Origin: a virus
Lineage: Duplodnaviria; Heunggongvirae; Uroviricota; Caudoviricetes
Strand: one strand, 5' to 3'
Length of the DNA stretch: 64,000 nucleotides
IMG/VR virus record: IMGVR_UViG_3300006467_000563
Coordinates: 4,337-68,336 of that record
The notes under the pieces were generated by a model. It was not told the DNA's origin, did not search any database, and saw only the letters and a program-made list of their open reading frames with translations. This document shows positions 1 through 64,000 of this stretch, one piece after another (within the stretch, counting starts at the first letter, position 1; each line of letters starts with the position of its first letter). Made by a program: the position numbers and the translations under genes.

Positions 1-417
1 TTGGTCCCAAGCTCAAGAAGAAATCACTTCTTACATTGATGAGCGAGCCAAACACATTGACGGATACCAGAACAACAATGGATTTACTTTTAGTGACTGT
101 TCACATACATCATTTAGTATCGCGTGGGCTGTTGAATGTAACCTGCGTGTTAACGGTGTGTCAGAACTAGTTACGCATGATGGAAAAGATTATATGCTAG
201 TGACTGTTAGCTGCTCCGTTAATTGGAGTTCTACTGGCAGAAGCATACCGTGTGCGTTAGCTGCTGTCAATCTGTATTCAGATGTCATCAATCTTGGTGC
301 TAAGATTGAATCATACTTTAATAAGGAATACCTTGTGGAAGTAGAATGTTCTTAGAAGATTTTACAGAAGAGTTATGCTGAGTTTCTTGATACTTTTAAT
401 AAGAAAGCAAAATAATT

Positions 418-672
418 ATGTTCCCTGTATATATTTCACTTTTCTTTGCTATTATGTTGTGCACATCAATTATGACAGTAGCAGCCATTGCTGCTGGCGA
501 TAAAAAGTTTGCTGAAAGAGCTGCTGTATATGGGAGTACAGTGGCTATTCTGAACCTCTTCCTATTACTACCATTATCTATCGCGTTATTGATTTACATG
601 GTTTGTGCATATAAGAGAGTGTACACAGAAACAGCAAAAGAAATTGTGGAAAAAATCAAAGAAAGCATGTGA
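418..672 (+). CDS. small membrane protein (2 TM helices)
   Basis: ORF with a long hydrophobic N-terminal half; AAATAATTATG context. Confidence 0.4.
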   Translation: MFPVYISLFFAIMLCTSIMTVAAIAAGDKKFAERAAVYGSTVAILNLFLLLPLSIALLIYMVCAYKRVYTETAKEIVEKIKESM

Positions 673-738
673 ATGCGGTTGACTTGGCCTTTTTTACCTG
701 CTAAACTACTTGTATGACTTAACCAATTACACTTTTTC

Positions 739-945
739 GTGAACATGAATGGATTGGATACTATTATGAGTGAGTGTGCTCGTACTGTATGTAACCACAA
801 GGCAAAATATAGAATATTCAATAATCCATCTACAGTTGAAGGATATAGAGAATACTGTACTTCTTGTTGGCGTGGTATCATTAAATACAATCCTGAACTC
901 AAACATGAAAGAATAGAAAATGGCTCTGACTCTGGAACAACATGA
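739..945 (+). CDS. small Cys-rich (zinc-ribbon-like) protein
   Basis: Cx3C...CxxC spacing in a 68 aa ORF. Confidence 0.3.
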   Translation: MNMNGLDTIMSECARTVCNHKAKYRIFNNPSTVEGYREYCTSCWRGIIKYNPELKHERIENGSDSGTT

Positions 946-1426
946 AGAATGGATGAAATATTCATGTCGTGCTTGCGGTGTTGGGAACTTGTACAAAGAA
1001 TGGAATCTTCAATATTTTACAAGTATGCAGTCTGATAATACAGGCCATATTTTAGGTCAATGCCACACTGTGTTATATCCACACGACAAAGTTAAACATA
1101 CAATTCGTCTACTTGATAATAGCATTATTCCCTCATGGTATACAGAAGAACATCAGCGTACAACTGTTATTCATGAAGCCTGTCATGCTATTACATATTA
1201 CTATCTATTTAAAGAACATGGTCTTACAGAGTTAGCAATGAATCTAGGTGCCCAAATGGGAGGACATATAGATTTATGGTACAAATGTATGCGTAAATGC
1301 GGATATGAAAAACCAGAGGCGTTTGCTGAGGCTGACTCTGCCCCAAAATTCAAACAGAAAAAACTTTCATTATTTTTAGGAGATTTTAAGCATGCGACTA
1401 GACAACTTCTATCAAAAGCAGTATGA
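920..1426 (+). CDS. hypothetical protein with HExxH motif (putative zinc metallopeptidase-like)
   Basis: VIHEACHAI motif in a 168 aa ORF. Confidence 0.4.
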   Translation: MALTLEQHEEWMKYSCRACGVGNLYKEWNLQYFTSMQSDNTGHILGQCHTVLYPHDKVKHTIRLLDNSIIPSWYTEEHQRTTVIHEACHAITYYYLFKEHGLTELAMNLGAQMGGHIDLWYKCMRKCGYEKPEAFAEADSAPKFKQKKLSLFLGDFKHATRQLLSKAV

Positions 1427-1580
1427 TGCTGAAACACAAGAGGTTGCTCGACAGGCAAAAAGCCTTCAAGATGACAATCCTGACCTAACTTGGGGCGAAT
1501 GTATTCGTATTGCGGAGAAATGGAATGCAGAAAACAAACGTTGATAAACTAAAAAATATTTGAAAATATAAGGAGAAAAA

Positions 1581-1820
1581 ATGAGTTTATTATCTTTTTG
1601 GGCTGGGTCGGCTGCATTTGGAGCTTTGCTTATCTGTATTAGTACTGTATTAAGTTTTATATTTCATGGGACTTCAGATGAAAAAGATGCCCATATTGCG
1701 TGTCTAGTCGGTTTAGGACTTATATTTGCTCCACTTAGTATTCCTTTACTTTTGCTTATTGGGGTCATCAGGAGTTTATATTTCACTTATAAGAGTGTTA
1801 TGAAAAATATTGGAGAATAG
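1581..1820 (+). CDS. small membrane protein, paralog A
   Basis: RBS GGAG upstream; two TM segments; tandem paralog of 1823..2071 (shared SDEKD/SDKDKH and C-terminal LLLLPxSI patterns). Confidence 0.5.
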   Translation: MSLLSFWAGSAAFGALLICISTVLSFIFHGTSDEKDAHIACLVGLGLIFAPLSIPLLLLIGVIRSLYFTYKSVMKNIGE

Positions 1821-1822
1821 AA

Positions 1823-2071
1823 ATGAACTTTCCTTTGTTTGCGTGGGGTGTGGCCAGCTTATTCGGTGTTGTACTAATGGGGTCATCATTATTATTTCGT
1901 ATTGCAGACCAGAATATGTCTGATAAAGATAAGCACGACTGTAATTTGATAAACTTGGGTGGTATCGCTTTGCTTTTGCTGCCAGTATCAATAGTTGCGT
2001 TAGTTATTTTTGGTTTTGTGCGTGGACTATTATTTGTTGCCTCAGAAGCTAAGAAATTTTTTGGAGAATAA
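1823..2071 (+). CDS. small membrane protein, paralog B
   Basis: Same architecture as 1581..1820, immediately downstream. Confidence 0.5.
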   Translation: MNFPLFAWGVASLFGVVLMGSSLLFRIADQNMSDKDKHDCNLINLGGIALLLLPVSIVALVIFGFVRGLLFVASEAKKFFGE

Positions 2072-2365
2072 AAATGGTTGAAGTAGTTTACTTTGCTCTT
2101 AACACTGCTAACGGTATTCTTACTAGCATTATTGGCCAGTACGGTGAGCAAATGAAAGATGAACACAGAGAAAAGATTCATCAAATTACTAGAATCCTAG
2201 ATGAACTCTCGTATGAGGTACGCAAATGAATAATGAAGTTGGCAAGATTGTATTAGAAGCTATGAATAATCTTGCAAAATCACAAGAAATTTAGCATACA
2301 GCATTGACATAAAAATCCATTACCGTATAATACACGTATCAACATTACTCTTACAGGAGAAACAA

Positions 2366-2794
2366 ATGCAGTTCGTGTACAATGATGGTGGTCGCACTAA
2401 AAAAAGAACGAAGAAAACTAGAGATTGTGTTGTTCGTGCTATTGCAATTGCTACTGGAAAAGATTATGATGCAGTTGCAGATGAGGTAGTTCGTAGAGCT
2501 AACAGTGCCAGACGTAATAGTAAGAAGTCTCGCTCGTGTCCAGAAAAAGGCGTGTTTCGTGAGCTATACGAGCCAATGTTAGCTGAATGGGGATGGAAGT
2601 GGGTAGCAGTTAGCGGTATTGGTACTGGTTGTAAAATGCATATGCATGCTGATGAACTGCCTGATGCTACTATCATCTGTCGAGTATCTAAACACTTGGC
2701 CTGTGTTAAACATGGTGTATTACATGACACTTACGATTGTTCCAGAGGTGGTACAAGATGTGTCTATGGTTACTTTATTAAGGAAAACGAATGA
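2366..2794 (+). CDS. hypothetical protein (basic N-terminus)
   Basis: 142 aa ORF with AGGAGAAAC RBS. Confidence 0.55.
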   Translation: MQFVYNDGGRTKKRTKKTRDCVVRAIAIATGKDYDAVADEVVRRANSARRNSKKSRSCPEKGVFRELYEPMLAEWGWKWVAVSGIGTGCKMHMHADELPDATIICRVSKHLACVKHGVLHDTYDCSRGGTRCVYGYFIKENE

Positions 2795-3213
2795 ATAATT
2801 ATATTGTAGTTGACGTTGATGGATGTGATAAAACTCAACAGCCTGTTCAAGTCGAAGTATACACTGACATGCAAGATGCATTGAAGGCAATTGATGGTAA
2901 TAAAAAGTTGCTAAAAGTATTCGTTAACAATACATTCCACTGCGGAATTAAAAGTGGAAGGAGTGATTTCTTTGAGTGGTCAGTTGTCGGATACTCTGAT
3001 GAGTTTATCTGTGAACAGGTAAATAAATACTACGAAAACAAAACCTATATGTTGTCCGATTTGAAATATGGTGATAAGTTTCACTTCGGTGACAGTCACA
3101 CACGTGTGTTAGTTGATGCAAGTCGTATCAAGACAAAAAATGATGATATTGTATATATGCTTGGACATGAACTACATACTATGCATGATAGAAAGTGCTG
3201 GAGGTGCAGATGA
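2791..3213 (+). CDS. hypothetical protein
   Basis: ATGA overlap with the upstream gene; 140 aa. Confidence 0.5.
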   Translation: MNNYIVVDVDGCDKTQQPVQVEVYTDMQDALKAIDGNKKLLKVFVNNTFHCGIKSGRSDFFEWSVVGYSDEFICEQVNKYYENKTYMLSDLKYGDKFHFGDSHTRVLVDASRIKTKNDDIVYMLGHELHTMHDRKCWRCR

Positions 3214-3605
3214 AATACTATATTAAATGTGATTCTCAATATGTTGTATACAGTGAGCCAGACCCATATGATGATTGGGACCAAGGCGAAGATGGTTATG
3301 AGGCACACGAATTTACTGTTAGTACAGAGACTGATGGTTACCCTGACGAAACATTTGATACAGACATAGAAAAACCTTATTTTATTGCTGTAATTTATTC
3401 CACCGGATGTACTTTTGGTACAACTTATGGCGTAGTACAATATCTCGGTCCTTTTACTAAAGAGAAGGGAGAGAAAATCCATAAACAGTTGGAAGACAGC
3501 AATGGTGATAACTATGAAGGATTAGAGGGAGATAATAAATACTTCTATCCTTACTGGATTGGATACTTCGAAAATTATCAAGAGTCTGTCCTGTTGGAAG
3601 GATAA
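3195..3605 (+). CDS. hypothetical acidic protein
   Basis: 136 aa ORF, D/E rich. Confidence 0.5.
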   Translation: MLEVQMKYYIKCDSQYVVYSEPDPYDDWDQGEDGYEAHEFTVSTETDGYPDETFDTDIEKPYFIAVIYSTGCTFGTTYGVVQYLGPFTKEKGEKIHKQLEDSNGDNYEGLEGDNKYFYPYWIGYFENYQESVLLEG

Positions 3606-3606
3606 T

Positions 3607-3879
3607 ATGTTAGCAAAGAAAAATGTAAGGCAGGGCGTCCGTATCGCTTTAACCAGAACATCTCCCCAATTACAATGCACTGTAAACGGGGGCGATACTG
3701 GATACATTACACATGATTGTATTGGTACAATTAACATCAGGCGTTATTCAGATAGGTATCTGATTGCATTTGCGGAATACGATGATGGACGTATCAAGTA
3801 TTTAGGAGATACATTGGATGGTAAAAAATGGCACTACAATGATGATACTTTGAAAAAATTCAAAATTGTTAGCGAGTAG
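3607..3879 (+). CDS. hypothetical protein
   Basis: Internal ATG of ORF 3559..3879 that abuts the upstream stop (GGATAATATG). Confidence 0.4.
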   Translation: MLAKKNVRQGVRIALTRTSPQLQCTVNGGDTGYITHDCIGTINIRRYSDRYLIAFAEYDDGRIKYLGDTLDGKKWHYNDDTLKKFKIVSE

Positions 3880-3948
3880 TATTTACATATCGTCTATTAT
3901 CTAGTAAGATACATACATAACAAACAACATTACTTTTAAGGAGATGCG

Positions 3949-4101
3949 ATGAAGACTTACGTTGTAATGCAGAGTATTCGTGGATTTGTGTTCAATGCTA
4001 TGGTTACTCAAGACAAAACGCAGGCACTGGAATTCGAAGACTATGACTATATTCAAATCTGGGAAGATGGTGAATTAGTCGATACTATCGGTGAAAACTA
4101 A
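3949..4101 (+). CDS. small hypothetical protein (50 aa)
   Basis: AAGGAG RBS 8 nt upstream of the ATG; below the ORF-track size cutoff. Confidence 0.3.
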   Translation: MKTYVVMQSIRGFVFNAMVTQDKTQALEFEDYDYIQIWEDGELVDTIGEN

Positions 4102-4383
4102 TTTTTAATACATGTCATAGCCTCACAATCACGATTAGCTCCGAAAGAACAAAAAACGGCTTAAATTGTGTTTGAGGCTTGACATTTTTCTAAGCACAAC
4201 AAAAATTCATTCAAAGGTTAAATGAAGTACTTTCATGAAACTTATCTTCAGTGTAGTAGTCGCAATAACTGCTAATACGTTTTTTAAATGGTTAAACCCA
4301 GAAGCAACAAATGTTGATATGCATATATGTTTTGAATTTCACTGTTTAGTTTCTTACATGATTATAAATTATTTGGAGAAAAA

Positions 4384-4833
4384 ATGAGTACACGTTCTAA
4401 TATTGGTGTCGAGATTAATGGTATTGTTAAAGCTGTATATTGTCACTTTGATGGATATCTTGATGGTGTCGGTGAAACTCTAGTTAGACATTATTCTTCT
4501 AGAGAGCTGGCAGAACAGATTGTCAACCTTGGCCATTTGAGTTGTCTGTATGAAAATTCTGGAACACCGCCAGAAGGTCATTCGCATGATAATAAATTCA
4601 CAGGATACACTGTAGCCTATCATCGTGATAGGGGTGAGGCTCTTGGCTGTAACTCCTACGCGACAAGACAACAGTACCTTGAAGATACCAGAGACTCTAT
4701 ATTTATTGAATACACATACCTCTGGGATGATGAAAAAGGATGGATGGTATTCTCAAAATATTTTGATATTGATGAGTTTGTACCATTTGATGAAGCAAAA
4801 CGTATCGAAGCCAAACTGAACGAGGAGTATTAA
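4384..4833 (+). CDS. hypothetical protein
   Basis: GGAGAAAAAATG RBS; 149 aa. Confidence 0.55.
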   Translation: MSTRSNIGVEINGIVKAVYCHFDGYLDGVGETLVRHYSSRELAEQIVNLGHLSCLYENSGTPPEGHSHDNKFTGYTVAYHRDRGEALGCNSYATRQQYLEDTRDSIFIEYTYLWDDEKGWMVFSKYFDIDEFVPFDEAKRIEAKLNEEY

Positions 4834-4836
4834 TAA

Positions 4837-5175
4837 ATGTTTAGTGCATCAGAAGCATTTAGTATGGCACAAAAAGCAAATAGCGACCTGAACTATACTA
4901 AGGTACAAAAAGAGATTGCCATTGTAATAGACAGGGTAAAGAAAGCTGCCGGTGATGGTAAATATCATATCGACCTTGGATACTTCTCAGATGATTTTTT
5001 CTGGTATGAAGGAACACATAAAGAGTCTGACTTGTGGCATCAATGCTGTAAAGAACTGCGTAACTCTCCATACAATTTCAAAGTAGAGGTAAAACAAGAA
5101 AATGAGGCTGGCTGTGGTCCATATGATGTGAGTATTAACAGACTTTACACTAGGATTTCTTGGGGAAGTGAGTAA
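4837..5175 (+). CDS. hypothetical protein
   Basis: TAATAAATG junction with the upstream gene; 112 aa. Confidence 0.5.
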   Translation: MFSASEAFSMAQKANSDLNYTKVQKEIAIVIDRVKKAAGDGKYHIDLGYFSDDFFWYEGTHKESDLWHQCCKELRNSPYNFKVEVKQENEAGCGPYDVSINRLYTRISWGSE

Positions 5176-5252
5176 TATCAGTTGACCCCCACTTTTTATT
5201 CTGCTATACTATATTAAAATCAAAAAACTAGACATAGAGGAAAAGTTGATAG

Positions 5253-5624
5253 ATGAATACACACTCTGAAATCACTGCTGAAGACTTTTTTGTGCTTTTT
5301 GGCATAATTGCAATCGTTGGATTCTTGATTTTTGGAATTGTTTCTTGTAATATAGACGACAGAGATGGACAAGAATCAGCAAGGCTCGAAAAAGAAGTTA
5401 GTATGATTCTATTACAGGAATCTACTGAAGGATTCGAAAGAGATGATGTATGGGGAAGCCCTGTAGAATATTCATACAAAGAAACTGACACTGGATATGT
5501 CGCATCTGCTAAATCTTGTGGAAAAGATAAGGTTTATGGTACTAGTGACGATATTATCCACATGACTAAAAAACACAAGCGTGAGAAAAACATTAAACGT
5601 ATGGCGGATTTCTTATTCAAATAA
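5253..5624 (+). CDS. membrane-anchored hypothetical protein
   Basis: N-terminal TM helix FFVLFGIIAIVGFLIFGIV. Confidence 0.45.
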   Translation: MNTHSEITAEDFFVLFGIIAIVGFLIFGIVSCNIDDRDGQESARLEKEVSMILLQESTEGFERDDVWGSPVEYSYKETDTGYVASAKSCGKDKVYGTSDDIIHMTKKHKREKNIKRMADFLFK

Positions 5625-5724
5625 CACGGGGAACTCTGTGGGAGTCAGCAGCTTTCATTAGGCTGAGTGTAGCTAGGTAGCCTGCTAAGCATCTAGTGTG
5701 ATGGTTCGATTCCATCCCCCGTTA
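5625..5724 (+). tRNA. long tRNA-like element; anticodon-loop candidate CAT
   Basis: Clear T-arm GATGG-TTCGATT-CCATC. Acceptor CACGGGG/CCCCGTT pairs except at 1:72. The anticodon-type hairpin CAGCT-TTCATTA-GGCTG has U33 and anticodon CAT, but T at the position that should be a purine (37). About 35 nt lies between this hairpin and the T-arm. Confidence 0.35.
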
Positions 5725-5738
5725 ATATAAATGTAACT

Positions 5739-5921
5739 TTGATAGTGGGGAGTATTATTGATATGAATGATTCTTTATATAAGCGTCACAACGATGGAAT
5801 GCGAGATGGTACGAAATATGACAAAAAATACAAACATCTTAGGGATATTCTGAAGCGAGAAGTAGCCAAGATTGTCTGGGAATTCGAAGAAAATCAGGAG
5901 AAAGAATCAGATGACAGTTGA
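5739..5921 (+). CDS. small hypothetical protein
   Basis: 60 aa ORF. Confidence 0.3.
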   Translation: MIVGSIIDMNDSLYKRHNDGMRDGTKYDKKYKHLRDILKREVAKIVWEFEENQEKESDDS

Positions 5922-6158
5922 CACAGAAGAAAAATATGATTATATTACTACTATTGAACAGATTTAGGAGAAAAAATGTATTTATTAATTTTCGAAGACA
6001 TGTCAATGCAGCAATGTGTAGAGTTTAATCCTAAGTGGATTGAATATGTTTCTGATGGATACCTATCTGTCATGAAATTTGAACATGGTAAGTTCCTTGA
6101 TATGGACGAAGATGGAAGTTGGTATGAGCCAGAAGTAATTGTAGAATAGGATAATCAC

Positions 6159-6353
6159 ATGCTGAGTGAATGGAAAGATATTGACCTAAGTGATGGTGAA
6201 AAACTTTTCAAAGCCAAAGATGATGCTGATATAGATTACTTATGGTCTTACATTATAAAACAGTGGTGGAGAATTAAAGATTTAGAAAAACATGTCGGCG
6301 TGGCATGTAATACTGTTAACTCTTTCCTTGGGGATAGAAATGAAGAAGCGTAA
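6159..6353 (+). CDS. small hypothetical protein
   Basis: 64 aa ORF. Confidence 0.35.
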   Translation: MLSEWKDIDLSDGEKLFKAKDDADIDYLWSYIIKQWWRIKDLEKHVGVACNTVNSFLGDRNEEA

Positions 6354-6502
6354 AGAGTCTCTTGGCTCTATTAATCCAAACAAGATGAAACTGAGCATCG
6401 GGCATCAGACACGTGAATCTGGATGCGGTGTGCATTCCAACAAGCCTAAGCGTCAACGTACCCGTCAGGCAGTACGTGATGCTGTTTTAAAGGAATGGTG
6501 AT

Positions 6503-6904
6503 ATGAGTCCTAATATTGATGTAGACAGTCTGCAAGTAGGAGATGCTGTGGGACACCAGCCATCAGGTATATGGTATATGAATGCATCTTGTTATGTTAG
6601 CACAGTTGAACGGATGACTAAGACTCAGATTATTCTTGCAAATGGACGTAAGTTCAACAAACATGGCCGGGAATTAAAGTCTCCAGTGACAGATGTTCCA
6701 AGCCATAAATTGATTCATCCAGACTATGCTAGGGAATACATCGCAAAAGCAAAACGTAAGTCAGAAGTTTTTGCTATTCTTAAACAAGTCGAGGCTTTGT
6801 GTACTCGTGTTCGTAGCAACAGCTATGAGCTGTCAGACGAGCAGGAAGAACTGTTCTTTAATCTATTAATCAACTTTGAAACATGTGAGGACGACCAACA
6901 ATGA
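6503..6904 (+). CDS. hypothetical protein
   Basis: 133 aa; ATGA overlap with the downstream gene. Confidence 0.5.
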   Translation: MSPNIDVDSLQVGDAVGHQPSGIWYMNASCYVSTVERMTKTQIILANGRKFNKHGRELKSPVTDVPSHKLIHPDYAREYIAKAKRKSEVFAILKQVEALCTRVRSNSYELSDEQEELFFNLLINFETCEDDQQ

Positions 6905-7104
6905 TTTTCTGGTTCTGTGTATTTGCTTATTTTGTGTGTGGACTTACGTATGTTATTGGTATTGTTACATGTCCAGAACATATTGTAAAACATAGTATTT
7001 CTAAGTTAATTCTTGGATTTATTATTTCTCCAGTTTCGCTTGCTGCTTTTTTACTGGCGATTCCTCATTTTATTGTTTCCTCATTTTTACAGGCTATTGA
7101 CTAA
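6901..7104 (+). CDS. small membrane protein
   Basis: Two TM helices. Confidence 0.45.
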   Translation: MIFWFCVFAYFVCGLTYVIGIVTCPEHIVKHSISKLILGFIISPVSLAAFLLAIPHFIVSSFLQAID

Positions 7105-7778
7105 TGCCAAACAATATTTCTAACTGTCTACACGCTCCTAAACACATTGTTGATTCGCTCAAATCTGAAGATAGGCTAGTTGATTTCAATAATATTATTA
7201 AGATGCCTAATAGTCTTGGTATGGAAGGGTTCAGTCATGCTGTAGATATTGCGGTGCGTTCTGCGTACGACAGGCTATATTGTATTCCAGAAGATGTAGA
7301 AGAACTAATTTTGCATCACCCAGACCAGTTTTTAATGACAGGATGTGAGCAATATAATACATGGAATAGGGATATGAGATTGGAAGCATGTATCCTATTG
7401 CAAAATTATCATCAGTATGGTTATACTAGTTGGTATGACTGGTCTATTGACAACTGGGGTACTAAATGGAATGCATATAACATCGAAGAAAAGTCATATG
7501 GCGTTTATTTCGAAACAGCATGGTCTATCCCAATGCAAGTTTATAATAGATTATCATCTCGTTTTCCATCAGACTATTTCTGTGTAAGGTGGGCGAGCGA
7601 AGATGTAGGATATTACAGTGGTATTGCTATCTTTCAATATGGTCGTGTTGTAGCTGGTGGAGAATTTACACCTGAAAGCCAACAGGCATATAACAATTAT
7701 ATCGAAGCATGCAACGATGGTATTATGCCAGACTACATGTTTTGGAATAATGGTAAATTAGAATATAAGGACGAATAA
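7104..7778 (+). CDS. hypothetical protein
   Basis: 224 aa; TAATG overlaps at both ends. Confidence 0.55.
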   Translation: MPNNISNCLHAPKHIVDSLKSEDRLVDFNNIIKMPNSLGMEGFSHAVDIAVRSAYDRLYCIPEDVEELILHHPDQFLMTGCEQYNTWNRDMRLEACILLQNYHQYGYTSWYDWSIDNWGTKWNAYNIEEKSYGVYFETAWSIPMQVYNRLSSRFPSDYFCVRWASEDVGYYSGIAIFQYGRVVAGGEFTPESQQAYNNYIEACNDGIMPDYMFWNNGKLEYKDE

Positions 7779-8032
7779 TGGCAGAAGAAAAAGATATGTG
7801 CGAATTACTTGACGACTTCTACGACAAATTTGGCTCGCTAAGCTCATTAGACACTCTAAACACTTTTGCTCAAGCATTGGGGTACAGGAAGAGTTTCTAT
7901 GGATGTCCTATTGATGATATGTTGTCTGACTGTCCGGGTTTAGGGGAATACATTCTTGATTTCTTTGACAAACATGCTAGTGACGACACACGGAACAAAT
8001 TTGAAAAATTTCTTGCAGAACACGACAAATAG
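7778..8032 (+). CDS. hypothetical protein
   Basis: 84 aa. Confidence 0.45.
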   Translation: MAEEKDMCELLDDFYDKFGSLSSLDTLNTFAQALGYRKSFYGCPIDDMLSDCPGLGEYILDFFDKHASDDTRNKFEKFLAEHDK

Positions 8033-8119
8033 ACTTGAAAACTAAAACTGAATAGCTTATAATATCTACATGACTGCTGCGGTGTTGCAGCGAACTTTAC
8101 TTTCTTTTTTGGAGAAGTT

Positions 8120-8449
8120 ATGCGTACTGAGTTTAAAAAGGCCAAAAAGGTCAATCGTCTGGAACTGTTCACTGTTGTTCGTATTGATAAAACCGATGAA
8201 GGTTATGATATCAATATCAAGAATGACAACAATGATTACATTGACATGTGCACAGGTGTGCCAGCGGACGTGTTGTTCAACTGCATGGAAGCAGAGGATA
8301 TCGATTACATGTTGTGGAGGGACCTTGATGAGTGTGGATACTTTGCACTGATGCGTCCAGAGCGGGATAAAATTCGTAATTCCGCAAAAGGATACAAGTC
8401 AGCAAAATATCCTCGTATCTATGTTAATCTGGAGGATTGGGATGATTGA
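8120..8449 (+). CDS. hypothetical protein
   Basis: GGAGAAGTTATG RBS. Confidence 0.5.
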   Translation: MRTEFKKAKKVNRLELFTVVRIDKTDEGYDINIKNDNNDYIDMCTGVPADVLFNCMEAEDIDYMLWRDLDECGYFALMRPERDKIRNSAKGYKSAKYPRIYVNLEDWDD

Positions 8450-8537
8450 TTTTTTATACAATGCTGCTGAGTTTTGTCAGATAGGCGGTTTATGTTTTGC
8501 TGGTGCAGCTTTCTTTTTTCTATCTGAATAGATTAAT

Positions 8538-8562
8538 GGGCAGGTAAAACTGCCCTATTTTT
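8538..8562 (+). terminator. rho-independent terminator
   Basis: GGGCAG-GTAAAA-CTGCCC hairpin followed by TATTTTT. Confidence 0.7.
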
Positions 8563-8731
8563 GAGGTAAATATGTGTTTATTTTTCCACAAATGGTCACG
8601 CTGGAGTGAGACAAAGATTAAGAAGTACAGAAGAGTATATATCATAACAAATGAAGGTTATGATTATACTACAGAAGTACAAACAAGACATTGTGAAAAG
8701 TGTGGATTGGTTCAAGAGAAAGAGGTAAAAA

Positions 8732-9010
8732 ATGTATAAAGTAAGAGTAATTGAAAAAGAATTCAAAATCAGACTGGACGATGTTGGAAACGAACTGTCT
8801 CGCAGTGTCTGGGACGAGTCAATCTACTTCATGGTTATGGATGGACCCCGCAAACAAGATGCACGCCAGAAAGTAAAACAGGCTGCAATTGACATTGTTG
8901 TAAACACGCCTGAGAAATATACGAAAGTTTCTGTCGGTCGTGCATATCCTTACAATGGCAATCTGGAAGCTGGTGAAACAATCGATATCCCTATCAAGGA
9001 ATTAGTGTAA
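8732..9010 (+). CDS. hypothetical protein
   Basis: GAGGTAAAAAATG RBS; 92 aa. Confidence 0.45.
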   Translation: MYKVRVIEKEFKIRLDDVGNELSRSVWDESIYFMVMDGPRKQDARQKVKQAAIDIVVNTPEKYTKVSVGRAYPYNGNLEAGETIDIPIKELV

Positions 9011-9179
9011 TGAAAATTCGTCTGTTGACTTATCTCTATTGTGTATTCTGTGGGAGTGTAATTACATTCCTAGTACACACTCGGATGGTGTCTGCTTTAG
9101 GATGGTTATTCCTTTTTATAGTTACCGTATTATCAGCAGCAGTTATTGAAGAGTTGCTTTATTATTTCATGGGTGAAAA

Positions 9180-10043
9180 ATGAAAATGCTTGTTACAGGG
9201 GGGACTGGATTTCTCGGTGAGCCTCTTATCAAACGTCTGACAGAATCTGGACATGAGATTCGAGTTCTATCAAGAAATCAGGGTAAGTTAATCTCACTAC
9301 AGCAAAAGTATCCGATTGAGATATTCAGTGGCGACGTGTGTAACTATGCCGATGTATATAAGGCGATGGATGGCGTTGATGGTGTTTATCATCTTGCAGC
9401 TAGTAAGCACGTAGGATTAGCTGAGAAGTTGGTTAATGAGTGTGTAAGGTCTAATCTAATCGGCTCTCTTAATATTCTCGATGCGAGTGTATGGCACTGT
9501 CCTGAATTTGTATTGGGTGTTAGTACTGATAAGGCAGCACAAGTGGCTGGAGTTTACGGTGCTACTAAGATGTTGATGGAAAGACTGTTCAAAGAATATC
9601 ATGAAGATTTCGGTGAGCTTACAGATTATAGAATTGTGAGATATGGAAACGTACTTTATAGCACTGGTTCTGTATTATGTAAGTGGTTGGACTTGATTAA
9701 GCAAGGAAAAGAGATTATAGTAACCGAACCAAAGGCAACTAGATTCTTCTGGACAGTTGACCAAGCGTTGGATTTGATTGAAGACTGTTTATTGTATGCT
9801 GAATGCCCTGAACCATATGTACCAGAGATGAAGGCTATGAGTATTGAGAATTTACTTAAAGCCTTAATCACAAAGTACTTAGGAGTACACAATCCATATG
9901 TTAAAGATGGTGAGTTTACTTCTCTTGTTAAAGTAATTGGACTTCAACCGGGAGAGAACTTGCATGAGAAGATTCTTGAGCAAGGTCCTGCATCTAATGA
10001 AGTGGAACAATTCACTATTTCTGAAATTATGGAGTTAATCTAA
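9180..10043 (+). CDS. NAD-dependent epimerase/dehydratase (SDR family)
   Basis: N-terminal Rossmann motif VTGGTGFLG; overall length and layout of an extended SDR. Confidence 0.7.
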   Translation: MKMLVTGGTGFLGEPLIKRLTESGHEIRVLSRNQGKLISLQQKYPIEIFSGDVCNYADVYKAMDGVDGVYHLAASKHVGLAEKLVNECVRSNLIGSLNILDASVWHCPEFVLGVSTDKAAQVAGVYGATKMLMERLFKEYHEDFGELTDYRIVRYGNVLYSTGSVLCKWLDLIKQGKEIIVTEPKATRFFWTVDQALDLIEDCLLYAECPEPYVPEMKAMSIENLLKALITKYLGVHNPYVKDGEFTSLVKVIGLQPGENLHEKILEQGPASNEVEQFTISEIMELI

Positions 10044-10053
10044 GAGGAAAATT

Positions 10054-10545
10054 ATGAGTACAACACCTAAACTTGGCGAGCTAACAACTGAAACAGAGCG
10101 TGATGCCATCCACCTTGCAGTAATTCCGTTGATTGCCTCACATAACACGACACCGGGACAGAACGTTGGTCTGAACGAATACGGACAGGCAGATGCGGAT
10201 GCATACCCACATGTTGGTATTGTTGACCCATATTTGAAGAAGATGGTTTTCAAAGGACAGAAGATGTGGGTATGTTTGTATCCTGATACTGTAACTGGTA
10301 TGAAGCATCACTGGGAACATCCTGTATTCCGTAAACTGGAAGAGGCATATGGTGTACGTGCACCTGAAGCTACTCTTGAAGAGATAACTAAACTATCTGA
10401 AAATGAGTATGACTCAGAAGTGGACGACTTTGAAATTTGGTGCTGCGGGTCAGACGCACCGGAGCCTGAAGACAAATACGAAGAAGATGAAGACGACACT
10501 TGGTCGTGTTGTCCAGATGATGATGACGAATGGTCTTGCTGTTAG
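10054..10545 (+). CDS. paralog family X, copy 1 (conserved N-domain, acidic Cys-rich tail)
   Basis: Shares AxHxAxxP, PGQxVG, VxDPxL, KGxxxWxxxxP and HxWxHP blocks with 14491..15081 and 47554..48159; tail WCCGS...CCPDDDDEWSCC. Confidence 0.6.
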   Translation: MSTTPKLGELTTETERDAIHLAVIPLIASHNTTPGQNVGLNEYGQADADAYPHVGIVDPYLKKMVFKGQKMWVCLYPDTVTGMKHHWEHPVFRKLEEAYGVRAPEATLEEITKLSENEYDSEVDDFEIWCCGSDAPEPEDKYEEDEDDTWSCCPDDDDEWSCC

Positions 10546-10554
10546 GAGATAATT

Positions 10555-10887
10555 ATGGACTTAAGAATCCCCCGTCCAAGCGAAGTATACACTACTGATG
10601 TTTGTAAAGCAGTAAATGCTATTGTGAAATTCATCTATCGTAACTCAACTGGTTGCGAATTTGAAGAACATCGTGGAACAATCGAATTCAAGAAAGCACA
10701 AATTGAAGCCATTGCTCTTGAAGATGGTTATAGGCGTGATTGCAGGTTTAGTTCCCACACAATGTCGGCTGCTTGCCGTATCATTGCCAACCACGGCTGG
10801 CTCTTCTATGAATATGGTAATTCAGAAGACCCAAGTGAGGATACTTACTATTTAGAACCAGATGAGGAATCATATGAAACCGATTAG
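10555..10887 (+). CDS. hypothetical protein
   Basis: 110 aa. Confidence 0.45.
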   Translation: MDLRIPRPSEVYTTDVCKAVNAIVKFIYRNSTGCEFEEHRGTIEFKKAQIEAIALEDGYRRDCRFSSHTMSAACRIIANHGWLFYEYGNSEDPSEDTYYLEPDEESYETD

Positions 10888-11194
10888 ACCAGACGAATTA
10901 AAATTAGAATTGTACAGAGAAAAGTTTCTGTATTCGTTTGACAAAGTAATTCAAAATAACTATAATGGCAAACGTGTAAAGATATTTCACAGTGATATTT
11001 CACAACAGTTGTGTTATGACCATAATGGTGATGTGAGAGACTTTTTTGTATCAATGTCGTATAAGGCATTTGATGGGTTCCTAGATAATTATAGACCATA
11101 CTGGAATATAGACTACAAGAGACCGTGGTGGTCAGACGATTATCGTATTATAATGGCTCCGAAGGAAGATTATGAGTATCCCAAAAAGACCTGA
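10862..11194 (+). CDS. hypothetical protein
   Basis: 110 aa. Confidence 0.45.
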   Translation: MRNHMKPIRPDELKLELYREKFLYSFDKVIQNNYNGKRVKIFHSDISQQLCYDHNGDVRDFFVSMSYKAFDGFLDNYRPYWNIDYKRPWWSDDYRIIMAPKEDYEYPKKT

Positions 11195-11459
11195 AGAAAC
11201 TGCATCCGACTTTAAGACAATCAATCTGATTGATGTAATCAACGACTGTCTTAAAAGACCTATATGTACTATCAGTGGAAAATATATTAAAGAGAAGTTT
11301 TTCCTGCATACACAAGAACATGTTTCTAATGATGATATTCAGCAGGCTCTGTTTCTGTTTGTTCTATCTGGGTGGGACATAAGTAAAAATGTAGATAAGA
11401 TAGACATTGAAAGTTTTGAATATTCCTGCACACCTAGAAATAACTATAGAACTGTATAA
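11172..11459 (+). CDS. hypothetical protein
   Basis: 95 aa. Confidence 0.4.
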   Translation: MSIPKRPEETASDFKTINLIDVINDCLKRPICTISGKYIKEKFFLHTQEHVSNDDIQQALFLFVLSGWDISKNVDKIDIESFEYSCTPRNNYRTV

Positions 11460-11468
11460 AGGTTTACT

Positions 11469-12329
11469 ATGAAACTACTGATTCCAACATGTGATGCCAG
11501 CCTTTTTCTTCTGCCATTATATGAACACTTGTTTAACAAGTACGAGCTAGGTTCTATCTTTGAGCCTGTTGTACTTGGTTTTACTGAACCTAAAGATTGT
11601 GGTATGGAATTTGTGTCAATGGCAGACAAACAGGATTGTTGGTCCCGACATATATACGATTATCTCAATTCTATTTCAGATGAGTATGTAGCCTTCACTC
11701 TCGAAGACTTCTTGCCTGTAAGTAGAGTAGACGCTGAATCATTCCACTCATTGATGGCTGCAATGTTGTCTGGTAATGTTGGTCGTGCGGACCTAACGTG
11801 GGATTTGTATGCAAATTGTGAAACACAGGTATATAATACTCTTGAAGATAAACCTTACAGTTTAATCTCGTGTCCGCGTGACGGACGTATGGTAGAGGGT
11901 AAGTCTTTATATCGTATTACTACACAGCCTGCTATATGGCGACGTGATTACCTGATGAAGTTTCTGAAAAACGAATGGACACCTTGGAATTTTGAGATTG
12001 ATGGGTCTTCACTATCTTCTCAGTTCCCAGAGGAAGTTATCGGTATTTGTGACCCAACTTTTAAACATTATCCTACTAAATGGACGCCTAAAGGTGCGAT
12101 TAGTCGTGCTCAACCGGGAAAATTCAATTGCTTAGGGATGGATATTGAAACCATTAAAGAGTGTATTGAACTGGGATACTTAAAAGAGGAAGACTTAATC
12201 TGGGGCATGTGGGTTGGTAATCCAGTTACATTTCATGGTGGTGGTGGATATAACTTCACTGTAGATAGGATGCCTTTCCATTCTGCAAGTCCTACTAACT
12301 GGGAAGAATGGAGAAGTACTTATGAGTAA
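11469..12329 (+). CDS. hypothetical protein
   Basis: 286 aa. Confidence 0.55.
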   Translation: MKLLIPTCDASLFLLPLYEHLFNKYELGSIFEPVVLGFTEPKDCGMEFVSMADKQDCWSRHIYDYLNSISDEYVAFTLEDFLPVSRVDAESFHSLMAAMLSGNVGRADLTWDLYANCETQVYNTLEDKPYSLISCPRDGRMVEGKSLYRITTQPAIWRRDYLMKFLKNEWTPWNFEIDGSSLSSQFPEEVIGICDPTFKHYPTKWTPKGAISRAQPGKFNCLGMDIETIKECIELGYLKEEDLIWGMWVGNPVTFHGGGGYNFTVDRMPFHSASPTNWEEWRSTYE

Positions 12330-12561
12330 TATTCTATTAACATACTTTACATTTATGGCCATACTTGGATGGATATCTTTTGCTGTGCTATCAAATGAAT
12401 ATTTTGTACTTGAAAGTGATGAGGCCAAAGCTGGTGTAATTTTAGGTTCTATTTTTTGGCCAATCGGAATTTTTCTTGGTGTTTGCTATTGCATTTTTAA
12501 ATGTTTTATGGTATTTTACCGTCTGTACAATAAATATGCAACTAACTTTTTGAAAGACTAA
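12322..12561 (+). CDS. small TM protein, FWPIG-motif family
   Basis: Contains SIFWPIGIFLGV; TM helices. Confidence 0.5.
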   Translation: MSNILLTYFTFMAILGWISFAVLSNEYFVLESDEAKAGVILGSIFWPIGIFLGVCYCIFKCFMVFYRLYNKYATNFLKD

Positions 12562-12562
12562 G

Positions 12563-12775
12563 ATGACTGTTTACGAAAAATATCTAAAGGCATTAGATGA
12601 CTTAGAACAGATTCACAAAGCTGCTGTAGAAAGCCTCGACGCAATATTAGAGGCCGAACAAGAAGTCTGTAAACATAAATGGGGAGAAGTTAATCCTCAC
12701 ATGTTCTACGCATTAGGAAATACTGCTCCGGGTAAGAGTTGTATCGAGTGTGGTATGAAAGTCCATGTAAAGTGA
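12563..12775 (+). CDS. small zinc-ribbon protein
   Basis: CKHKW...CIECG. Confidence 0.45.
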   Translation: MTVYEKYLKALDDLEQIHKAAVESLDAILEAEQEVCKHKWGEVNPHMFYALGNTAPGKSCIECGMKVHVK

Positions 12776-12890
12776 CGAAAATTTTATATGAATCGCTCTT
12801 AGTTTTTCTAAGTTTATTCTATATCATACAGTTCATACTATTTATAGTGTACGCTTGGAAAGATAGCGAAAATCCTAATATGATTTCTGT

Positions 12891-13700
12891 ATGGAAGTGG
12901 GCACTTATATCCTCAACAATTTTAACTATTCTAATCAAGGTGTTAGTATGACAGACTTATATGAAAAGTACCATAACGAGATGATGAAGCATATCAATGA
13001 AAACAACATTGATAAAGAGGATGCTTATCAATTACTCGAAGCAGCAAAAGATTATTCTAATATGGAGCTGGAGCATGCTCTTAAGGTACTCGACTGGGAA
13101 GTTGGAGAGGTAAACCTAGACAGAGTTTACAACTTTGCACAAGATGCACATTCTGGTCAAACTAGGAAAGATGGTAAGACACCATATTTTAGACATCCTG
13201 TACAAGTACGCGACCTTTTGGTAAAATGGGGTGTTGAAAATACTAACATTCTTGCCGCTGCTCTTCTACATGATGTATTAGAAGATACAGACGTAACTGG
13301 CCCACAATTGAAAAAAGTTTCAAATGGTTTAGTATTAGATTACGTTTTACAGTTGACACACCATGAAGATGATGATAAGATTGAATATATCAGGGATTTT
13401 GCTAATATTCATTTAAAAAGCACTGAAGTAGTTCTTATTAAAGTAGCAGACCGTTGTTGTAACACGCTTGACTTTGTAAAGAGCGACCCAAAATATGCAG
13501 TAAAATATTGGAGAAAAGGGGAGCCTATTCTTGAAGGATTACGAGCACATATTTATAATTGTACATACGGTGATGGTTACCCCGGCCTTTTGCATTCACT
13601 ACAAAATGCGAAAAAGTTTGTTGATGTAATGTACCAGTTAATCTATGCTTTAGATTCTGTACAGGTTCGTAAGCGTGAAGTATATGATTTACTAAAATAA
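12891..13700 (+). CDS. HD-domain hydrolase, RelA/SpoT-type (p)ppGpp hydrolase-like
   Basis: HRHPVQV...AAALLHDVLEDT block matches the HD motif of SpoT/Mesh1-type hydrolases; no synthetase domain. Confidence 0.65.
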   Translation: MEVGTYILNNFNYSNQGVSMTDLYEKYHNEMMKHINENNIDKEDAYQLLEAAKDYSNMELEHALKVLDWEVGEVNLDRVYNFAQDAHSGQTRKDGKTPYFRHPVQVRDLLVKWGVENTNILAAALLHDVLEDTDVTGPQLKKVSNGLVLDYVLQLTHHEDDDKIEYIRDFANIHLKSTEVVLIKVADRCCNTLDFVKSDPKYAVKYWRKGEPILEGLRAHIYNCTYGDGYPGLLHSLQNAKKFVDVMYQLIYALDSVQVRKREVYDLLK

Positions 13701-13951
13701 TCAGACGGGTCTGCCCACAGGCGTCCTTATAAGGCGTTCCGCTTTAACAACAGTGGGAGGTTGCGGAAAGGTTCAATCCCTTGGCCTGTTATTTTTACTC
13801 TAGAAAGAAAAATGATGAAGTTATTATCGAAAGTATCAATGGTTTTAGCTGCATTAGTATACATATTTGATGGTATCAATTTTAGCGGTCCTGAACACTG
13901 TATGTATTTCATTGGTTTGGCAATCTACGATTCATTACAAAAGGATGAAGA

Positions 13952-14281
13952 ATGAAAGTTTTAATAATTCATCGTCAATGTGTGCAAGTTTGTTTAGTCG
14001 AAGAAGAGGGGCTGACAGACGAGCAAGTTTTTGAGAAAGCTATGAAGGTTGAGGGTTCTTCTCAGTTGACAGAGCCATTTGTTCCTACTAATATGAACGG
14101 TGACTCTTTTATTTTTGACTATGAATGTCATGAACCAACAGACGAGATTATTGCTCAGTACTTCACTAAACATGAGTACACAGAAGCGTTGCTCGATATT
14201 GAAGAGTCTAAGCGTATAGTTGAAAAACCAAAACGAAAATACCGGAAAAGAAAGAAAAAAGCAAATGAGCGTCCCTTATAA
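13952..14281 (+). CDS. hypothetical protein (basic C-terminus)
   Basis: 109 aa. Confidence 0.4.
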   Translation: MKVLIIHRQCVQVCLVEEEGLTDEQVFEKAMKVEGSSQLTEPFVPTNMNGDSFIFDYECHEPTDEIIAQYFTKHEYTEALLDIEESKRIVEKPKRKYRKRKKKANERPL

Positions 14282-14525
14282 ATTAGAGTGCGAAGTAGAA
14301 GTGTGTTCTGATATAGAAATGATTGAATGCGGCTTCAGACAGGAATGGGTTACAGCTAACATTGACGAAGATAGTGTTGATGTGACTAGTGGGGCAGGAT
14401 GTGGTAGTCCTTGGATGACCGCTACTATAAAAATTGGGGATAAGACTCATAATATCCGTTACAACATTAAAGATTTAATCAAAAAACTGTATGATAAAGC
14501 GAAAGAAGGTGAGTTCGATGAATGA
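14220..14525 (+). CDS. hypothetical protein
   Basis: 101 aa. Confidence 0.4.
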   Translation: MKNQNENTGKERKKQMSVPYKLECEVEVCSDIEMIECGFRQEWVTANIDEDSVDVTSGAGCGSPWMTATIKIGDKTHNIRYNIKDLIKKLYDKAKEGEFDE

Positions 14526-15081
14526 ACTAGGAAAACTGATTGAAGGTAGTGAGTGTCGTGATGCCGTACACGTTGCTATTATCCCTATGGAAGCCTCAGA
14601 GATGCTACGACCCGGACAAAGGGTAGGAATCGTCTCAGATGGCATTGCTGGGCCTTCTAGCAAGGCTCTGGGGGTTGTGGACCCGTTCCTCGATGACGTT
14701 GTACCAAAGGGAAAGCAATTTTGGCTGTGCCTCTTTCCAAACAGTATTAGTGATATGCGTCACGCATGGGTTCATCCTGATTTCAAAGATGATGTTGCGG
14801 AACATGTTGATGAGCACGTACAAGGTGTTATTGAAAATACAAAAGTTAAGCAAAAAGAAATCGAAGAATGGATGAAAAAACAGGCGGACATTCTTGGTTG
14901 TGATGTCTATGACCTGCTTGATATCAATGGAGATATTCTATCTGGTGAATATATCATTACTTATATGAATGAATCTGCTAGAGATTACTGGGCACAAATT
15001 TACAATGAATATCAAGAAAAAATCGAAGATTATCATGGTATCCCATTTGATGATATTGGTGGTTTTTCTTGTAGTTGCTAG
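14491..15081 (+). CDS. paralog family X, copy 2
   Basis: Same conserved blocks as 10054..10545; tail FSCSC. Confidence 0.6.
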   Translation: MIKRKKVSSMNELGKLIEGSECRDAVHVAIIPMEASEMLRPGQRVGIVSDGIAGPSSKALGVVDPFLDDVVPKGKQFWLCLFPNSISDMRHAWVHPDFKDDVAEHVDEHVQGVIENTKVKQKEIEEWMKKQADILGCDVYDLLDINGDILSGEYIITYMNESARDYWAQIYNEYQEKIEDYHGIPFDDIGGFSCSC

Positions 15082-15377
15082 GAGGTAACATGAGTGCTGA
15101 TAATTGGGGCGACTGCCCAAAATGTAAAGTACTGGTAGCTGAAAAGAACGCGGCAGAGATTGAGTCTGTAAATAAACTCTATGGAACGGTCACTGTCGAA
15201 GACTTTAAATATAAACTAAGTAGAGCCGGTTCCCATGAATATGAACATGGGACACTGCGTGAAGACTACCAGATTTGCACTACTAGTCATGGTCAATTTT
15301 ACATTGGTTATGAATGTTATTGTGCTAAATGTGGTTTCGAACATAAATTTAAACACAGTGAGGATATTAAACTATGA
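15075..15377 (+). CDS. zinc-ribbon protein
   Basis: CPKC...CAKCG. Confidence 0.45.
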   Translation: MLGGNMSADNWGDCPKCKVLVAEKNAAEIESVNKLYGTVTVEDFKYKLSRAGSHEYEHGTLREDYQICTTSHGQFYIGYECYCAKCGFEHKFKHSEDIKL

Positions 15378-15709
15378 ATTTTCAAGAAGCAATACAGGTT
15401 TTACGTGTTGGGGGACAAATCCGTAGACAATCATGGAATAACAAATCATATCGGTGGTTTGCGAGAACATTTGACGCTACAATTAGAAGTGCCTGCAATC
15501 AATATAAGTCTAACAATGCCGCCCTGATAAGTGTGGCTGACTGTGCTGCAGAAGATTGGGAAGAGTACAAGGAGCCTACTGAGGCGTTGGTAGAGCGTAT
15601 TGAAAAGTTGGTCGCTGCGTTCGAGCGAGGTGTAGTTCCGTCCGATATTAATACAGCGTACATCGTCAATGTTTTAAAACAGGCAGTCGAAGCTATAGAC
15701 GTACCGTGA
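15374..15709 (+). CDS. hypothetical protein
   Basis: 111 aa. Confidence 0.45.
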   Translation: MNFQEAIQVLRVGGQIRRQSWNNKSYRWFARTFDATIRSACNQYKSNNAALISVADCAAEDWEEYKEPTEALVERIEKLVAAFERGVVPSDINTAYIVNVLKQAVEAIDVP

Positions 15710-16156
15710 CCATATACGGACATAGCATTCGTCCATATCCTGAATTAACTGGGGGTTAAGACAGTTTTACAGTAAATTTCAACACTAGATAATGCGTGGC
15801 GAGATGTTAACAAGTATGTCCGACCCAGTTGTTGGCACAGAGCTAGGATTTGATTTTTATTTAATCTCTGATGGTCACGAGCCATCCGAACACCAACTCT
15901 AATTGGCTAGATTAGATTCTGTGAAGTTCCTACACCCAAGTCCACTGGAAGAAGGGCTTAATTTAGTTTAACCAGCGAATTTTTGAACTTAACGCAATTT
16001 ACTGTAAGCCAGATTATATATTGTATATAATATATTGTATATAATCCTATGTGAGCAAACCTTGCTCTATACTAGTTTAGTTTTTTCTTCTGATTAAAAC
16101 CAAACTTTTTCGGTGATTTCTATGGATTTTTTCAGACTTTTATTCTATCATGAAGT
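15710..16156. promoter_or_regulatory. long AT-rich intergenic region with a tandem repeat and hairpins (promoter or origin candidate)
   Basis: About 450 nt with no ORF; ATATATTGTATATAA repeated twice at 16016..16045; hairpin GAGCAA-ACC-TTGCTC. Confidence 0.4.
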
Positions 16157-16477
16157 ATGACTATTACAGAATACGTTGCAGAACACTACCCGAATCATAC
16201 TATTGTCTTCTCTACATGTAGTCCGAAGCTGCTTGAGAGTTACCTCGAATTGTATTCGTTGTGTGTCAGGGACTCTGATAATGACTATCGGCTATTCAGG
16301 CTGGATTATGACTTTTACGGAATGATTGCGATGGCTCTATTAATTGAAGACTGGCAACGTGACGATTTTGTTGATGAAATAGTGTCAAGACTATATAAAA
16401 TAGCTGTGGTTAGTAAAGATGCAGGCTACCACCTCGCTCTCTCACATCTGCATGAAAATGAACCTAGTAATAATTAG
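16157..16477 (+). CDS. hypothetical protein
   Basis: 106 aa. Confidence 0.45.
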   Translation: MTITEYVAEHYPNHTIVFSTCSPKLLESYLELYSLCVRDSDNDYRLFRLDYDFYGMIAMALLIEDWQRDDFVDEIVSRLYKIAVVSKDAGYHLALSHLHENEPSNN

Positions 16478-16715
16478 CAGGAGAAAAAAGATGAGTTGGT
16501 TTTTAGTTGTAGTTTATATTCTAGTAGTAGTCCCTATTGTATATGAGTGCTACCATGAAGATTCTCGTTCAATGGAAGAGATTGTTGGCAAATACACTTT
16601 GGCAGCATTGTGGCCTATCGCTGTATGTGCTCTTTTTATCGGAATAGTTGGCTCAGTGTACTACGAGATTTATTCTGACATTTCTGATAAAATTGACAAA
16701 GACTTGGAGAATTGA
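16419..16715 (+). CDS. small TM protein, FWPIG-like family
   Basis: ALWPIAVCALFIGIVG. Confidence 0.45.
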   Translation: MQATTSLSHICMKMNLVIISRRKKMSWFLVVVYILVVVPIVYECYHEDSRSMEEIVGKYTLAALWPIAVCALFIGIVGSVYYEIYSDISDKIDKDLEN

Positions 16716-16751
16716 TATTGACGAATCATTTTTTCCTGCTACAATGGAATT

Positions 16752-16949
16752 ATGATTACAAACCCAGTTTTGATGGAACTGTACGACGCGGCACTATGCT
16801 TTATTTTCATGTATCTTGGCATCTGCTGCATTTTTTGGTTTTCTGACTATCTAAAATCGAAGTCAGAAATGAAAGATGAATATGACTTCTCGAATGGGGA
16901 GCGTGGAAAATTTTACAATGAGAAGGAGAAAGAAGATGGCAGAAAATAA
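16752..16949 (+). CDS. small membrane protein
   Basis: 65 aa with a TM segment. Confidence 0.35.
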   Translation: MITNPVLMELYDAALCFIFMYLGICCIFWFSDYLKSKSEMKDEYDFSNGERGKFYNEKEKEDGRK

Positions 16950-17130
16950 CTCTAATTCTGGAGGTATCGGATTCTGCGGTTTGCTTGGTATCGTGTTTAT
17001 TACACTCAAGTTGACTGGATTTATTAACTGGTCTTGGTGGTGGGTTTTGGCACCGCTGTGGGGACCAATCGTGTTTGTGTTAGCTTTTCTGGCTATCGCT
17101 TTTGGAATCTTGTGGATGTTTGATAAGTAG
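16876..17130 (+). CDS. small membrane protein
   Basis: Two TM helices. Confidence 0.45.
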   Translation: MNMTSRMGSVENFTMRRRKKMAENNSNSGGIGFCGLLGIVFITLKLTGFINWSWWWVLAPLWGPIVFVLAFLAIAFGILWMFDK

Positions 17131-17665
17131 GACAATTATGGCTAAACCTTGGGTACACGCAAAGAACTCAGCTAGGAAATACGGTGGCGTTCCTGAAGAC
17201 TACATTGATATCCACAATCTTATGGATAATACAAAAGGAACACTGGCTGACAATAGACATAGAGCACTCACTCACAATTCTTGGTTCATCTCTTCTGGTG
17301 GACCGTTGGAGTTGATTTTTGGTGTTGTTATTACAAACTCTGACGGTAAGGAAGTTTCTGTCCGCGAGATTGGTGAGCAGCATATCCTTGAGGATTTCAG
17401 TATGAAGTTTATTCCTACCCCTCAAGATTGGCTTGCAGACATTCCTATGAGAGCGTGGATGAACAACGGAAAGTCTGATGTTCCTCCTAGTTTTAAACAA
17501 ATTGAAAGTCAAAAGCAAACTAAGTTCACGTCTTTTGGTGAAATTGATGGACGGTTCGATGAGGAATCGCAGCGTATTTTGGAACAACATGGATATATTG
17601 TGATTGATAATCCAGTATCACATGAACCAATTATTACAGAAAATTTTTACCCACATTCAGATTGA
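17102..17665 (+). CDS. hypothetical protein
   Basis: 187 aa. Confidence 0.5.
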   Translation: MESCGCLISRTIMAKPWVHAKNSARKYGGVPEDYIDIHNLMDNTKGTLADNRHRALTHNSWFISSGGPLELIFGVVITNSDGKEVSVREIGEQHILEDFSMKFIPTPQDWLADIPMRAWMNNGKSDVPPSFKQIESQKQTKFTSFGEIDGRFDEESQRILEQHGYIVIDNPVSHEPIITENFYPHSD

Positions 17666-17672
17666 GGAAAAT

Positions 17673-18134
17673 ATGGAACATTATTTAGCTGTTGTTGAAG
17701 CATCAAAAGCGTACGAAAAAGCAAAGCAATTGGTATTCGATGTATACTATGAATCTACTATCAAGAATTTAGAAAAGGCTTTTCAGGAGCTGTTTGATAC
17801 ATATCCTCAGTTGACTGCATTCGACTGGCGACAGTATGTTCCTTCATTTAATGATGGAGATGCATGTTATTTTACAGTCAATAACTGGGGAACATGTTGG
17901 TTCACTGTAGATGGAGTCACTTTTGATGTTGGCGACTATGCAGATTATGAAGAGTATGATTATAATACAGCTAAGTCTGTTCTAAAACAAAACGGACTTG
18001 ATGAGGTCGGTAACGAAATATGTTGCTTGATTGGTGCTGTTCCATATGATATCATGGAGAAGCGTTTTGGAACTTATTCTCATGTAAAGGTTACCCGTGA
18101 AGGAATTGAGGAGGATGAATACTATGATTATTAA
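17673..18134 (+). CDS. hypothetical protein
   Basis: Internal ATG with GAGGAAAATATG RBS inside ORF 17604..18134. Confidence 0.5.
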   Translation: MEHYLAVVEASKAYEKAKQLVFDVYYESTIKNLEKAFQELFDTYPQLTAFDWRQYVPSFNDGDACYFTVNNWGTCWFTVDGVTFDVGDYADYEEYDYNTAKSVLKQNGLDEVGNEICCLIGAVPYDIMEKRFGTYSHVKVTREGIEEDEYYDY

Positions 18135-18513
18135 TAAAGAAAATATCAACTCATATGAATACACTAACGTTATGGTAGGACCATTAACTTTTACCTTAAT
18201 TCCTTTTCTGATTGGTGCTTTACCTATTATATTTGAATCACCAACATTCTTGTGGTTTGCTTTCTGGTCATTCCTCTTGTTTTTTCTTTCTGCTTTATTT
18301 GGATTTATTGCCGGATGCATTGGGCTTTCTAGTACTGGTGGATATGGCAATGATATGCTAGTAGATAGAATTCCACGCTCTGAATCAATCACGTATATTG
18401 TCTGTTGTACTATCTTTCCTTTACTGTGGATTGCTCTATTTATTGGATGTGTAAAAGGATTGTTACGGCCACTGTCACATATTTTTAAGTCTTTGATGAA
18501 GGAAGAAAAATGA
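18097..18513 (+). CDS. small TM protein, FWPIG-like family
   Basis: TIFPLLWIALFIGCV; ATGA overlap with the downstream gene. Confidence 0.5.
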   Translation: MKELRRMNTMIINKENINSYEYTNVMVGPLTFTLIPFLIGALPIIFESPTFLWFAFWSFLLFFLSALFGFIAGCIGLSSTGGYGNDMLVDRIPRSESITYIVCCTIFPLLWIALFIGCVKGLLRPLSHIFKSLMKEEK

Positions 18514-19718
18514 ACAGGCGAGAATTTTTAGGTGTAACTAGCTTAGGTGTACTTGGTGTCGGTCTTAGTTTCGGTAATGTATCTGTTTCTGAAGAGCAGA
18601 AGAAAAAGGGGAGCGTGATTTACATCACACTTGGTGGTGGTGCTTCACACGTTGAGTTCTTCAATCCTGCTCCAGATGCTCCATCAGAGTATCGCTCAGT
18701 TACTGGTAACATCTATACTAATACGCCGGGATTACACTTTGGTAGTCTTATGCCTAATCTGGCCAAAATGTCAGACCAGTTTACAGTAGTAAAATCATTC
18801 ACTCATCGTGACTTCAACCACGCTAGTGCAACACACTTAGTTCAAACAGGAAAATATAATACACGTACTCCTGATACACAAACATGGCCAAGTTATGGGA
18901 GTGTTGTAAGCGAACAACTTGGTGCTGTTGGTAAGACTGGGCTACCTAGTTATATCAAACTGAACAAGACAGACCATGACGGGGCTGCTTGGCTAGGATT
19001 AGACCATTCTGGTTTCAATGCATCTAAGGAAGGTTTAGGCGACATGATTATGAAGGTGTCCGAAGAGAGATTCCTTCGCCGTGAGCAAATGTTGTCAGAG
19101 ATTGATAAGAGTGGCAATATTCGTGACCCTTGGCTTAAGTTGCGTGACCAAGCTGTGGGTGTTTTAATGGGTGATGCATCAAAAATCTTCAACATTACCA
19201 AAGATACGATGTACAATGACTATAAAGACTCTCAGTTCGGCAAAGACTTGTTAACTGCCAGACGTCTTGTTCAAGGTGGAGCTGCTTTTGTTAAAGTCAG
19301 TAATCCGGGCTGGGATATGCACTCTAATATCGAGTCTGGACTAAAATCTAAACAAGGTGAGATTGATAAGTATCTTGCTATCCTTATTTCTGACTTAGAG
19401 AATAAGGGTCTTAATGAAGACGTGTTAGTTGTATTCACCACAGAGTTTGGAAGGACACCGAAGATTAATCCTCAGTCTGGACGTGACCATTGGGCAAAAG
19501 TGTGTAATCTGATGCTTTATGGTGGAAGATACAACGGTGGATTCATTGGAGAAGTTGACAGAACCTCAAGTGAGGTAGTTAGCGAACCAGTAACACCTGC
19601 TGACTTATGTAAGACTGTGCTAGACCATTGTGGTATTGCTGACAATGCACATACTATTGATAATTTGCAACGTCCTAGAATGTTTGTAGAAGATACAGCT
19701 AAAATAATTGGAGTATGA
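18510..19718 (+). CDS. Tat-signal protein, DUF1501-like
   Basis: MNRREFLGVTSLGVLGVG twin-arginine leader; PGWDMHSN block resembles the GWDTH motif of DUF1501. Confidence 0.5.
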   Translation: MNRREFLGVTSLGVLGVGLSFGNVSVSEEQKKKGSVIYITLGGGASHVEFFNPAPDAPSEYRSVTGNIYTNTPGLHFGSLMPNLAKMSDQFTVVKSFTHRDFNHASATHLVQTGKYNTRTPDTQTWPSYGSVVSEQLGAVGKTGLPSYIKLNKTDHDGAAWLGLDHSGFNASKEGLGDMIMKVSEERFLRREQMLSEIDKSGNIRDPWLKLRDQAVGVLMGDASKIFNITKDTMYNDYKDSQFGKDLLTARRLVQGGAAFVKVSNPGWDMHSNIESGLKSKQGEIDKYLAILISDLENKGLNEDVLVVFTTEFGRTPKINPQSGRDHWAKVCNLMLYGGRYNGGFIGEVDRTSSEVVSEPVTPADLCKTVLDHCGIADNAHTIDNLQRPRMFVEDTAKIIGV

Positions 19719-19980
19719 TATGAGTACTATTATCTGGTTTTTTGTAATTTCTTGCATACTTAGTCTTGTATTTTTTCTGCTGGCCTGCTATTATCTTAAT
19801 ATGGGACACGGCAATAGAAAAATAATTGACAGCTACACTCGTTATCAAGTGTGCAAGATTATTGCTGGTTCAATTTTTTGGTGGGTTACTTTTTTTGTTG
19901 TGATTCGTAAGTGCTATACATCAATAAGCAAACCAGTGACAAACGTGTTTAAATATGTCGTAGGAGATAATGATGAATAA
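19708..19980 (+). CDS. small TM protein, FWPIG-like family
   Basis: GSIFWWVTFFVV. Confidence 0.45.
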   Translation: MEYDMSTIIWFFVISCILSLVFFLLACYYLNMGHGNRKIIDSYTRYQVCKIIAGSIFWWVTFFVVIRKCYTSISKPVTNVFKYVVGDNDE

Positions 19981-20329
19981 AGTTGATGGTGATTTGATTG
20001 GTCCTTGGGTGTGTACTGTATTATTGAATCTAATTGTATCTCTTATTGTTGTGGCTATATGTGCTCCAGTATCGACAATCGTAGGGTTTTTAATTTTATT
20101 CTCTGTCTGGTTTATTCCATCTGGTATTATTTGCTTTGTGTTTTCTGCACATGAAATCACGGCGAATAGTAATCATTATACAAAAAAAGACGCTTGGGAA
20201 ATTAGCTTATTTTCACTTTTTTGGCCAATTGGTATTATGATTTTATTAACGTATGCTTTGATTCTAGCATGCAAGCCAATTGGTGGACTTTTACAGAAGT
20301 TGGGGTTGCAAGATGAACGTACCAAATAA
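19970..20329 (+). CDS. small TM protein, FWPIG-motif family
   Basis: FSLFWPIGIMILL. Confidence 0.5.
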   Translation: MMNKVDGDLIGPWVCTVLLNLIVSLIVVAICAPVSTIVGFLILFSVWFIPSGIICFVFSAHEITANSNHYTKKDAWEISLFSLFWPIGIMILLTYALILACKPIGGLLQKLGLQDERTK

Positions 20330-20840
20330 AGATTATGTTATAATCAATGCCCTTTTTGGGTTTTTCCCATTAGTTTTATTTTTTTTATTTTGTATCATAT
20401 TCTTGTTCTTGGATATTGGCTTGCCGTTATTTGTACTCTTGTTGTTATTTGTCATTGCAGCTTATAGTGCAAGCGTGATATCACTTATTGTCTCTGCATG
20501 TTATCATATACATACTTCAAGAGTAGACTATGACCTTGAAAAACCTCGACTTGATGATTACAGAGACGGTTATGACCACGATTGGGGTAAATACAATGTT
20601 GATGTAGCAGAATATGAAGCTACAAGAAAATATGCACCAATCGAAAAAATGAGTAGAACAGACGTTATTAAACTAATGGTTACATTGACATTTTGGCCAG
20701 TATTTGTGTTAAAATGTATTTTTGACTGGCTTGTATCATTATTTAACCCAATTATCAAAACTTTTGTTTATATTATAGGAGAAAAGAATGAAGGCGATTC
20801 GGATGCCGAAGATAGAACAGTTTCGGACAGTAGTCAGTAA
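20280..20840 (+). CDS. TM protein, FWPIG-like family (longer member)
   Basis: TLTFWPVFVLKC; several TM helices. Confidence 0.5.
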   Translation: MVDFYRSWGCKMNVPNKDYVIINALFGFFPLVLFFLFCIIFLFLDIGLPLFVLLLLFVIAAYSASVISLIVSACYHIHTSRVDYDLEKPRLDDYRDGYDHDWGKYNVDVAEYEATRKYAPIEKMSRTDVIKLMVTLTFWPVFVLKCIFDWLVSLFNPIIKTFVYIIGEKNEGDSDAEDRTVSDSSQ

Positions 20841-21852
20841 CATCAAGCGTACAGCTCAATTTGTTGGGCTGGATGAAAATGGAGATGCTATTGTTGATAG
20901 AGATGCCAAGATGCCAACAGTTACTTTTACTGGTACTGTAAAACTACATGGAACTAATGCATCTATTGTAAGAACTTCTGATGGTCAGATTTATCCCCAG
21001 TCTAAGACTAATGTTATTAGCATGGAAAAAGATAATGCTGGCTTTGCTCAGTTTGTCCACTCTAATCACGAAGTACTTAAGGACATGTTGGACTGTATTG
21101 CATACGACCTAGAACGCAATGCAGCTATGTATAAAACTCCATGTGAGTTTGACCCTGAGTCTAGTATTACAGTTTATGGAGAATGGGCTGGTGGAAACAT
21201 TCAAAAAGGATGTTCTTTAAATGGTCTAGATAAGATGTTCTTCATTTTTGCTTGTAAAGTTACCCCAAACGATGAAGAAAAGCAGTCTTACTGGATTCAA
21301 TCTGGGCATCAACATATTAGACCAAGCCGACACGATGACATCAATACTCATAACATTTATGACTTTGATACATATACAATTGATATCGATTTTAACGAGC
21401 CGGACTTATTTACTGAAGAGCTTGAGCGTATCACTCTTGCTGTAGAGGAAGAGTGTCCTGTCGCTAAGATGTTCGGTGTCGAGAAAGGTGTTGGTGAGGG
21501 TGTAGTATGGACTGGTTGGTACAATGGTAACATCTATAGATTCAAGGTTAAGGGAGAAAAGCACTCAGTAACTAAGGTTAAGAAGTTGGTTGTTGTAGCT
21601 CCTGAAAAGATTGAGTCTATGCAAAAGTTTGTTGAGTATGCCTGCACGCGTAACCGTTATGAGCAGGCCATCAATGAAGTTATCGGTGATGAAGAAAAGG
21701 CGATGAACCGTCTTGGTGATGTCATTCGATGGGTCCAGAAAGATATTATTGATGAAGAAACTGATGTTTTGACTGAATCTGGCTTGACACACAAAGATGT
21801 AGCGAGTAGAATTGCTACACAGGTCAGAACATGGTATCAGTCTGAATTATAA
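20788..21852 (+). CDS. ATP-dependent RNA ligase (Rnl2-like nucleotidyltransferase)
   Basis: KLHGTNASI matches the KxHGxN adenylylation motif of the Rnl2 family; true start may be an internal ATG. Confidence 0.6.
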   Translation: MKAIRMPKIEQFRTVVSNIKRTAQFVGLDENGDAIVDRDAKMPTVTFTGTVKLHGTNASIVRTSDGQIYPQSKTNVISMEKDNAGFAQFVHSNHEVLKDMLDCIAYDLERNAAMYKTPCEFDPESSITVYGEWAGGNIQKGCSLNGLDKMFFIFACKVTPNDEEKQSYWIQSGHQHIRPSRHDDINTHNIYDFDTYTIDIDFNEPDLFTEELERITLAVEEECPVAKMFGVEKGVGEGVVWTGWYNGNIYRFKVKGEKHSVTKVKKLVVVAPEKIESMQKFVEYACTRNRYEQAINEVIGDEEKAMNRLGDVIRWVQKDIIDEETDVLTESGLTHKDVASRIATQVRTWYQSEL

Positions 21853-21869
21853 AAAAATGGAGAGTAACT

Positions 21870-22067
21870 TTGAGTTTAATATTTGAAAGTATTGATTCTG
21901 AAGGAAATGACGCTGAGATGCGTGCTACAAGAGTTCCATATGGAACTGATAGGCGTGATAGATTACGTATTAGCGTTTCTCTTCCGTGGAACGATGGTCC
22001 ACGTGACATTGAACTCACTAGAAAACAAGCCGATGAACTAGTTAAACTGATTGGAGAAATGCAATGA
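21870..22067 (+). CDS. small hypothetical protein
   Basis: 65 aa. Confidence 0.4.
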   Translation: MSLIFESIDSEGNDAEMRATRVPYGTDRRDRLRISVSLPWNDGPRDIELTRKQADELVKLIGEMQ

Positions 22068-22387
22068 TTATTGACAGTAAAACAAAACGTGTAGTTGACT
22101 GCTTTCGTTCAGACGACTATGCTGGACTTGAGTATGGTGACTATGCCTTCTATTATGGTTACGAAGAGACTGTTCCTAAGCACGATTTAGAAAATGGTGA
22201 GTGGGCTTTCGTTGCCGACTACAAAGGTAATGAGTTGTGTCGTCTGACTGTAGATGATTTTAAAGAATATGTTTGTAGAAATACATTCGAAAGGCTTGAC
22301 AAATGGAATGTTGAGCATGTATTATTAACCGGAGTTGGAATTGTTTTAAATAACGAAAAATTTCACCCAGAAAGAAAGGCAATGTAA
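22064..22387 (+). CDS. hypothetical protein
   Basis: 107 aa; ATGA and TAATG overlaps. Confidence 0.45.
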   Translation: MIIDSKTKRVVDCFRSDDYAGLEYGDYAFYYGYEETVPKHDLENGEWAFVADYKGNELCRLTVDDFKEYVCRNTFERLDKWNVEHVLLTGVGIVLNNEKFHPERKAM

Positions 22388-22743
22388 TGAAATGTTTCCC
22401 AGAATCAGTTGGCGTTTTTGGTCCCGTTTTGTCCCTCACAGCAAGTTTAATTTGTTTTGTAACTCTATTTGAGGCTAGTCTCATTGGTGTACTGTTTTTG
22501 CTGGTTGCAATCAGTTGCTTCAATTTGTTAGCTGCGATTCTATTTTTTACTTCTGAGTCATTATGTAGTAGTAGTCCACGTATTAATGATTACAATAAAG
22601 TTACAGTTGCTACAGTATTATTTTCTTCTGTATGCTGGCCAATCGGAATCTTAATTGGACTATTTGCTCTGCTCAAAGTTGCTGCAGGACCACTTATGTT
22701 AGTTGTTAATAAGTTTGCAGATACTAAGTCAGATACAGAGTAA
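22387..22743 (+). CDS. small TM protein, FWPIG-motif family
   Basis: SVCWPIGILIGLF. Confidence 0.5.
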   Translation: MKCFPESVGVFGPVLSLTASLICFVTLFEASLIGVLFLLVAISCFNLLAAILFFTSESLCSSSPRINDYNKVTVATVLFSSVCWPIGILIGLFALLKVAAGPLMLVVNKFADTKSDTE

Positions 22744-22771
22744 AATCTCAATTATATAGAAAGAATTAAAA

Positions 22772-23896
22772 GTGAAACCAGTTAAAATTTACGCTGAAAA
22801 TATTGAAGAGACAGCATTAGAGCAGTTTAATTCAGCTTTAGAGTTGGATTGTGTCACTCGTGCTGCACTTATGCCTGACGCTCATACTGGGTACAGCCTA
22901 CCAATTGGTTCTGCTGTTGAGTCTGACCAGATTGTTTTTCCAAGTTGGGTTGGATATGATATCGGTTGTGGTATGTCTGCAATCCCCACCAGCTTCACGA
23001 AAGAAAAGGTAGAACAGAACTCAAAAGATATTTTTCATCAGATTTATCGTGATGTTCCTACTGGATTCACTGAGCATGACGATAAGCAGTTTTGGAATGA
23101 GGCTACTCATTTCGATGCTACACCTGAGCTAGAAGAACGATTCTGGACTGGAAATGCACAGAACCAGCTTGGTACTCTTGGTGGTGGTAACCACTTCATT
23201 GAAGTAGGATACGATGAGAACAATCAGGTATGGATTATCATTCACTCTGGTTCTCGTAAGCTGGGACATCGTACTGCTGAGCGATATATGAAAATTGCTG
23301 CTGGACAGGACCCAGAAGACCGGAAGAAAGCAAAAGAAGGTCACTACGGTTTCGCTGTTGATTCAGAAAATGGTGAGAATTACATCAAGGACTTGAATTA
23401 CTGTTTACAGTATGCTTTAGCAAACCGTCGTCATATGATTGAGAATGTTATTCAAAGCATCTCACGTAAAGTAGGTGGCGGCTATGGAGAATGGGACCGT
23501 TTCATCAATCGTAACCACAACCATGCCGAGGACCGTAAAGACGATGGTAAATGGATTCATCGTAAGGGTGCTACACATGCTGAGAGTGGCATGGACGGTG
23601 TTATTCCGGGCAATATGCGTGATGGTTCCTTCATCGTAGTTGGTAAGGGTAATCCAGACTCTCTGTATTCCAGTTCTCATGGAGCTGGGCGTGTACTCTC
23701 TCGTAGTAAGGCACGTAAGACTCTGAATGTCGATGACTTCGTTAAAGATATGGAAGGTATCACTGCTCGCGTTGAAGAGAAAACTCTTGATGAGTCTAGT
23801 AGTGCCTATAAAAACATCTTTGAGGTGATGGACCTACAGAAAGACTTAGTCAATGTTGTTACTCACGTCAAGCCAATTATCAATGTGAAGGGATAA
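22772..23896 (+). CDS. rtcB: RNA-splicing ligase RtcB (3'-phosphate/5'-OH RNA ligase)
   Basis: YDIGCGMS, GGGNHFIEV and NHNHAED blocks typical of RtcB; GTG start. Confidence 0.8.
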   Translation: MKPVKIYAENIEETALEQFNSALELDCVTRAALMPDAHTGYSLPIGSAVESDQIVFPSWVGYDIGCGMSAIPTSFTKEKVEQNSKDIFHQIYRDVPTGFTEHDDKQFWNEATHFDATPELEERFWTGNAQNQLGTLGGGNHFIEVGYDENNQVWIIIHSGSRKLGHRTAERYMKIAAGQDPEDRKKAKEGHYGFAVDSENGENYIKDLNYCLQYALANRRHMIENVIQSISRKVGGGYGEWDRFINRNHNHAEDRKDDGKWIHRKGATHAESGMDGVIPGNMRDGSFIVVGKGNPDSLYSSSHGAGRVLSRSKARKTLNVDDFVKDMEGITARVEEKTLDESSSAYKNIFEVMDLQKDLVNVVTHVKPIINVKG

Positions 23897-24056
23897 TAAT
23901 GGAAATTGGAACTGACCATGATGGCAATAAAATAGAGATGAATGTCAAAAAGGAAAGTGATGCAGTCTACCGATTCACTGTCGGGAATCATGGCGTATAC
24001 ACTAATATAGATGGTATATTGAGAATCATCGACTATATAAAAGAAAGTATCTCAGA

Positions 24057-24449
24057 ATGAAAATTTTAAATGAATTAAAAAATGATGCAGAGACGCGATG
24101 TTTCTTCTTCTGGTTTGGATTACTTGTAACAGCAATTGGTTTTGGATTGGCGGCCATTGCCACTAGCTTGATTTTTTTCTTGCCAAAATTATTGACTTTG
24201 GTTTTGTGTTTTGCCATGGTTTGTCCTTTTCTCGGATTTGTGTTTGCCTGTTTGATTACTCATGATACTCGTGAATCAGAAACAAGAGAAGAGGTTGGTG
24301 CAGTATTACTTGTATGTACTTTTTATCCCATTACATGGTTATATATTGTAGTTTCTGCTATATTTCCATTGTTTAACAATTTTATGTACTGCCTCAAGTC
24401 AATGAGAGATACAGTAATGTATGTAATTGAAGGGAAAACAGATGAATAA
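24057..24449 (+). CDS. small TM protein, FWPIG-like family
   Basis: CTFYPITWLYIVV. Confidence 0.5.
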   Translation: MKILNELKNDAETRCFFFWFGLLVTAIGFGLAAIATSLIFFLPKLLTLVLCFAMVCPFLGFVFACLITHDTRESETREEVGAVLLVCTFYPITWLYIVVSAIFPLFNNFMYCLKSMRDTVMYVIEGKTDE

Positions 24450-24909
24450 GTTCTGGTATGGAATTTCTGTAACATTTGTTTTGTGTGTTGTTGGAGTATT
24501 TTCACATGCTGAACCTATCGATGCACCAAAACCTTTTGTTTCAGAACAAGTCAATTTTGGCATTATATTTCCGGGTAAGGTAATTAATGTTGTTGATGGT
24601 GATACAGTTGATGTAGAAGTAAGACGCGTAATCCGTATTCGTATGTTAGACTGTTGGGCACCAGAATCACGCACAAAAGATTTAGCAGAGAAAAAAGAGG
24701 GTCTGGAAGCAAAGGCTGAGCTGGCAAAAATTATTAGTGGTCGCAAAGTAGTCGTACAGGTTCCTATTGGTAGAGATGCTAGATTTGGTGAGTCTATGAC
24801 TTTTGACCGTGTTCTTGGACGAATTATTGACGAAGAAACACGTCTTGATTACTCTAAGTATATGGTACAGCACGGCTTCGCAACTAAAAATAAGGAAAAA
24901 GATGATTAA
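24427..24909 (+). CDS. secreted staphylococcal-nuclease-like (SNase/thermonuclease fold) nuclease
   Basis: Signal peptide; VVDGDTVDV...RMLDCWAPE block typical of the SNase family. Confidence 0.6.
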   Translation: MKGKQMNKFWYGISVTFVLCVVGVFSHAEPIDAPKPFVSEQVNFGIIFPGKVINVVDGDTVDVEVRRVIRIRMLDCWAPESRTKDLAEKKEGLEAKAELAKIISGRKVVVQVPIGRDARFGESMTFDRVLGRIIDEETRLDYSKYMVQHGFATKNKEKDD

Positions 24910-25510
24910 ATACGTTAAAGGGGACTTATTTGATTTTGTCAATCAGACTGAATCGGAATACGATGTTACTTTTATTCCACATATTGTCAATACGTATGGA
25001 TATTGGGCGTCTGGTTTTGTTTGTGCAGTAGAGTCACATTGCCCAGCAGCCAAGAGTCGTTATGACTCCTTGTTTGAAGGCGTTCATGCTCCATATGATT
25101 ACGGCGAAGCAAATAAATGGCTTCTAGGTATGAACCAGATTGTGTTCACCAACACTCGGAGTACTGCAATTATCAATATGTTCGCTCAGTTATTCGGTGG
25201 TGATAGACCATTAAGATACAATGCACTTACAAAGTGTATGGATAGCATAGGAGACTCAGTGCAGACATCTGAACATAAAGTTCGCATTGTAGCTCCTATG
25301 TTTGGGAGCCTTCGGGCTGGAGGAAATTGGGATTTTATTGAGAAATTAGTAGAAGATTGCTGGATTTCTCGCGGTATTGATACTACAATAGTAGAGTACA
25401 TACACAAACAAATTAAGAGTCAATGCCAAAAGTGCAACAAACAAGAGAAGCCTTTGTTTCGTATGTCAAATACTTTGTATTACTGTAGGGAATGTTATTC
25501 AGAAAGGTAG
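24902..25510 (+). CDS. macro-domain-like protein (ADP-ribose binding/processing) with C-terminal zinc ribbon
   Basis: Internal ATG with AAGGAAAAAGATG RBS. Layout KGDLF..(about 25 aa)..IPHIVN then GYWASGF loosely recalls the N-terminal region of macro domains (DIT...VN..N..L..GGGV), without the GG-rich loop; tail CQKCN...CREC. Confidence 0.45.
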   Translation: MIKYVKGDLFDFVNQTESEYDVTFIPHIVNTYGYWASGFVCAVESHCPAAKSRYDSLFEGVHAPYDYGEANKWLLGMNQIVFTNTRSTAIINMFAQLFGGDRPLRYNALTKCMDSIGDSVQTSEHKVRIVAPMFGSLRAGGNWDFIEKLVEDCWISRGIDTTIVEYIHKQIKSQCQKCNKQEKPLFRMSNTLYYCRECYSER

Positions 25511-25866
25511 TCATGGACTATAAATTAGCAGATGCTATTCAAACAACACTCTTTTGGGTCGGATTAGGTGTATTTGTTCTGTGTTTTCTGGCATGTACCC
25601 CTATACCATTTATACTCATAACATGGCCAATCTTAGCTATTATTTCTTCTACTTATTATTGTATTGGGCTAGTAGCAAAAAAAAGATATGATGATGTACC
25701 AAGAGATATTGAACAGGTTACTAAACTAGAAGTTATTACGATTCTTTTTTGCTGCTTTTTCTGGCCAGTTGCTTTGCCCTGTTTGGGGGTATATCTAATC
25801 GGATGCATGATATCTTTTCTATGCAAGCCATTTAAAGAGGTGTTTGAATTTTTAATTAAGGAGTAG
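25492..25866 (+). CDS. small TM protein, FWPIG-like family
   Basis: CCFFWPVALPCLGVYLIGC. Confidence 0.5.
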   Translation: MLFRKVVMDYKLADAIQTTLFWVGLGVFVLCFLACTPIPFILITWPILAIISSTYYCIGLVAKKRYDDVPRDIEQVTKLEVITILFCCFFWPVALPCLGVYLIGCMISFLCKPFKEVFEFLIKE

Positions 25867-25868
25867 AT

Positions 25869-27146
25869 ATGCTTGAGTGGCTGACAACTTATTATACAGA
25901 CTTTATCGCATTCAGTAAATCAAATCCTTTATTTGCCGGTATTATAAGTGTTTGGGGATTAGGAGTTGTAACATTCTGTTTACGGACTGTTCCGAGTAAA
26001 ATTTTTAATTTCATTTACAGACAGTGTACTACCAACTTAGTTCTTAATAGTTACGATAGTATCTATCATGAGTTCTTACAATGGGTGTCTGAAAACAATA
26101 TGCACTCATTTGTGCGTGACCTTAACTTCAATAATAGAGGCGTGTGGAGTGAAGGTGTTCCAATGATTAGCATAGGATATGGGAAAACGATTTTCCTATT
26201 CAAGAGACGACTCTTCGTTCTTCATAGATTCAAAGAAGAAGCTAATCAGACAATGAGACCGAAAGAAACAATCAAGATTACTTTGATTGGTAGGTCGCAT
26301 CAAATTTTTAGTGAGCTATTCGATGTTATACATGAAAGTCAGGAAGAAGAAAACTCAATCAGCGTCCATACTTGGAAAGAGGGATGGAATTACACTGCTT
26401 ATCAACCAAAGCGTGATTTAGATACTGTAGTTGTAGAAGAACATATTAAACAAGATATTCTCACCTGTATTGATAATTTCATTGGTGATTCTGATTGGTA
26501 TTTTAAAAATGGAATACCATATCATCTTGGGATTATGTTTCATGGACCAAGTGGAACAGGTAAGACGAGCTTAATCAAAGCTATCTGTGCTAAATATGAC
26601 CGTCCATTATATATTATTCATCTTTCTAGAATGAGCGATGATACTCTTGAAACAGCTTTGGCTGAGATTCCTATCGGTGCTGTGGTTGCAATCGAAGATA
26701 TTGACACCGCTAACTTAGGTAAAAGAAATATCAGTAATAAAATTACGACAATTAAACAAAGTGGTACAATGTCTCTTGTTCGAGGAACGAGCCATGGAGA
26801 CTCTGAGGCTTCTTTGACACTCGGTGGTGTATTAAATGCTCTTGATGGAATTACTACATCAGAAGGTAGAATTTTAATTGCTACCACTAATGTTTTAGAC
26901 TCGCTTGATGAGGCGTTAATTCGCCCCGGAAGATTTGATTTGACAAAAGAAATAGGTTATATGACAGACGATACTCTACGTACGTACTTGGGAAGATTTT
27001 ATCCGTATGATTTTTCCAAATGGTGTGTTAATGACAATGTTAAACCTTGTGATGTTCAGAAGTTAGTTTTTGATAACCGTAACTCGCCTGACAATGTACT
27101 TGCAGCAGTGGCACATAGGTGTGATAATGGAGGACTTGAAGATTGA
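25869..27146 (+). CDS. AAA+ ATPase, BCS1-like
   Basis: N-terminal TM anchor; Walker A GPSGTGKTS; ATTNVLDSLDEALIRPGRFD second region of homology. Confidence 0.7.
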   Translation: MLEWLTTYYTDFIAFSKSNPLFAGIISVWGLGVVTFCLRTVPSKIFNFIYRQCTTNLVLNSYDSIYHEFLQWVSENNMHSFVRDLNFNNRGVWSEGVPMISIGYGKTIFLFKRRLFVLHRFKEEANQTMRPKETIKITLIGRSHQIFSELFDVIHESQEEENSISVHTWKEGWNYTAYQPKRDLDTVVVEEHIKQDILTCIDNFIGDSDWYFKNGIPYHLGIMFHGPSGTGKTSLIKAICAKYDRPLYIIHLSRMSDDTLETALAEIPIGAVVAIEDIDTANLGKRNISNKITTIKQSGTMSLVRGTSHGDSEASLTLGGVLNALDGITTSEGRILIATTNVLDSLDEALIRPGRFDLTKEIGYMTDDTLRTYLGRFYPYDFSKWCVNDNVKPCDVQKLVFDNRNSPDNVLAAVAHRCDNGGLED

Positions 27147-28096
27147 ATAAACATGAATTAATTGGAAAAGAGTTTAAGGTACTGAGTCATGGTAGTATTA
27201 TGCTAGTTGACTATATGGGTAGTGACGAAGAGATTGAGAATGCTGCTCGTATTTCATACGGTGAAGGTACAAGACCAGTAAGTGAGACGCGTACGTTGCT
27301 ACGTTACCTCAAGAGACACTGGCACACTACACCATTTGAGATGGCTGAGCTGAAATTTAAGATTAAGATGCCTATGGATGTAAACCGTCAGTGGATTCGA
27401 CACCGTACTGCTAACGTTAATGAGTACAGTACACGCTATTCAAATCCTATTGATGATACGGATACTACACCTGTATGGCGTAAGCAAAGCACAAACAACA
27501 AGCAGGGTAGTGACGGGAAAGTCACAGAATGGCCTGAAGGTTGTGAGTGGGAATGTGAAATAGAATGGCATGATACTCCCAGCAGTTTTTTATCTGAAAT
27601 GGAACAGGAGACTATTAAAGCGTGTAAAAGTTTTTATGATATTACACAGCAATTTGGGGTTGCTAAAGAGGTGTCACGCAAACATCTACCTTTGAGCACC
27701 TATACTGAAATCTTCTGGAAGTGTGACCTGCATAATATCATGCATTTTCTACGCTTACGTTGTGACTCACATGCACAACAGGAGATTCGTGAGTACGCTA
27801 ACATTATGGCTGGTATTTGCAAAGAGTTATTCCCTTTAAGTATGGAAGCGTGGTACGATTACGCTCATATGTCTCGTAACTTCAGTCGTCAAGAGATGAA
27901 AATTTTGCAACACGTACTGGATAGAGAACAGATTCGTAATTCTGGTGTACTAAAAACTCTGGCTCAACAGGTTGGATTGTACGACCCTAATCGAAAAAGT
28001 AACCGTGAGTACGATGAATTTGTGAAAAAATTTGCAGATAATTACTCTACTAGTATTGACTCTGAGTTTGAATTGCCTTATAATAAGGAAGACTAA
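27143..28096 (+). CDS. thyX: flavin-dependent thymidylate synthase ThyX
   Basis: RHRTANVNEYSTRYS matches the ThyX RHRx7SxR signature. Confidence 0.8.
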   Translation: MNKHELIGKEFKVLSHGSIMLVDYMGSDEEIENAARISYGEGTRPVSETRTLLRYLKRHWHTTPFEMAELKFKIKMPMDVNRQWIRHRTANVNEYSTRYSNPIDDTDTTPVWRKQSTNNKQGSDGKVTEWPEGCEWECEIEWHDTPSSFLSEMEQETIKACKSFYDITQQFGVAKEVSRKHLPLSTYTEIFWKCDLHNIMHFLRLRCDSHAQQEIREYANIMAGICKELFPLSMEAWYDYAHMSRNFSRQEMKILQHVLDREQIRNSGVLKTLAQQVGLYDPNRKSNREYDEFVKKFADNYSTSIDSEFELPYNKED

Positions 28097-28644
28097 TGAA
28101 TCGACTTGATAGACATACAGTTTACCTAGCTGGAAGCATAGATGAGTCAAAAAATACTGCACACTTGTGGCGTGAAGAGATTACCAATTTTCTTCAACCA
28201 TTAGGCATTGGCACATTTAATCCATGTGATAAGCCGTGTGGGAAGGTTGAAGACCCGGATTTTGTAGATTATTGCAACCAACTCAAAGCAGAAGAAAAAT
28301 GGGATGAGTTGGTTAGTGAAATGACTGGGGTTGTTCGTGCAGATTTGCATATGGTTGACCTTTCTAACTTTATGATTGCTGCTATTGATAAGGATAGACA
28401 TTTATGTGGTAGTTACAGTGAAATCACTTATGCTGCATTAGAGAAGAAGCCTGTTATTATTTGGTGCCCACAAGGTAAAGCACAAGTTCCTAACTGGTTG
28501 TGGGGTTTAGGTTTAAGGCATGAATTATTTTTCTCTACTTTAGATGAAGTTAAAGATTATATTACACATGTACACACATCAGATGTGGTAGATACGCTTG
28601 GTAGATGGCGTTTTATCAACTATAGAAAGGTCTTTGGTAAATGA
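28096..28644 (+). CDS. nucleoside 2-deoxyribosyltransferase-fold protein (NDT/DNPH1-like)
   Basis: N-terminal VYLAGSID and C-terminal GSYSEITYAALEKKPVIIW blocks typical of the NDT fold. Confidence 0.55.
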   Translation: MNRLDRHTVYLAGSIDESKNTAHLWREEITNFLQPLGIGTFNPCDKPCGKVEDPDFVDYCNQLKAEEKWDELVSEMTGVVRADLHMVDLSNFMIAAIDKDRHLCGSYSEITYAALEKKPVIIWCPQGKAQVPNWLWGLGLRHELFFSTLDEVKDYITHVHTSDVVDTLGRWRFINYRKVFGK

Positions 28645-29048
28645 AACTACAGCTAACAGGAAATAACAGTGAGCAGTATTCTGGATACACTCATATCAAT
28701 GTTGAAGAGATGTATAAAATGGACAACATTGCAGATAACTCTTGTGAAGATATCGTCGCATTAGGTTTTTTCCACGAGTATACTGTTCCTGAATTACAGA
28801 ATGTTATCAGGGAAGTTGTTTCAAAATTGAGGCGAGGCGGAGCACTAACTTTCAATTTTGTGAACTATCATACATTCGATGTATATAAAACAGATGTGGA
28901 AACTATTAACTCAATATTGAGTTCATCTGCTAATGTTCTTACAATCAAGTATGTAAATGAATTAATTGCCAGCTTTGGGTTAAAAATGATTACAAAAGAA
29001 ACTAATCCTACTACACATGAAACAACAATTGTAGCAGAGAGGGTGTGA
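28641..29048 (+). CDS. hypothetical protein (possible methyltransferase-like)
   Basis: 135 aa; weak class I MTase-like core. Confidence 0.35.
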   Translation: MKLQLTGNNSEQYSGYTHINVEEMYKMDNIADNSCEDIVALGFFHEYTVPELQNVIREVVSKLRRGGALTFNFVNYHTFDVYKTDVETINSILSSSANVLTIKYVNELIASFGLKMITKETNPTTHETTIVAERV

Positions 29049-29974
29049 TGTATAATTTTATCAGTGTGGTAATTCCTACATACAAACCAGTATTCTTGCG
29101 TGATACTTTGAATGCGATGCGTAAGCAGAAGTATCCTAACAATAGATATGAAGTAATTGTTGTTGAAAATCCATTAAAAACTGATGAAGTATACAACGCT
29201 TGTAAAGTATATAATGCAAAATATTACATTTCGGAGTTGGGTTCAAATTGTGCTAGGAATCTCGGCATCAATCGTTCTCAAGGTGATTGGATTGTTTTAT
29301 GTGATGATGATATTCTGCCACAGAATGGGTGGCTTGCTGGGATTAACAACAGAATCAATAGTAATCCGGGGCATGGTGTATATGGAGGACCTGTTGAGAT
29401 AATTTGTCAAAAAGGTAGACCTTCATGGTTATATGGAGAGTTTCTACAATATCTGTCTGCTGTCTCTTATGGTCCATCTGTGATAGATTTTAGTGTAAAC
29501 TCTGGCATGCATCTTGTGTCAGCCAACTGCTTTTTTAGCAAGGAAAAATGGGCAAAGGTAGGCGGGTTCGATGAGTCTGTAGGATATCATGGTGATAATT
29601 TAATACCTAATGATGAAGTAGAGTTCTTTTATAAGATGGCATTTGCTTCTGAAGAGAATTCCCCTTACTTGTATGATGGCGGGCTTGGCGTTGCACATAT
29701 TATTAGAGATGAACGTACAAAATTAGATTGGCTCAAACGGCGATTCCATAATCAGGGTGTCGCAGACGCTAGGATGTTAGCCAAGAATAAGGACGTGCTA
29801 GATGTTTACCATGACATGTCATACAATGATAAGTTTATGAGAATGGTAGATATCAATACTGTCATGGATGTTCGCAATATTGTTCAGAATGAAGCTGTTA
29901 CAAGAGAATACATCAAGAATATTATAATTTGTAAGACAGAGTATATGGTTGGTTTCAACAAAGAGTTGGCCTAG
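29045..29974 (+). CDS. family 2 glycosyltransferase
   Basis: VVIPTYKP...YEVIVVEN...VLCDDD typical of the GT-A/GT2 N-domain. Confidence 0.7.
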   Translation: MMYNFISVVIPTYKPVFLRDTLNAMRKQKYPNNRYEVIVVENPLKTDEVYNACKVYNAKYYISELGSNCARNLGINRSQGDWIVLCDDDILPQNGWLAGINNRINSNPGHGVYGGPVEIICQKGRPSWLYGEFLQYLSAVSYGPSVIDFSVNSGMHLVSANCFFSKEKWAKVGGFDESVGYHGDNLIPNDEVEFFYKMAFASEENSPYLYDGGLGVAHIIRDERTKLDWLKRRFHNQGVADARMLAKNKDVLDVYHDMSYNDKFMRMVDINTVMDVRNIVQNEAVTREYIKNIIICKTEYMVGFNKELA

Positions 29975-29999
29975 TTTTTTAAAAATGAAGGAGAAGAAG

Positions 30000-30425
30000 A
30001 TGTACAAGCAATTTATTCGTAACAAAGACCGTCGTCCTATCGGTGTACTTCTTGCAGAAATGCGAGATGGTAAGCTAGTTTTTGGTTGGAGCATGCATAC
30101 TGGTCTACGTCGTCAGGAAATTACTGACCCAGAGACTGGTGAAGTCACTCTAACAGACCGTGCAGTATTTACTCATACTTGGGACAAAGAGTATGGCACA
30201 GACGTAGCAAAAGGACGTCTGGACATGTGTACTCGCAGTTTTCTAAATAAGGGGCTTCCAAGTCAATATTATGACATTCCAAAAATGGGTTCTGGTCAAG
30301 CAGACGCATTTATTAAGCGTGTTCGTGGTATTGAGCAACGAAAGATTCAAGAGCAGCAAGAGGAAGCTGTAGCTCAGTCTACAATTACTCTATATACTAT
30401 GGAGGAAGCACTTGCTAATGGCTAA
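30000..30425 (+). CDS. hypothetical protein
   Basis: ATG at 30000 with GAAGGAGAAG RBS inside ORF 29949..30425. Confidence 0.45.
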   Translation: MYKQFIRNKDRRPIGVLLAEMRDGKLVFGWSMHTGLRRQEITDPETGEVTLTDRAVFTHTWDKEYGTDVAKGRLDMCTRSFLNKGLPSQYYDIPKMGSGQADAFIKRVRGIEQRKIQEQQEEAVAQSTITLYTMEEALANG

Positions 30426-31233
30426 ATCTGGTTCTGATTGGCTTAATGCCTTTTTTCCAGAGTCATTATGGCCCCCTACTGATTCGGATTATTATGATAA
30501 GGTCATAGGGGGTTATAATTTTATTCAGGACAAGAAGGTAATAATCTGTGGTGTTTGTAAGAATATCGAGCATAATGCTAGAAATATTACTGCAAAAATA
30601 GCAACTATTGGTGAGATGTTTGGTAGCTATTCTGTGTTCATTTATGAAAATGATTCAACTGATGCGACTGTCAAAACTTTATCAGATGGATTATGTTCAA
30701 ATAATATCCCAGCCACACTACGTTCAGAAAAATTAGATGCCGCACCACACGAGCAAGACAAGTCATTGTATCGTAGACAGGTTATGGCACAAGCACGTAA
30801 TAAATACTTAGAGTATGTACGTTCCGAAACTGCTGACTATGTTATCATTATGGACTTAGATATTAAGTTTGGATTCTCATATCAGGGAATTACCCACTCT
30901 TTTTCTTGCCCATTTAATGTGGTTGGTTCTAATGGAATTATCTATGAAACATTAGAAGACGGTAATAAAGTACGACTATTTTATGACACTTGGGCCTATC
31001 GTGAGAATGGCGAAGACTTGGGAGATGAGGCTAATCTTTTGAGATTTAATAGGGGTGAACCTTTGGTTCCTGTCGAATCTTGTTTTGGCGGATTGGCAAT
31101 TTATGAGAAGAAATGGCTTGACAATGTGGAGTACATGGACTATGATTGTGACCATGTCACCCTGCATGACCAAATCAGGGCGAACGGGGGCAAGGTGGTC
31201 TTGAATCCGTCACAAATTGTGGTCTACGAATGA
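30412..31233 (+). CDS. putative glycosyltransferase-like protein
   Basis: 273 aa; DLD motif; genomic context. Confidence 0.35.
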   Translation: MLMAKSGSDWLNAFFPESLWPPTDSDYYDKVIGGYNFIQDKKVIICGVCKNIEHNARNITAKIATIGEMFGSYSVFIYENDSTDATVKTLSDGLCSNNIPATLRSEKLDAAPHEQDKSLYRRQVMAQARNKYLEYVRSETADYVIIMDLDIKFGFSYQGITHSFSCPFNVVGSNGIIYETLEDGNKVRLFYDTWAYRENGEDLGDEANLLRFNRGEPLVPVESCFGGLAIYEKKWLDNVEYMDYDCDHVTLHDQIRANGGKVVLNPSQIVVYE

Positions 31234-31241
31234 GGAATTAA

Positions 31242-31496
31242 ATGAAGTTTTGTTTTTGGTTAGTTGGATTGTGTTTCATCCTAGTTTTTAATGAAGCGGC
31301 TATCCATATGATTTTGCCAGAAGTCCAAGTAGATGCAGCTATGCGTCAGATGGATGGGGCAGCTTTGTCATCTAGTGGTTTTACATATGCTGACAGAGCA
31401 CGTCAATTGTTTGTTCCAGTATCATGTTTGGTCTGGACGTGTATTATGTATCTTGGTGATATTGTAAGTATGTTTAAAAAAGGAGAAAGTAAATGA
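31242..31496 (+). CDS. small secreted/membrane protein
   Basis: N-terminal hydrophobic segment. Confidence 0.35.
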   Translation: MKFCFWLVGLCFILVFNEAAIHMILPEVQVDAAMRQMDGAALSSSGFTYADRARQLFVPVSCLVWTCIMYLGDIVSMFKKGESK

Positions 31497-32512
31497 AGAA
31501 GTTACTGTTATGCGTTGTTGGACTGATGGCTACTGGTTGTATGTATGATGTTCCAGAATTCGAGATGATTGAGACATCTGAGACTGGATTCTTGATTCCT
31601 CTTGAGGGGGATACTGCTGCTCAGAAGAAAATGCCATCTAAAGATGTGTTGGAGCAACAAAAGGTTGCTACTAAACGTGTACAAATTACTCACAAATGGG
31701 TAAGTACTGGTTATCTTCCTTGGTCCGGTGAGTATATGGACACAGTCCGACTCGTTAAAGTAGACCGTAAACCTGTCACGCGAGAGTGGACTTCTGACCC
31801 TAATAGCGGTACATCGAATCAAAATCAGGCAGTGAAAGTTGAAAGTGCTGATTCTGTTGATTTTGGAATTGGTTTTACAGTTACGGCTATGATTCTTGAG
31901 GAAGATACATCACAATTCTTGTATAACTATACAAGTAAAGATTTATCTGGTGTTGCTGACAAGGAAATCAGAAACAAGGTTCAAGAGTACGCGTCTGATT
32001 ATTGTGCCAAGTTCCCTCTCGACATACTACGGGGACAAAAGGGTGAGCTGATGGCCTTTGTTCGAGAATCAATTATTCCATTCTTCAAAGAAAAAGGCAT
32101 CACTATTACCTCAGTTGGAATGGCTAGTGGGTTTATGTATACAAACCAAAAGGTACAGGATGCAATTGATAAGACTGTTCAAGACCAACAGCTCAAAGTA
32201 TCTGCTCTAGCAGAGAAAGATGCTCAACTTGTCAAGAATGAGACTATCAAACTTGAGGCAGAAGCTGCTGCGGAAGCTGCCAAGATTAAAGCTGAAGGTG
32301 AAGCAAACGCTATTAAGGCTGTTGCTGACGCCAAAGAGTACGAAATTCAGAAAGCAACTCAGAATACTGAAACGTATATCGAGCTGAAGCGTCTGGAAGT
32401 TGATGTCAAACGACTTGAGAAGTGGGACGGTAAATATCCTACCTACTTTATGAGCAATGGGGAGTCACCACAGTTACTCCTCCAGACACCAAATATTCCT
32501 TCCCCTAAATAA
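31493..32512 (+). CDS. SPFH/band-7 (prohibitin-like) lipoprotein
   Basis: Lipobox LMATGC; C-terminal Ala/Glu/Lys-rich coiled segment typical of SPFH proteins. Confidence 0.55.
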   Translation: MKKLLLCVVGLMATGCMYDVPEFEMIETSETGFLIPLEGDTAAQKKMPSKDVLEQQKVATKRVQITHKWVSTGYLPWSGEYMDTVRLVKVDRKPVTREWTSDPNSGTSNQNQAVKVESADSVDFGIGFTVTAMILEEDTSQFLYNYTSKDLSGVADKEIRNKVQEYASDYCAKFPLDILRGQKGELMAFVRESIIPFFKEKGITITSVGMASGFMYTNQKVQDAIDKTVQDQQLKVSALAEKDAQLVKNETIKLEAEAAAEAAKIKAEGEANAIKAVADAKEYEIQKATQNTETYIELKRLEVDVKRLEKWDGKYPTYFMSNGESPQLLLQTPNIPSPK

Positions 32513-32519
32513 TCGAGAT

Positions 32520-32543
32520 GGCGGGGGCAACCCCGCCTTATTT
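32520..32543 (+). terminator. rho-independent terminator
   Basis: GGCGGGG-GCAA-CCCCGCC followed by TTATTT. Confidence 0.7.
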
Positions 32544-32555
32544 AATAGGTGTTGT

Positions 32556-32717
32556 ATGACAATCAAAGAATTAAAAGAGTATATCAAAAATCGTATTTCT
32601 CACTGTGAGGATGTTATGGTTGCTAAATGTGATGTTGACCACATTTACAGTCAATGGTCATGGCATAAAACTGCATATCAAGATATACTCAATATGCTAG
32701 ACAAAATAGATGATTAA
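32556..32717 (+). CDS. small hypothetical protein
   Basis: Internal ATG (MTIKELKEY) located downstream of the terminator. Confidence 0.35.
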   Translation: MTIKELKEYIKNRISHCEDVMVAKCDVDHIYSQWSWHKTAYQDILNMLDKIDD

Positions 32718-32782
32718 TGTCACTGGCCACACTGACGACCCAAAAGATTATAATCGCACAGTCAGCTTGGAGATTTATATAA

Positions 32783-33628
32783 ATGAAACCGAAGTGGATA
32801 ATTCAGACTGATATTTTTCAAGAAAATCTTGATATTTTGGCAGAAGAAATCAAACGGCAGGGGATGGAATGTCGTATATATAATTACCAGCCATTTACAG
32901 ACTGCCTAGATATTATCTCAGAGTACGAAGAAGGGGACTGTGTTATCGTATATGGTTCCCTTCAAATGGGAAGAGTGTTCAAGAAGAATTCAACTTTCGT
33001 CCCCGGAGTATATTGTAACCTTGACTCTTTTAAGTGTTCCAATTATTATACATACTTTGGAGATTCACTTCTAAATAGCACATATATGTTAATTCCATAT
33101 GGCGATTTACTCAGACAAAAACATTTTATTTTCGATACACTTGGTTGTATAGATTATGTTTTTGTAAGACCTGACAGTGGTTTTAAAAATTTTACTGGTA
33201 ATGTAATTCATAAACAGAATTGGGAGAAAGATGTTCCTTGGTTGGGTGATTATGATGTTGATTCTGATACTCTTATCTTGGTTGCTCCTTATCAGCCTGT
33301 TGATAGAGAGTGGAGGTTCGTAGTAGTTGACGATGAGGTAGTTAGTGGCTCACAATACAGAAATGCTAGTGGTACTAAACTATCAGAAGCTGAGAAAGAT
33401 ATTTATGATTATGCACAGAAAGCTGTTACACATGCTATTCATGCTGGGTTTTTAACAGATAGAGCATGGTGTATCGATATCTGTGAAACAAAAGACTCAT
33501 TAAATGTCTTGGAAATTGGATGTTTCAGTTGTGCCGGATTATATGTTGCACCGAAAGAGCCGATTGTAAGAGAGGTTAGTAGGGCAGCATTAGAAGAGTT
33601 TCAAGAATTTCAAGAATACGGAGGCTGA
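32783..33628 (+). CDS. ATP-grasp-like protein
   Basis: DYVFVRPDSGFKNFTG block resembles an ATP-grasp nucleotide-binding loop. Confidence 0.4.
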   Translation: MKPKWIIQTDIFQENLDILAEEIKRQGMECRIYNYQPFTDCLDIISEYEEGDCVIVYGSLQMGRVFKKNSTFVPGVYCNLDSFKCSNYYTYFGDSLLNSTYMLIPYGDLLRQKHFIFDTLGCIDYVFVRPDSGFKNFTGNVIHKQNWEKDVPWLGDYDVDSDTLILVAPYQPVDREWRFVVVDDEVVSGSQYRNASGTKLSEAEKDIYDYAQKAVTHAIHAGFLTDRAWCIDICETKDSLNVLEIGCFSCAGLYVAPKEPIVREVSRAALEEFQEFQEYGG

Positions 33629-33775
33629 CTTGGATTACTATGACTTGGGTAGAATGTATAAACAAGCAAGCGAAGAAGTAAATGACTTTGTAGACTTGCA
33701 TGAAGAGTTCCATACTATGTATGATGATTTTTACGACACTATTGAAGATGCTTTAGAGAGAGAGTATAACGCTGA

Positions 33776-35152
33776 ATGGACAGAGGAAGAGACGATTTAG
33801 CTGTTTTTGTTCTTGGCGATGTAGTTCCAGCAACTTACTTGCCAGAGATTGTAATCAATGTAAACTCTATTGGTGAAATTACTAAACATGTCTTTCACCT
33901 GCCACAACATATCAAAAAAATTGCATTTATAGATGACAGAACCGTGTTTACAAATAGACACTGGATTACAGAGGCATCAAACCTGTTAGATAGATGTGAA
34001 ACATGTCAATTGTTCGAGTCTGTATATAATGTTGATTCAGAAGGTAGAATGAAATTCGCTAATCATAGTGTTGCATACAGATATGTTAACAGGATGGATG
34101 GTGATTTATCTACTTATGATTATGGATTCGCGTGGGCTGCTAATAGAAATTGGGTTGAACAAATTGGATTAGTCCGTTTGGATGTTATGACTCCAATCTT
34201 CTGTAATTATGAGTCTAACAACAATTTATCTACGTTAGAAAAACAATGGATTAATCGTTCAGAAAGAATCAAAGGCAATACAGGATGCGTCAGAGGCTCA
34301 ATTCTATTACAAGATTATCATGAATACAGACATATCGCCAGATTTGTAAATTTAGCAGAATATGAACCTGTACCTGTTGAATGTGATGTGATAATCCCAT
34401 ATTGCCAAAACAACGTTAGATGGCTAAGAGAGTCCATTGACTCTGTTCTTAATCAGAGTGGATGTAATTCTGTTGTCCATGTTATCGCAGATGGATTTGA
34501 ACCAGACGCTTTTCTATTCGACATGCCTATCCACTTATACATGAACGAGAAAACATGTGGACCTTATGTCAGTGCGAATCGCGTATTCCGTTTTATGGAA
34601 ACTGACTATATTGCAATCCAAGACAGTGATGATATTGCATTGCCTCATAGACTACATTTTTCTATCAATGAAATGCTAAGAAATGGTACTGAGATGTTTG
34701 GTGCTGGCATGAGACAATTTGCATCTTATGAGACAGCAGATGAAGAGTCTATTGATTATGTTAATAAGGCTCCATTCCACATTTCATCTAAAAATCTGAC
34801 TTGGTCTATATCCCCTTATGGAGTGGTAATTAATGGTACTCGTGTAATGACAAAACAATTGTTCGAAGAAATGAATGGTTTCGGAAATTATTTTATGTCT
34901 GGCGACTGCGAATTCACTACTCGATGCTACAATTATGATAGAAAAATCAGCACAAGCGATGAGATTGTTGCATTAAGACGTGTTCATGGCATGAGCTTAT
35001 CACGTGGAAAAGATTATGGCCTGAAATCTAAAATTAGGGAATCATTACACGATGATATTGCTGTATCAATTCGTGATATGAAAACATTACCGAAAGAAAA
35101 TTTTGGCAATCTGAAAAATGATTACCGTAGTAATATTCAGAGGCTTAAATGA
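33776..35152 (+). CDS. family 2 glycosyltransferase
   Basis: CDVIIPYCQNN...VIADG...QDSDDIALPHR (DxD/DSDD GT2 signature). Confidence 0.65.
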   Translation: MDRGRDDLAVFVLGDVVPATYLPEIVINVNSIGEITKHVFHLPQHIKKIAFIDDRTVFTNRHWITEASNLLDRCETCQLFESVYNVDSEGRMKFANHSVAYRYVNRMDGDLSTYDYGFAWAANRNWVEQIGLVRLDVMTPIFCNYESNNNLSTLEKQWINRSERIKGNTGCVRGSILLQDYHEYRHIARFVNLAEYEPVPVECDVIIPYCQNNVRWLRESIDSVLNQSGCNSVVHVIADGFEPDAFLFDMPIHLYMNEKTCGPYVSANRVFRFMETDYIAIQDSDDIALPHRLHFSINEMLRNGTEMFGAGMRQFASYETADEESIDYVNKAPFHISSKNLTWSISPYGVVINGTRVMTKQLFEEMNGFGNYFMSGDCEFTTRCYNYDRKISTSDEIVALRRVHGMSLSRGKDYGLKSKIRESLHDDIAVSIRDMKTLPKENFGNLKNDYRSNIQRLK

Positions 35153-35943
35153 TTAGTATAGCAAATCTAGAAATCCATGTTGCCCATAGTTGTAACCTAT
35201 TTTGTAATCAATGTACTCATTACAGTAATTTTAGCCATAAAGGAGTTTTAAGTGCAGAAGAAGCAGATAGACAGATGGCTTTGTGGTCTGATAGAATTTC
35301 TCCTAGAATGTTCTCAATGCTTGGTGGAGAGCCTGCTGTAAACAAAGAGTTATGTGATATTGTCCGTATTGCCCGTAAACACTGGAAAAATAAGATGCAG
35401 TTGGTATCCAATGGTTTTCTTTTAAAGAATCATCCTGATTTACCAAAAGTGTTAATTGATACTGACTGCAATTTGGAAATCTCAGTACATCATAACTCTG
35501 AAGAATATCAAGAGAAATTCAGACCTGTACGAGAACTTCTGCTAGAATGGCAGGAAAAATGGGGCATCCAGTTGAATATCAGACAGTCTGTAGATAGATG
35601 GACTCGCACCTATCAAGGTTCTGGCTCAGATATGAAGCCTTATAACGATAGAAAACCAGAGCAGAGTTGGAAGGTCTGTCGAGCAAAATGGTGCCCCCAA
35701 ATATTAGATGGGAAAATCTATAAGTGCCCACAGCTTGCATACCTACCAATGCAGCTAGAAAAAATTGGAATCACAGAGGGGTGGGAAAATTACTTACTGT
35801 ACAAGCCTATCGAACCGGATTGCACGTACAGAGAACTAGAAGAGTTCTTAAATAGGAAAGCAGAATACTACTGCAATATGTGCCCTGCTTATCCAGAGCT
35901 ATTTCAGTTACAGAACCCATTAAGGAAAACTGATGAACAGTAG
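35149..35943 (+). CDS. radical SAM enzyme
   Basis: CNLFCNQC is a CX3CX2C cluster-binding motif near the N-terminus. Confidence 0.65.
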   Translation: MISIANLEIHVAHSCNLFCNQCTHYSNFSHKGVLSAEEADRQMALWSDRISPRMFSMLGGEPAVNKELCDIVRIARKHWKNKMQLVSNGFLLKNHPDLPKVLIDTDCNLEISVHHNSEEYQEKFRPVRELLLEWQEKWGIQLNIRQSVDRWTRTYQGSGSDMKPYNDRKPEQSWKVCRAKWCPQILDGKIYKCPQLAYLPMQLEKIGITEGWENYLLYKPIEPDCTYRELEEFLNRKAEYYCNMCPAYPELFQLQNPLRKTDEQ

Positions 35944-36595
35944 AATCAAGCCATTAGTATCCAATGATGATATTGTAAGTGGAATGTTGAGTTACTGGAG
36001 AATCGTATCTATTTTAGAACGGTTAGATGCAGTGGTTCAAGGTGGAGTTGAGGGTGATATTGTAGAACTTGGTTGCAATATTGGTACACTTGGCATGTAT
36101 ATTCGTAAGTACTTAGATGCCAATAATGTCAATAAGACATATCATGTGTATGACAGTTGGCTGGGGTTGCCGGAGCCGACTGAAGAAGACCAACATAATT
36201 TTGATAGAAAATTTAAACGGGGGAGCTGTAGTACCACTATTGATAAGTTTCTGGATACTTTTAACAGCAGAAATTTACAAGTGCCAGTAATTCATTCTGG
36301 TTGGTTCAAAGACATCCCCGACTCTGAGTTTCCAGATAAGATTGCATTTGCTTTTTTTGATGGGGATTTTTATGAATCTATTACAGACAGCTTCGAAAAG
36401 GTATACCATAAGGTACAACCGAAAGGCTGTATTATGATTGATGACTGCGGTTGGGATATTCTACCCGGAGTTAAGCGTGCGTGTGAAGACTTTCTGTCAG
36501 ATAAGCCTGAAAAGTTGAGTTTGTCTGGCTATAGAGATGAGCTGACAGGGGAATACCGTTCTACTGGGAACGGTGGTATAATTTTTAAACAATAG
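35933..36595 (+). CDS. class I SAM-dependent methyltransferase (TylF/macrocin O-MTase-like)
   Basis: VELGCNIGT glycine-rich SAM loop; overall TylF-like layout. Confidence 0.55.
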   Translation: MNSRIKPLVSNDDIVSGMLSYWRIVSILERLDAVVQGGVEGDIVELGCNIGTLGMYIRKYLDANNVNKTYHVYDSWLGLPEPTEEDQHNFDRKFKRGSCSTTIDKFLDTFNSRNLQVPVIHSGWFKDIPDSEFPDKIAFAFFDGDFYESITDSFEKVYHKVQPKGCIMIDDCGWDILPGVKRACEDFLSDKPEKLSLSGYRDELTGEYRSTGNGGIIFKQ

Positions 36596-36603
36596 GAGAA
36601 AAA

Positions 36604-37260
36604 ATGAACGTTAACAAAACTAAAGTTGTATTGATTTTGGACCGAAGTGGAAGTATGTATGACTGTGTTGAGGATACAGTTGGGGGGGTTAAGTCTTTTA
36701 TTGACGAACAAAAGAAGCTGCCCGGAGAGGTAGAATTCTCCCTTGTTTCTTTTAATACAACCATGAATACTGTGTATGATAGTATCCCCATCAATCAAGT
36801 TGGTGATTTCGAATTCATTCCGTCTGGTGGTACTGCCCTACTAGATGCAGTTGGAACTGTCATCGATTCAGTAGGCGAAAAGCTCGCAAATACAAAAGAA
36901 GAAGACCGCCCCGGAGCTGTAGTTATCATGATTGTGACTGATGGGGAAGAGAACTCAAGTAAGGAATACAAACTTGATGGCATTCAATCAAAGATTAAAC
37001 ATCAACAAGATGTGTACAAATGGCAATTCAGCTTCCTTGGAGCAGACCAAGACGCATTCCAAGCAGGATTTAGTATGGGGCTGAATAGTGGCGACATTGC
37101 AAATTACAGCAAAGGTGTCACGCAGGCCGCTTTCACAAGCATGTCTGGCAAATTAGGACGTATTCGCAATGCTGTTAGTCGTGGTGCAGATGTTACTTTG
37201 TGTTCTGCTTATACAGACGATGAACGTGCTGCTATGGCTGAGGATAGTGACAATGAGTAG
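36604..37260 (+). CDS. von Willebrand factor A (vWA) domain protein
   Basis: VLILDRSGSM MIDAS motif (DxSxS). Confidence 0.65.
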   Translation: MNVNKTKVVLILDRSGSMYDCVEDTVGGVKSFIDEQKKLPGEVEFSLVSFNTTMNTVYDSIPINQVGDFEFIPSGGTALLDAVGTVIDSVGEKLANTKEEDRPGAVVIMIVTDGEENSSKEYKLDGIQSKIKHQQDVYKWQFSFLGADQDAFQAGFSMGLNSGDIANYSKGVTQAAFTSMSGKLGRIRNAVSRGADVTLCSAYTDDERAAMAEDSDNE

Positions 37261-37633
37261 CTTATTAGATACTATTTCTAAAGTGTGTCATGAGGCAAAT
37301 AGGGCGGTCTGCTTAGCTGCAGGCCAGACCCCATTGCCATCTTGGGAAGATGCACCAGAAACTGCTAGAGATGCTACCAGACAGGGAGTTATCTATTGTG
37401 TATATAATAGAAATGTTCCCCCGGCACAAGTACATCAAGACTGGTACGACAATCTTATCAATGATGGATGGGTATACGGTTCAGAAAAAGATTATGATAA
37501 AAAAACTCACCCATGCCTTATCCCGTATGAGAGTTTGCCTTATGTTGACAGATTAAAAGATGGTCTGTTTAAGGAAATTTCTATAACATTATTTGACGGA
37601 TTGCAGGAAGAAGCAGATAAGGGCATGGAATAG
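37253..37633 (+). CDS. hypothetical protein
   Basis: Internal ATG that overlaps the stop of the vWA gene (ATGAGTAG). Confidence 0.45.
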   Translation: MSSLLDTISKVCHEANRAVCLAAGQTPLPSWEDAPETARDATRQGVIYCVYNRNVPPAQVHQDWYDNLINDGWVYGSEKDYDKKTHPCLIPYESLPYVDRLKDGLFKEISITLFDGLQEEADKGME

Positions 37634-37648
37634 CCCCCTCTTTTTTCT
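37610..37648 (+). terminator. putative terminator
   Basis: GGGC-ATGGAATA-GCCC hairpin followed by CCTCTTTTTT. Confidence 0.45.
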
Positions 37649-37734
37649 TGCTGTACAAAAATTCTCAATAATTAATTAATTTTGTTTATAAATTGTATGG
37701 AAACTGATAGATAAAATGACTAAGATATAGTATA

Positions 37735-38058
37735 ATGAGTGATAAAAGAAGCGAATATTATGTATACTGTTTTACAGCACCGACTTGGTGTGCACCATGT
37801 ATGAAGATGGACAAAGATGTTTGGCCTCACCCAAAGGTAAAAGCAGAGCTAAAACAGTACAGAACTGGTGAATTAAAAATTTTCCCAGAAGAGAAGGTAA
37901 AAAGTGATGATAATGTTCGTAAGTTCTACGAATATTATAACATTACAACATTACCTACATTGCTTATTGTTGACGCAAGAGGTCAGATAATTAAAAAATC
38001 TGTAGGAGGATTAACTGCGTCCCAAACAATACAGTTTTTAGGAGGGAAAAATGATTAA
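37735..38058 (+). CDS. thioredoxin-fold protein
   Basis: WCAPC active-site CxxC. Confidence 0.6.
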   Translation: MSDKRSEYYVYCFTAPTWCAPCMKMDKDVWPHPKVKAELKQYRTGELKIFPEEKVKSDDNVRKFYEYYNITTLPTLLIVDARGQIIKKSVGGLTASQTIQFLGGKND

Positions 38059-38371
38059 GAAACGTGTGGTACGTTTTGTACCAAATGAGATTGAATCAAT
38101 TGTCCATGATTCCATGTTTGAGATTATTGACGCTGAATTAAACTGTCCTAAGTTTGGCGACTTGACTTTATACACTCTTGAGAATCAATCTGAAGTTGGC
38201 GGAAAATACATTTCTAATTATATTGTAGCAGCTATTGATGTTGAGTTACCAGAACCTGTTGCTAGTTTTCGTACTATGCCTTCAGAGATGGGTACTGTCA
38301 GATGGCAGACTGTCACAGATTTACACGATTCAATAAACAGAAAATACTTTTTATTAGTGAATAAACCATAA
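38051..38371 (+). CDS. hypothetical protein
   Basis: 106 aa. Confidence 0.45.
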   Translation: MIKKRVVRFVPNEIESIVHDSMFEIIDAELNCPKFGDLTLYTLENQSEVGGKYISNYIVAAIDVELPEPVASFRTMPSEMGTVRWQTVTDLHDSINRKYFLLVNKP

Positions 38372-38379
38372 GGAATCAG

Positions 38380-39438
38380 ATGGATATCAATGTTATCGGT
38401 AGTGTTAATCAATTAGGTTATGGTTTAGTTACTACCCATTTAGTCTCCGAGCTTATTAAAAAACACAGGGTCTCACTATTCCCTGTGAACGCTAAACCTG
38501 AATGTCACCCGAAGCACACTCAATCAATTGAAACTGCTATACGCAATAAGTCAATGCCGAATTTTGATGCTCCTTGTATTCGCATTTGGCATCAATTTGA
38601 TATGAGTTTGTTTTGTGGTGGCAAAAAAATAGGTTTCCCAATATTTGAATTGGATGAGTTCACACATCAAGAGTTACATCATCTAGGTTCTTTAGATGAG
38701 ATTATCGTATGCTCAGAATGGGCAAAGCAGATTATCATTAAGAATGGCTTGACTCAGCCTGTCCATGTAGTTCCGTTAGGCGTAGATACTGAAATATTTA
38801 AACCAGTGGAGCACCTAGAAGATAGGCCATACAGATTTTTAGCTGCTGGTAAGTGGGAGTATCGTAAAGGACACGATTTAGTCTTACAGGCTTTCAATGA
38901 GACTTTTCAGCCAGATGATGAGGTTGAATTAATCTGTCTGTGTGACAATCCGGTTATTCCACAGGCTGATAATCTTGATTGGAATACCACTTTCAAGAAT
39001 ACTCGACTTGGTCATATGATTCATTTGCTGCCTAGACAACCAACACAAGAATCTGTAAATGTGGTAATGAATCGGGTTGACTGCGGAATATTTCCAGCCA
39101 GAGCTGAAGGTTGGAATCTGGAACTACTAGAGATGATGGCATGTAATAAGCCAGTTATCACTACAAATTATTCTGGTCATACTGAATTCTGTAATGATGA
39201 CAATGCATACCTTATCGATTGTGAAGATAAAGAAGTAGCGTTCGATGGCCATTTCTTTACTCAGAATGTTGGCTCTTGGATGAAATTTACAGATAATAAT
39301 CTTGAACAACTTAAACAGTTCATGAAAGAGGCATACAACAGTGGTATTAATAAAAACCCACATGGATTGCTCACAGCACAAAAATTCTCTTGGGAAAATA
39401 GTGCTAATAAATTGGTGGAGGTATTGTGTCAGCAGTAG
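38380..39438 (+). CDS. glycosyltransferase, GT-B fold (family 4-like)
   Basis: EGWNLELLEMMACNKPVITT matches the EX7E motif region of GT4 enzymes. Confidence 0.7.
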   Translation: MDINVIGSVNQLGYGLVTTHLVSELIKKHRVSLFPVNAKPECHPKHTQSIETAIRNKSMPNFDAPCIRIWHQFDMSLFCGGKKIGFPIFELDEFTHQELHHLGSLDEIIVCSEWAKQIIIKNGLTQPVHVVPLGVDTEIFKPVEHLEDRPYRFLAAGKWEYRKGHDLVLQAFNETFQPDDEVELICLCDNPVIPQADNLDWNTTFKNTRLGHMIHLLPRQPTQESVNVVMNRVDCGIFPARAEGWNLELLEMMACNKPVITTNYSGHTEFCNDDNAYLIDCEDKEVAFDGHFFTQNVGSWMKFTDNNLEQLKQFMKEAYNSGINKNPHGLLTAQKFSWENSANKLVEVLCQQ

Positions 39439-39992
39439 ATTTTAACAAAGAATATTTGAATTTAGAAGAGTATATTAACCTTGTAGAACATGTACTCAAT
39501 AAACACTGTAAGCGTTTCAAATTTGAACACCGTCATGCACAAGAGGTAATTGATGATGTTGTTGATTATGTAATGAAGTACGATAAGCAATATGATAGCT
39601 CAAATGGCACAAGCCGTTCTACATATAGACGGATGATTTGTTTAAGACGTGCAATTCATGTAATCAAAAGAATACAGAGAGACGAAAACAGAACTCGTGA
39701 TGCGATTCGTGATAAGATGCAGCGAAAACCATATATTGAAGAAGATTATGCACATAATTATGAAGTAAACAGATTGAATGAGATTGTTTGGGATATCGTT
39801 GAAAGACGAAAAGATGACAATATCAGATTTATGTGTTTTTATGAGCATATTTTGCAAGAAAAAAAGGGGGCAGTTGTAGCAGAAGAACTTGGAATTAGTA
39901 CAACACTTGTTGGATATTACTGTGCATCTGCTAAGAAAATTTTGAAAAATGAACTAATTCACGCATATGGAGCAGACGATTGGAGTCAATAG
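39426..39992 (+). CDS. putative HTH/sigma-factor-like regulator
   Basis: C-terminal ELGISTTLVGYYCASAKKIL resembles a sigma region-4 HTH; weak. Confidence 0.35.
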   Translation: MSAVDFNKEYLNLEEYINLVEHVLNKHCKRFKFEHRHAQEVIDDVVDYVMKYDKQYDSSNGTSRSTYRRMICLRRAIHVIKRIQRDENRTRDAIRDKMQRKPYIEEDYAHNYEVNRLNEIVWDIVERRKDDNIRFMCFYEHILQEKKGAVVAEELGISTTLVGYYCASAKKILKNELIHAYGADDWSQ

Positions 39993-40339
39993 TACAATTA
40001 ATAATCCTTTCTGCCAATCACAATGGTGACGCATGTGTGGTTGTAAAGGATGGGAAGTTACCATCAAGTAAAATCACAGGTAAATATCAACCGTTAGATT
40101 TAGTATATGATATGTTGTTTGATTTATGCGGCGTCCATTGCCTGAAAGAAGAATTCTTACTTGCAGACGAGGTTTATGTTTCAGACAATAAATTATTCGT
40201 AACTTATTGTGTAATAATTCCTCATAATATCAATAATTCAGACAACAAATATAAAACACAAATATTGAAGGACTACATGTATGTCGATGGGAATCAATAC
40301 AATACTAACATTCTTAACAGAATGCTTTACAAAGTCTGA
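39980..40339 (+). CDS. hypothetical protein
   Basis: 119 aa. Confidence 0.4.
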   Translation: MESIVQLIILSANHNGDACVVVKDGKLPSSKITGKYQPLDLVYDMLFDLCGVHCLKEEFLLADEVYVSDNKLFVTYCVIIPHNINNSDNKYKTQILKDYMYVDGNQYNTNILNRMLYKV

Positions 40340-40679
40340 GAATTACGATAATCAATCAAAACAATCTCTTTCTGATATGGTTAATCAGTCATTGAATGAT
40401 GAGTCTGTAGAAGGTATGGTAGTTTTTACTCTTCGTAATGGAAATATCAACTATCTTGCTGGCGACTTTGCCAATACCCAGCCTGTTGCCAAGATACTCG
40501 GCTTTTTATATGCTGCAACATCTGTTGGCGATATAGTAGAAGACCTTTTAACACATGGAAATTATTCTGGTGACAGACAGGCTTTTATGCAGGCATTTAA
40601 CACTGAATCCGGGTATGGCGGGGTGATTACACCTGACGATGCATTTATGGCAATGTGTGAAAGGGGAATTAAAACATGA
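40281..40679 (+). CDS. hypothetical protein
   Basis: 132 aa. Confidence 0.45.
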   Translation: MSMGINTILTFLTECFTKSENYDNQSKQSLSDMVNQSLNDESVEGMVVFTLRNGNINYLAGDFANTQPVAKILGFLYAATSVGDIVEDLLTHGNYSGDRQAFMQAFNTESGYGGVITPDDAFMAMCERGIKT

Positions 40680-41338
40680 AAACTGTGAAGTGGGAATTTT
40701 TACATGATGTCCCAGAATCAGAAAAGCCTGTTACTAATACCCCAGAAGGCTTTGCTGAGATGGACATGAGTGGTTTCGGTTCGTTTGTTTTTACACCGCT
40801 TGGCACTTTTCACGAGCGGGACCCTATGAATCCAAATACACACTTTGAATTCTGGATTGGTCATACTAATTTTAGGTTAAATCCAGTTGATATTGACTTA
40901 ATTAGATTTACTAATGGTGTTGATATGTTCCATGTATGGACTCCATACAGATTTATCATTGCATTTGGTAAGAATTTTAAATCTTGGGCAGTTAAGTTAG
41001 ATATTGAGGCGGTTTTAAGTAATTCTGGCGATATGGATATGCTGTCTGAAGATGACAATATCACAGTTGAATCTTTTATGCTGCAAAAACAGACTGAATC
41101 AGATGGTGATACTGAGCTGCAGGATTTCTATAGTAAGCTAGACACGGTTTATAAATACTGGGTTGTTTGTACTGAGCAGAGTGAAGATGAGCTATTATGC
41201 ACATATTATGCCTGCAATTCAGATAATAACAAGGATTTTAAGGATACCATCGAGACATTATTAGATGCATATGAAGTCAAAAAGTCTTCAGATAGTATCA
41301 GAAATAATGAGTATTACCATATAGAAAGCGACTTATGA
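40676..41338 (+). CDS. hypothetical protein
   Basis: 220 aa; ATGA overlaps. Confidence 0.5.
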   Translation: MKTVKWEFLHDVPESEKPVTNTPEGFAEMDMSGFGSFVFTPLGTFHERDPMNPNTHFEFWIGHTNFRLNPVDIDLIRFTNGVDMFHVWTPYRFIIAFGKNFKSWAVKLDIEAVLSNSGDMDMLSEDDNITVESFMLQKQTESDGDTELQDFYSKLDTVYKYWVVCTEQSEDELLCTYYACNSDNNKDFKDTIETLLDAYEVKKSSDSIRNNEYYHIESDL

Positions 41339-41973
41339 AATTTCAATTTTTTATTCGCAGTTTAGTAGAACCGAGAAAATTATCAACTGTTTATGATGCG
41401 TTGAATTCTGGGACAATTGAAGAGATTGTGTGTACATCTGGTGTTTTAGGGGATATCGTAGACCAAGCACCGAGGGACAAAATCATTGCTGTTATTGATT
41501 ATCCTTATGGTCATTCTAGTTTTTATGCAAGGGAAAGCGACGTTAATTACTGTATAGAAATGGGCGTTAAACAAATAGAGATGCCTATTAATGCTGATGT
41601 TATTTTGACTGGTGACTCATTATGTATTGCAGAAGAATTTAACTCCCTTTATGAAGATGCAGCAAAACATGGAGTAATCATTAAACCTTTAATTGATTAC
41701 AGGTTAATTCTAGATAATACGAAACATAATTATTTTCCAGATTTAATTTATTTCCTAAAAGAACAGATTGGGATTGATTCAATTACAATTAATTCTGGGA
41801 ATATGTCAGATTATCTTGAAGAAAATATCAAAATATGTACTGTACTACAAGATAAAAAAATCAAAGCGACTACTTTTCGTGAATTATATTCTAAAACCGA
41901 TATAATTAAGCTCAGAGATTGTGCATATCGTGTCCGTTTTTCCGGCATTAGAAGTCTAAAGTTGATAGATTAA
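41335..41973 (+). CDS. hypothetical protein
   Basis: 212 aa. Confidence 0.5.
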   Translation: MKFQFFIRSLVEPRKLSTVYDALNSGTIEEIVCTSGVLGDIVDQAPRDKIIAVIDYPYGHSSFYARESDVNYCIEMGVKQIEMPINADVILTGDSLCIAEEFNSLYEDAAKHGVIIKPLIDYRLILDNTKHNYFPDLIYFLKEQIGIDSITINSGNMSDYLEENIKICTVLQDKKIKATTFRELYSKTDIIKLRDCAYRVRFSGIRSLKLID

Positions 41974-42073
41974 TAAAAACCAAGAAAAAGGTGTATAATA
42001 TTATAGGAATAGGATTATTATTTTTAGGATTTTAAGGACCTGATTTTTTAAATTAAAAAGAAAGTAACAAGTA

Positions 42074-42841
42074 ATGGCTCAAAGAACAGCTACAGGTAGC
42101 GGCTCAACGAACAATAACGGTGGTGTAGCCATCGGTATTGGTTCTAGCGTTGCTGGTAACCTGACGAACTTAAGTATCTCAGATACTTCACTTGTTGGTT
42201 CACAAATCCTGAATGTAGTCGCAACTCCAACTCAACACAATGGTACTTCAACAGTATTCAAATCTAGTGCAACTTCTTTGACGAGTGTTGCAGATAATGG
42301 TAGCAGCAAGTGTAGATTTACAAAATCATCTCACGGGCTAACTGTTGGTACTGTATTATTCATTTCCGGCTCTACGTCAGGAAATGTCGATGGTACTCAT
42401 GTAATTACAGCAGTCCCTACTGCGAACACATTTGATACTGATGTAGCTTATGTGGCTTCTGATACTGCTGGTAGTTATAAAACTATGGCTCGTAACTTTG
42501 CTTCTATGGAAGCTGGCGAATACTTAGTTTACCTAATTGGTACTAAAATTGCTGGTACTGTTGATGCAAATGCAGGTAACCCCGGAGGTTATGCTGGTAG
42601 TGCTAAGACTCTGAAGTACGCTCGTGGTACAAGACGTTGGCACATTACTGCATGGAATGCACTTACAGGTGCAGCTACTTATGGTGCTAATAGTGGTGAC
42701 CTATTCACATATCGTGAAGCAGATGGTACTACATTGGCTCATGAAGCGTTCCCAACAAATGCAGTTCCCGGTAAATTGGTTTACAACTTTGGAACAACAC
42801 CTCCAACGAGTGACCAATACAAGGCTAGAACTTCTCCGTAA
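42074..42841 (+). CDS. Ser/Thr/Gly-rich protein, possibly a virion structural or decoration protein
   Basis: Low-complexity S/T/G/A-rich 255 aa; higher local GC; followed by a strong terminator. Confidence 0.5.
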   Translation: MAQRTATGSGSTNNNGGVAIGIGSSVAGNLTNLSISDTSLVGSQILNVVATPTQHNGTSTVFKSSATSLTSVADNGSSKCRFTKSSHGLTVGTVLFISGSTSGNVDGTHVITAVPTANTFDTDVAYVASDTAGSYKTMARNFASMEAGEYLVYLIGTKIAGTVDANAGNPGGYAGSAKTLKYARGTRRWHITAWNALTGAATYGANSGDLFTYREADGTTLAHEAFPTNAVPGKLVYNFGTTPPTSDQYKARTSP

Positions 42842-42868
42842 TAGTATTTACTTAATACTAAGACATGT

Positions 42869-42895
42869 GGGGGGCTATAGGCCCCCTATTTTTAG
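42869..42895 (+). terminator. rho-independent terminator
   Basis: GGGGGC-TATAG-GCCCCC followed by TATTTTT. Confidence 0.75.
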
Positions 42896-42911
42896 ATACA
42901 GGGGGTACTAA

Positions 42912-43310
42912 ATGGAAGTTATTGAAGTCTTGCTTGGCCAATATGGTGCAGCAGTTACATTGATTATTGGGTTTTTATTCGTGTTGGGTAAAGGAACCAA
43001 TTACGCATTAAATCGTCTTCTTGATGAAGATAAAGGCATTTTGACCAATGTTGCACAAGAACATATCAAGTTGATTAGAAATATTGCTGATACGCAGTCT
43101 ACTCAACATGTTGATATTTTAGATGTAAAAAAAAACATAAAGGATTTACTGTTGCTACACCAAAGCACTAATACCGTATTCACAAACAAGAAATTGCATG
43201 AATCGGGGCTAATTGCCTGCGATATCTTGGAGGATATTGCGGAAGCAACAGAAGGTGTTGACATCAAAGAAAATTTGAGAAAAATAAGGAACATTCTAAA
43301 CGATGGCTAA
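42912..43310 (+). CDS. hypothetical protein
   Basis: 132 aa. Confidence 0.45.
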   Translation: MEVIEVLLGQYGAAVTLIIGFLFVLGKGTNYALNRLLDEDKGILTNVAQEHIKLIRNIADTQSTQHVDILDVKKNIKDLLLLHQSTNTVFTNKKLHESGLIACDILEDIAEATEGVDIKENLRKIRNILNDG

Positions 43311-43941
43311 CAAAGAGTTTATCGTCAGTTATGACGAGGCCACGGACAAAATTCAAACAGGCGATGTTCTTTTATTTAGGGCACCGCCTTTTCCTTCGAT
43401 TGGATGGGCGATTACTGCTTATACGAGAGGTAAACACTCTCATGTAGCATTAGCTTACAAACAACATGGTAAAGTTTATTGTCTGGAGCAAAGAGAATTT
43501 AAAGGTGGTCGAATGGTCTTTTTGAAGACTCAGGTTGACCTAAATCCCGGTAGAATAGACGTTTATCGTCCAAAAGATGAAATTATCTCCAACGTCAGTG
43601 AAGAAGAAAATGGAGAAATTTTCATAAAAAAGAGCAAAATAGTATTTACTCCTGACGTTGCGAATGCTATAATTGATACAGGAATGGAGTTAACCGGAAC
43701 TGAATACGGTTGGAAAACAATTTGGAATATCTTTAAAGGATATGCCCCGTTTTTCAGAATGGTTTACAAGGACAAAAATGGTGATGACGAAATTGCCAAA
43801 GCGTATGTTTGTAGTACATTAGTTTCTTACGCATACCGAACTAATTTCGCTGACCCGTGTCCAAATATTAAAGATAGTCGAACTACTCCTGCTGACATAG
43901 CACAATCAAGTTTGTTTGATTATCTATTTACAATTGAATAG
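43303..43941 (+). CDS. putative papain-fold (NlpC/P60-like) Cys-His hydrolase
   Basis: GKHSHVALAY ... YVCSTLVSYAY spacing suggests a permuted papain-like catalytic pair; weak. Confidence 0.4.
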   Translation: MANKEFIVSYDEATDKIQTGDVLLFRAPPFPSIGWAITAYTRGKHSHVALAYKQHGKVYCLEQREFKGGRMVFLKTQVDLNPGRIDVYRPKDEIISNVSEEENGEIFIKKSKIVFTPDVANAIIDTGMELTGTEYGWKTIWNIFKGYAPFFRMVYKDKNGDDEIAKAYVCSTLVSYAYRTNFADPCPNIKDSRTTPADIAQSSLFDYLFTIE

Positions 43942-43951
43942 CAAGAAAAAA

Positions 43952-44030
43952 ATGGAGGTCGCGGGTTCGAATCCCGTCAGTGTTTAGGCACTGTGGTCTA
44001 GTGGACAAGGACGCCATATAATACATGGGA
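43952..44030 (+). tRNA. tRNA-like locus with apparent 3'-half then 5'-half order (possible circularly permuted tRNA)
   Basis: 3' piece AGGTC-GCGGG-TTCGAAT-CCCGT-CAGTGTT-T is followed 2 nt later by a 5' piece GGCACTG-TG-GTCT-AGTGGACAA-GGAC-G-CCATA. The 5' piece has a Glu/Gln/Asp-type D-arm. Its acceptor pairs 7/7 (two G.U) with the upstream 3' piece. No partner exists in normal order. Confidence 0.35.
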
Positions 44031-44168
44031 ATTGGTGGTTGGATTCCGCCAACCTGTTTGTCTTAAATAGTAACAGAGACAACTGCGAAAATGAGACAGA
44101 TTGTTTTAGCCTAAACAACTAAAATAATTATAAACAGGTTTAGTTTAATGCGAAAACGCCCGTGACCA

Positions 44169-44243
44169 TGGGATGTAGCTCAGTTGGTTTAGAGTGCTGG
44201 CTTTGGAAGCTAGAAGTCGCCGGTTCGAGTCCGGTCATCCCGA
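44169..44243 (+). tRNA. tRNA-Pro (TGG)
   Basis: Cloverleaf: acceptor TGGGATG/CATCCCG, D-stem GCTC/GAGT, anticodon loop TTTGGAA, T-arm GCCGG-TTCGAGT-CCGGT. Confidence 0.75.
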
Positions 44244-44317
44244 CTGAGCGGAAGATTGTGGTTCGAATCCACATCGCCTAGAATATCTGGGCGGTCGTCT
44301 AATGGCAGGACATCCGC
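44244..44317 (+). tRNA. second tRNA-like locus with 3'-half then 5'-half order (possible permuted or remnant tRNA)
   Basis: 3' piece CTGA-GCGGA-AGAT-TGTGG-TTCGAAT-CCACA-TCGCCTA is followed by a 5' piece TGGGCGG-TC-GTCT-AATGGCA-GGAC-A-TCCGC. Its anticodon stem TCCGC is exactly complementary to GCGGA in the upstream piece. Acceptor pairs 7/7 with wobbles. Confidence 0.35.
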
Positions 44318-44321
44318 GTGA

Positions 44322-44396
44322 GGCCAAGTAATACCTAGCGGCTATGGTGCTTCTTTTACAAGGAAGAGTTCGTGGGTTCGAGTCCCACCTTGGCTA
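44322..44396 (+). tRNA. tRNA-Val (TAC), atypical D-arm
   Basis: Acceptor GGCCAAG/CTTGGCT, anticodon arm CTTCT-TTTACAA-GGAAG, T-arm GTGGG-TTCGAGT-CCCAC; D region folds poorly. Confidence 0.55.
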
Positions 44397-44420
44397 CTTA
44401 TTTTATAACTGGAGGCAGTA

Positions 44421-45164
44421 ATGTGGAAGGTAATTCTTTTTCTTTTGCTAATCTCACCATGTATGGCAGACCAAGGCTTAATTGCCAAGAAACCATATGA
44501 TGATGAAATATATGTCTGCAAGAAAAGAACTCTCTATATTGCTGTTGACAAAACAGAGCTAACTACGTTAGAATCTAGCTTAACTAAAAGATGGATTGAT
44601 AGAGTCAATCCGAAAGTTCTAGCAACACTTGATTCGGATTTTATTTCTGACAAAATGTTGGAATATGACTTACGTGTTGCGAACATCAAGAGGCATTTTG
44701 ATGTCAAATTTGTAGACTGGTATGACCAGAATATTACCTACTACCCAGCTTATAAAATTGGAAGTGTTTGGCATCCATTGCCTAAAGGTGAGTATGAATC
44801 TCATAGGTGGTTGCAATTTTGGGAGTGGTTCATTCGTGAGTGGAATCTTCTAGATAATCATGAGCGATGGGATATCAAAAAATGGTCCATAAGAAATGAA
44901 GTATACAATCAACGTACAGCAGACAGAAAAAAGTTTGTTGAAAATTTAGTCTCAAATAGCGATGGTAGATACAGTTACGTTGAATATGGATGCGACGAAG
45001 TAGACGAAATTGGTGACTGTGGTTATTATGTCGTATTCGATAATAATACACAAGAAGGTGTTACCATATTTGATATTGGTTATGTCCCAAAACATATGCC
45101 AGCAGAGCCAGTGGAACCAGTAAGTACTGAATGTCCATTGGACCCAAAATACAAAATAAACTAA
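44421..45164 (+). CDS. secreted hypothetical protein
   Basis: Signal peptide MWKVILFLLLISPCMA; GGAGGCAGTAATG RBS. Confidence 0.5.
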   Translation: MWKVILFLLLISPCMADQGLIAKKPYDDEIYVCKKRTLYIAVDKTELTTLESSLTKRWIDRVNPKVLATLDSDFISDKMLEYDLRVANIKRHFDVKFVDWYDQNITYYPAYKIGSVWHPLPKGEYESHRWLQFWEWFIREWNLLDNHERWDIKKWSIRNEVYNQRTADRKKFVENLVSNSDGRYSYVEYGCDEVDEIGDCGYYVVFDNNTQEGVTIFDIGYVPKHMPAEPVEPVSTECPLDPKYKIN

Positions 45165-45167
45165 TAT

Positions 45168-45240
45168 GGGGTTATAGCTCAATTGGATAGAGCAACGGTC
45201 TTCTACACCGTAGGTCGGGGTTCGAGTCCCTGTAGCCCTA
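45168..45240 (+). tRNA. tRNA-Arg (TCT)
   Basis: GGGGTTA-TA-GCTC-AATTGGATA-GAGC-A-ACGGT-CTTCTAC-ACCGT-AGGTC-GGGGTTCGAGTCCCT-GTAGCCC... clean cloverleaf. Confidence 0.8.
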
Positions 45241-45245
45241 CTTAA

Positions 45246-45320
45246 CTCGCTGTAGCTCAATTTGGTAGAGCGGCGGTCTGAAGAGCCGCGTCTGTAATGG
45301 TTCGATTCCATTTAGCGGGA
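45246..45320 (+). tRNA. tRNA-Phe (GAA)
   Basis: D-arm GCTC-AATTTGGTA-GAGC, anticodon loop CTGAAGA, T-arm AATGG-TTCGATT-CCATT, acceptor CTCGCTG/TAGCGGG. Confidence 0.8.
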
Positions 45321-45388
45321 CTTTTAAAAAAAATACGACAGATGGCATTGACAACATGATTCAACTCATGTACAATATGCAAAACAAC

Positions 45389-45458
45389 GTGGAAGTAGCT
45401 CAGTTTGGTAGAGCAGGGTTCGCGACCTGTGTCGGTGGTTCGATTCCACCCTTCCCGG
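45389..45458 (+). tRNA. tRNA-like gene with non-pairing anticodon stem (possible Ala-CGC pseudogene)
   Basis: Canonical D-arm and T-arm (GGTGG-TTCGATT-CCACC), but no 5-bp anticodon stem can be formed around TTCGCGA. Acceptor 5/7. Confidence 0.35.
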
Positions 45459-45517
45459 CTTGCAGAAGAACAAAGGGTGTGTTCGTACAATGGGCACATT
45501 TTTCTTCTGCTAAACAT

Positions 45518-45591
45518 TGGAGATTGGTGAAGAGGACTAACACACTCCCCTCATAAGGGAATATTCACGGGTTCGAATCCCGTATCTCCTA
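45518..45591 (+). tRNA. tRNA-Met/Ile2-type (CAT)
   Basis: Anticodon arm CTCCC-CTCATAA-GGGAA, T-arm ACGGG-TTCGAAT-CCCGT, acceptor TGGAGAT/ATCTCCT with a 1:72 mismatch. Confidence 0.65.
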
Positions 45592-45727
45592 TTAGAATGT
45601 TCTCCGCACGAGAACGCGGCATTAAGCGGGAGGGGATACCCTTGACATACGGAAGACTGCTATAGAAGTCCAAGTATTTTCGGTAATAGAACGACTTACC
45701 CTCATGCGGAGAATATTTTATACATAT
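45592..45727 (+). ncRNA. candidate structured RNA (long-range inverted repeat)
   Basis: TTCTCCGCA near the 5' end pairs with TGCGGAGAA about 110 nt downstream; internal GC-rich hairpins; no ORF on the + strand. Confidence 0.25.
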
Positions 45728-45796
45728 CGCAGATGGTCCGGTGACCAGCCAAGCCTCATAAGCTAGGATAGACAGGTTCAACCCCTGTATCTGCCA
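45728..45796 (+). tRNA. tRNA-like (CAT) with miniature D-arm and C1.C72 mismatch
   Basis: Anticodon arm CAAGC-CTCATAA-GCTAG (one mismatch), T-arm ACAGG-TTCAACC-CCTGT, acceptor CGCAGAT/ATCTGCC. D-arm reduced to GGTC-CGGT-GACC. Confidence 0.4.
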
Positions 45797-45950
45797 TTTT
45801 TGTAGGAGTTAACTTAACAGCTACATGCTATAGCTTAATAGTTATCTTCTGCATTATGTCTAGGAGTTGCGGTAGTTGGTTACTACACTCTCTTATAAGC
45901 AAAAGTCCTTAAGAGAAACCAAAAACAACTCTATTGGACATAAAATTTTC

Positions 45951-46565
45951 TCAAATTCGAGATATAAAATGCTGTTCTCTATGACAATTAGCACATAGAA
46001 GTTGACATTTATCTAACTCGGATTTGATTTTAATATGATGCTTCTCCCAAGAAGTGTGTCTGGCTTTTGATATATTAAAGTCTTTTTCAGTTGGGTCAAC
46101 ATGATGAAAGTCTAATGCCCCTTGACATTTATCGTAACCGCATTTTTCGCATTTGCCGCCCTTGTATTCAATACACTTTTGTTTCATAAGCTGATGTCTT
46201 TCTATTGCTTTTTCGGTATTACATGTTTTGCAAGTAGGATGATATGTGAATTTGATTTTACTCGTTCTTTTATGAAAGAATGATATATCTTTTTCTATAT
46301 TGCATTTGTTACAAACTTTTGTTTTTAGTTCAGTATAAACTTTTTTATAAGCACCGATGTCGAAACATTTTTTACAATAAGTTAAATTTGCTGCAATTTT
46401 TTCTTGACAAATTTTACATTCTTTTGTAAGATGTCTTTTAACATGAATTTTGTTATTATATGTTGCAGAACATGAGCGGCTACAAAAGTGATTAGGGCTT
46501 TTTTTAATTTCACTTGGTAGTTTTTTAAATTCCGTGTTACAGTTTAAACAATTGACCTGTGGCAT
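45951..46565 (-). CDS. HNH homing endonuclease
   Basis: Cys-rich zinc ribbons plus LDFHHVDP...CANCH HNH motif; the only sizeable minus-strand gene, sitting inside the tRNA cluster. Confidence 0.7.
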   Translation of the reverse strand: MPQVNCLNCNTEFKKLPSEIKKSPNHFCSRSCSATYNNKIHVKRHLTKECKICQEKIAANLTYCKKCFDIGAYKKVYTELKTKVCNKCNIEKDISFFHKRTSKIKFTYHPTCKTCNTEKAIERHQLMKQKCIEYKGGKCEKCGYDKCQGALDFHHVDPTEKDFNISKARHTSWEKHHIKIKSELDKCQLLCANCHREQHFISRI

Positions 46566-46628
46566 GATATTCCTTCGTGTTTGTTATATTGTTGTTAGTT
46601 CGTCTCCCACTATATTATACACCTTTTT

Positions 46629-46700
46629 CGCGTCTAAAGTGTTATTGGCTGCATTTCTGGCTTCCAACCAGACGGTCAGGGTTCGAGTCCCTGTAGACGC
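46629..46700 (+). tRNA. tRNA-Gly (TCC)
   Basis: Acceptor GCGTCTA/TAGACGC perfect, anticodon arm TCTGG-CTTCCAA-CCAGA, T-arm CAGGG-TTCGAGT-CCCTG; unusual AA at positions 8-9. Confidence 0.75.
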
Positions 46701-46947
46701 ACTTTCGGGCTATTTTCGGATTTGCCTAGATAACGGAAGAATTAACTTCAAGTAGTGGTTGATGGACAGGCCACTTTAAAAGTCTATCAAAAAGTAACTG
46801 CAAAACAGTTCGCAATCGCTGCGTAATAGCAGCTAATGATGCCTGACTGAGCTATAAATCATGTCAAAACAGGTAGAAGCTGTAAAGCCTGTGGATTTAT
46901 CTCAGCAACAACATATACTTTGCCGGTGAAGTCATCGGATAAACTTG

Positions 46948-46984
46948 TAAACGTTATTTGAATAAATTATACTAGAAACGACGG
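46948..46984 (+). other. orphan tRNA 3' half (T-arm plus acceptor strand)
   Basis: GACGG-TTCGAAT-CCGTC-ATAGTCC-A with no complementary 5' acceptor strand within 300 nt upstream. Confidence 0.35.
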
Positions 46985-47018
46985 TTCGAATCCGTCATAG
47001 TCCAATAGATATTGATAT

Positions 47019-47564
47019 ATGTACACAAAATTAGTTTGTAACTATTGTGGTAATTACTTCGAAAAGAAAACCAACGAATATAATAGATGCGTCAAAAAAG
47101 GACAAAAGAATTATTTTTGTTCTAGGGACCATGCAAACAAATTTTTACCACGGCCACACTTAAAACCGAGAATGGAAAATATCATTCCCGGCTCATTTAA
47201 AGATGAATATTCTGATTTTAAGTGGTATATGAAGGTTGTAAGAAATCGATGTAATAAAAAACAATACGAAACAGATATTAGTTTAATGTTTTTAAAACAT
47301 CTTTGGAAAGAACAAGAAGGTAAATGTGCATTAACTCAAATACCTATGCAATTAAGAACTCATGATAGTTCAGATAAGTTGGAATTTTATACTGCATCGT
47401 TAGACAGGATAGACAACACAAAAAGATATACAAAAGATAATGTTAGATTTGTCTGTGTTATGACTAACTATGCGAGAAATACTTTTTCTGATAATGATTT
47501 TTATGAGTTTATAAAACTAGCATCAAAAGCTATTTTAGGAAAAGGAAAAAAGGATGGCAATTAA
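47019..47564 (+). CDS. putative homing-endonuclease-like zinc-finger protein
   Basis: N-terminal CNYCG...C..HANKF zinc ribbon like the neighbouring HNH genes; no clear HNH motif. Confidence 0.4.
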   Translation: MYTKLVCNYCGNYFEKKTNEYNRCVKKGQKNYFCSRDHANKFLPRPHLKPRMENIIPGSFKDEYSDFKWYMKVVRNRCNKKQYETDISLMFLKHLWKEQEGKCALTQIPMQLRTHDSSDKLEFYTASLDRIDNTKRYTKDNVRFVCVMTNYARNTFSDNDFYEFIKLASKAILGKGKKDGN

Positions 47565-48159
47565 CAAACAACCCACTCTAGGAAAAAAAGCACAAGAAGC
47601 CGGTATCAAAGATGCAGTGCATGTTGCTATCGTTTCGTGTCGTGCTGGTGGACCCCTCTCTCCCGGTGATAGGGTGAAACTCAACGAGTATAGAGAAGCA
47701 ATCAAGACATATAGTAAAGACTATATCGGAGTTGCTGACCCTTTCATTAAGGGAGGTATTGACAAAGGAAGTTTCTTCTGGCTTGTAATGAAGCCTAATG
47801 AAACTGAAGCAGTTCGGCATGTTTGGGACCACGAATTGGACTTTTCCGCTCCAGACCGTGAAGTTCAGGAATGCAAATGGATAAAAGAGTACGCAGACGA
47901 CCTTGGGGTGAGCTATCAGTTCTTGATGGATGCTGCAAGAAAAGCTGTCAATGGAGAGTCTTCTCCTAAGTACGAAGGAACAAAAACTCAGGAAGAAATC
48001 GAAGAAGTATTAGATGACTTCTATGACTTCTGGTATTACTGGAGCGAAGAAACTGGATACGAGTTTGAAAACTGTGGGTCTGCGTGTTGTCCAGAATACG
48101 AACATCCTTCCTCGTTTAGTATATTTGACTATTCTGAAGCTAAGAGTGAAGAATCTTAG
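47554..48159 (+). CDS. paralog family X, copy 3
   Basis: DAVHVAIVS, PGDRVKL, VADPFI, KGSFFWLVMKP and RHVWDHELDF blocks; tail CGSACCPEYEH. Confidence 0.6.
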   Translation: MAINKQPTLGKKAQEAGIKDAVHVAIVSCRAGGPLSPGDRVKLNEYREAIKTYSKDYIGVADPFIKGGIDKGSFFWLVMKPNETEAVRHVWDHELDFSAPDREVQECKWIKEYADDLGVSYQFLMDAARKAVNGESSPKYEGTKTQEEIEEVLDDFYDFWYYWSEETGYEFENCGSACCPEYEHPSSFSIFDYSEAKSEES

Positions 48160-48170
48160 ACTTTAGATAA

Positions 48171-48244
48171 CAACCCATAGTGTCAATGGTCTAGCACATT
48201 ACTCTGATAAGGTAATAGTCGTGGTTCGAGTCCACGTGGGTTGA
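48171..48244 (+). tRNA. tRNA-Ile (GAT)
   Basis: Acceptor CAACCCA/TGGGTTG perfect, D-arm GTGT-CAATGGTCTA-GCAC, anticodon arm TTACT-CTGATAA-GGTAA, T-arm CGTGG-TTCGAGT-CCACG. Confidence 0.8.
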
Positions 48245-48248
48245 CTTT

Positions 48249-48319
48249 CGCATCTTAGTTTAAAGCTAGAATACCTACCATGAGGGTAGGAGACGGTGGT
48301 TCAATTCCATCAGGTGCGA
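48249..48319 (+). tRNA. tRNA-like with atypical anticodon loop
   Basis: Acceptor CGCATCT/AGGTGCG and T-arm GGTGG-TTCAATT-CCATC are good; the anticodon region forms a CCTACC/GGTAGG stem with a 5-nt loop or an ACCATGA loop lacking U33. Confidence 0.35.
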
Positions 48320-48382
48320 CTTTAAGAGATGTTAGAAAAATAGGTCGTCTATCAACCTTTGTTCTCCGGCATCTCTTTATAA

Positions 48383-48455
48383 TGTGGAGTAGCTCAATTG
48401 GCAGAGCACTTGTCTTGTAAACAAGAGGTTGCGGGTTCGATGCCCGTCTCCACAT
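48383..48455 (+). tRNA. tRNA-Thr (TGT)
   Basis: Acceptor TGTGGAG/CTCCACA, anticodon arm CTTGT-CTTGTAA-ACAAG, T-arm GCGGG-TTCGATG-CCCGT. Confidence 0.8.
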
Positions 48456-48460
48456 CTTAT

Positions 48461-48533
48461 GCCTCTGTAGCTCAATGGTTAGAGCAAGAAACTCTAAACT
48501 TCTTGGTTGCAGGTTCGAATCCTGTCGGGGGCA
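48461..48533 (+). tRNA. suppressor tRNA, anticodon CTA (reads UAG amber)
   Basis: 73 nt canonical cloverleaf GCCTCTG-TA-GCTC-AATGGTTA-GAGC-A-AGAAA-CTCTAAA-CTTCT-TGGTT-GCAGG-TTCGAAT-CCTGT-CGGGGGC-A. Loop has U33, CUA at 34-36, A37. Confidence 0.6.
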
Positions 48534-48717
48534 CTGTTTTTATTTTTAACAAAACTATCTTCAAAGGAGAAAAGTAATGTTGTAGGTTGACGAAAAATGG
48601 TTAGCACATGGTGAATTAGTTTGGAGTTTCTATCAGAAGCTCTTAAAAGGTGACTGGGATAATTTAAGACTCCCAGAGTGGTTTGTAGAGCATCACGAAA
48701 TACTCGTATCTCTTCAG

Positions 48718-49392
48718 TTGCCTATCAAACAAGTTAAACAGTATATCATTTATCACGATTGCGGAAAGCATTTGTGTGAAACTGTTGACGAAGGTGGTAA
48801 ACATTATCCAGACCACGCGAATGTTTCTGCTGATTATTGGGCAGAACATAGTGATGACAAACTAGTTGAGAAGTTGATTCGTAATGATATGTTTTTTCAT
48901 ATCTGTAAAGCGAATGACTTAAAAGAAACAACACTAACCAAACGTGAATTAGCAACATTATTAGTGACAGCACTTGCTGAGATTCATGCCAATGCAGAAA
49001 TGTTCGGTGGAATCGAATCACAATCTTTCAAAATTAAATACAAGCAGATTGAAAGACGTGGCAAATCCTTCGTAAAAGATAATCTTATCGACAATTACAA
49101 GGGTTACACATACTGTTTTGTGAGAACAGATATTACTCCCTCTCAACAAGCAGTACAAATGTCACATGCGTGCATTGAAGCACAGAAAAAATTCAGTCCT
49201 AGTAGGCATCCATCAATTGTGGCTATCGGGACTAAAAAGAAAAAAATACAAAAAATTATACAGGAATGTATTGACAACGAGATAGATTTCGCTATATTTA
49301 GAGATAACATATTTGATAACGAGGTCACAGCAATTGCAACTGAACCTCTTTATGAAAACAGAAAAGTTTTTGACAGGTATACATTACTCTAA
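48718..49392 (+). CDS. hypothetical protein (possible HD-like metal-dependent hydrolase)
   Basis: YHDCGKH...HYPDH His/Asp pattern; weak. Confidence 0.4.
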   Translation: MPIKQVKQYIIYHDCGKHLCETVDEGGKHYPDHANVSADYWAEHSDDKLVEKLIRNDMFFHICKANDLKETTLTKRELATLLVTALAEIHANAEMFGGIESQSFKIKYKQIERRGKSFVKDNLIDNYKGYTYCFVRTDITPSQQAVQMSHACIEAQKKFSPSRHPSIVAIGTKKKKIQKIIQECIDNEIDFAIFRDNIFDNEVTAIATEPLYENRKVFDRYTLL

Positions 49393-49410
49393 ATTAAAGG
49401 ACCAACTATC

Positions 49411-49848
49411 GTGTTAGTCTCGAAGTACAATCCAAAATTTGATGGTTGTTTACATGTACAACAATACAAACAACTATCTGAACTTTATCTGGAAAATTTT
49501 AATGCTCCAGTATTGACATACAACGAGTTTGTCGATAGAATCAATTCAGACGATGTCACTATTTACACTTTCGAAGTGGGTGACAAAGTAGTGGCAACAG
49601 CTTCAGGATATTTATACCCGTCTCTGTTACACGGTGGACAGCCTAGAATGCAGATTGAAAATGTCTGCACTAGAAAAGAGCATCAAGGTAATGGATATGC
49701 ATCACATTTAATCGGATTGCTCATAGAGCTGGCAGAAGAAAAAGGGTGCTATAAAGTATCACTAAGCTGTTCTGACAAAAACTTGGACTTCTATCAGAAT
49801 AGAGGTTTCAAACAACATGAACACACTATGAGGATTGATTTGGTATGA
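49411..49848 (+). CDS. GNAT family N-acetyltransferase
   Basis: RKEHQGNGYASHLIGLLIELA acetyl-CoA binding motif region. Confidence 0.6.
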   Translation: MLVSKYNPKFDGCLHVQQYKQLSELYLENFNAPVLTYNEFVDRINSDDVTIYTFEVGDKVVATASGYLYPSLLHGGQPRMQIENVCTRKEHQGNGYASHLIGLLIELAEEKGCYKVSLSCSDKNLDFYQNRGFKQHEHTMRIDLV

Positions 49849-50039
49849 CTACTGCTGATACGCATTTAGAGAATGCAAGAGACAAAGTAAAAGAGGCTGT
49901 TCGTGACCTATCACAAATTTTAATCGAAGAGTGTTATGGACATGATGAATATGCTGAAAGTTTCAATTTAAAACTGGAATCAGCATTTACAAAACTGAGA
50001 GTAGTTGATAAACTACTAAATAATAAAGATATCGAATAA
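49845..50039 (+). CDS. small hypothetical protein
   Basis: 64 aa; ATGA overlap. Confidence 0.35.
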   Translation: MTTADTHLENARDKVKEAVRDLSQILIEECYGHDEYAESFNLKLESAFTKLRVVDKLLNNKDIE

Positions 50040-50229
50040 AAACGACAAGGCGAATGATATGACTCGTCACCATATTATGCTTGCCGCAAACCAATCAACT
50101 GCTGCTCGCAGAGAGCATAAAGTTGTATTGAGAACATATTCCACAACGACGATTACAGTGGTGCAGATTGAGACGTGAGGGTAATTGCCTCTAACTTCCA
50201 TCTAAATGTTTGCTAGATTTTTATTCATC

Positions 50230-50285
50230 GCGGGTAATGCTAAGGGAATCATTGACTAAGCTGGCGGTTTGAATCCGCTCCCGCA
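50230..50285 (+). other. truncated tRNA-like minihelix (about 56 nt)
   Basis: GCGGG...GGCGG-TTTGAAT-CCGCT-CCCGC-A: acceptor and degenerate T-arm present, no anticodon arm. Confidence 0.25.
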
Positions 50286-50442
50286 ACCAACAAATAATGT
50301 ATGACAAGCCGAATGACTATGAATCAACTTGGCGTAAACCTGTTTTTAGGTCGCTACTAAAGACAGAGAATTGAGTACAGGCTAGTGAATTAGCTACTCA
50401 CGAACAGGTCTGTAGAAATGTTTACTTGATACATTAAAATAT

Positions 50443-50517
50443 GGCGGTGTAGTCCAATTGGCAGGAGACGCATGTCTTAGGAACATGACAGTATGGGTTC
50501 GAATCCCATTGCCGCTA
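50443..50517 (+). tRNA. tRNA with anticodon TAG (Leu-type) but class I architecture
   Basis: Perfect anticodon arm CATGT-CTTAGGA-ACATG (U33, G37), T-arm ATGGG-TTCGAAT-CCCAT, acceptor GGCGGTG/TGCCGCT; only a 5-nt variable loop. Confidence 0.55.
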
Positions 50518-50815
50518 CTTTTATGGCCGTGAGTGAAAAGAGGCTGTTGAAATACATAAGCCGTTCACCTTAATAGTATGATAAATGTGTCAAATAAAAC
50601 ATACTGTATCTTACGCTTTGACTTATTGCGTCGGTCATATTTAATATAAGAGGTCGAGCCGGTGTGCGACTAAGTCTAGTAGACTGCTAGATTGAATACG
50701 TCGGTTCATCCAGAAGTTAACTGGCTTATGTGCGAACGCGGAGTAGTCACTGCTTAGTAGGCATATGTTTGGGCTTCATCACGGATGCACATCGGCACGC
50801 CCTCTTATATAACAT

Positions 50816-50906
50816 TCCCCGGTACGCTAACTGGTAAGCGGCCAAGCTGTTAACTTGGTGTAGTCCGTCTTTGAACGGTATAGAGGTTCGACTCCTCTCT
50901 GGGGAG
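50816..50906 (+). tRNA. class II-like tRNA with anticodon GTT (Asn-type; Tyr-like long variable arm)
   Basis: Acceptor TCCCCGG/CTGGGGA, D-arm CGCT-AACTGGTA-AGCG, anticodon arm CCAAG-CTGTTAA-CTTGG, 23-nt variable arm with CCGT/ACGG stem, T-arm AGAGG-TTCGACT-CCTCT. Confidence 0.55.
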
Positions 50907-50921
50907 CTTAGGAGAAATACT

Positions 50922-51356
50922 ATGAAGGTTTTGATTAGCGGACATAGAAAATCAAAATTAGCCAACTATGACATCAAATGGATATCTAATGAAATAGAAC
51001 GGCTTATATTTGAGAATCCAGCTATAATTGGATTATCAGGGATGGCCGATGGCATAGACCTTTTATACTGCCAACTATTACTTCAATATAGGCGTGGGTA
51101 TCATTGCTATATCCCCTTTGATGAACAAGACAAGTATATGTCAGACCATGATAAAACATGGCGTCAAAGTTTAATTGACTCATCTTGGGCTGTCATAAAA
51201 GCAAAAAATTCACAAATGGTTTCAGATTGTGATTATGGAATCATAGTTTGGGATGGAAATAAAGGTGGTACACACAACGTGTTCCAGCAAATGCTCGAAG
51301 CAAAGAAAAACTTTTGGTGGATTGAACCACATAATCAAAAAGTAATTTATTTTTAA
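50922..51356 (+). CDS. SLOG/YpsA-like (DprA/LOG-fold) protein
   Basis: MKVLISGHRK...GLSGMADGIDLL pattern resembles the YpsA/SLOG nucleotide-binding family. Start set at the internal ATG with AGGAGAAATACTATG RBS to avoid overlap with the tRNA. Confidence 0.4.
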   Translation: MKVLISGHRKSKLANYDIKWISNEIERLIFENPAIIGLSGMADGIDLLYCQLLLQYRRGYHCYIPFDEQDKYMSDHDKTWRQSLIDSSWAVIKAKNSQMVSDCDYGIIVWDGNKGGTHNVFQQMLEAKKNFWWIEPHNQKVIYF

Positions 51357-51429
51357 GGTATTAAAATGTCTATTAAACGCAAACGCAAACATCGATAAAC
51401 GCATGGAGTTTATGACTTCATGTTAGCAT

Positions 51430-51501
51430 GGGGTCATGGTGTAGCGGTTGCATTGCAGACTTTTAATCTGTTAGGCGGGGGTTCGAATCCCTCTGGCCCT
51501 A
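51430..51501 (+). tRNA. tRNA-Lys (TTT)
   Basis: D-arm GTGT-AGCGGTT-GCAT, anticodon arm GCAGA-CTTTTAA-TCTGT, T-arm GGGGG-TTCGAAT-CCCTC, acceptor GGGGTCA/TGGCCCT. Confidence 0.75.
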
Positions 51502-51529
51502 TTTTTAAACACATATGAAAAAAAGATAT

Positions 51530-51604
51530 AGGGGATTAGTTCAATTGGATAGAATATCAGTCTACGAAACTGAAGATGTTGAGGTTCGAGTCCTACATTC
51601 CCTA
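51530..51604 (+). tRNA. tRNA-Arg (ACG)
   Basis: D-arm GTTC-AATTGGATA-GAAT, perfect anticodon arm TCAGT-CTACGAA-ACTGA, acceptor AGGGGAT/ATTCCCT; T-stem only 3 bp. Confidence 0.7.
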
Positions 51605-51612
51605 CTTTATTT

Positions 51613-52035
51613 ATGAAAAAACAATGCTATCAATGCAACCAAGAGTTGCCACTATCCTCTTTTAATAAAAACTGCAAGAAAAAAGATGGGTTGCAATCAG
51701 AGTGTAGAGATTGTGGCAAGACGTACCGTAAACAGCATTATCAAGATAACAAACAGTATTATATAGATAAGGCAGTAAAAAGACGGGACAACAATGTTAA
51801 AAAACTTACGCCTTTATTAGTAGAATATCTGGAACAGAATCCTTGTGTGGACTGTGGAAACAATGATATACGTGTGCTGCATTTTGACCATTTAGAAAAT
51901 AAGCAATATCATGTCCCGGAAATGATTAGACTAGGACATAGTTGGCAAAATATTCTATCTGAGATATCGAAATGCGATGTTAGATGTGCTAACTGTCACG
52001 CCATCAAAACATGGCCGAACAGGTTTGATACTTAG
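51613..52035 (+). CDS. HNH homing endonuclease
   Basis: N-terminal zinc ribbon; HFDHLENK...CANCH. Confidence 0.65.
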   Translation: MKKQCYQCNQELPLSSFNKNCKKKDGLQSECRDCGKTYRKQHYQDNKQYYIDKAVKRRDNNVKKLTPLLVEYLEQNPCVDCGNNDIRVLHFDHLENKQYHVPEMIRLGHSWQNILSEISKCDVRCANCHAIKTWPNRFDT

Positions 52036-52044
52036 GAATAAAAC

Positions 52045-52254
52045 ATGGAAATCACTGGAAAAGAAGTATCGGAATGGCTAATTAGCAATAAAGACAGGCT
52101 TGCTTTTATCTTGCCAAAAGTCGATGTTGCTGAATTAGGCAAATGTATCTATGCTGTTGAAGATGATGCAATTATTTTTATGCTTCAGGAAATTCAATAT
52201 CCAGAAGTTAAGCTGGACAACATGTGTCCTGAAATAGATAATACGGGGGCGTAG
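52045..52254 (+). CDS. small hypothetical protein
   Basis: 69 aa. Confidence 0.3.
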   Translation: MEITGKEVSEWLISNKDRLAFILPKVDVAELGKCIYAVEDDAIIFMLQEIQYPEVKLDNMCPEIDNTGA

Positions 52255-52319
52255 CCCAATTAGGCAGAGGCAAGCGACTTAAAATCGCTCCAGTATGGGT
52301 TCGAGTCCCATCGTCCCTA
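52245..52319 (+). tRNA. tRNA with anticodon TAA (Leu-type), class I architecture
   Basis: Perfect anticodon arm AGCGA-CTTAAAA-TCGCT, T-arm ATGGG-TTCGAGT-CCCAT, acceptor GGGGGCG/CGTCCCT; 5-nt variable loop. Confidence 0.6.
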
Positions 52320-52367
52320 CTCACGTGACAGTTTTAAAAGAGGTTTCTGTACAAAAAACCAATACAT

Positions 52368-52439
52368 ACCAGATTAGTGTAATTGGTAGCACATCGGTTT
52401 CCAAGTCCGAAAGTCAGGGTTCGAGTCCTTGGTCTGGTG
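52368..52439 (+). tRNA. tRNA-Trp (CCA)
   Basis: Acceptor ACCAGAT/GTCTGGT, D-arm GTGT-AATTGGTA-GCAC, anticodon loop TTCCAAG, T-arm CAGGG-TTCGAGT-CCTTG. Confidence 0.8.
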
Positions 52440-52449
52440 CTTTTTTAAT

Positions 52450-52531
52450 GGGAATACTACGCTTGTGGGAAAGTGGGATGGGTTGTAACCCCGTCGTCTC
52501 TGACTAAGCGGTTCGATTCCGTATATTCCCA
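52450..52531 (+). tRNA. tRNA-Tyr (GTA), class II
   Basis: Perfect acceptor GGGAATA/TATTCCC, anticodon arm ATGGG-TTGTAAC-CCCGT, 12-nt variable arm, T-arm AGCGG-TTCGATT-CCGTA. Confidence 0.7.
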
Positions 52532-52544
52532 CTTGGAGGTTCAA

Positions 52545-52769
52545 ATGTCAAAATTCTTATTTTTCGATATCTTAGGATATTTAGAAGAGACAGATACTCC
52601 AGTACTCAAAAAATGGTTCGACTTCGATAAAGAAGAAGGACAAATTTTGATTAAAGATTATGTTTTTACCGTAAGACCAAAAGATTCGTATATAATTGGA
52701 AAAATTCCACAAACGGACTTGAATTACGACAACTACATAACTATAATTGATACAATCAACGAAGGATAA
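52545..52769 (+). CDS. small hypothetical protein
   Basis: Internal ATG (MSKFLFF) just downstream of tRNA-Tyr with GGAGGTTCAAATG RBS. Confidence 0.35.
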   Translation: MSKFLFFDILGYLEETDTPVLKKWFDFDKEEGQILIKDYVFTVRPKDSYIIGKIPQTDLNYDNYITIIDTINEG

Positions 52770-52772
52770 AAC

Positions 52773-53180
52773 ATGCATTGGCCAAAACTATTTTTCAAAC
52801 GTGCAGACGGTGGTGAAAAATCTGGTGTAACTGGTTATATGTTGATTGAATGGAAGTCAGTTTTCTCAATTGGGCTGTTACATTTTAAAGAAGGCTCACG
52901 AGAAGCATTTCATACACACGCATTCAATGCTATTACTTGGTGGCTTAAAGGTCTTGTTGTAGAAGTACACGCTAATGCGGATAATATACTTGACAAATTC
53001 AAATTATTTCGTCCGTCATTAAAACCAAAATTTACAAGTAGAGACTGCTATCATAAAATTATAGCATACACAGATACTTGGGCCTTAACTTTTCGAGGAC
53101 CGTGGAAAAACGAATGGAAAGAGTTAAGACCTGACGGTGAAGTAGTTTTAACTCATGGAAGAAAAATTCAGTCTCTATAA
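52773..53180 (+). CDS. hypothetical protein
   Basis: 135 aa. Confidence 0.4.
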   Translation: MHWPKLFFKRADGGEKSGVTGYMLIEWKSVFSIGLLHFKEGSREAFHTHAFNAITWWLKGLVVEVHANADNILDKFKLFRPSLKPKFTSRDCYHKIIAYTDTWALTFRGPWKNEWKELRPDGEVVLTHGRKIQSL

Positions 53181-53344
53181 ATAATATCAACTTGAGAGTA
53201 TAACAGATTCATGACTGGCCGTAGTTGAGAACATAAGAAACGCTACGAGCAAGTTGGTAACTGAAACCGTGGGAGGCAGCGGTATACAAACAGCCTTATA
53301 TGAGGGCTGGCATGTACCAAGGGGGCGAGAAATACTTGCAATAT

Positions 53345-53368
53345 TTCTGTGACGAGTTCGATTCTCGT
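53345..53368 (+). other. orphan tRNA 3' half (T-arm plus acceptor strand)
   Basis: ACGAG-TTCGATT-CTCGT-TCGGTCC-A at the end of a 200-nt noncoding region; no matching 5' acceptor strand. Confidence 0.3.
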
Positions 53369-53379
53369 TCGGTCCATTT

Positions 53380-53904
53380 ATGATATATTATATAGAAAAA
53401 TCTGGTAGAAAACGAAAAGGAATAGAGAAGACATGTCCTGTATGTCATAATTTGTTTGTAACTAGACTAGACCAACAAGGAACATATTGTTCTAAACAGT
53501 GCTGTTCTGATAGTCGTAAGAATAAGGTACAATTACAATGTGACTGCTGTGATAAATTGTTTTACAGACATCCTAGTGCTTTATCTTGTTCAAAAAGCGG
53601 GTTTTATTTTTGTTCTAGGGAATGTAAGGACAAATCACAAAGACTTGGTGGTATTGAAGAAATTATGCCGAGTCACTACGGTTCATTCCAAGGTAGAAAA
53701 TCAGCTATATATCGTAGAACATATAAAGAGCTGAATAATATAGAAATACTATCATGTATTCGCTGCGGATATTCTGAATTTGAATCTGCTGTAGACATCC
53801 ATCATATTGATGAAAATTGTAATAACAACTCAATAGAAAACTTAACTGCCTTATGTGCGTGTTGTCATAGGGGATTACATTATAGGCTGTGGGAATTACA
53901 ATGA
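53380..53904 (+). CDS. HNH homing endonuclease
   Basis: Multiple CxxC pairs; AVDIHHIDEN...CACCH. Confidence 0.65.
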   Translation: MIYYIEKSGRKRKGIEKTCPVCHNLFVTRLDQQGTYCSKQCCSDSRKNKVQLQCDCCDKLFYRHPSALSCSKSGFYFCSRECKDKSQRLGGIEEIMPSHYGSFQGRKSAIYRRTYKELNNIEILSCIRCGYSEFESAVDIHHIDENCNNNSIENLTALCACCHRGLHYRLWELQ

Positions 53905-54344
53905 TAGTAGAACCAAAAGAAATTCCATATGTCAAAATTTTAGATGGACAGACGGTTGGTCTAACAAGCGGTTGTTTTGACTTGCTCCACTTCTATCATT
54001 TGAATTATCTATTACGTTGTAAAGCTAGATGCGATGTTTTAATCGTAGGCGTCGATGCTGACGACGTAGTCCAAGAAAACAAAGGTAAAGCACCAGCTAA
54101 TCCTGAATATCACAGAGCAGCAATGTTAGCCGCATTAGACTGTGTTGATGTGGTTTTTGTCTTACGAAGTCTTGATGACCTAGTAAAAGCTGGTGACCAT
54201 GCAGATTTTCTGTTTAAAAATAATCCAACTATTTACGGACAAGAAGTAGTTGGTACGCAAAGAGCAGAATTGGTAATCGTGCCAGATGTTGAGGAAGTTA
54301 CTTCAACAACTGCTCTGAAAGATAAAATCAGGAGAGATACATGA
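53901..54344 (+). CDS. cytidylyltransferase-family nucleotidyltransferase
   Basis: GLTSGCFDLLHFYHLNYL matches the (H/T)xGH nucleotidyltransferase motif; start taken at the internal ATG. Confidence 0.6.
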   Translation: MIVEPKEIPYVKILDGQTVGLTSGCFDLLHFYHLNYLLRCKARCDVLIVGVDADDVVQENKGKAPANPEYHRAAMLAALDCVDVVFVLRSLDDLVKAGDHADFLFKNNPTIYGQEVVGTQRAELVIVPDVEEVTSTTALKDKIRRDT

Positions 54345-54490
54345 GATTTACACAGCTTAAAAATGGTGAAGGAATTAAACGCGGTGTAATTGATATTATC
54401 GGTGCGTTTTCTGGAACCCCAAAAATAATACAGCATATGCAATTTCACGATGAAAATAATTTTGAGTCGAAAAATGAAGATGCTGAAAAT
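54341..54490 (+). CDS. small hypothetical protein (3' end clipped to avoid tRNA-Ser)
   Basis: ORF 54341..54535 runs into tRNA-Ser(GCT); coding status uncertain. Confidence 0.25.
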
Positions 54491-54578
54491 GGAAGAGAGC
54501 CGAATATTGGTTTGTCGGACTCGCCTGCTAAGTGAGGCCGTAGCAATGCGGTGATGGGTTCAATTCCCTCCTCTTCCG
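54491..54578 (+). tRNA. tRNA-Ser (GCT), class II
   Basis: Perfect acceptor GGAAGAG/CTCTTCC, D-arm CCGA-ATATTGGTTTG-TCGG, anticodon arm CTCGC-CTGCTAA-GTGAG, long variable arm. Confidence 0.75.
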
Positions 54579-54740
54579 CTTTAGTCAATCGGTTTCTAAC
54601 GAGAGAATACGTGGAAGATTGGTCCCATTAGACTAACCTGTGTTATCACGATGTTTTAGGTGCTGTGATTTAATGGAATTACTATGCAACACTACATATA
54701 TAGCACAGGCGTAGCAAAGTCTCTTATTGACTACTTATTT

Positions 54741-54827
54741 GGAAGCTATCCTGCTGGATTAGGAGCTTGTTTAGAAAACATGTGGGTCAGAAATGGCCTT
54801 GGTCGGGTTCGAGTCCCCCAGCTTCCG
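54741..54827 (+). tRNA. class II tRNA (Ser/Leu-type), anticodon ambiguous (AGA or TAG)
   Basis: Perfect acceptor GGAAGCT/AGCTTCC, D-arm CCTG-CTGGAT-TAGG paralogous to tRNA-Ser(TGA), long variable arm. Anticodon stem CTTGT/ACATG has a T.T mismatch around loop TTAGAAA. Confidence 0.5.
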
Positions 54828-54835
54828 CTTTTTAT

Positions 54836-54909
54836 GGTGACTGTAGTGTAATTGGTTAGCACGGGACCTTGTGACGGTTCTAGTGCGGGTTCAAGTCCCG
54901 TCGTTCACC
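54836..54909 (+). tRNA. tRNA-His (GTG) with encoded G-1
   Basis: Extra 5' G opposite discriminator C; D-arm GTGT-AATTGGTTA-GCAC; anticodon arm GGACC-TTGTGAC-GGTTC; T-arm GCGGG-TTCAAGT-CCCGT. Confidence 0.8.
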
Positions 54910-54917
54910 CCTTTTTT

Positions 54918-55002
54918 GGAAGTCATCCGGCTGGATGAGGGTGCTGTCTTGAAAATAGCTGTGTCATTTATGGCATTGTGGGTTCGAGTCCCACGGCTTC
55001 CG
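54918..55002 (+). tRNA. tRNA-Ser (TGA), class II
   Basis: Acceptor GGAAGTC/GGCTTCC, anticodon arm GCTGT-CTTGAAA-ATAGC, long variable arm, T-arm GTGGG-TTCGAGT-CCCAC. Confidence 0.75.
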
Positions 55003-55268
55003 CTTATGTAAAGTCTATGAGTTAATCCAACCCGGACAATGATTCGTAGCAAACACTGGAGGATAGGCAGGACGAAAGTGTAAAAGTCCAATGAAGGGCG
55101 GTTGTGGCAGTAGCTCCAACTTCCCAGAGGATGCTGTTTTTTCCCTGCAAAATAGACACCTTCGCTATCCTTCAGGTTTTATACAAGGAAATTAATATGG
55201 GCTGTCAATATATCTAGAGTGGTGTATTGATAATCACAATAAAATCAAAAAGACATTAGGACAATAAG

Positions 55269-55676
55269 ATGGACAGCTTTGAAACAAACTTTACGATTAT
55301 GCCAAAAGATGCAAACTATATGTATCCAATGGTATTCGGCGGAGCACTTTATTCCGAAATGGATTTATGTGCAGCAAAATGTGTTGATTTGTTTCTAATT
55401 CCATCTGAATGTCAGGCTGCTGTAACTCATAAGTCAAAAGTTGAGTTTATGAAGCCTACATACGTTGGTGATACAATTCACTTGTATGCTAATGTTGTGA
55501 GTACAGGTAAAAAATCAGTAGTAGTTTTTGTTTCAGCTCATAGAAATCGCAGAGGTGAAACGGGGCAAGAAAAAGTAGCAGATGGTGAATTTATTTTTGT
55601 GTCAATCGAAAATACTGACGATGTACAAAATAAGCCAGACCTACTTCCATATAAAGAACATGGATTAAATTTGTGA
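55269..55676 (+). CDS. hotdog-fold acyl-CoA thioesterase-like protein
   Basis: Length and hydrophobic-core pattern consistent with YciA/4HBT-type thioesterases; moderate. Confidence 0.5.
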   Translation: MDSFETNFTIMPKDANYMYPMVFGGALYSEMDLCAAKCVDLFLIPSECQAAVTHKSKVEFMKPTYVGDTIHLYANVVSTGKKSVVVFVSAHRNRRGETGQEKVADGEFIFVSIENTDDVQNKPDLLPYKEHGLNL

Positions 55677-55766
55677 CTTTTTTTTGGATTTTTCATGTTT
55701 TTATCTTTACTTTTTGGTCTTTCAATACTATTATCTATTGTAACAACACTTTTTAAAAAATAACAT

Positions 55767-55837
55767 GCCGTATTCGTCTATCGGGAGGATACTTGGTTCT
55801 CAGCCAAGAGAGAGGGGTTCGATTCCCCTATACGGTA
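55767..55837 (+). tRNA. tRNA-Glu (CTC)
   Basis: Glu-type D-arm TC-GTCT-ATCGGGA-GGAT, perfect anticodon arm CTTGG-TTCTCAG-CCAAG, T-arm AGGGG-TTCGATT-CCCCT. Confidence 0.7.
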
Positions 55838-55918
55838 CTTAGGGTAGAGAAGTAGAACTCTTATAAATGATAAGCAGGCGACCTGAAATCGCCGTTCAGC
55901 CTAATCGTCCTAAAACAC

Positions 55919-55991
55919 GCCGCATTCGTCTACTGGATAGGACACGTAGGTTTTCAACCTATGGACACGGGTTCGAATCCCGTATGCGGTA
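55919..55991 (+). tRNA. tRNA-Glu (TTC)
   Basis: TC-GTCT-ACTGGATA-GGAC D-arm, anticodon arm GTAGG-TTTTCAA-CCTAT, T-arm ACGGG-TTCGAAT-CCCGT. Confidence 0.75.
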
Positions 55992-56072
55992 CTTTATAGG
56001 ATGTTCGTCTAAGCGGGCTATAAACAAGGTAGCAGTGTTAAAAATATAACATGATTTGCTCCAATCCTACAT

Positions 56073-56145
56073 GGGGTTATAGCTCAAGTGGCAGAGCACC
56101 CGTCTCTTAAACGGGAGCGTGTGGGTTCGAGTACCACTAGCCCTA
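56073..56145 (+). tRNA. tRNA-Lys (CTT)
   Basis: GGGGTTA-TA-GCTC-AAGTGGCA-GAGC-A-CCCGT-CTCTTAA-ACGGG ...; same acceptor as tRNA-Arg(TCT). Confidence 0.8.
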
Positions 56146-56151
56146 CTTTTT

Positions 56152-56229
56152 AACTACGGAACTTAATATCAGCGGCTGGTAGCCGGACTGCAAATCTGGT
56201 AGTAAGCAGTTCGACTCTGCCTGTAGTTT
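56152..56229 (+). tRNA. tRNA-Cys (GCA), atypical D region
   Basis: Perfect acceptor AACTACG/TGTAGTT, anticodon arm CCGGA-CTGCAAA-TCTGG, T-loop TTCGACT; D region too long and irregular. Confidence 0.5.
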
Positions 56230-56240
56230 TTGAGGATTAT

Positions 56241-56447
56241 ATGAGGAAATTCATTAAAGAGGGAACATTCTGGGAAGATGGGGATGGGCTATTGTACAAA
56301 GTGATTTGTATAGCAAACTTCGATAATAAATCTCCCAATTTCCCAGAAACTGTTGTATATGAATCTTTTCCCAAAAATGAAGATTACACATATGCTAATA
56401 AAATTGATTACTTTTTAGAAAATATGCAACAAATTATTTGGGAATAA
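56241..56447 (+). CDS. small hypothetical protein
   Basis: 68 aa. Confidence 0.3.
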   Translation: MRKFIKEGTFWEDGDGLLYKVICIANFDNKSPNFPETVVYESFPKNEDYTYANKIDYFLENMQQIIWE

Positions 56448-56686
56448 GTTTGAAATCTCGCAAAGAAAAAAATATTATCGTTGAAGCAAAATTTAATGTT
56501 CCAACAGATAGTACACTCTACTACATATTCAAACGAGCAAATATGCTAGGGTGGAGAACATATAAAAGATACGCGAATCTAAGTGCAGCAGAAGAAGCAA
56601 TCAAAACGTTAAACAAAAATGGTTCAACTGCTCACCAAGAATTTCGCATAAAACAGTCGTGAGGTAGGACTTTAAACACCTCTCAT

Positions 56687-56760
56687 GGTCATGAAGCTCA
56701 GAAGGGAGTAGCATCCGGTTGTCAACCGGAAGGTTGCGGGTTCGACCCCCGTGATGACCG
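56687..56760 (+). tRNA. tRNA-Asp (GTC)
   Basis: Perfect anticodon arm TCCGG-TTGTCAA-CCGGA, T-arm GCGGG-TTCGACC-CCCGT, acceptor GGTCATG/GATGACC. Confidence 0.75.
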
Positions 56761-56920
56761 CTTGCAATTCGGCAGTGCTCGTTCGTCGCTGTACAGGACA
56801 ACCTTGCATGGGTTCTGGTAACGGAGGTACGTAACGAACTTACCGGGGCACTATGTAGCAAACCTAGCTGTAATTGCAAAGCCCGGCTTTCGACGTAACA
56901 TTCCGAAAGTCGGGTTACAT

Positions 56921-56992
56921 AGCTCTATAGTGTAATTGGCAACACAGGTGGTTTTGAGCCATCTATTCTAGGTTCGAGTCCTAGTGGGGCTA
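56921..56992 (+). tRNA. tRNA-Gln (TTG)
   Basis: D-arm GTGT-AATTGGCA-ACAC, anticodon arm GGTGG-TTTTGAG-CCATC, perfect T-arm CTAGG-TTCGAGT-CCTAG. Confidence 0.75.
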
Positions 56993-57261
56993 CTTTCTAT
57001 GTGTAATGAGCACCAGAATTAAAAAAAGTACTCGCAGAGACCATTATTGTGAAATCTGGGACACGGTCAGGGCTGCGGTTTCGCTCATTTGACGACGAGT
57101 CGGTAAAACGTTGACTTCTGGGAACAGACCAGTTCACGCCGGAACCTTCAGGTAAGTACGTTGTGGTCAATTTTAATACGTTGGGGACTGCCCATCTAAA
57201 GCGTTGACTGCTAATTTCGAAAACGTATGGCAGATGAGATGGTTATCGCACATGGGTTACA

Positions 57262-57298
57262 TCAACTCTGGTTGGTTCGATTCCAACATCCGGCACTT
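57262..57298 (+). other. orphan tRNA 3' half at the end of a 430-nt noncoding region
   Basis: GTTGG-TTCGATT-CCAAC-ATCCGGC-A; only a 6/7 complementary GCCGGAA lies 120 nt upstream. Confidence 0.3.
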
Positions 57299-57452
57299 CT
57301 TTTTGTGTTAGCAACAACTGGAATCGGATACTAGACTCCGACGTTAAACTAAAAATGGAGATTCCCAGCAGTGGGTACGCGAAGCCTTCAATGGTAATGG
57401 CTAACACTTCTCTTTTCTTATGCTAGGATGGCTTCCAATCTATGAGGTTCTT

Positions 57453-59717
57453 ATGAGTAAAATTTTCACTTTAATTCTCGCCCTATCTTTCTTTCCTGCC
57501 AGCCTATTCGCAGATATCAATTACAGTTCAATTTGTAAAGTAGTGGCAAGTACGTCTGATAGAACTCAAGGCGGTACTGGATTTATCTACAATGAAGACA
57601 AAGACAATTACTATGTTATGACTAATGGTCATGTCGTAGAAGGTATGTCAAATACCTACATTTCATTTTATAAGGATAGTTACGTAAGTAATCTTATCCC
57701 AACAAAAGTCGTAGCGAAGCAATTCCAGCCAAACACAACAAAAGATATTGCTGTTCTGCTACTTGACAAAGAAAAAGCTCCATTTAAGGTTACACCGTTG
57801 AAATTATACGATGTCGCTCAAGGTGGAGCTTTAAAAGTTGGGGACAAGGTTATTGGAGCTGGATATCCAGATGGATACTGGCTACAAGAATGGCAGTCAA
57901 GACTCTCACAACGTAAGATTCAAAATGTCCCAAGTCTAACTACATTAACAATGGGACCTGTTGGTGGACAAAGTGGTTCACCAGTCATGGTCGAAATTGA
58001 TGGTGAAAACTATGTTGTCGGCATGGTAACATTCAGATTTGGTGCAGGTATCAAACCTACTGAGTCATTCGGAGGATACATTAACATTGATTATATTAAG
58101 TCTGTGCTGAATAACACATCAACAAGAATTGATGTAATGCCAGCAAAGGTTGAGTATCACATTAATCCAGAAATTAGACGTGCTGATTCTTATATCCAAA
58201 CCGTATCTACACAACAAAATGTACAATATTACGTTTGGGTAAATCAAAGAAATCAAGTAGTAGACTATTATATCTTACCAAATGGTGAGAAGATGCCAAA
58301 ATTCTACACTGAAGCTGAATTTGGTCAGGCTAAACTGCGTCCCGGCGACTCTTTTTTCCCTGCTGAACAACATCCAGTATGTCGTGATGGTAAATTCAAG
58401 AGATGGCTACGCCAATTTGGGAACAAATTTCCTACTATTGAGATGCATCCACCAAAAGAACCATTCATCAACAAAGACCTTCCACCATTCAATAACGTTC
58501 AACCTAAAGATGAGAAGTTGAATTTATGGCCTGAAGGGTCCCCGTTTGATAAAAAGAATAAGCCTGAAGCCAAGGATGGCGATAAGGCTGCTAATAATGA
58601 CGTCGAGAAGGCCCCACAGAAGCCAGTAGAGGCCCCTAAACCAGACCCAAGGATTGCAGAGCTGGAGGCGAAGTTAAAGCACGCACAGGACGAGCAGAAG
58701 CGTCTAAAGGATGATACGTTATCTGCTCAGAGAAAAGTGTGGGAGAAAAAAGAAGCAGAGCTATTAGCTCAGATTGAGGCAGAGAAAAAAAGACAAGCTG
58801 AAAAACCAGCCCCGTCTAAGCCTAAGAGTCCCGGTTTGTTTGCTAGACTGTTCAATAAGGTAAGCGATATTAGTAGTAACGCTATCGGTGGAATAGCAGG
58901 CATGTTAGGTTTTTCTCAAGAAGGGGTAATCTTATCGTTAATTGGCCTTGTAGGACCATTATTAATCCCCGGAGTCAGACAATTCGCTATTGCAAAAGGT
59001 ATCAGTCCAGCATTAATCAAAGGTGCTGAATATGCTGTACGTTTTGGAAAGTATCTAGTCTCTAAAAAAAACGATAAAGTAGCCAGCAAACCATCTGTAA
59101 TGGATGATGATGTTTTGTGGGCACCATTTGAGCCAGATGATATCCCTGTAGAGGAAGATTCTGTCCCAGTACCAGTGACTACGGTTGTAGTAGAAGAAAA
59201 TTCTGAAAAAAATGAAGAAAAAGAACAAAATAGTTCGGAATCTCAGCCAGAAGAAAACTATAATCAGACAGAGTTTAACAAAACTGTAGAAGAATTGCAA
59301 GACTCAAAGGTCACTGTTCCTCAAAGTATCAAAGATTATATTGATTTGAGGGTTACTCATGGTGAAAAACTGCAAGAGATGGTGTTAATTGGCCATCTGT
59401 ATGAAGAAGCGGTTACCAGACTGGGAAAAGGTGAGCTGACAGACACAAATGGTGGACCATTAGTCAGCCACAAAAGCATCCACAACGCTATTTCTAGATG
59501 GGTGCGTGACGAGTACATCAAGAAAATACCATATCAAACTTCTCTAAGTGCTGATGCTACAAGTTACTTAACCGCATATCGCGGATGGCTATACCAGCAA
59601 GCCGTACAGTTGCTGGAAAATGGAGAGTTCAACGTACTCAACCACGCTACTGCAGCACGAGTAATTCAGGAGTGGGTGCAAAACGAGTACTATAAGAAGA
59701 TTACTAGACATATTTAG
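57453..59717 (+). CDS. secreted trypsin-like (S1/chymotrypsin-fold) serine protease with coiled-coil and C-terminal TM/anchor regions
   Basis: Signal peptide; TNGHVVEG (His), and GGQSGSPV (Ser) catalytic motifs; KE-rich coiled coil; hydrophobic GGIAGMLGF...LIGLVGPLLIPG segment. Start at the second ATG with GAGG RBS. Confidence 0.65.
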   Translation: MSKIFTLILALSFFPASLFADINYSSICKVVASTSDRTQGGTGFIYNEDKDNYYVMTNGHVVEGMSNTYISFYKDSYVSNLIPTKVVAKQFQPNTTKDIAVLLLDKEKAPFKVTPLKLYDVAQGGALKVGDKVIGAGYPDGYWLQEWQSRLSQRKIQNVPSLTTLTMGPVGGQSGSPVMVEIDGENYVVGMVTFRFGAGIKPTESFGGYINIDYIKSVLNNTSTRIDVMPAKVEYHINPEIRRADSYIQTVSTQQNVQYYVWVNQRNQVVDYYILPNGEKMPKFYTEAEFGQAKLRPGDSFFPAEQHPVCRDGKFKRWLRQFGNKFPTIEMHPPKEPFINKDLPPFNNVQPKDEKLNLWPEGSPFDKKNKPEAKDGDKAANNDVEKAPQKPVEAPKPDPRIAELEAKLKHAQDEQKRLKDDTLSAQRKVWEKKEAELLAQIEAEKKRQAEKPAPSKPKSPGLFARLFNKVSDISSNAIGGIAGMLGFSQEGVILSLIGLVGPLLIPGVRQFAIAKGISPALIKGAEYAVRFGKYLVSKKNDKVASKPSVMDDDVLWAPFEPDDIPVEEDSVPVPVTTVVVEENSEKNEEKEQNSSESQPEENYNQTEFNKTVEELQDSKVTVPQSIKDYIDLRVTHGEKLQEMVLIGHLYEEAVTRLGKGELTDTNGGPLVSHKSIHNAISRWVRDEYIKKIPYQTSLSADATSYLTAYRGWLYQQAVQLLENGEFNVLNHATAARVIQEWVQNEYYKKITRHI

Positions 59718-59726
59718 GAGTAATTC

Positions 59727-60365
59727 ATGCCTAACACATTTCGCGGGTATCAACCCGAAACAAACAATCGTGGAATTTACGCTCTTTGCGAAGAGATTAT
59801 TAACCTCCGTAAGCAATTAACTGTTCGTGATGAGATTAAGTCACACAGTGGATGGAGTGATTCTCTGAATCACTTCATGATTGGGCGTCTTGAGCGTATC
59901 GCTGACACACTGGAGAGTGTAACTTACATGCCAGCACCTAAGACTCAAGAAGAACTTGAGGCAGACGCTGCTGACACAACACGTACACTTCTAGAAGACT
60001 ATGACGTCTACTCAGTGAATACTGATAACGTTCTACTTCCTGCAGGTCGTTCAATTCCTTTCCGTTGGCAACTTGACGGTAGTGACCCGGACATTCCTCA
60101 GTTAACTACTGCGAACTGTCCTAATGACTGGATGTTCAATTTCATTACTGACTTGGACTCCATCTTCACAGACATCACTCGTCTGGATTCACGTTCACAA
60201 TCCAGCACAATCACAAAGTATGAGTCTGTAATGATTCGTGCTAGACTGAATGAGCTGATTGCAATCACACAGCGTAAAGGTGGAGAGGTTAACCGGAATG
60301 ACGTACCTACTGGTACTCTTCCTTCACAGGAACCCGGAACACTCGAAGACACGCCACAGGCGTAA
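59727..60365 (+). CDS. hypothetical protein
   Basis: 212 aa; GGAGTAATTCATG RBS. Confidence 0.5.
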   Translation: MPNTFRGYQPETNNRGIYALCEEIINLRKQLTVRDEIKSHSGWSDSLNHFMIGRLERIADTLESVTYMPAPKTQEELEADAADTTRTLLEDYDVYSVNTDNVLLPAGRSIPFRWQLDGSDPDIPQLTTANCPNDWMFNFITDLDSIFTDITRLDSRSQSSTITKYESVMIRARLNELIAITQRKGGEVNRNDVPTGTLPSQEPGTLEDTPQA

Positions 60366-60381
60366 TAGTCGTTTGACTAAC

Positions 60382-60416
60382 AACCCGTTATACTTAAAAC
60401 CTATAACGGGTTTTTT
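60382..60416 (+). terminator. rho-independent terminator
   Basis: AACCCGTTATA-CTTAAAACC-TATAACGGGTT hairpin followed by TTTTTT. Confidence 0.8.
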
Positions 60417-60428
60417 AATCACTAATAG

Positions 60429-60620
60429 GTGAATATGCATACTGAAATATGTAAATTTTGTTCGTCTGTGAATTACATTTATGATGTACCAACAGATGGT
60501 TTTTTGTGTTGGAACTGTAATCATGGTAACTTGTCTTTTGATTTGGAATTAGAAGTAGGAGTTTACCATCTCAGTCCAATATTGTCGATTGGACAATCGT
60601 GTCCAGAGTTAGAGGAGTAG
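60429..60620 (+). CDS. small zinc-ribbon protein
   Basis: CKFC...CWNC. Confidence 0.4.
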   Translation: MNMHTEICKFCSSVNYIYDVPTDGFLCWNCNHGNLSFDLELEVGVYHLSPILSIGQSCPELEE

Positions 60621-60627
60621 GTAAGTA

Positions 60628-61029
60628 ATGAGTTATTGTAAGGTTCAAATGATTGGTAATCTGACTAGAGACCCGGAAGTTAAACAGGTCGGCAGTGGAA
60701 CATCAGTAGCAAATGTAGGTTTGGCAACAAACAAGCGAATCAAGAGTGGTGATAATTACACCGAGAAGGTGTCTTTCCATGATTTGGTTCTTTGGGGCAA
60801 GCAAGCAGAAATTTTTTGTAAGTATCTGTCTAAGGGTAGTCAGGTCTTCATTGATGGAGAGCTGGAATATGATGAGTGGGAAGACAAGGAAAGTGGAAAG
60901 AATCGGCGTAAAGCTGTAATCCGTGTAAATGAATTCAAGATGCTTGGAGGCAAGAACTCTAGCTCTGATAATTCTCAACCAAGTGCTCCTGCTAACACAG
61001 ATATTCCAGATGACGATGTTCCATTCTAA
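60628..61029 (+). CDS. ssb: single-stranded DNA-binding protein (bacterial OB-fold SSB)
   Basis: N-terminal OB-fold pattern (KVQMIGNLTRDPE..., W/F residues) and C-terminal acidic tail ending DDDVPF. Confidence 0.8.
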   Translation: MSYCKVQMIGNLTRDPEVKQVGSGTSVANVGLATNKRIKSGDNYTEKVSFHDLVLWGKQAEIFCKYLSKGSQVFIDGELEYDEWEDKESGKNRRKAVIRVNEFKMLGGKNSSSDNSQPSAPANTDIPDDDVPF

Positions 61030-61041
61030 TAGGAGATTCTA

Positions 61042-61572
61042 ATGATGTATTACAACTGTCAATTTTGTGGTACACCAACGGAATCAGAACAAAATAGCGA
61101 TTTAGAGGCGAGGACGTGCAAAGCATGTTCTCGCTATCTTTCTCTAGCAAACCTCTCGCCAGAGAGAAAAAGCCCATATGTCAAAGTAGTTGAAAAAACT
61201 TGGGGACAAGAGAGATGGATTGCTAATTCGCCAATGTATTGTAGCAAATTTCTTGATGTTAAATATGGACATGGAACTAGTATCCATCACCATGAAAAGA
61301 AGTTTGAAACGATGGTTGTGATTTCTGGTGGATTTAGAATCATGATAGAGAACGATTTCGTTTTCATGTATGAGGGAGACATTTTAAATATTTCTCCATA
61401 TCAAATTCACAAAATAGATGCACTTACACCAGAACTGTCCTCTTTTAGCGATTACGCTATTATGCTTGAAATTTCTACTCAACATTTCGACGATGATTCA
61501 ATTAGACATGGCACAGATTTGGAAAAATATTTAGACGAATTAATGAAGGAAGAAGATGGACCAGAAAATTAA
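61042..61572 (+). CDS. cupin-fold protein with N-terminal zinc ribbon
   Basis: CQFCG...CKAC followed by a cupin-like GG...H.H.E...H core; weak. Confidence 0.4.
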   Translation: MMYYNCQFCGTPTESEQNSDLEARTCKACSRYLSLANLSPERKSPYVKVVEKTWGQERWIANSPMYCSKFLDVKYGHGTSIHHHEKKFETMVVISGGFRIMIENDFVFMYEGDILNISPYQIHKIDALTPELSSFSDYAIMLEISTQHFDDDSIRHGTDLEKYLDELMKEEDGPEN

Positions 61573-62059
61573 AAACTTAATTGATACTGGGATGCAGAGA
61601 AATATTTGTGTATATGACGCTGATGCATGTTCTGGTGAGATAACAGACAGACTTATTTCTATTGCTAAATCTCTGTTTGTTTGCAATGATTTTAATGGCA
61701 ATAAATACGAACCGGCAAAGTTGTATTTAGGGTATGGGGCAGTAGGTCAACTCGAAAATCGAATTCTTTATTGTCAAGAAAAAATGATGAACGAACTTCT
61801 AGAACAGTCTTATATTACCAAAGGTATTTATAATGATTTCTTTGCAGACAGTGAGAGAAGATTTGAGGAAATAAAAGGTAAGTTAGTTTCATACTATGGT
61901 TTAGAGTTGGTAGTAGTTGATGGTTTTGATGAAATGGACTCGTATCCAATATGGAACAATTATCTTAACGAATGTAATTTTGATTTTGGTGGACACGATG
62001 TTAGCTTAATTATGTTAACAGACTCGAATGATGAAGTACCATTGTTAGGTACTTATTAA
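61556..62059 (+). CDS. hypothetical protein
   Basis: 167 aa. Confidence 0.45.
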   Translation: MDQKIKNLIDTGMQRNICVYDADACSGEITDRLISIAKSLFVCNDFNGNKYEPAKLYLGYGAVGQLENRILYCQEKMMNELLEQSYITKGIYNDFFADSERRFEEIKGKLVSYYGLELVVVDGFDEMDSYPIWNNYLNECNFDFGGHDVSLIMLTDSNDEVPLLGTY

Positions 62060-62129
62060 GATATATACGATGGAAATAGGATGGCTCGTTTGGATTTACG
62101 ACAACCACTTTATTAATAGATAGGCAACG

Positions 62130-64000
62130 ATGCAAGTTACAAAGAGAAACGGAGAACTGGTAGATTATGACGTACAAAAAATTCACAAAATCCTTTCATG
62201 GGCCACTGATGGGATAAAAAACGTTTCTATCAGCGAGATTGAGATGCACGCGGAACTCAATCTTGAAGATGGAATGAAGACAAGACAAATCCACAAAGTA
62301 TTAACCGATTCTGCTATCGGATTGGCAACAGCAGACACACCAGAATATGAGGACGTGGCTTCTCGGTTGCTACTCTATTCACTACGTAAGGACGTATGGG
62401 GCGAATCAGAACCCCCTCGTCTTTATGAACATATCAAAACAACAATCAAAAAAGGTATTTATCAACCAGAAATTTTGGAATGGTATACTGAGTCTGAAAT
62501 TCACAAACTAGGCAAGTATATCAAACATAACCGCGACGAAACACTAAGTCATTCTGGTCTAACTCAACTCATCGATAAATACCTCTTAGCAAATAGAATC
62601 ACAGGTGAAGTCTACGAGACACCACAATTTGTTTATATGCTTCTTGCTATGTGTACCTTCCATCGGTATGACAAGAAGACACGCTTAAAGTACGTAAAGG
62701 GTTATTACGATAAGATTAGTCAATTCAAGATTAATATTCCAACGCCTGAGATGTGCGGACTACGTGCGGGCAATCAATTTGCATCTTGCGTGCTAGTTGA
62801 CTGTGATGACACAATGGATTCTTATGGGGCATCTGTATTAGCTGTTGGCAAATATACATCTAAATCTGCTGGTATTGGCTTGAATTTAGGTAGAGTAAGA
62901 CCAATTGGTGCACCAGTTGATGGTGGAAGAGTTGTACATACTGGTGTTATCCCATTCCTCAAGACTTTTGAGAGTATGGTTAAAAGTGTATCTCAGTCAT
63001 CACGTGGTGGTGGAGCTACCGTCAACTTCCCATTCTGGCATTTAGAAGCAGAATCGATTATGAAGTTGAAACAGAATACAGAGGTAGATGAGAAGAGCGT
63101 TCGTAAACTGGACTACGTCATCCAGTATAGTCGTATCTTCTATGAAAGACTGCTGGCAGGAAAAAAGGTCACCCTATTCTGTCCTAAAGAATGTGCCGAC
63201 CTATACGATGCATTTGGTACTCCAGAGTTTGATGAGTTATATGAGAAGTACGAAAAAAGGAACGTGCGTAAGAAGCGTGTGTATGCTCATGACTTGTTTG
63301 GTATTCATGTAAAAGAGTATCTGGAAACAGGTCGTATCTACGTTATGAATATTGACCATGCTAATATGTGTGGTTCGTGGGATTACGAGCAGGCTAAGGT
63401 TATCATGACAAACCTTTGCACAGAGATTATGCATCCCACTATTCCGATTAAACATCCGTATGATGAAAACGGTAGAATTGGTGTATGTCTTCTTCTTGCC
63501 ATCAATATGCCGAGAATTAAAGACGAGCAAGACCTTGAAGAATGCTGTGATTACAGCGTGCGTGCTAAAAATGAGCTGATTGATATTCAGTCATATCCAT
63601 TCCCTGCTGCTGAAAGGTTCTGTAAGGACTATAGAAGTCTTGGTATCGGCTTAACTAATCTGGCTGGATATTTAGCCAAGAACAAGATTATGTATGATAG
63701 CAAAGAGGCTCTAGAAGCTGTTGACGAGTTTATGGAAAAGATGCAGTACTACCTATTGAAAGCATCTTGTAATTTGGCAAAAGAAAGAGGGCCATGTAAA
63801 GATTTCGATAAGACTAAATATGCTAAAGGTATGCTACCTATTGACTGGATGCACCCGAAGGCTGTTGACCTAATTGAGCGTAAGCCAAGTATGGACTGGG
63901 AATCAATGCGTGCTGCGATTGCCGAACATGGGCTTTATAACTGTACACTCACAGCTATGATGCCGTGCGAAAGCAGTTCTGTTATTCAAAACGCTACGAA
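62130..64000 (+). CDS. nrdA: ribonucleoside-diphosphate reductase alpha subunit NrdA (class I), 3'-truncated by the window end
   Basis: ATG at 62130 opens a frame that runs unbroken to the window end. N-terminal ATP-cone (VTKRNGELVDYDVQKI) is followed by canonical class I RNR blocks, including the catalytic-site NLCTEI motif. Confidence 0.85.
   Translation, partial: MQVTKRNGELVDYDVQKIHKILSWATDGIKNVSISEIEMHAELNLEDGMKTRQIHKVLTDSAIGLATADTPEYEDVASRLLLYSLRKDVWGESEPPRLYEHIKTTIKKGIYQPEILEWYTESEIHKLGKYIKHNRDETLSHSGLTQLIDKYLLANRITGEVYETPQFVYMLLAMCTFHRYDKKTRLKYVKGYYDKISQFKINIPTPEMCGLRAGNQFASCVLVDCDDTMDSYGASVLAVGKYTSKSAGIGLNLGRVRPIGAPVDGGRVVHTGVIPFLKTFESMVKSVSQSSRGGGATVNFPFWHLEAESIMKLKQNTEVDEKSVRKLDYVIQYSRIFYERLLAGKKVTLFCPKECADLYDAFGTPEFDELYEKYEKRNVRKKRVYAHDLFGIHVKEYLETGRIYVMNIDHANMCGSWDYEQAKVIMTNLCTEIMHPTIPIKHPYDENGRIGVCLLLAINMPRIKDEQDLEECCDYSVRAKNELIDIQSYPFPAAERFCKDYRSLGIGLTNLAGYLAKNKIMYDSKEALEAVDEFMEKMQYYLLKASCNLAKERGPCKDFDKTKYAKGMLPIDWMHPKAVDLIERKPSMDWESMRAAIAEHGLYNCTLTAMMPCESSSVIQNAT

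Follow-up and report, generated by a model that had tools for sequence, protein, structure and literature searches.

A multigene family of predicted small membrane proteins encoded in tandem in one clade of uncultured large phages

Known small membrane proteins and the locus

Holins are small phage-encoded proteins with three transmembrane (TM) helices in class I (lambda S105) or two in class II (S21), and a charged, hydrophilic C-terminal tail. Large lytic phages also encode small proteins of the inner membrane for superinfection exclusion or immunity, such as T4 Imm (PF14373) and T4 Sp. Their genes lie among accessory genes, and the class evolves fast; both are single-copy, and neither is known to have undergone multigene expansion. 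T4-type plastic and hyperplastic regions are dense in small, fast-evolving accessory genes lying among auxiliary enzymes, and their content is shuffled between relatives.

We analyzed a window of phage DNA (the whole stretch of 64,000 nucleotides) that resembles each of these systems in part. As in T4-type plastic regions, small genes are dense and genes have been shuffled between relatives, but here a single paralogous family accounts for most small ORFs of the 18-26 kb core. The members are like holins in their small size, two or three predicted TM helices, charged tail and phage encoding. They differ in number and place: holins occur as one or two copies in a lysis cassette, whereas 8-10 old paralogs lie in an accessory region here. 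Small size, apparent membrane location, accessory setting and fast evolution are shared with Imm and Sp by analogy, and PF14373 was not among the Pfam matches at E<=1 for any of 36 members. Another analogy, and no more than that, is with TatA, TatE and TatB (PF02416), which have a similar order of TM helix, hinge, amphipathic helix and charged tail. The Tat family is also a precedent for paralogous copies that co-assemble, and a protein with a Tat signal is encoded beside copy C. No member matched PF02416 in Pfam. TatA has an N-terminal TM helix and an F-G hinge; in contrast, the module described here is C-terminal, follows one or two TM helices, and has a K-P hinge.

Table 1. Family members, neighboring genes and excluded ORFs in the window (bits, leave-one-out HMM score).
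Feature	Coordinates	Strand	Initially annotated start	Bits	Description
A	12322..12561	+		22.8	79 aa; one N-terminal TM helix and FWPIG helix
B	16491..16715	+	16419	3.1	74 aa; degenerate or divergent
C	18124..18513	+	18097	14.9	129 aa; three TM helices
D	19720..19980	+	19708	19.6	86 aa; two TM helices
E	19970..20329	+		20.4	119 aa; three TM helices
F	20313..20840	+	20280	19.2	175 aa
G	22387..22743	+		15.9	118 aa
H	24057..24449	+		23.9	130 aa; TFYPIT motif variant
I	25513..25866	+	25492	22.3	117 aa
DUF1501 protein	18510..19718	+			PF07394, E 2.9e-70
RNA ligase (Rnl)	20788..21852	+			PF09414, E 6.7e-10
RtcB RNA ligase	22772..23896	+			PF01139, E 2.3e-90
SNase-like nuclease	24442..24909	+			PF00565, E 6.6e-4, just below curated cutoff
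BCS1_N + AAA ATPase	25869..27146	+			PF08740, E 1.8e-21; PF00004, E 2.3e-15
Small TM protein, non-member	16936..17130	+	16876		phrog_1374, E 1.9e-24
Hydrophobic ORF, non-member	6901..7104	+			67 aa; no family-HMM match

Membership, architecture and distribution of the family

We found that eight ORFs (A and C to I; Table 1) have in common a C-terminal module of ~50 aa. Each protein was scored with an HMM of this region built without it. The eight scored 14.9-23.9 bits, and the best of 2000 shuffles per protein reached at most 12.2 bits. An HMM of all eight, run against the 1058 six-frame ORFs of the window, matched only the eight members (63-80 bits); the next-best window ORF scored 7.3 bits, and no reversed-sequence decoy exceeded 8.9 bits. 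The iterated HMM converged on 37 ORFs with an identical order of motifs in all, and 36 member sequences from five lineages could be cleanly aligned as one ordered module. The shared block thus extends well beyond a five-residue motif. We conclude that the family is real, with eight solid copies and one degenerate copy, all predicted to be small integral membrane proteins.

The degenerate copy is B. It retains an ALWPIA helix and has lost the Pro hinge and amphipathic tail, and it scores below significance both in the leave-one-out test and against the iterated HMM (6.2 bits). However, B aligns with its positional counterpart in the related locus L007 (8077-8319; BLASTP E 5e-5), which is itself a significant member (36.7 bits). 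We therefore treat B as a probable degenerate member, on transitive and positional homology. All the ORFs listed in the initial annotation exist at the coordinates given, with the motifs quoted there, and of its family of at least ten we keep these nine. The two that it had listed as possible members were rejected: ORF 6901 gave no family-HMM signal in six-frame scans, and ORF 16876 matches phrog_1374 (over residues 19-80) and not the family HMM.

The module begins with a charged loop ([ST]-[KR]-x-[ED]-V), followed by a long TM helix kinked at F-W-P, a Pro hinge, an amphipathic helix marked xxxxF, and a G-E or acidic tail. The hinge reads K/E-P in the alignment, and this second Pro lies ~17 residues past F-W-P. 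The N-terminal part is variable and consists of one predicted TM helix or a TM hairpin. With the shorter starts of B, C, D, F and I, which are backed by gene calls in relatives, members are 74-175 aa long and have two or three predicted TM helices, rather than the 67-186 aa and two to four helices first given. Hydropathy and an AF2 model are consistent with small proteins of two or three TM helices, and the alignment shows that they end in a charged tail. The AF2 model, of member I, has helices at residues 3-28, 30-59 and 71-116 (pLDDT 81.8); its pTM is low (0.35) and helix packing is uncertain. K/R counts are alike on the two sides of the membrane and give no clear topology.

Individual copies vary on this plan. 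The tail of A reads MVFYRLY in place of KPxxxxF. In D the motif takes an FWW form, and D-type proteins have 16 invariant columns, including Ser, Cys and Tyr inside TM1. F has a TM hairpin and a ~55-aa charged loop with a CYHIH motif ahead of the module.

The family is previously undescribed. Scans of Pfam, PHROGs, NCBIfam and the sequences of PDB gave no consistent match, in agreement with the initial annotation, which had not recognized it. An exhaustive profile search of 1.84e9 representative proteins gave 15 matches at E<=0.001, and 14 of these were true matches, all with identical architecture. Across these 1.84 billion proteins the family is confined to one clade of uncultured large phages, where it occurs in approximately five lineages. 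Searches for the family found nothing in IMG/VR or in 185,579 species genomes, and neither megablast of the region nor tblastn of two neighboring proteins found anything in 50,697 phage records.

Evolution of the copies and their enzyme neighbors

We found that the copies are products of old tandem duplication, kept as distinct orthogroups. Orthogroups A and C to H recur across lineages by best-hit clustering, so the duplications are old. Orthologs of A (L003 4573-4812; L007 twice, 3303-3545 and 3545-3793) always come after a gene of 286-288 aa, as in the window, where A shares 8 nt with the 3' end of a conserved 286-aa gene. D-type orthologs, and the D-to-F core array that D heads, are present in every lineage examined. 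The best matches of E are L007 12616-12969 and P0013, with a partial ortholog in L017. F-type orthologs are P0009, P0017, L007 12969-13469 and L010 10813-11322, and H-type orthologs are P0006, P0012, P0014 and L007 14584-14979. Four copies are identical to database proteins (C, P0002; G, P0004; H, P0001; I, P0003). The ortholog of C, P0007, is 61% identical, that of G in L001 is 48% identical, and an ortholog of I was found in the close relative only.

The members are under purifying selection yet evolve several-fold faster than the surrounding enzymes. For C, G, H and I, dN/dS was 0.24, 0.40, 0.32 and 0.125, respectively, with 48-77% amino acid identity; for B, compared with the close relative, it was 0.05. 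The genes for RtcB, the DUF1501 protein, SNase and a phosphatase-like protein had dN/dS of 0.03-0.10 and 81-98% identity.

The initial annotation had placed each copy directly before an enzyme gene and proposed a repeated module of TM protein plus enzyme. In the window, five of the nine copies are directly followed by an enzyme. The 3' end of C shares 4 nt with the start of the DUF1501 gene, the tail of F overlaps Rnl by 53 nt, G lies 28 nt upstream of RtcB, H overlaps the SNase start (adopted from a relative's gene call) by 8 nt, and a 2-nt gap separates the end of I from the BCS1-like AAA gene. The other four are not: after A comes the gene of a 70-aa protein, after B an intergenic gap, and after both D and E another family member. 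In a permutation test, five of eight recognizable enzymes in the window were immediately preceded by a member, a nominal enrichment (p=0.014).

This enrichment favors dedicated partner modules, in which each TM protein would tether, chaperone, export or immunize the enzyme directly downstream. The pairs C-DUF1501, F-Rnl, G-RtcB and H-SNase are retained in the close relative, and some in one further lineage. A membrane link is also conceivable for the DUF1501 protein, in which an RRxFL twin-arginine signal can be read, for the SNase, with its signal-like hydrophobic N-terminal segment, and for the AAA protein, with a BCS1-type anchor. However, the adjacency was not enriched in relatives (L003, p=0.64; L007, p=0.34; L010, no cases, p=1.0), and in L018 five members follow one another without interruption, none of them with an enzyme next in line. 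Partners also swap or go missing: RtcB follows G in the window and F in L007, and in L003 it comes after a motif-only 132-aa protein; the DUF1501 gene follows C in the window, Rnl in L010 and, in L003, a G-type copy; and the SNase and AAA genes have no upstream member in L003, L010 and L018. The motif module recurs in the approximately five lineages, but the enzyme pairing is not kept. Rnl and RtcB are, moreover, cytoplasmic RNA ligases without evident need of a membrane partner. Based on these results we consider dedicated partnership unlikely.

Members adjoin one another instead. Member-member adjacency was significant in L003 (p=0.012) and L010 (p=0.002), and two lineages have contiguous tandem arrays in which enzyme pairing is absent. 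The copies thus form a tandem gene family tightly packed in operons, and pairing with the adjoining enzymes is not supported. RtcB nevertheless has a member or member-like ORF ahead of it in 4/4 lineages that have it, and the DUF1501 gene in 4/5. With only five independent lineages to compare, the family may still be linked in function, if loosely, to enzymes that are exported or that repair RNA.

The junctions explain why copies abut enzymes in the window. The codons of the G-E tail (GGAGAA...) serve also as a Shine-Dalgarno site for the next cistron. Since the tail holds this site, each copy is translationally coupled to whatever follows, copy or enzyme, and this coupling, rather than functional pairing, accounts for the overlaps and abutments. 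Overlaps of 8-17 nt occur at member 3' ends regardless of the downstream gene, and all genes of this operon-like region as a rule abut or overlap. Apart from the short Shine-Dalgarno-ATG junction, the boundaries between genes showed no recurring promoter or stem-loop cassette. Enzyme genes landing at such junctions would become coupled to the upstream copy.

Possible role in host takeover

The best overall explanation, to which we give a probability of about 0.6, is an undescribed, clade-restricted multigene family of membrane proteins, coupled through Shine-Dalgarno sites, with a role in host takeover. The members would insert into the host cytoplasmic membrane and may associate via the conserved hairpin and tail module, and the variable N-terminal helices and loops could set each paralog's own target. 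They might then contribute to host takeover, for example through a block on superinfection or on defense effectors embedded in the membrane, or through another change to the envelope. We infer this membrane-level role in takeover or exclusion from the architecture, rapid evolution, number of paralogs and genomic context. The surroundings are accessory and counter-defense genes, including RtcB, Rnl, HD, Tad2-like, ThyX and sugar-modification genes.

The same dimensions (74-175 aa, two or three TM helices and a charged C-terminal tail) fit the general architecture of holins. The members might then be holin- or antiholin-like proteins, or other pore formers, that oligomerize via the conserved helix and set lysis timing or give folded phage enzymes access to the periplasm. 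We regard this as quite improbable. No member matches a holin family in Pfam or PHROGs; the sole holin match in the scans was of PF07332 (E 0.0099) to the non-member ORF 16876. Structural and lysis families were absent from the window ORFs screened against Pfam and PHROGs (mostly >=100 aa), and lysozyme, amidase, endolysin and spanin families were absent from these and from the precomputed Pfam calls of related loci. Genomes carry from 4 to at least 10 anciently diverged copies, unlike holin/antiholin pairs. The setting is one of accessory, RNA-repair and nucleotide-metabolism genes, and the neighbors (DUF1501, RNA ligases, nuclease, AAA ATPase and ThyX) do not make up a lysis cassette.

That there is no family, and that small ORFs without common origin share the motif through their hydrophobic composition, gains something from the shortness of the motif and from pairwise BLAST among the window's proteins, which gave weak E-values (at best 3e-6, with 14 sequences in the database), but it is already refuted by the scores far above shuffled, real-ORF and reversed-ORF decoys, the single ordered module across lineages, database matches down to E 1e-12 among the representative proteins, and conserved orthologs with dN/dS <1.

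The phrog_1374 protein is another small TM protein, encoded nearby in this region and likewise conserved in these phages. It differs in belonging to a separate family, and it has a WSWWWVLAPLWGP motif instead.

A membrane-protein family with a conserved C-terminal module

We found that the window encodes a multigene family of small membrane proteins with a conserved C-terminal helical module (the FWP-helix family, members A to I; see the table). We give this family, its evolution and its operon packing, taken jointly, a probability of about 0.9. The initial annotation had grouped similar small ORFs with an FWPIG-like motif into one family, and ORFs and motifs were present where it had placed them. 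Pairwise BLAST between the ORFs was weak. Multiple alignment showed that the shared part is an ordered module of ~50 amino acids and not a mere pentapeptide. The module opens with a charged loop ([ST]-[KR]-x-[ED]-[VI]). Next is a long hydrophobic helix, which carries F-W-P (variants FWW, FYP and IFP) ~10 residues in. A second Pro, usually as K/E-P, stands ~17 residues further on, and five residues after it a conserved Phe marks an amphipathic stretch. Gly-Glu/Asp and a short acidic tail close the module. A Cys closing the TM helix before the module is also common ('ACYY', 'ACYHIH', 'ACLITHD').

In leave-one-out HMM tests, eight ORFs scored 14.9-23.9 bits, compared to at most 12.2 bits for the best of 2000 shuffles per protein. 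An HMM of these eight members, run against all 1058 ORFs in the six frames of the 64 kb, matched the same eight only (63-80 bits); no other ORF scored above 7.3 bits, and no reversed decoy above 8.9 bits. Alignment, leave-one-out scores and decoys bear out the proposal of a single family and refute the alternative that the motif shared by these hydrophobic helices is an artefact of composition.

Three of the proposed memberships fared differently. ORF 16419, whose true start is probably 16491 (member B), failed the leave-one-out and HMM tests. Its homolog at the corresponding position of a related contig, to which it can be aligned (E = 5e-5), clearly belongs to the family (36.7 bits), and we count B as a putative degenerate copy that has lost its tail. 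ORFs 6901 and 16876, suggested as possible members, were rejected; 16876 belongs to phrog_1374, a small TM protein that is kept beside the family in most related lineages.

By the gene calls in relatives, the N-termini of C, D, F and I are shorter. The N-terminal region is one TM helix in A and D and a TM hairpin in the other members. In an AF2 model of copy I (pLDDT 81.8, pTM 0.35), three helices are predicted, with the FWP helix and tail as a single long helix. Positive-inside K/R counting gave no clear topology signal for family proteins.

The initial annotation did not recognise the family, in agreement with our searches. All members against Pfam, PHROGs and NCBIfam, and a PDB profile search, gave no consistent family match, only scattered sub-threshold matches to unrelated membrane proteins, and fold searches returned generic helices only. 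The literature search for paralog families of small phage membrane proteins comparable to this one gave no relevant result. By these comparisons the family is new at the sequence level; its class, the small accessory membrane proteins of large phages, is already familiar. Absence from Pfam, PHROGs and NCBIfam makes it a defined, searchable addition to phage 'dark matter'.

Features of the window (all on the + strand, which carries every window gene; for members, the start is given)
Feature	Position	Remarks
224-aa protein	7104-7778	ferredoxin-like domain of Api92-like proteins (PF18406, E 8.6e-8)
Cys-rich-tail paralog 1	10054-10545
286-aa protein	11469-12329	no Pfam family
Member A	12322
Cys-rich-tail paralog 2	14491-15081
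111-aa protein	15374-15709	Tad2-like (Thoeris anti-defence 2) domain (PF11195, E 6.7e-8, above curated cutoff)
Member B	16491	degenerate
phrog_1374 protein	16936-17130	WSWWWVLAPLWGP motif
187-aa (phrog_8143) and 176-aa proteins	17102-18134
Member C	18124
DUF1501	18510-19718	sulfatase-like superfamily; twin-arginine signal
Member D	19720
Member E	19970
Member F	20313
Rnl	20788-21852
Member G	22387
RtcB	22772-23896
Member H	24057
SNase-like nuclease	24442-24909	signal-like hydrophobic N-terminus (MNKFWYGISVTFVLCVVGVFSHA)
Member I	25513
BCS1_N + AAA ATPase	25869-27146
ThyX	27143-28096	intact

Old, individually retained paralogs in a narrow phage clade

When 1.84 billion representatives were searched exhaustively with a HMMER profile, 15 proteins matched at E<=0.001, 14 with the family architecture and one a repeat-protein false positive. 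In a word-indexed search of 5.8 billion clusters, the only matches apart from the proteins of the window itself were two orthologs; a second such search, with a 36-sequence alignment as query, returned only 5 proteins, all known, and was dominated by hydrophobic words. We found nothing of the family in IMG/VR or in GTDB species genomes, and the one match in a scan of JGI metagenomes was the fragment of the window itself. The distribution of the family is very narrow.

The contigs of the matches all belong to one syntenic phage clade, in which they represent about five independent lineages: the window with its relative of ~83% nucleotide identity (L001, L002, L017), SRR12022142_2332 (L007, L013), SRR20820733_2233 (L003), NILS19-1 scaffold_100 (L010) and SRR31654858_90939 (L018). 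An iterated HMM across the related loci converged at 37 ORFs, with five more from L018.

Every lineage of the clade has kept 4 to 10 or more diverged copies. By best-hit clustering, orthogroups A, C, D, E, F, G and H are each found in two to four further lineages, and I in the window lineage only. The recurrence of orthogroups indicates that the duplications are older than the divergence of the lineages and that paralogs were individually retained. Compared to the close relative, dN/dS was 0.24 for C, 0.40 for G, 0.32 for H and 0.125 for I (48-77% amino-acid identity). In contrast, RtcB, DUF1501, the nuclease and a phosphatase-like gene had dN/dS of 0.03-0.10 and 81-98% identity. These values indicate that the family genes are real, constrained and fast-evolving. 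D-type proteins share 16 invariant positions, among them Ser, Cys and Tyr within TM1, which argues for specific helix packing over a generic anchor.

The 187-aa and 176-aa genes are missing from the 83%-identical L002, where copy C directly follows the phrog_1374 gene. Their absence points to a recent indel at a family-gene boundary.

Tandem arrays, embedded ribosome-binding sites and enzyme neighbours

We found that the family descends from a tandem array. All lineages share a D...F array, as D-E-F in the window, D-135-E-F in L007, D-C-E-F in L003 and D-133-144-F in L010. In L003 (p=0.012) and in L010 (p=0.002), adjacency of members to one another reached significance, and L018 has an unbroken run of five members followed by small ORFs. 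In three lineages, the stop of the 286-aa gene always overlaps the start of the A-type copy by 8 nt, the most conserved adjacency involving the family.

The small TM proteins had each been placed directly upstream of an enzyme gene and proposed to form repeated modules with it. In the window, a member does lie directly upstream of 5 of the 8 recognisable enzymes (permutation p=0.014), but there was no enrichment in L003 (p=0.64) or L007 (p=0.34), and no case in L010. Fisher's method over these four lineages gave about 0.17. With five lineages in hand, a loose association of members with enzymes may still exist.

From lineage to lineage, partners change. The gene after F is Rnl in the window and L003, RtcB in L007 and a 64-aa ORF in L010. 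DUF1501 is preceded by C in the window and L007, by a G-type copy in L003 and by Rnl in L010. Neither SNase nor the AAA ATPase is preceded by a member in L003; the same holds for SNase in L010, a locus that lacks the AAA ATPase. RtcB has a member or member-like ORF directly upstream wherever it occurs. Specific one-to-one modules are not supported, and it is unlikely that members are dedicated partners of the enzymes: the adjacency in the window fits such a reading, but the changing partners and the enzyme-free run in L018 do not.

Junction gaps range from -53 to +28 nt for nearly all genes of the region, also where the family is not involved. Whatever the lineage, most members have their conserved Gly-Glu codons (GGAGAA/GGAGAG) 5-8 nt before the next ATG, and the member's stop codon lies 8-17 nt within the next gene, be that another member or an enzyme. 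This placement indicates that the tail is under dual constraint, doubling as the ribosome-binding site of the next cistron, and that members are translationally coupled to downstream cistrons. The embedded ribosome-binding site explains both the conserved tail and the overlaps. We found no repeated promoter or stem-loop cassettes at junctions, and promoter/terminator scans gave counts at chance level. A DNA repeat search found no cassette-boundary repeats, the sole repeat being the FWPIG codons common to A, E and G. A seeming 'TM protein plus enzyme' module can come from operon packing alone, with a Shine-Dalgarno inside a conserved protein tail; this is a caution for guilt-by-association annotation.

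Genomic setting and possible roles

The window is tightly packed (GC ~38%). Its recognisable genes are HD_4, DUF1501, RNA ligase, RtcB, SNase-like nuclease, BCS1_N+AAA ATPase and ThyX, and further glycosyltransferases, an epimerase, SSB, GNAT, a nucleoside deoxyribosyltransferase and a Tad2-like anti-Thoeris domain. All of these are accessory functions. The family lies amid RNA-repair, counter-defence and nucleotide-metabolism genes. Megablast of the region against 50,697 deposited phage genomes found no close relative. Related metagenomic contigs reach 165.6 kb (SRR20820733_2233), so we take the stretch to be an accessory region of a large, uncultured phage.

Few phage genomes keep many old paralogs, and the number and age of these are unusual for a phage. 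Many retained copies evolving several times faster than the enzymes point to a membrane-level host interaction under diversifying pressure. The proteins may insert in the host inner membrane, with the shared module serving insertion and/or homo- or hetero-oligomerisation. Each paralog could have a distinct target through its variable N-terminal helices and loops, such as the ~55-aa charged loop with CYHIH of the F type. The family might thereby act in host takeover, for instance by excluding superinfecting phages or by interfering with defence effectors embedded in the membrane. We regard this functional reading as tentative.

That the members are holin-like pore formers, as small membrane proteins might be, is doubtful; screening of window ORFs against Pfam and PHROGs found no structural or lysis families. 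It is a similarly long shot that the paralogs are specificity subunits co-assembling via the shared C-terminal hairpin into a phage-built membrane complex. Such a complex might be an inhibitor battery, each paralog neutralising a different membrane-embedded host defence effector. It might also be a translocon or anchor system that, with the BCS1-like AAA ATPase, places folded phage enzymes (DUF1501, nuclease) in the envelope. If there were co-assembly, the position ahead of RtcB and DUF1501, which recurs but is not paralog-specific, would be a sign that delivery at the membrane is co-translational.

Several neighbouring genes have features of their own. The BCS1-like AAA ATPase was the only query protein with homologs among the phage records (~30% identity in 198 records, generally annotated as hypothetical; most of these phages are jumbo phages that infect Pseudomonas, Erwinia, Ralstonia and Serratia). 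Three other proteins, DUF1501, the 286-aa protein and one of 765 aa, had no relatives in the 50,697 records by tblastn. The phage-carried DUF1501 gene is kept in most related lineages examined and was not seen in L018. The SNase homolog of L003 (17000-17347, 115 aa) opens directly on the nuclease fold, which suggests that an export signal was gained or lost between it and the window. The two paralogs with Cys-rich tails are 41% identical over 94 aa (E 8e-26); neither has a Pfam family, and both have Cys-rich C-terminal ends (WSCC / FSCSC). L018 carries three Tad2-like genes in tandem. In a related phage, ThyX is split by an intein (L007 17367-19205; Intein_splicing + NUMOD4).

Follow-up and report, generated by a model that had tools for sequence, protein, structure and literature searches.

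What kind of RNA, if any, is specified by two loci at the upstream end of a phage tRNA array in which the 3' portion of a tRNA stands directly before a 5' portion? The loci lie in a stretch of viral DNA of 64,000 nucleotides, which is called the window here. The original prediction regarded them as candidate circularly permuted tRNA genes and named recombination scars in an HNH-endonuclease-rich tRNA cluster as the alternative. The sequence confirms that the 3' portion comes right before the 5' portion at both loci, that the acceptor strands of each pair at seven of seven positions with two G.U pairs, and that the TCCGC of locus 2 is the exact complement of its GCGGA. The description of the cluster as rich in HNH endonucleases does not hold, since a Pfam scan of about 20 ORFs gave a single weak HNH match.

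The array comprises 26 tRNA genes and a tmRNA in about 13.5 kb (44169-56993), all on the + strand, and tRNA-Ala and tRNA-Cys are missing from it according to ARAGORN. It forms an island between a gene for a 212-aa protein and a trypsin-like gene. The parts of the two loci and their surroundings are listed in Table 1. At both loci the nucleotides of the tRNA elbow, as read from the sequence, are complete (U8, A14, G18G19, U54, U55, C56 and A58), and the 15:48 Levitt pair covaries between them, being G15:C48 in locus 1 and A15:U48 in locus 2.

Table 1. Features of the two rotated tRNA-like loci, their neighbours and genes of the wider context; positions are counted from the first nucleotide of the window.
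Feature	Position	Strand	Sequence or remark	Basis
ATP-dependent RNA ligase gene, Rnl2 family	20788..21852	+	context only	Pfam PF09414, E = 6.7e-10
RtcB RNA ligase gene	22772..23896	+	context only	Pfam PF01139, E = 2.3e-90
212-aa gene	ends at 43941		upstream flank of tRNA island	
Locus 1, tRNA-like module in rotated order	43952..44017	+		sequence, scanner, Rfam, rotation test
Locus 1 closing helix	43952-55 and 44014-17	+	AUGG pairs CCAU, 4 bp	sequence
Locus 1 variable segment	between AUGG and T-arm	+	AGGUC	sequence
Locus 1 T-arm	43961-77	+	GCGGG-UUCGAAU-CCCGU	sequence
Locus 1 acceptor-like hairpin	43978-93	+		sequence
Locus 1 3' acceptor strand	43978-84	+	CAGUGUU	sequence
Locus 1 acceptor linker	U43985, A43986	+	2 nt	sequence
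Locus 1 5' acceptor strand	43987-93	+	GGCACUG, then UG	sequence
Locus 1 D-arm	43996-44012	+	GUCU-AGUGGACAA-GGAC, then G	sequence
Degenerate second-tRNA remainder attached to locus 1	44018..44057	+		sequence
Anticodon-like loop downstream of locus 1	44018-24	+	AUAAUAC	sequence
3' side of hairpin CCAU-AUAAUAC-AUGG	44025-28	+	AUGG, GAAUU next	sequence
Second, non-canonical T-arm	44034-50	+	GGUGG-UUGGAUU-CCGCC	sequence
tRNA-Pro(UGG)	44169..44243	+		ARAGORN; Rfam tRNA 61.2 bits
Locus 2, tRNA-like module	44244..44321 (core 44248-44317)	+	77-78 nt	sequence, fold, scanner, L002
Locus 2 flanks		+	leading (C)UGA; trailing GUGA	sequence
Locus 2 closing helix	44248-52 and 44313-17	+	GCGGA pairs UCCGC, exact complement, 5 bp	
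Locus 2 segment	between GCGGA and T-arm	+	AGAU	sequence
Locus 2 T-arm	44257-73	+	UGUGG-UUCGAAU-CCACA	sequence
Locus 2 acceptor-like hairpin	44274-94	+		sequence
Locus 2 3' acceptor strand	44274-80	+	UCGCCUA	sequence
Locus 2 acceptor hairpin loop	between UCGCCUA and UGGGCGG	+	GAAUAUC	
Locus 2 5' acceptor strand	44288-94	+	UGGGCGG, then UC	sequence
Locus 2 D-arm	44297-311	+	GUCU-AAUGGCA-GGAC, then A	sequence
tRNA-Val(UAC)	44322..44396	+		ARAGORN; Rfam tRNA 53.1 bits
One-piece tmRNA	46707-47007			
tRNA-Ile(GAU)	at 48171			
Trypsin-like gene	57420-59717		other flank of tRNA island	

The rotated tRNA-like topology is real and not a product of chance. A scanner for the succession of T-arm, 7/7 hairpin and D-arm returned exactly two sites in the window, against 0.01 expected from 200 shuffles, with the match for locus 1 spanning 43961-44012. 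Among 100 T-arm-to-D-arm junctions from IMG/VR, pairing at the acceptor positions was mostly confined to one to three of the seven (a single pair in 43 junctions, three pairs in 24) and was complete in only four. In native order neither ARAGORN nor the Rfam tRNA model (RF00005) calls anything at locus 1 or locus 2. After in silico rotation ARAGORN calls a tRNA at both, while it calls none of eight chimeras constructed in like manner from ordinary adjacent tRNAs and none of 400 shuffles; the test is thus specific. The halves of the loci are not copies of any of the 27 tRNAs of the window; an origin as a recent duplicate of a tRNA of this phage was considered and rejected, the best local alignments scoring only 10-18 over 27-36 nt.

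Locus 2 makes up the whole spacer between tRNA-Pro and tRNA-Val. Its closing helix lies 3-4 nt from tRNA-Pro and 4 nt from tRNA-Val, the same spacing as that between the real tRNAs of the array. The unconstrained minimum-free-energy fold is identical with the predicted four-way junction (-29.1 kcal/mol, z = -2.75), and a further G...C pair (G73...C(-1)) lengthens the acceptor to a closed 8-bp hairpin. An anticodon loop is absent from the sequence.

We then compared the island with related genomes. Homologues of the 212-aa protein yield a graded series of metagenomic relatives, of which two contigs (L001 and L119) are identical to the window. Contig L002 encodes the same 212-aa protein, diverged at synonymous sites, and lacks the whole locus 1 region while retaining locus 2, including the additional G...C pair. 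The two versions of locus 2 differ at 13 positions, seven of them in stems, and pairing is kept at all seven. Six of the seven stem substitutions fall in the acceptor, where all seven pairs survive, one by a double change: pair 1-72 is U-A in the window and C-G in L002, G.U has become G-C at pairs 2-71 and 7-66, and G-C has become G.U at pairs 3-70 and 6-67 as well as at one pair of the D stem. Tested against a transitions-only null, this conservation of pairing gives P = 0.04, a hint rather than strong evidence; at the same divergence tRNA-Val shows one compensated pair. The covariation is weak because only two distinct locus 2 sequences exist.

Between its two flanking genes the island is hypervariable, with 0-6 tRNAs in relatives versus 26 and a tmRNA in the window. 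There is a lone tRNA-His in L125, one to three tRNAs in L134 and L135, and six after the 212-aa gene in L126, a contig that stops before any trypsin-like gene is visible, while L122 and L123 carry other ORFs in place of the tRNAs. A YrlA-like module (see below) was not found in these closer relatives (L122-L126, L134 and L135). Contig L128 matches the window from the T-arm of locus 2 onward and is preceded by foreign, GC-rich sequence whose end resembles the 5' part of a tRNA-Gln; it was treated as an assembly chimera and left out of the comparison.

Among cultured phages, megablast of the region gave no match and no close relative was found, the flanking protein giving only a 24.5% match in tblastn (Bacillus phage Goe8) and a 765-aa protein none; RtcB is widespread, and the search with it was uninformative. 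In IMG/VR, a flanking-protein search and locus-specific pattern searches returned no match. A metagenome scan with the 3' end of tRNA-Pro recovered for the most part tRNA-Pro genes of bacteria, together with L119 as the one identical contig, and homologues of the downstream ORF stand in other contexts with no tRNAs.

To our knowledge, tRNA mimics of the YrlA type have been found almost only through searches beside rsr genes, and it is to this type that the two loci bear the closest likeness. YrlA is a class of Y RNA described as resembling a circularly permuted tRNA, with T-arm, acceptor and D-arm in rotated order, and a dimeric-tRNA origin has been proposed for it (PMC4201824; 10.1101/312249). 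At the two loci YrlA is the sole non-tRNA match in Rfam. The model (RF02553) matches locus 1 end to end (43930-44045) with 35.2 bits, below its gathering score of 69 bits, and gives no match to locus 2 at E <= 10. Alone, the score of locus 1 is weak evidence, because an ordinary tRNA-Arg/tRNA-Phe junction (45189-45307) obtains 28.7 bits, 6.5 below locus 1; tRNA junctions were noted as false positives of the YrlA model by the YrlA authors themselves (PMC4201824). The value is nevertheless typical for phage members, since YrlAs linked to TROVE in phages score 32.8-45.3 bits or are missed by Rfam, all of them under the threshold.

This likeness is further supported by the genomic company of the module in other phages. 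The four IMG/VR junctions with 7/7 pairing come from unrelated contigs (L025, L027, L092 and L101), and each of them adjoins a TROVE/Ro60 ORF. All four have the fold of a classic Y RNA, long terminal stem included, and L025 has several modules lying among tRNAs a short way upstream of its rsr. The YrlAs of these four contigs reach 39-45 bits where Rfam does not miss them. A distant relative of the window, L136 (its 212-aa protein is 55% identical and the product of the next syntenic gene 53%), encodes a 542-aa TROVE + vWA_Ro60 protein 3 kb from the syntenic site. Ahead of its rsr stand a TTGACA/TATAAT promoter and a YrlA of canonical form (GGGCCGAC..., GCGGG-UUCGAGU-CCCGU, CCUC-GAAA-GAGG, UA, GCUC-AAUGGCA-GAGC, ...GCCC), and there is a second, Y RNA-like hairpin with GGGCCGAAC. 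The wider lineage therefore uses a Ro60/Y RNA system. In the TROVE-linked phage cases examined, L136 included, rsr lies about 0.1-2 kb from the RNA. RNA-repair sets of jumbo phages with RtcB or Rnl, sometimes together with TROVE and a tRNA-like partner, have been reviewed (PMC7824862).

The part of a Y RNA that contacts Ro60 has no counterpart at either locus. A Ro60-binding terminal helix was not found at locus 1, whose flanks give -9.4 kcal/mol versus a shuffle mean of -11.0 and whose upstream flank is the end of an ORF. The GNCGAAN0-1G motif is absent there as well: the nearest sequence, AUUGAAUAG, sits in the stop-codon region of the upstream ORF, in contrast to the sites of L092 (GGCCGAAG) and L136. 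Locus 2 cannot have a Ro60 stem because its flanks comprise only 3-4 nt. In the 64 kb, TROVE was found neither by Pfam among the large and flanking ORFs nor by tblastn with five phage Rsr proteins, that of L136 among them, and the place syntenic to the L136 rsr holds only a terminator and small ORFs.

On balance, we consider it likely that both loci encode stemless non-coding tRNA mimics of the YrlA type, embedded in the phage tRNA array and processed with it. Each would consist only of the 'effector' module, the L-shaped top half of a tRNA, held by a short anticodon-stem-like helix. We infer that both are expressed, being transcribed on the + strand together with the tRNAs. Locus 2 would receive its 5' end from the 3' processing of tRNA-Pro and its 3' end from the RNase P cut at the 5' end of tRNA-Val, and so be released as an RNA of about 77 nt, while the transcript of locus 1 probably ends at the terminator-like hairpin 44032-52. 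Both RNAs would act through the tRNA elbow and bind or titrate a tRNA-recognising protein as their partner, and a tie to the phage genes for RNA repair and tRNA maintenance (RtcB and the Rnl2-family ligase) is plausible. The RNAs would not be decoded, and the loci are probably not genes for working tRNAs. Most likely they arose from tandem (dimeric) tRNA genes, as proposed for YrlA.

The sequence downstream of locus 1 bears on this origin. It had been claimed that the 5' pieces lack a partner in conventional order. For locus 1 this is correct with respect to the 3' acceptor, as the 7 nt after the second T-arm show no pairing with the 5' acceptor strand GGCACUG, and ARAGORN finds no conventional tRNA in 43988-44070; a degenerate anticodon-like hairpin and a T-arm do follow, however. 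In this second T-arm, position C56 is changed to G. The same arm also serves as a terminator-like hairpin, succeeded by CCUGUUUGUC, a U-rich tract, and a simple scan flags a terminator-like site at 44032-44052. A tandem pair of the same tRNA that had lost the 5' part of copy 1 and the 3' end of copy 2 would look like locus 1. Together with its decaying second tRNA, locus 1 fits the dimeric-tRNA model of YrlA origin, and it may also be in plain decay.

Decay is the core of the strongest alternative, in which both loci are non-functional remnants of a tandem tRNA duplicate whose outer halves were lost or overwritten in a fast-turnover island, so that the 3' half of copy 1 was left beside the 5' half of copy 2. 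Since the halves stem from a tandem duplicate, complementarity of the acceptor and of the anticodon stem comes free and needs no selection. The extreme variability of the island, the absence of locus 1 from L002, the decaying anticodon arm and T-arm without a 3' acceptor after locus 1, the lack of both a Ro60 stem and rsr and the limited statistical weight of the pairing conserved in L002 are all as this explanation would have it. On the other hand, every tertiary-contact nucleotide is intact at both loci, locus 2 stops exactly at its 5-bp helix with tRNA-like spacing on both sides, and its acceptor has kept seven pairs through six of the seven stem substitutions. Moreover, the array holds no parental tRNA for either locus, and two independent cases occur 300 nt apart. 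We regard remnants as unlikely, though by no means far-fetched. The recombination scars of the original prediction are conceivable, above all for locus 1; at locus 2 they lose probability through the stem substitutions of L002, which keep the structure.

In bacteria, rsr-yrlA usually shares its RNA repair operon with RtcB. The presence of RtcB in the window, the co-occurrence of the module with TROVE in four unrelated phage contigs and in L136, and the full-length match of the YrlA model to locus 1 are what would be seen if the loci were genuine Ro60-binding Y RNAs. In that case Rsr would come from the host or from phage sequence outside the window and would use a non-canonical site. We consider this improbable: rsr stands close to the RNA elsewhere, but here there is none within 44 kb upstream and 20 kb downstream, the site syntenic to the L136 gene is occupied by other sequence, and the flanks of locus 1 are unpaired while a stem is impossible at locus 2. 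Binding by Ro60 and modification by TruB and DusA are further marks of a YrlA.

Of the original prediction, a permuted-order tRNA-like fold beyond chance stands, whereas a decoding tRNA gene is not supported, locus 2 having no anticodon loop. For true permuted tRNAs, an RNA ligase of the phage would first have to join the ends of the excised RNA over the closing helix; opening of the acceptor loop by RNase P and 3' trimming, addition of CCA and decoding would follow, and we judge this very improbable. Applied to locus 2, a 77-nt unit would be cut by RNase Z and RNase P and sealed by the Rnl2-family ligase or RtcB into an anticodon loop of 7-8 nt; this scheme, to which we give hardly any credence, would if true provide the first permuted tRNA outside algae and archaea and a ligase-only maturation without splicing endonuclease. 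It is consistent with the canonical form of all arms, the acceptance of the rotated sequences by ARAGORN, the two ligases encoded by the phage and an array without tRNA-Ala and tRNA-Cys. RNase P and RNase Z would leave 5'-P and 3'-OH ends suited to ligation at the broken 'anticodon loop'. The acceptor of 7 bp makes the RNase P cut plausible, as the M. smegmatis YrlA, which also has a 7-bp acceptor, is cleaved by RNase P and receives CCA (PMC4201824; 10.1101/312249). Joining of the flanks as GUGA+UGA, or GUGA+UAA in L002, would provide U33 and the anticodon GAU.

The details of such a product argue against it. Joined naturally, behind the discriminator, the ends of locus 2 form a loop of 8 nt, GUGACUGA, and the 7-nt loop GUGAUGA has G32 and, in the window, G37 (the L002 loop is GUGAUAA). 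U33 with a purine at position 37 is expected by chance in about 1 of 8 cases, a tRNA-Ile(GAU) already exists in the array, and at locus 2 the hairpin is closed by the conserved pair G73...C(-1). At locus 1 the linker is of 2 nt only, the stem has 4 bp and AAU would be the anticodon in the loop AUAAUAC. We know of no splicing-endonuclease system in bacteria, and none of the ORFs scanned by Pfam showed a splicing endonuclease. The bulge-helix-bulge that was to be sought near the junction cannot form at locus 2, because the flanks are the acceptor ends of real tRNAs.

Two further identities were rejected. A permuted tmRNA is represented only by an 18-nt T-arm match to RF00023 (12.7 bits) with no match to RF04321, and the phage already has a one-piece tmRNA; a tRNA 3' fragment of the attP type would not be followed by a complementary 5' acceptor and D-arm, and no integrase was found.

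If the RNAs are expressed, as stemless YrlA-type mimics would be, the tRNA-like module would play a part in phage infection that does not depend on Ro60. We know of no partner or function for the tRNA-like half of YrlA, and an expressed locus 2 would be a minimal 77-nt object for a partner search. With its decaying second tRNA, locus 1 has the look of a stage on the way from tandem tRNA genes to YrlA, the descent proposed for that class. Annotation runs a twofold risk of error here: loci of this kind may be taken for pseudogenes of tRNAs or for permuted tRNA genes, and a YrlA may be called where there is only an ordinary tRNA dimer. The topology as such has already been described for bacterial and phage YrlA; we found no description in the literature of what appears here to be the bare module, without Ro60 stem or rsr, in a tRNA slot.

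Several known systems share features with the two loci. The species 1 and 2 RNAs of phage T4 are small stable non-tRNA RNAs of obscure function that are co-transcribed and co-processed with a tRNA array; the likeness is one of description and serves as a lead only. Two-piece (permuted) tmRNA likewise has its T-arm and 3' acceptor upstream of the 5' acceptor with a short excised linker, but it is without a full D-arm and has pseudoknots, a tag reading frame and a CCA end. The permuted tRNAs of Cyanidioschyzon merolae, some green algae and Thermofilum pendens come closer, in that their 3' half precedes the 5' half, an intervening loop closes the acceptor at first and the transcript ends form the anticodon stem. 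They differ in encoding a full anticodon loop, which locus 2 does not have, in a bulge-helix-bulge for splicing endonuclease and ligase, which is impossible at locus 2, and in that their mature tRNAs are proven.

The closest counterpart is YrlA. The window loci differ from it in having neither the long terminal helix nor the GNCGAAN0-1G Ro60 site, in the absence of rsr from the 64 kb, in a D stem of GUCU/GGAC instead of the conserved GCUC/GAGC, and in falling under the Rfam gathering threshold; locus 2, moreover, is a bare 77-nt module filling a tRNA slot between two tRNAs. What they share is the rotated order of T-arm, loop-closed acceptor and D-arm inside an anticodon-stem-like helix, and the nucleotides of the tertiary contacts U8-A14, G18G19/U55C56 and U54-A58 with the covarying 15:48 pair, which are found at both loci and kept in L002. 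Both are met in phages whose tRNA arrays are large, where YrlA modules can lie among the tRNAs as they do in L025, and the 7-bp acceptor is that of the M. smegmatis YrlA. The T-arm of locus 1, GCGGG-UUCGA-CCCGU followed by CAG, is the same as in the YrlAs of S. Typhimurium and L136.

The entire tRNA array of the window phage lies inside a hypervariable island (window 43942-57419), which comprises 26 tRNAs along with a tmRNA and some 12 small ORFs between two conserved genes, one for a 212-aa protein and one for a trypsin-like protein. In four metagenomic relatives (L125, L134, L135 and L136) these two bounding genes are either adjacent or separated by merely 1-3 tRNAs. The array is found about 20 kb downstream of the genes for an Rnl2-family RNA ligase and RtcB, and no rsr (the TROVE/Ro60 gene), rtcA or archease gene was detected among the scanned neighbours of this RNA-repair set.

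Features of the window phage and of other contigs
Feature	Location	Details
Rnl2-family RNA ligase gene	window 20788-21852	PF09414, E = 7e-10
RtcB gene	window 22772-23896	PF01139, E = 2e-90
Long-range helix	window 44050-44140	AACCUGUUU (44050-58) pairs with AAACAGGUU (44132-40)
tRNA-like gene	window 45389-45457	Rfam 35.4 bits; no ARAGORN call
One-piece tmRNA	window 46707-47007	tag AKQFAIAA; within tRNA array
Amber-suppressor-type tRNA	window 48461-48534	anticodon CUA; within array; ARAGORN label Pyl
Weak tRNA-Sec-model match	window 54491-54577	28.5 bits; no ARAGORN call
tRNA-Gln with trailing 5' piece	L004 4659-4754	12 similar IMG/VR loci
Two YrlA-type modules	L083 6542-6725	- strand; GC-rich phage contig
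At least 6 repeats of GGYGUAGA...UUWCAUCG motif	L025 10780-12560	- strand
542-aa TROVE + vWA_Ro60 protein, with the elements ahead of its gene	L136 13300-15234	distant relative of window phage

The long-range helix has two hairpins inside it and lies between tRNA-Pro and locus 1, the upstream of the two rotated tRNA-like modules. The predicted fold of the 227-nt spacer is more stable than that of all 200 shuffled sequences (z = -3.8). In the relative L002 a 28-nt stretch with one small hairpin takes the place of the entire spacer.

By eye, the array's tRNA-like gene that ARAGORN passes over carries an 8-nt loop, GUUCGCGA, inside an anticodon stem CAGG/CCUG. The match to the tRNA-Sec model, which has two long-arm tRNA-Ser genes downstream, may represent another degenerate or unusual tRNA. 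Across the whole array there are no calls for tRNA-Ala or tRNA-Cys. Most of the tRNAs have a C immediately past the discriminator, and none encodes the full CCA.

Other arrangements involving tRNA sequence were found outside the window. In the loci typified by the contig L004, a 5' acceptor strand and D-arm begin 2 nt past a normal tRNA-Gln, and ARAGORN gives no tRNA call for this piece; its acceptor strand pairs 7/7 (four G.U) with the 3' acceptor strand of the preceding tRNA-Gln itself. Such an element may be another derivative of a tRNA dimer, or may reflect chance. The ENA contig L128 (feature at 1-135) is identical to the window from the T-arm of locus 2 onwards. Upstream of that T-arm its sequence is foreign and GC-rich, and the last part of it is the 5' two-thirds of a gene resembling tRNA-Gln(CUG). 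This contig is probably an assembly chimera joined through shared tRNA words.

Modules of Y RNA type are present in other phage contigs. Upstream of the TROVE/vWA_Ro60 gene of L136 we find a sigma-70-like promoter together with a canonical YrlA; another hairpin, Y RNA-like and containing GGGCCGAAC, also precedes the gene. The sequence downstream of this gene (15240-15600) includes odd stretches that resemble tRNAs. The motif repeats of the unrelated contig L025, three of which carry full tRNA-like modules, are interspersed with tRNAs immediately 5' of the rsr gene, and the region looks like a tandem phage Y RNA array. No TROVE gene occurs within the 9.5 kb of L083 that were covered; here a 29-tRNA array has the two modules at its upstream end, a placement that matches that of the window loci.

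What the first reader, a model, noticed from the sequence alone, without database searches (positions are those of the whole stretch)
48461..48533. Canonical amber-suppressor tRNA (anticodon CTA)
A 73-nt tRNA with perfect class I geometry has anticodon loop CTCTAAA: U33, CUA at 34-36, A37. This predicts reading of UAG. The acceptor and T-arm are strong, so it is unlikely to be a decayed pseudogene. Phage-encoded suppressor tRNAs are associated with stop-codon reassignment or with manipulating host translation. Many genes in this window still end in TAG (for example 158..355, 22064..22387 and 29045..29974 end TAG/TAA/TAG), so any recoding would have to be partial or temporal.
Basis: seen in the sequence. 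Interest (0 to 1): 0.8.

Follow-up and report, generated by a model that had tools for sequence, protein, structure and literature searches.

The report
Suppressor tRNA paired with amber-gated gene
The phage tRNA that reads the UAG stop codon is real, and it appears to exist mainly to translate the gene right next to it, a tRNA-end-processing enzyme whose third codon is UAG; the same tRNA-plus-gated-gene pair recurs in many giant phages whose suppressor tRNAs had no known target.

Summary
Window 48461-48533 (+) is a canonical class I tRNA with a 7-nt anticodon loop CUCUAAA and anticodon CUA (ARAGORN; Rfam 65.6 bits). It lies in an array of 26 tRNAs plus a tmRNA in a large phage. The genome is not recoded: 27 of 126 + strand ORFs end in TAG, and treating TAG as sense gains nothing. 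The new result is a specific target. Forty-four nt downstream, AAGGAG-N7-ATG TTG TAG opens a 268-codon ORF. Its first 44 codons contain no start codon, yet they are conserved in homologs. The protein is an HD-fold domain (closest to the C-terminal region of class II tRNA nucleotidyltransferases) fused to a PTH2-like peptidyl-tRNA hydrolase domain. In 80 IMG/VR loci, 62 have TAG as the in-frame stop bounding the conserved domain (control ORFs 20.7%), 49 have a short ATG leader followed by TAG (control 1.7%), and all 7 internal stops are TAG. Forty loci carry a same-strand tRNA-CUA within 10 kb. Lineages with a TGA leader carry tRNA-UCA instead. XacN1, RsoM2USA, fHe-Yen9-04 and pT24 share the cassette, and the XacN1 authors reported finding no target. 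I conclude this is a conserved pairing of a suppressor tRNA with one stop-gated gene. The purpose of the gate and the inserted amino acid remain unresolved.

The parts
48461..48533 (+). Amber suppressor tRNA, anticodon CUA (34-36), loop CUCUAAA, discriminator A73, 5-nt variable loop, no encoded CCA
   Evidence: ARAGORN; Rfam RF00005 65.6 bits with alignment; compensatory covariation among 15 related tRNA-CUAs
48564..48569 (+). Shine-Dalgarno AAGGAG, 7 nt upstream of the leader ATG
   Evidence: Read directly from the sequence; SD-like motifs precede the leader ATG in 34 of 61 unique homologous contexts
48577..48582 (+). Two-codon leader ATG TTG of the gated gene
   Evidence: the same ATG TTG / ATG TCG leader occurs in close relatives L091-L094
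48583..48585 (+). In-frame UAG (codon 3) followed by G: the gate, presumed to be decoded by the tRNA-CUA 50 nt upstream
   Evidence: it is the only TAG in the window with a short ATG leader, a long ORF and no nearby start codon
48586..48717 (+). 44 conserved codons after the UAG with no ATG, GTG or TTG; they include invariant H8 and G9 of the HD-fold domain
   Evidence: 44 open codons before the first start; tblastn homologs align from residue 6; invariant columns; synonymous differences among relatives
48586..49083 (+). HD-fold domain (H..HD.GK..P.H..DM..H); nearest solved fold is the C-terminal region of the class II A-adding tRNA nucleotidyltransferase
49093..49389 (+). PTH2-like (peptidyl-tRNA hydrolase 2 fold) C-terminal domain
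49390..49392 (+). TAA terminator of the gated gene

Best explanation
The 73-nt gene is a working phage amber suppressor tRNA. It forms a two-part cassette with the next gene (48577-49392). That gene starts SD-ATG-TTG-UAG and then encodes a 268-residue enzyme made of an HD-fold domain and a PTH2-like domain, both folds typical of enzymes that act on tRNA 3' ends. Ribosomes starting at the ATG meet UAG at codon 3. If the phage tRNA-CUA decodes it, the full protein is made. If RF1 wins, only a dipeptide is released. Synthesis of the enzyme is therefore coupled at the translational level to the amount of active suppressor tRNA. The rest of the genome keeps the standard code. SHOWN by sequence and comparison: the tRNA; the in-frame UAG; the absence of any alternative start; conservation of the post-UAG codons; recurrence of the arrangement across many lineages; physical linkage to tRNA-CUA; and covariation of stop type with anticodon. 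INFERRED: that read-through actually happens; which amino acid is inserted (unresolved); and why the gate exists. My preferred reading of the purpose (about 40%) is that enzyme output is made proportional to suppressor activity because the enzyme handles tRNA species linked to suppression or to the phage tRNA pool, such as peptidyl-tRNA or blocked tRNA 3' ends. This would act as dose-matching or negative feedback. A simple timing or licensing gate, delaying the enzyme until phage tRNAs are expressed, is the main alternative.
For: 1. tRNA validity.
2. Window gene: AAGGAG-N7-ATG TTG TAG, then 44 codons with no start codon. Homologs in XacN1, Xoo-sp13, CM1 and RAS14 align from residue 6, and H8/G9 are invariant.
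3. The same in-frame TAG occurs in cultured phages: codon 3 in XacN1 and RAS14; codon 4 in Xoo-sp13, RsoM2USA and LR745206; about codon 47 in fHe-Yen9-04 and XbC2; codon 3 in pT24, upstream of its annotated start.
4. In 80 IMG/VR loci: bounding stop is TAG in 62 versus 20.7% of 1,343 control ORFs (p = 2e-25); short ATG leader plus TAG in 49 versus 1.7% (p = 1e-51); all 7 internal stops are TAG. At 70% identity, 37 of 52 clusters have a leader TAG, 4 an internal TAG and 3 a leader TGA.
5. There is no start codon for 26-121 conserved codons after the TAG in the window, L011, L017/18/29, L039, L046/47, L048 and L050.
6. Linkage: tRNA-CUA is the commonest anticodon near the gene (44 of 503 tRNAs). 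It lies within 10 kb in 40 of 80 loci, always on the same strand, and is the only tRNA in several loci. In close relatives of the window phage it sits 45-250 nt upstream.
7. Covariation: the TGA-leader loci L051 and L070 carry tRNA-UCA, not CUA, while TGA remains a common terminator there (p = 0.006).
8. The base after the gated TAG is A or G in 56 of 61 contexts and never T, against 28% T after ordinary terminal TAGs.
9. Replication in GTDB contigs: 6 of 8 loci have an in-frame TAG and 4 have tRNA-CUA.
10. The window keeps the standard code.
11. XacN1, RsoM2USA and fHe-Yen9-04 are reported or annotated as carrying tRNA-CUA, and for XacN1 the authors state no target was found.
Against: There is no expression, aminoacylation or proteomic evidence, so read-through is inferred. 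In most loci a conserved ATG lies 4-12 codons after the TAG, so those lineages could in principle make a slightly shorter protein without suppression. About 8 IMG/VR loci plus phage ME3 keep a tRNA-CUA next to the gene but have no in-frame stop in the region examined, so decoding this TAG cannot be the tRNA's only role everywhere. Half of the loci show no suppressor within 10 kb, although in XacN1 the suppressors are known to lie far away in the terminal repeats. The codon after the TAG is ATT in 23 of 61 contexts, and ATT is a weak initiator in some bacteria. The window tRNA has a weak, A/U-rich anticodon stem with an A31.C39 mismatch. The locus counts are not phylogenetically independent, although the cluster-level counts address this.
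Confidence: 0.8

Rival explanations
1. The suppressor marks genome-wide or block-wise stop-codon reassignment (code 15-like, TAG read as an amino acid in late genes), as in crAss-like, Lak and other alternatively coded phages.
For: Phage tRNA-CUA genes are strongly associated with TAG recoding in the literature. Only 64 kb of a larger genome is visible, and structural and lysis genes are not in this window.
Against: 27 of 126 + strand ORFs end in TAG in tightly packed gene arrays. Treating TAG as sense does not lengthen the top ORFs and raises coverage less than TGA or TAA read-through. Only one TAG in the window has the leader-plus-startless-ORF signature. In the 80 related loci, 12% of long ORFs end in TAG. 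The XacN1 authors found nothing by reading through 18 amber stops.
Confidence: 0.05
2. The ATG-NNN-TAG is a separate two-codon minigene (an upstream ORF like the lambda bar minigenes) that regulates the enzyme gene by termination and re-initiation or by peptidyl-tRNA drop-off. The main ORF starts on its own downstream, and the tRNA-CUA is only a neighbour.
For: In most loci a conserved ATG lies 4-12 codons after the TAG. ATT follows the TAG in 23 of 61 contexts. A two-codon ORF next to a PTH-like gene recalls minigene/Pth biology (my own knowledge of lambda bar).
Against: The leader is in frame with the main ORF in nearly all loci. At least 10 loci, including the window, have 26-121 conserved codons after the TAG with no ATG, GTG or TTG; the codon after the TAG is GTT in the window and ACC in XacN1 and RAS14. 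Internal TAGs at about codon 47 and elsewhere lie between invariant catalytic motifs. The stop type covaries with the linked suppressor's anticodon. A minigene would gain nothing from a context that disfavours termination (T never at +4).
Confidence: 0.08
3. The interrupted genes are decaying pseudogenes or assembly errors, and the tRNA-CUA is an unrelated member of the tRNA array, perhaps a mutated sense tRNA kept by drift.
For: Annotators treat the genes as truncated or split (P0001 starts at the internal TTG; g408/g409 and XbC2_408/409). One locus (L097) has ATG TTG TAG out of frame with the ORF.
Against: All in-frame stops are TAG, or TGA with a matching tRNA-UCA, and never a random mix. 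Invariant catalytic residues, a high-confidence fold and synonymous substitutions in the post-TAG codons among relatives indicate purifying selection. The arrangement recurs in isolates sequenced independently and in three collections. The tRNA shows compensatory covariation with an invariant anticodon loop.
Confidence: 0.02
4. The suppressor's main role is elsewhere, for example C-terminal extension of TAG-terminated phage or host proteins, interference with host RF1-dependent termination, or rescue of nonsense mutations. The gated gene is a secondary passenger that acquired TAG because a suppressor was available.
For: About 8 loci plus ME3 keep a tRNA-CUA beside an ungated copy of the gene. 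A close relative also carries a tRNA-UUA (L092). Borges et al. propose that suppressor acquisition 'detoxifies' in-frame stops, which then accumulate.
Against: Accidental accumulation would not repeatedly hit one gene family at codon 3-4, in a favourable +4 context, across dozens of lineages while sparing the other genes in the same loci. In many loci the tRNA-CUA is the only tRNA next to this gene.
Confidence: 0.15

Closest known systems
Orphan tRNA-CUA suppressors reported in standard-code jumbo phages (XacN1, RsoM2USA, fHe-Yen9-04, ME3)
   Same: The tRNA is of the same kind: class I, CUA anticodon, sitting in or near large phage tRNA arrays. These phages also carry homologs of the window's downstream gene.
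   Different: In those reports the tRNAs have no assigned target; the XacN1 paper says so explicitly. Here a conserved target is identified. It was hidden because the TAG lies upstream of the annotated start or splits the annotation into two CDSs.
Stop-codon recoding in crAss-like, Lak and other alternatively coded phages (code 15 or code 4 with a phage suppressor tRNA; Borges et al., Ivanova et al., Peters et al.)
   Same: A phage-encoded suppressor tRNA lets in-frame stop codons be read, and this has been proposed as post-transcriptional control of gene expression.
   Different: In those phages many genes, mostly late, structural and lysis genes, are recoded and the stop codon is depleted as a terminator. 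Here TAG remains a normal terminator, and a single tRNA-metabolism gene, physically linked to the tRNA, carries the stop, usually at codon 3-4.
prfB (RF2) autoregulation through an early in-frame UGA
   Same: An early in-frame stop codon makes synthesis of a translation-related protein depend on the competition between termination and an alternative decoding event (established knowledge).
   Different: prfB needs a +1 frameshift, and the sensed factor is its own product. Here decoding stays in the zero frame and depends on a dedicated tRNA encoded alongside. Whether the product feeds back on decoding is unknown.
Programmed read-through in viruses (Q-beta A1 protein; retroviral gag-pol)
   Same: Stop-codon read-through is used to produce a protein (established knowledge).
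   Different: Those cases use host near-cognate tRNAs at low efficiency to make a C-terminally extended minor product. Here the virus brings its own cognate suppressor, and the stop lies at the very start of the ORF, so it gates the whole protein.
Synthetic amber-gate circuits (suppressor-tRNA feed-forward loop, PMC7969014)
   Same: The logic is the same: an in-frame UAG in the output gene plus a separately expressed suppressor tRNA produces tight, AND-like control (abstract seen).
   Different: Those circuits are engineered. This appears to be a natural, widely conserved counterpart.
Lambda bar minigenes and Pth
   Same: An SD-ATG-NNN-stop minigene form occurs next to peptidyl-tRNA hydrolase biology (my own knowledge).
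   Different: The bar minigenes stand alone and are toxic in pth-defective hosts. Here the mini-ORF is in frame with, and continuous with, a long conserved ORF.

Membership tests
tRNA (Rfam RF00005), class I | Cloverleaf matching the covariance model above the gathering score; 7-nt anticodon loop; short variable loop | tested here: met
   65.6 bits against a gathering score of 29; full-length model match 1-71; 5-nt variable loop; ARAGORN call
Amber suppressor tRNA | Anticodon CUA at positions 34-36 with U33 and a purine at 37 | tested here: met
   The CM alignment gives C32 U33 C34 U35 A36 A37 A38. The loop CUCUAAA is shared by 30 of 42 unique related tRNA-CUAs.
Amber suppressor tRNA | A cognate in-frame UAG exists in a conserved gene of the same genome | tested here: met
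   UAG at 48583-48585 is codon 3 of a conserved ORF with no alternative start
Amber suppressor tRNA | The tRNA is aminoacylated and demonstrably suppresses UAG in vivo | not testable with these tools
   Needs a reporter assay or proteomics. Sequence comparison gives no confident identity: the nearest relatives are Met, Arg, Lys, Thr and Trp, and internal TAG columns differ among lineages.
tRNA-Pyl (ARAGORN's label) | Atypical architecture: very small D-loop without G18G19, 3-nt variable loop, elongated anticodon stem (my own knowledge of tRNA-Pyl) | tested here: not met
   The D-loop is 8 nt (AAUGGUUA) and contains GG; the T-loop is a canonical UUCGAAU; the variable loop is 5 nt. The label is only ARAGORN's default name for a CUA anticodon.
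Alternatively coded (code 15-type) phage | In-frame TAG in many genes, and TAG depleted as a terminator | tested here: not met
   TAG ends 27 of 126 ORFs. There is a single TAG-gated gene in 64 kb. TAG read-through gives no specific ORF gain. Only part of the genome is visible.
PTH2 peptidyl-tRNA hydrolase (PF01981) | PTH2 alpha/beta fold | tested here: met
PTH2 peptidyl-tRNA hydrolase (PF01981) | Sequence match above the Pfam gathering score, and conserved catalytic residues | tested here: inconclusive
   17.3 bits against a cut-off of 23. Some homologs do carry precomputed PF01981 hits. Catalytic residues were not examined.
HD-superfamily metal-dependent phosphohydrolase | H...HD...H...D metal-binding motif on an all-helical HD fold | tested here: met
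prfB-type autoregulatory recoding | Early in-frame stop bypassed by a +1 frameshift, where the product is the factor that reads that stop | tested here: not met
   The ORF continues in the zero frame. The product is an HD/PTH2-like enzyme, not a release factor.

The most novel reading that the evidence does not exclude
Suppressor tRNAs in standard-code jumbo phages are not relics or first steps towards recoding. They are one half of a conserved, self-contained regulatory cassette. The tRNA-CUA (or tRNA-UCA) licenses translation of a linked HD/PTH2-type tRNA-end hydrolase through a stop at codon 3-4. That enzyme in turn acts on the suppressor tRNA, or on the peptidyl- or blocked tRNAs that suppression and phage tRNA metabolism generate. 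Together they would form a natural closed-loop controller of read-through during infection.
Probability: 0.3. Interest if true: 0.9.

Novelty: new variant of a known kind. Interest (0 to 1): 0.75.

Why it matters
Phage-encoded suppressor tRNAs in phages that keep the standard genetic code have been a loose end. Several genome papers report them, and the XacN1 paper states that no target could be found. This analysis gives a concrete, conserved and easily testable target, and explains why it was missed: the stop lies at codon 3-4, upstream of the start that gene callers choose, or it splits the gene into two annotated CDSs. It has five consequences.

1. It points to a natural single-gene amber gate, the logic that synthetic biologists build on purpose.
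2. It links suppression to an uncharacterised family of tRNA-end enzymes (PHROG 14850; about 300 clusters at E <= 1e-30 and about 1,500 at E <= 1e-10 among 50%-identity representatives).
3. It corrects the annotation of this gene in many deposited phage genomes.
4. It shows that finding a suppressor tRNA should not be taken as evidence of genome-wide recoding.
5. Cultured phages (XacN1, RsoM2USA, pT24, RAS14, fHe-Yen9-04) carry the cassette, so experiments are possible straight away.

Tried and rejected
1. Megablast of the 2-kb neighbourhood against phage genomes found nothing. tblastn with a glycosyltransferase-like window protein also found nothing. The phage has no close sequenced relative.
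2. blastn of the tRNA against phages returned only generic tRNA-Arg and tRNA-Lys hits at 77-84% identity, which says nothing about identity.
3. Nearest-isoacceptor analysis of 42 unique tRNA-CUAs gave a mix of Met, Arg, Lys, Thr and Trp, so no amino acid can be assigned.
4. Inferring the inserted residue from internal TAG positions failed: the columns are W, S, L or variable in different lineages.
5. Other candidate targets in the window were rejected. In the same-frame pair 10054-10545 / 10555-10887, split by TAG, homologs cover only the first ORF, and same-frame neighbours split by TAA are more frequent. The pair 5976-6149 / 6159-6353 consists of short ORFs of unknown family and was not pursued.
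6. Genome-wide recoding was rejected.
7. No intrinsic terminator or convincing promoter was found between the tRNA and the gene; the promoter scan was at background level.
8. Pfam alone did not identify the HD domain and gave only a sub-threshold PTH2 hit. Structure prediction was needed.
9. Four literature searches and five papers read found no description of the cassette. The library lacks most subscription-journal papers, so prior description cannot be excluded.

Full report
**Observation.** ARAGORN finds 26 tRNAs and one tmRNA on the + strand between 44169 and 56993. One of them is a tRNA at 48461-48534 with anticodon CTA. Rfam's tRNA model matches 48461-48533 at 65.6 bits against a gathering score of 29, the fourth-best match in the window. 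The model alignment places CUCUAAA as a canonical 7-nt loop with U33, CUA at 34-36 and A37, and flags only the 31:39 pair (A.C) as non-standard. It does not move the anticodon. The D-loop (AAUGGUUA), the T-loop (UUCGAAU) and the 5-nt variable loop are ordinary, so ARAGORN's 'Pyl' label is only its default name for CUA. Fifteen tRNA-CUAs from related phage loci show compensatory changes in 14 of 20 stem pairs, with an invariant U33-CUA-A37.

**The genome is not recoded.** Almost all genes lie on the + strand and are tightly packed under code 11. Of 126 + strand ORFs, 55 end in TAA, 44 in TGA and 27 in TAG. Treating TAG as sense does not lengthen the largest ORFs, and it raises coverage less than treating TGA or TAA as sense. 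The window belongs to a large phage with no close sequenced relative. It carries auxiliary genes including RtcB, an RNA ligase, ThyX, glycosyltransferases and a radical-SAM enzyme.

**The target gene.** Forty-four nt after the tRNA, the sequence reads AAGGAG-N7-ATG TTG TAG GTT GAC GAA.... The frame opened by that ATG stays open for 268 codons after the TAG. The first ATG, GTG or TTG after the TAG is 44 codons in. Gene callers start there, and their product, P0001, has 224 aa. However, tblastn shows that homologs in the jumbo phages XacN1, Xoo-sp13, CM1 and RAS14 align from residue 6 after the TAG. Residues H8 and G9 are invariant in the family. The 44 startless codons are therefore coding sequence, and the only available initiation site is the SD-ATG two codons before the TAG. 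A scan of the whole window shows that 48583 is the only TAG combining a short ATG leader, a long downstream ORF and no nearby start. A same-frame ORF pair split by TAG at 10543 is best explained by chance.

**The arrangement is conserved.** In cultured phages the homolog carries an in-frame TAG at these positions:
- Codon 3 in XacN1 and RAS14 (ATG AAG TAG).
- Codon 4 in Xoo-sp13, RsoM2USA and the 634-kb uncultured phage LR745206.
- Codon 3 in pT24, 42 codons upstream of its annotated start.
- About codon 47, inside the conserved domain, in fHe-Yen9-04 and XbC2, where annotators split the gene into two CDSs.

Close relatives of the window phage (50-78% protein identity; L091-L094) all show a tRNA-CUA, then 45-250 nt, then SD-ATG-TTG/TCG-TAG-I[ND][DE]KWLAHG, with synonymous differences in the post-TAG codons.

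An alignment-driven scan of IMG/VR found 133 relatives and returned the best 80 as loci. In these loci:
- The first in-frame stop upstream of the conserved domain is TAG in 62. In 1,343 long control ORFs from the same loci it is TAG in 20.7% (Fisher p = 2e-25).
- In 49 loci an ATG lies 1-5 codons before that TAG, against 1.7% of controls (p = 1e-51).
- All seven internal in-frame stops are TAG.
- At least ten loci have 26-121 conserved codons after the TAG with no start codon.
- At 70% identity the family, including the window and the cultured phages, forms 52 clusters: 37 with a leader TAG, 4 with an internal TAG, 3 with a leader TGA, 1 with a bounding TAG but no ATG within 8 codons, and 7 with no stop.
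- TAG still terminates 12% of the control ORFs, so these phages use the standard code.

A second collection, GTDB genome contigs, replicates the pattern: 6 of 8 loci have an in-frame TAG.

**Linkage and covariation with the suppressor.** ARAGORN run on the +/-10 kb flanks of the 80 loci finds 503 tRNAs. CUA is the single most frequent anticodon (44). It is present in 40 loci, always on the gene's strand, and is the only tRNA in the locus in L049, L061, L067, L074 and L090; the same is true in L094, L101 and L102. ME3, RsoM2USA, XacN1, fHe-Yen9-04 and pT24 all carry a tRNA-CUA. Two lineages in which the leader stop is TGA (L051, L070) carry tRNA-UCA and no tRNA-CUA, while TGA remains a common terminator in those loci. 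The association between stop type and anticodon gives p = 0.006. The base following the gated TAG is A in 42, G in 14, C in 5 and T in 0 of 61 unique contexts, whereas T follows 28% of ordinary terminal TAGs. From established E. coli work, a 3' purine favours amber suppression. This is consistent with selection for read-through, although I did not test it.

**What the gated protein is.**
- PHROGs places it in family 14850, of unknown function. Pfam gives only a sub-threshold PTH2 hit.
- An AlphaFold2 model built on 45 sequences is very confident, with pLDDT 95.2 and pTM 0.86.
- The H...HD...H...D residues are invariant.
- The family occurs as HD only, HD+PTH2-like, and PTH2-like+HD. The swapped domain order supports a functional link between the two domains.
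- An exhaustive profile search finds 1,477 representative clusters at E <= 1e-10 and 299 at E <= 1e-30.

**Mechanism.** The best-supported reading is a two-part cassette in which the phage's own suppressor tRNA decodes the UAG at codon 3, so that production of this tRNA-end enzyme depends on active suppressor tRNA. Placing the stop at codon 3-4 is the cheapest position for such a gate, because a failed read-through wastes only a di- or tripeptide and leaves no truncated domain; this point is inference. The purpose of the gate is not established. I favour dose-matching or feedback between suppressor activity and an enzyme that processes tRNA species connected with suppression or with the phage tRNA pool. 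Supporting this, the tRNA stays next to the gene even in the few lineages where the gene has lost the stop, and the window also carries RtcB, an RNA ligase and a tmRNA. A simple temporal licensing gate is the main alternative. The inserted amino acid cannot be assigned.

**Rivals.**
- Genome-wide recoding is contradicted by stop usage and by the single-gene pattern.
- An independent minigene with downstream re-initiation cannot explain the startless lineages, the internal TAGs between invariant motifs, the near-universal in-frame relationship, or the stop/anticodon covariation.
- Pseudogenisation is contradicted by the exclusive stop type, the invariant residues, the synonymous variation, and recurrence in independent isolates.
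- A broader primary role for the suppressor, with this gene as a passenger, remains possible at low probability.

**Novelty.** Phage amber suppressors as such are well known. The papers I could read treat suppressors in standard-code jumbo phages as unexplained, or as a step towards recoding. The XacN1 paper states that no target genes could be identified after in-silico read-through of 18 annotated amber stops. That test could not see a TAG upstream of an annotated start. I found no description of this cassette, but the searchable library is incomplete. I rate it a new variant of a known kind: suppressor-tRNA-mediated recoding, here confined to one linked, conserved gene.

**Limits.** Everything about decoding is inferred from sequence comparison, with no expression or proteomic data. 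Only flanks of the related contigs were examined, so absence of a suppressor within 10 kb is uninformative. Locus counts are not phylogenetically independent, although the cluster-level counts agree.

Noticed in passing
window 46707-47007 (+): A phage-encoded tmRNA lies inside the tRNA array (Rfam RF00023, 68.4 bits; ARAGORN tag peptide AKQFAIAA**). It could be relevant to ribosome rescue if read-through produces non-stop complexes.
   Followed up: no
window 44169-56993 (+): The array holds 26 tRNAs interspersed with small ORFs and HNH endonuclease-like genes. Rfam adds a weak extra tRNA at 45389-45457 (35.4 bits) that ARAGORN did not call. ARAGORN's tRNA-Asn at 50816-50907 is 92 nt long, possibly because of an intron or a miscall, and it overlaps ORF 50871-51356.
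   Followed up: no
window 20788-21852 and 22772-23896 (+): An RNA ligase (PF09414) and an RtcB tRNA-splicing ligase (PF01139, E 2e-90) lie 2 kb apart, forming an RNA/tRNA repair module in the same phage. A further HD_4 domain protein lies at 12891-13700.
   Followed up: partly
window 49411-49848 (+): A GNAT acetyltransferase (PF00583, E 4e-16) lies directly downstream of the gated HD/PTH2-like gene. GNAT toxins that acetylate aminoacyl-tRNA are counteracted by Pth in bacteria (my own knowledge). I did not check whether this adjacency is conserved.
   Followed up: no
L051 6995-7207 and about 10000; L070 2455-2532 and about 10000 (IMG/VR): These are opal versions of the cassette: the leader is SD-ATG-...-TGA and the linked suppressor is tRNA-UCA (two copies in L051). 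TGA remains a frequent terminator in these loci. L033 and L076 have TGA leaders but show no suppressor in the available flank.
   Followed up: partly
L092 8458-8533: A close relative of the window phage carries a tRNA with anticodon UUA (an ochre suppressor by anticodon) in addition to its tRNA-CUA. No target was looked for.
   Followed up: no
L097 about 5940-5960 (Pseudomonas fluorescens 971-kb plasmid pMPCFBP13716, CP185741.1): A homolog sits on a bacterial megaplasmid. It has ATG TTG TAG immediately upstream but out of frame with the ORF. This could be a frameshifted relic, a sequencing error or a different mechanism.
   Followed up: no
L006 (Acinetobacter phage ME3); IMG/VR L034, L055, L057/58, L061, L064: A tRNA-CUA lies within 0.6-3.7 kb of the homolog, but no in-frame stop was found in or just upstream of the gene. 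The tRNA-gene linkage therefore persists without the gate, which hints at a functional tie beyond decoding.
   Followed up: partly
window 48491 and 48499 (tRNA positions 31 and 39); L091, L093, L094: The last pair of the anticodon stem is a mismatch in the window tRNA (A.C) and in three close relatives (C.U, C.A, C.A). More distant suppressors have a standard pair there.
   Followed up: partly
Public records: XacN1 ORF364 (BBA65512.1), RAS14 WAX21615.1, Xoo-sp13_327, RsoM2USA_91, pT24 BPT24_235, fHe-Yen9-04 g408/g409, XbC2_408/409: The deposited annotations of the homologs are N-terminally truncated or split into two CDSs because of the in-frame TAG. In pT24 the missing part removes much of the N-terminal PTH2-like domain.
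   Followed up: yes
window 10054-10887 and 5976-6353 (+): These are same-frame neighbouring ORFs separated only by a TAG and 2-3 codons. For the first pair, homologs cover only the upstream ORF, so it looks like coincidence. The second pair was not tested.
   Followed up: partly
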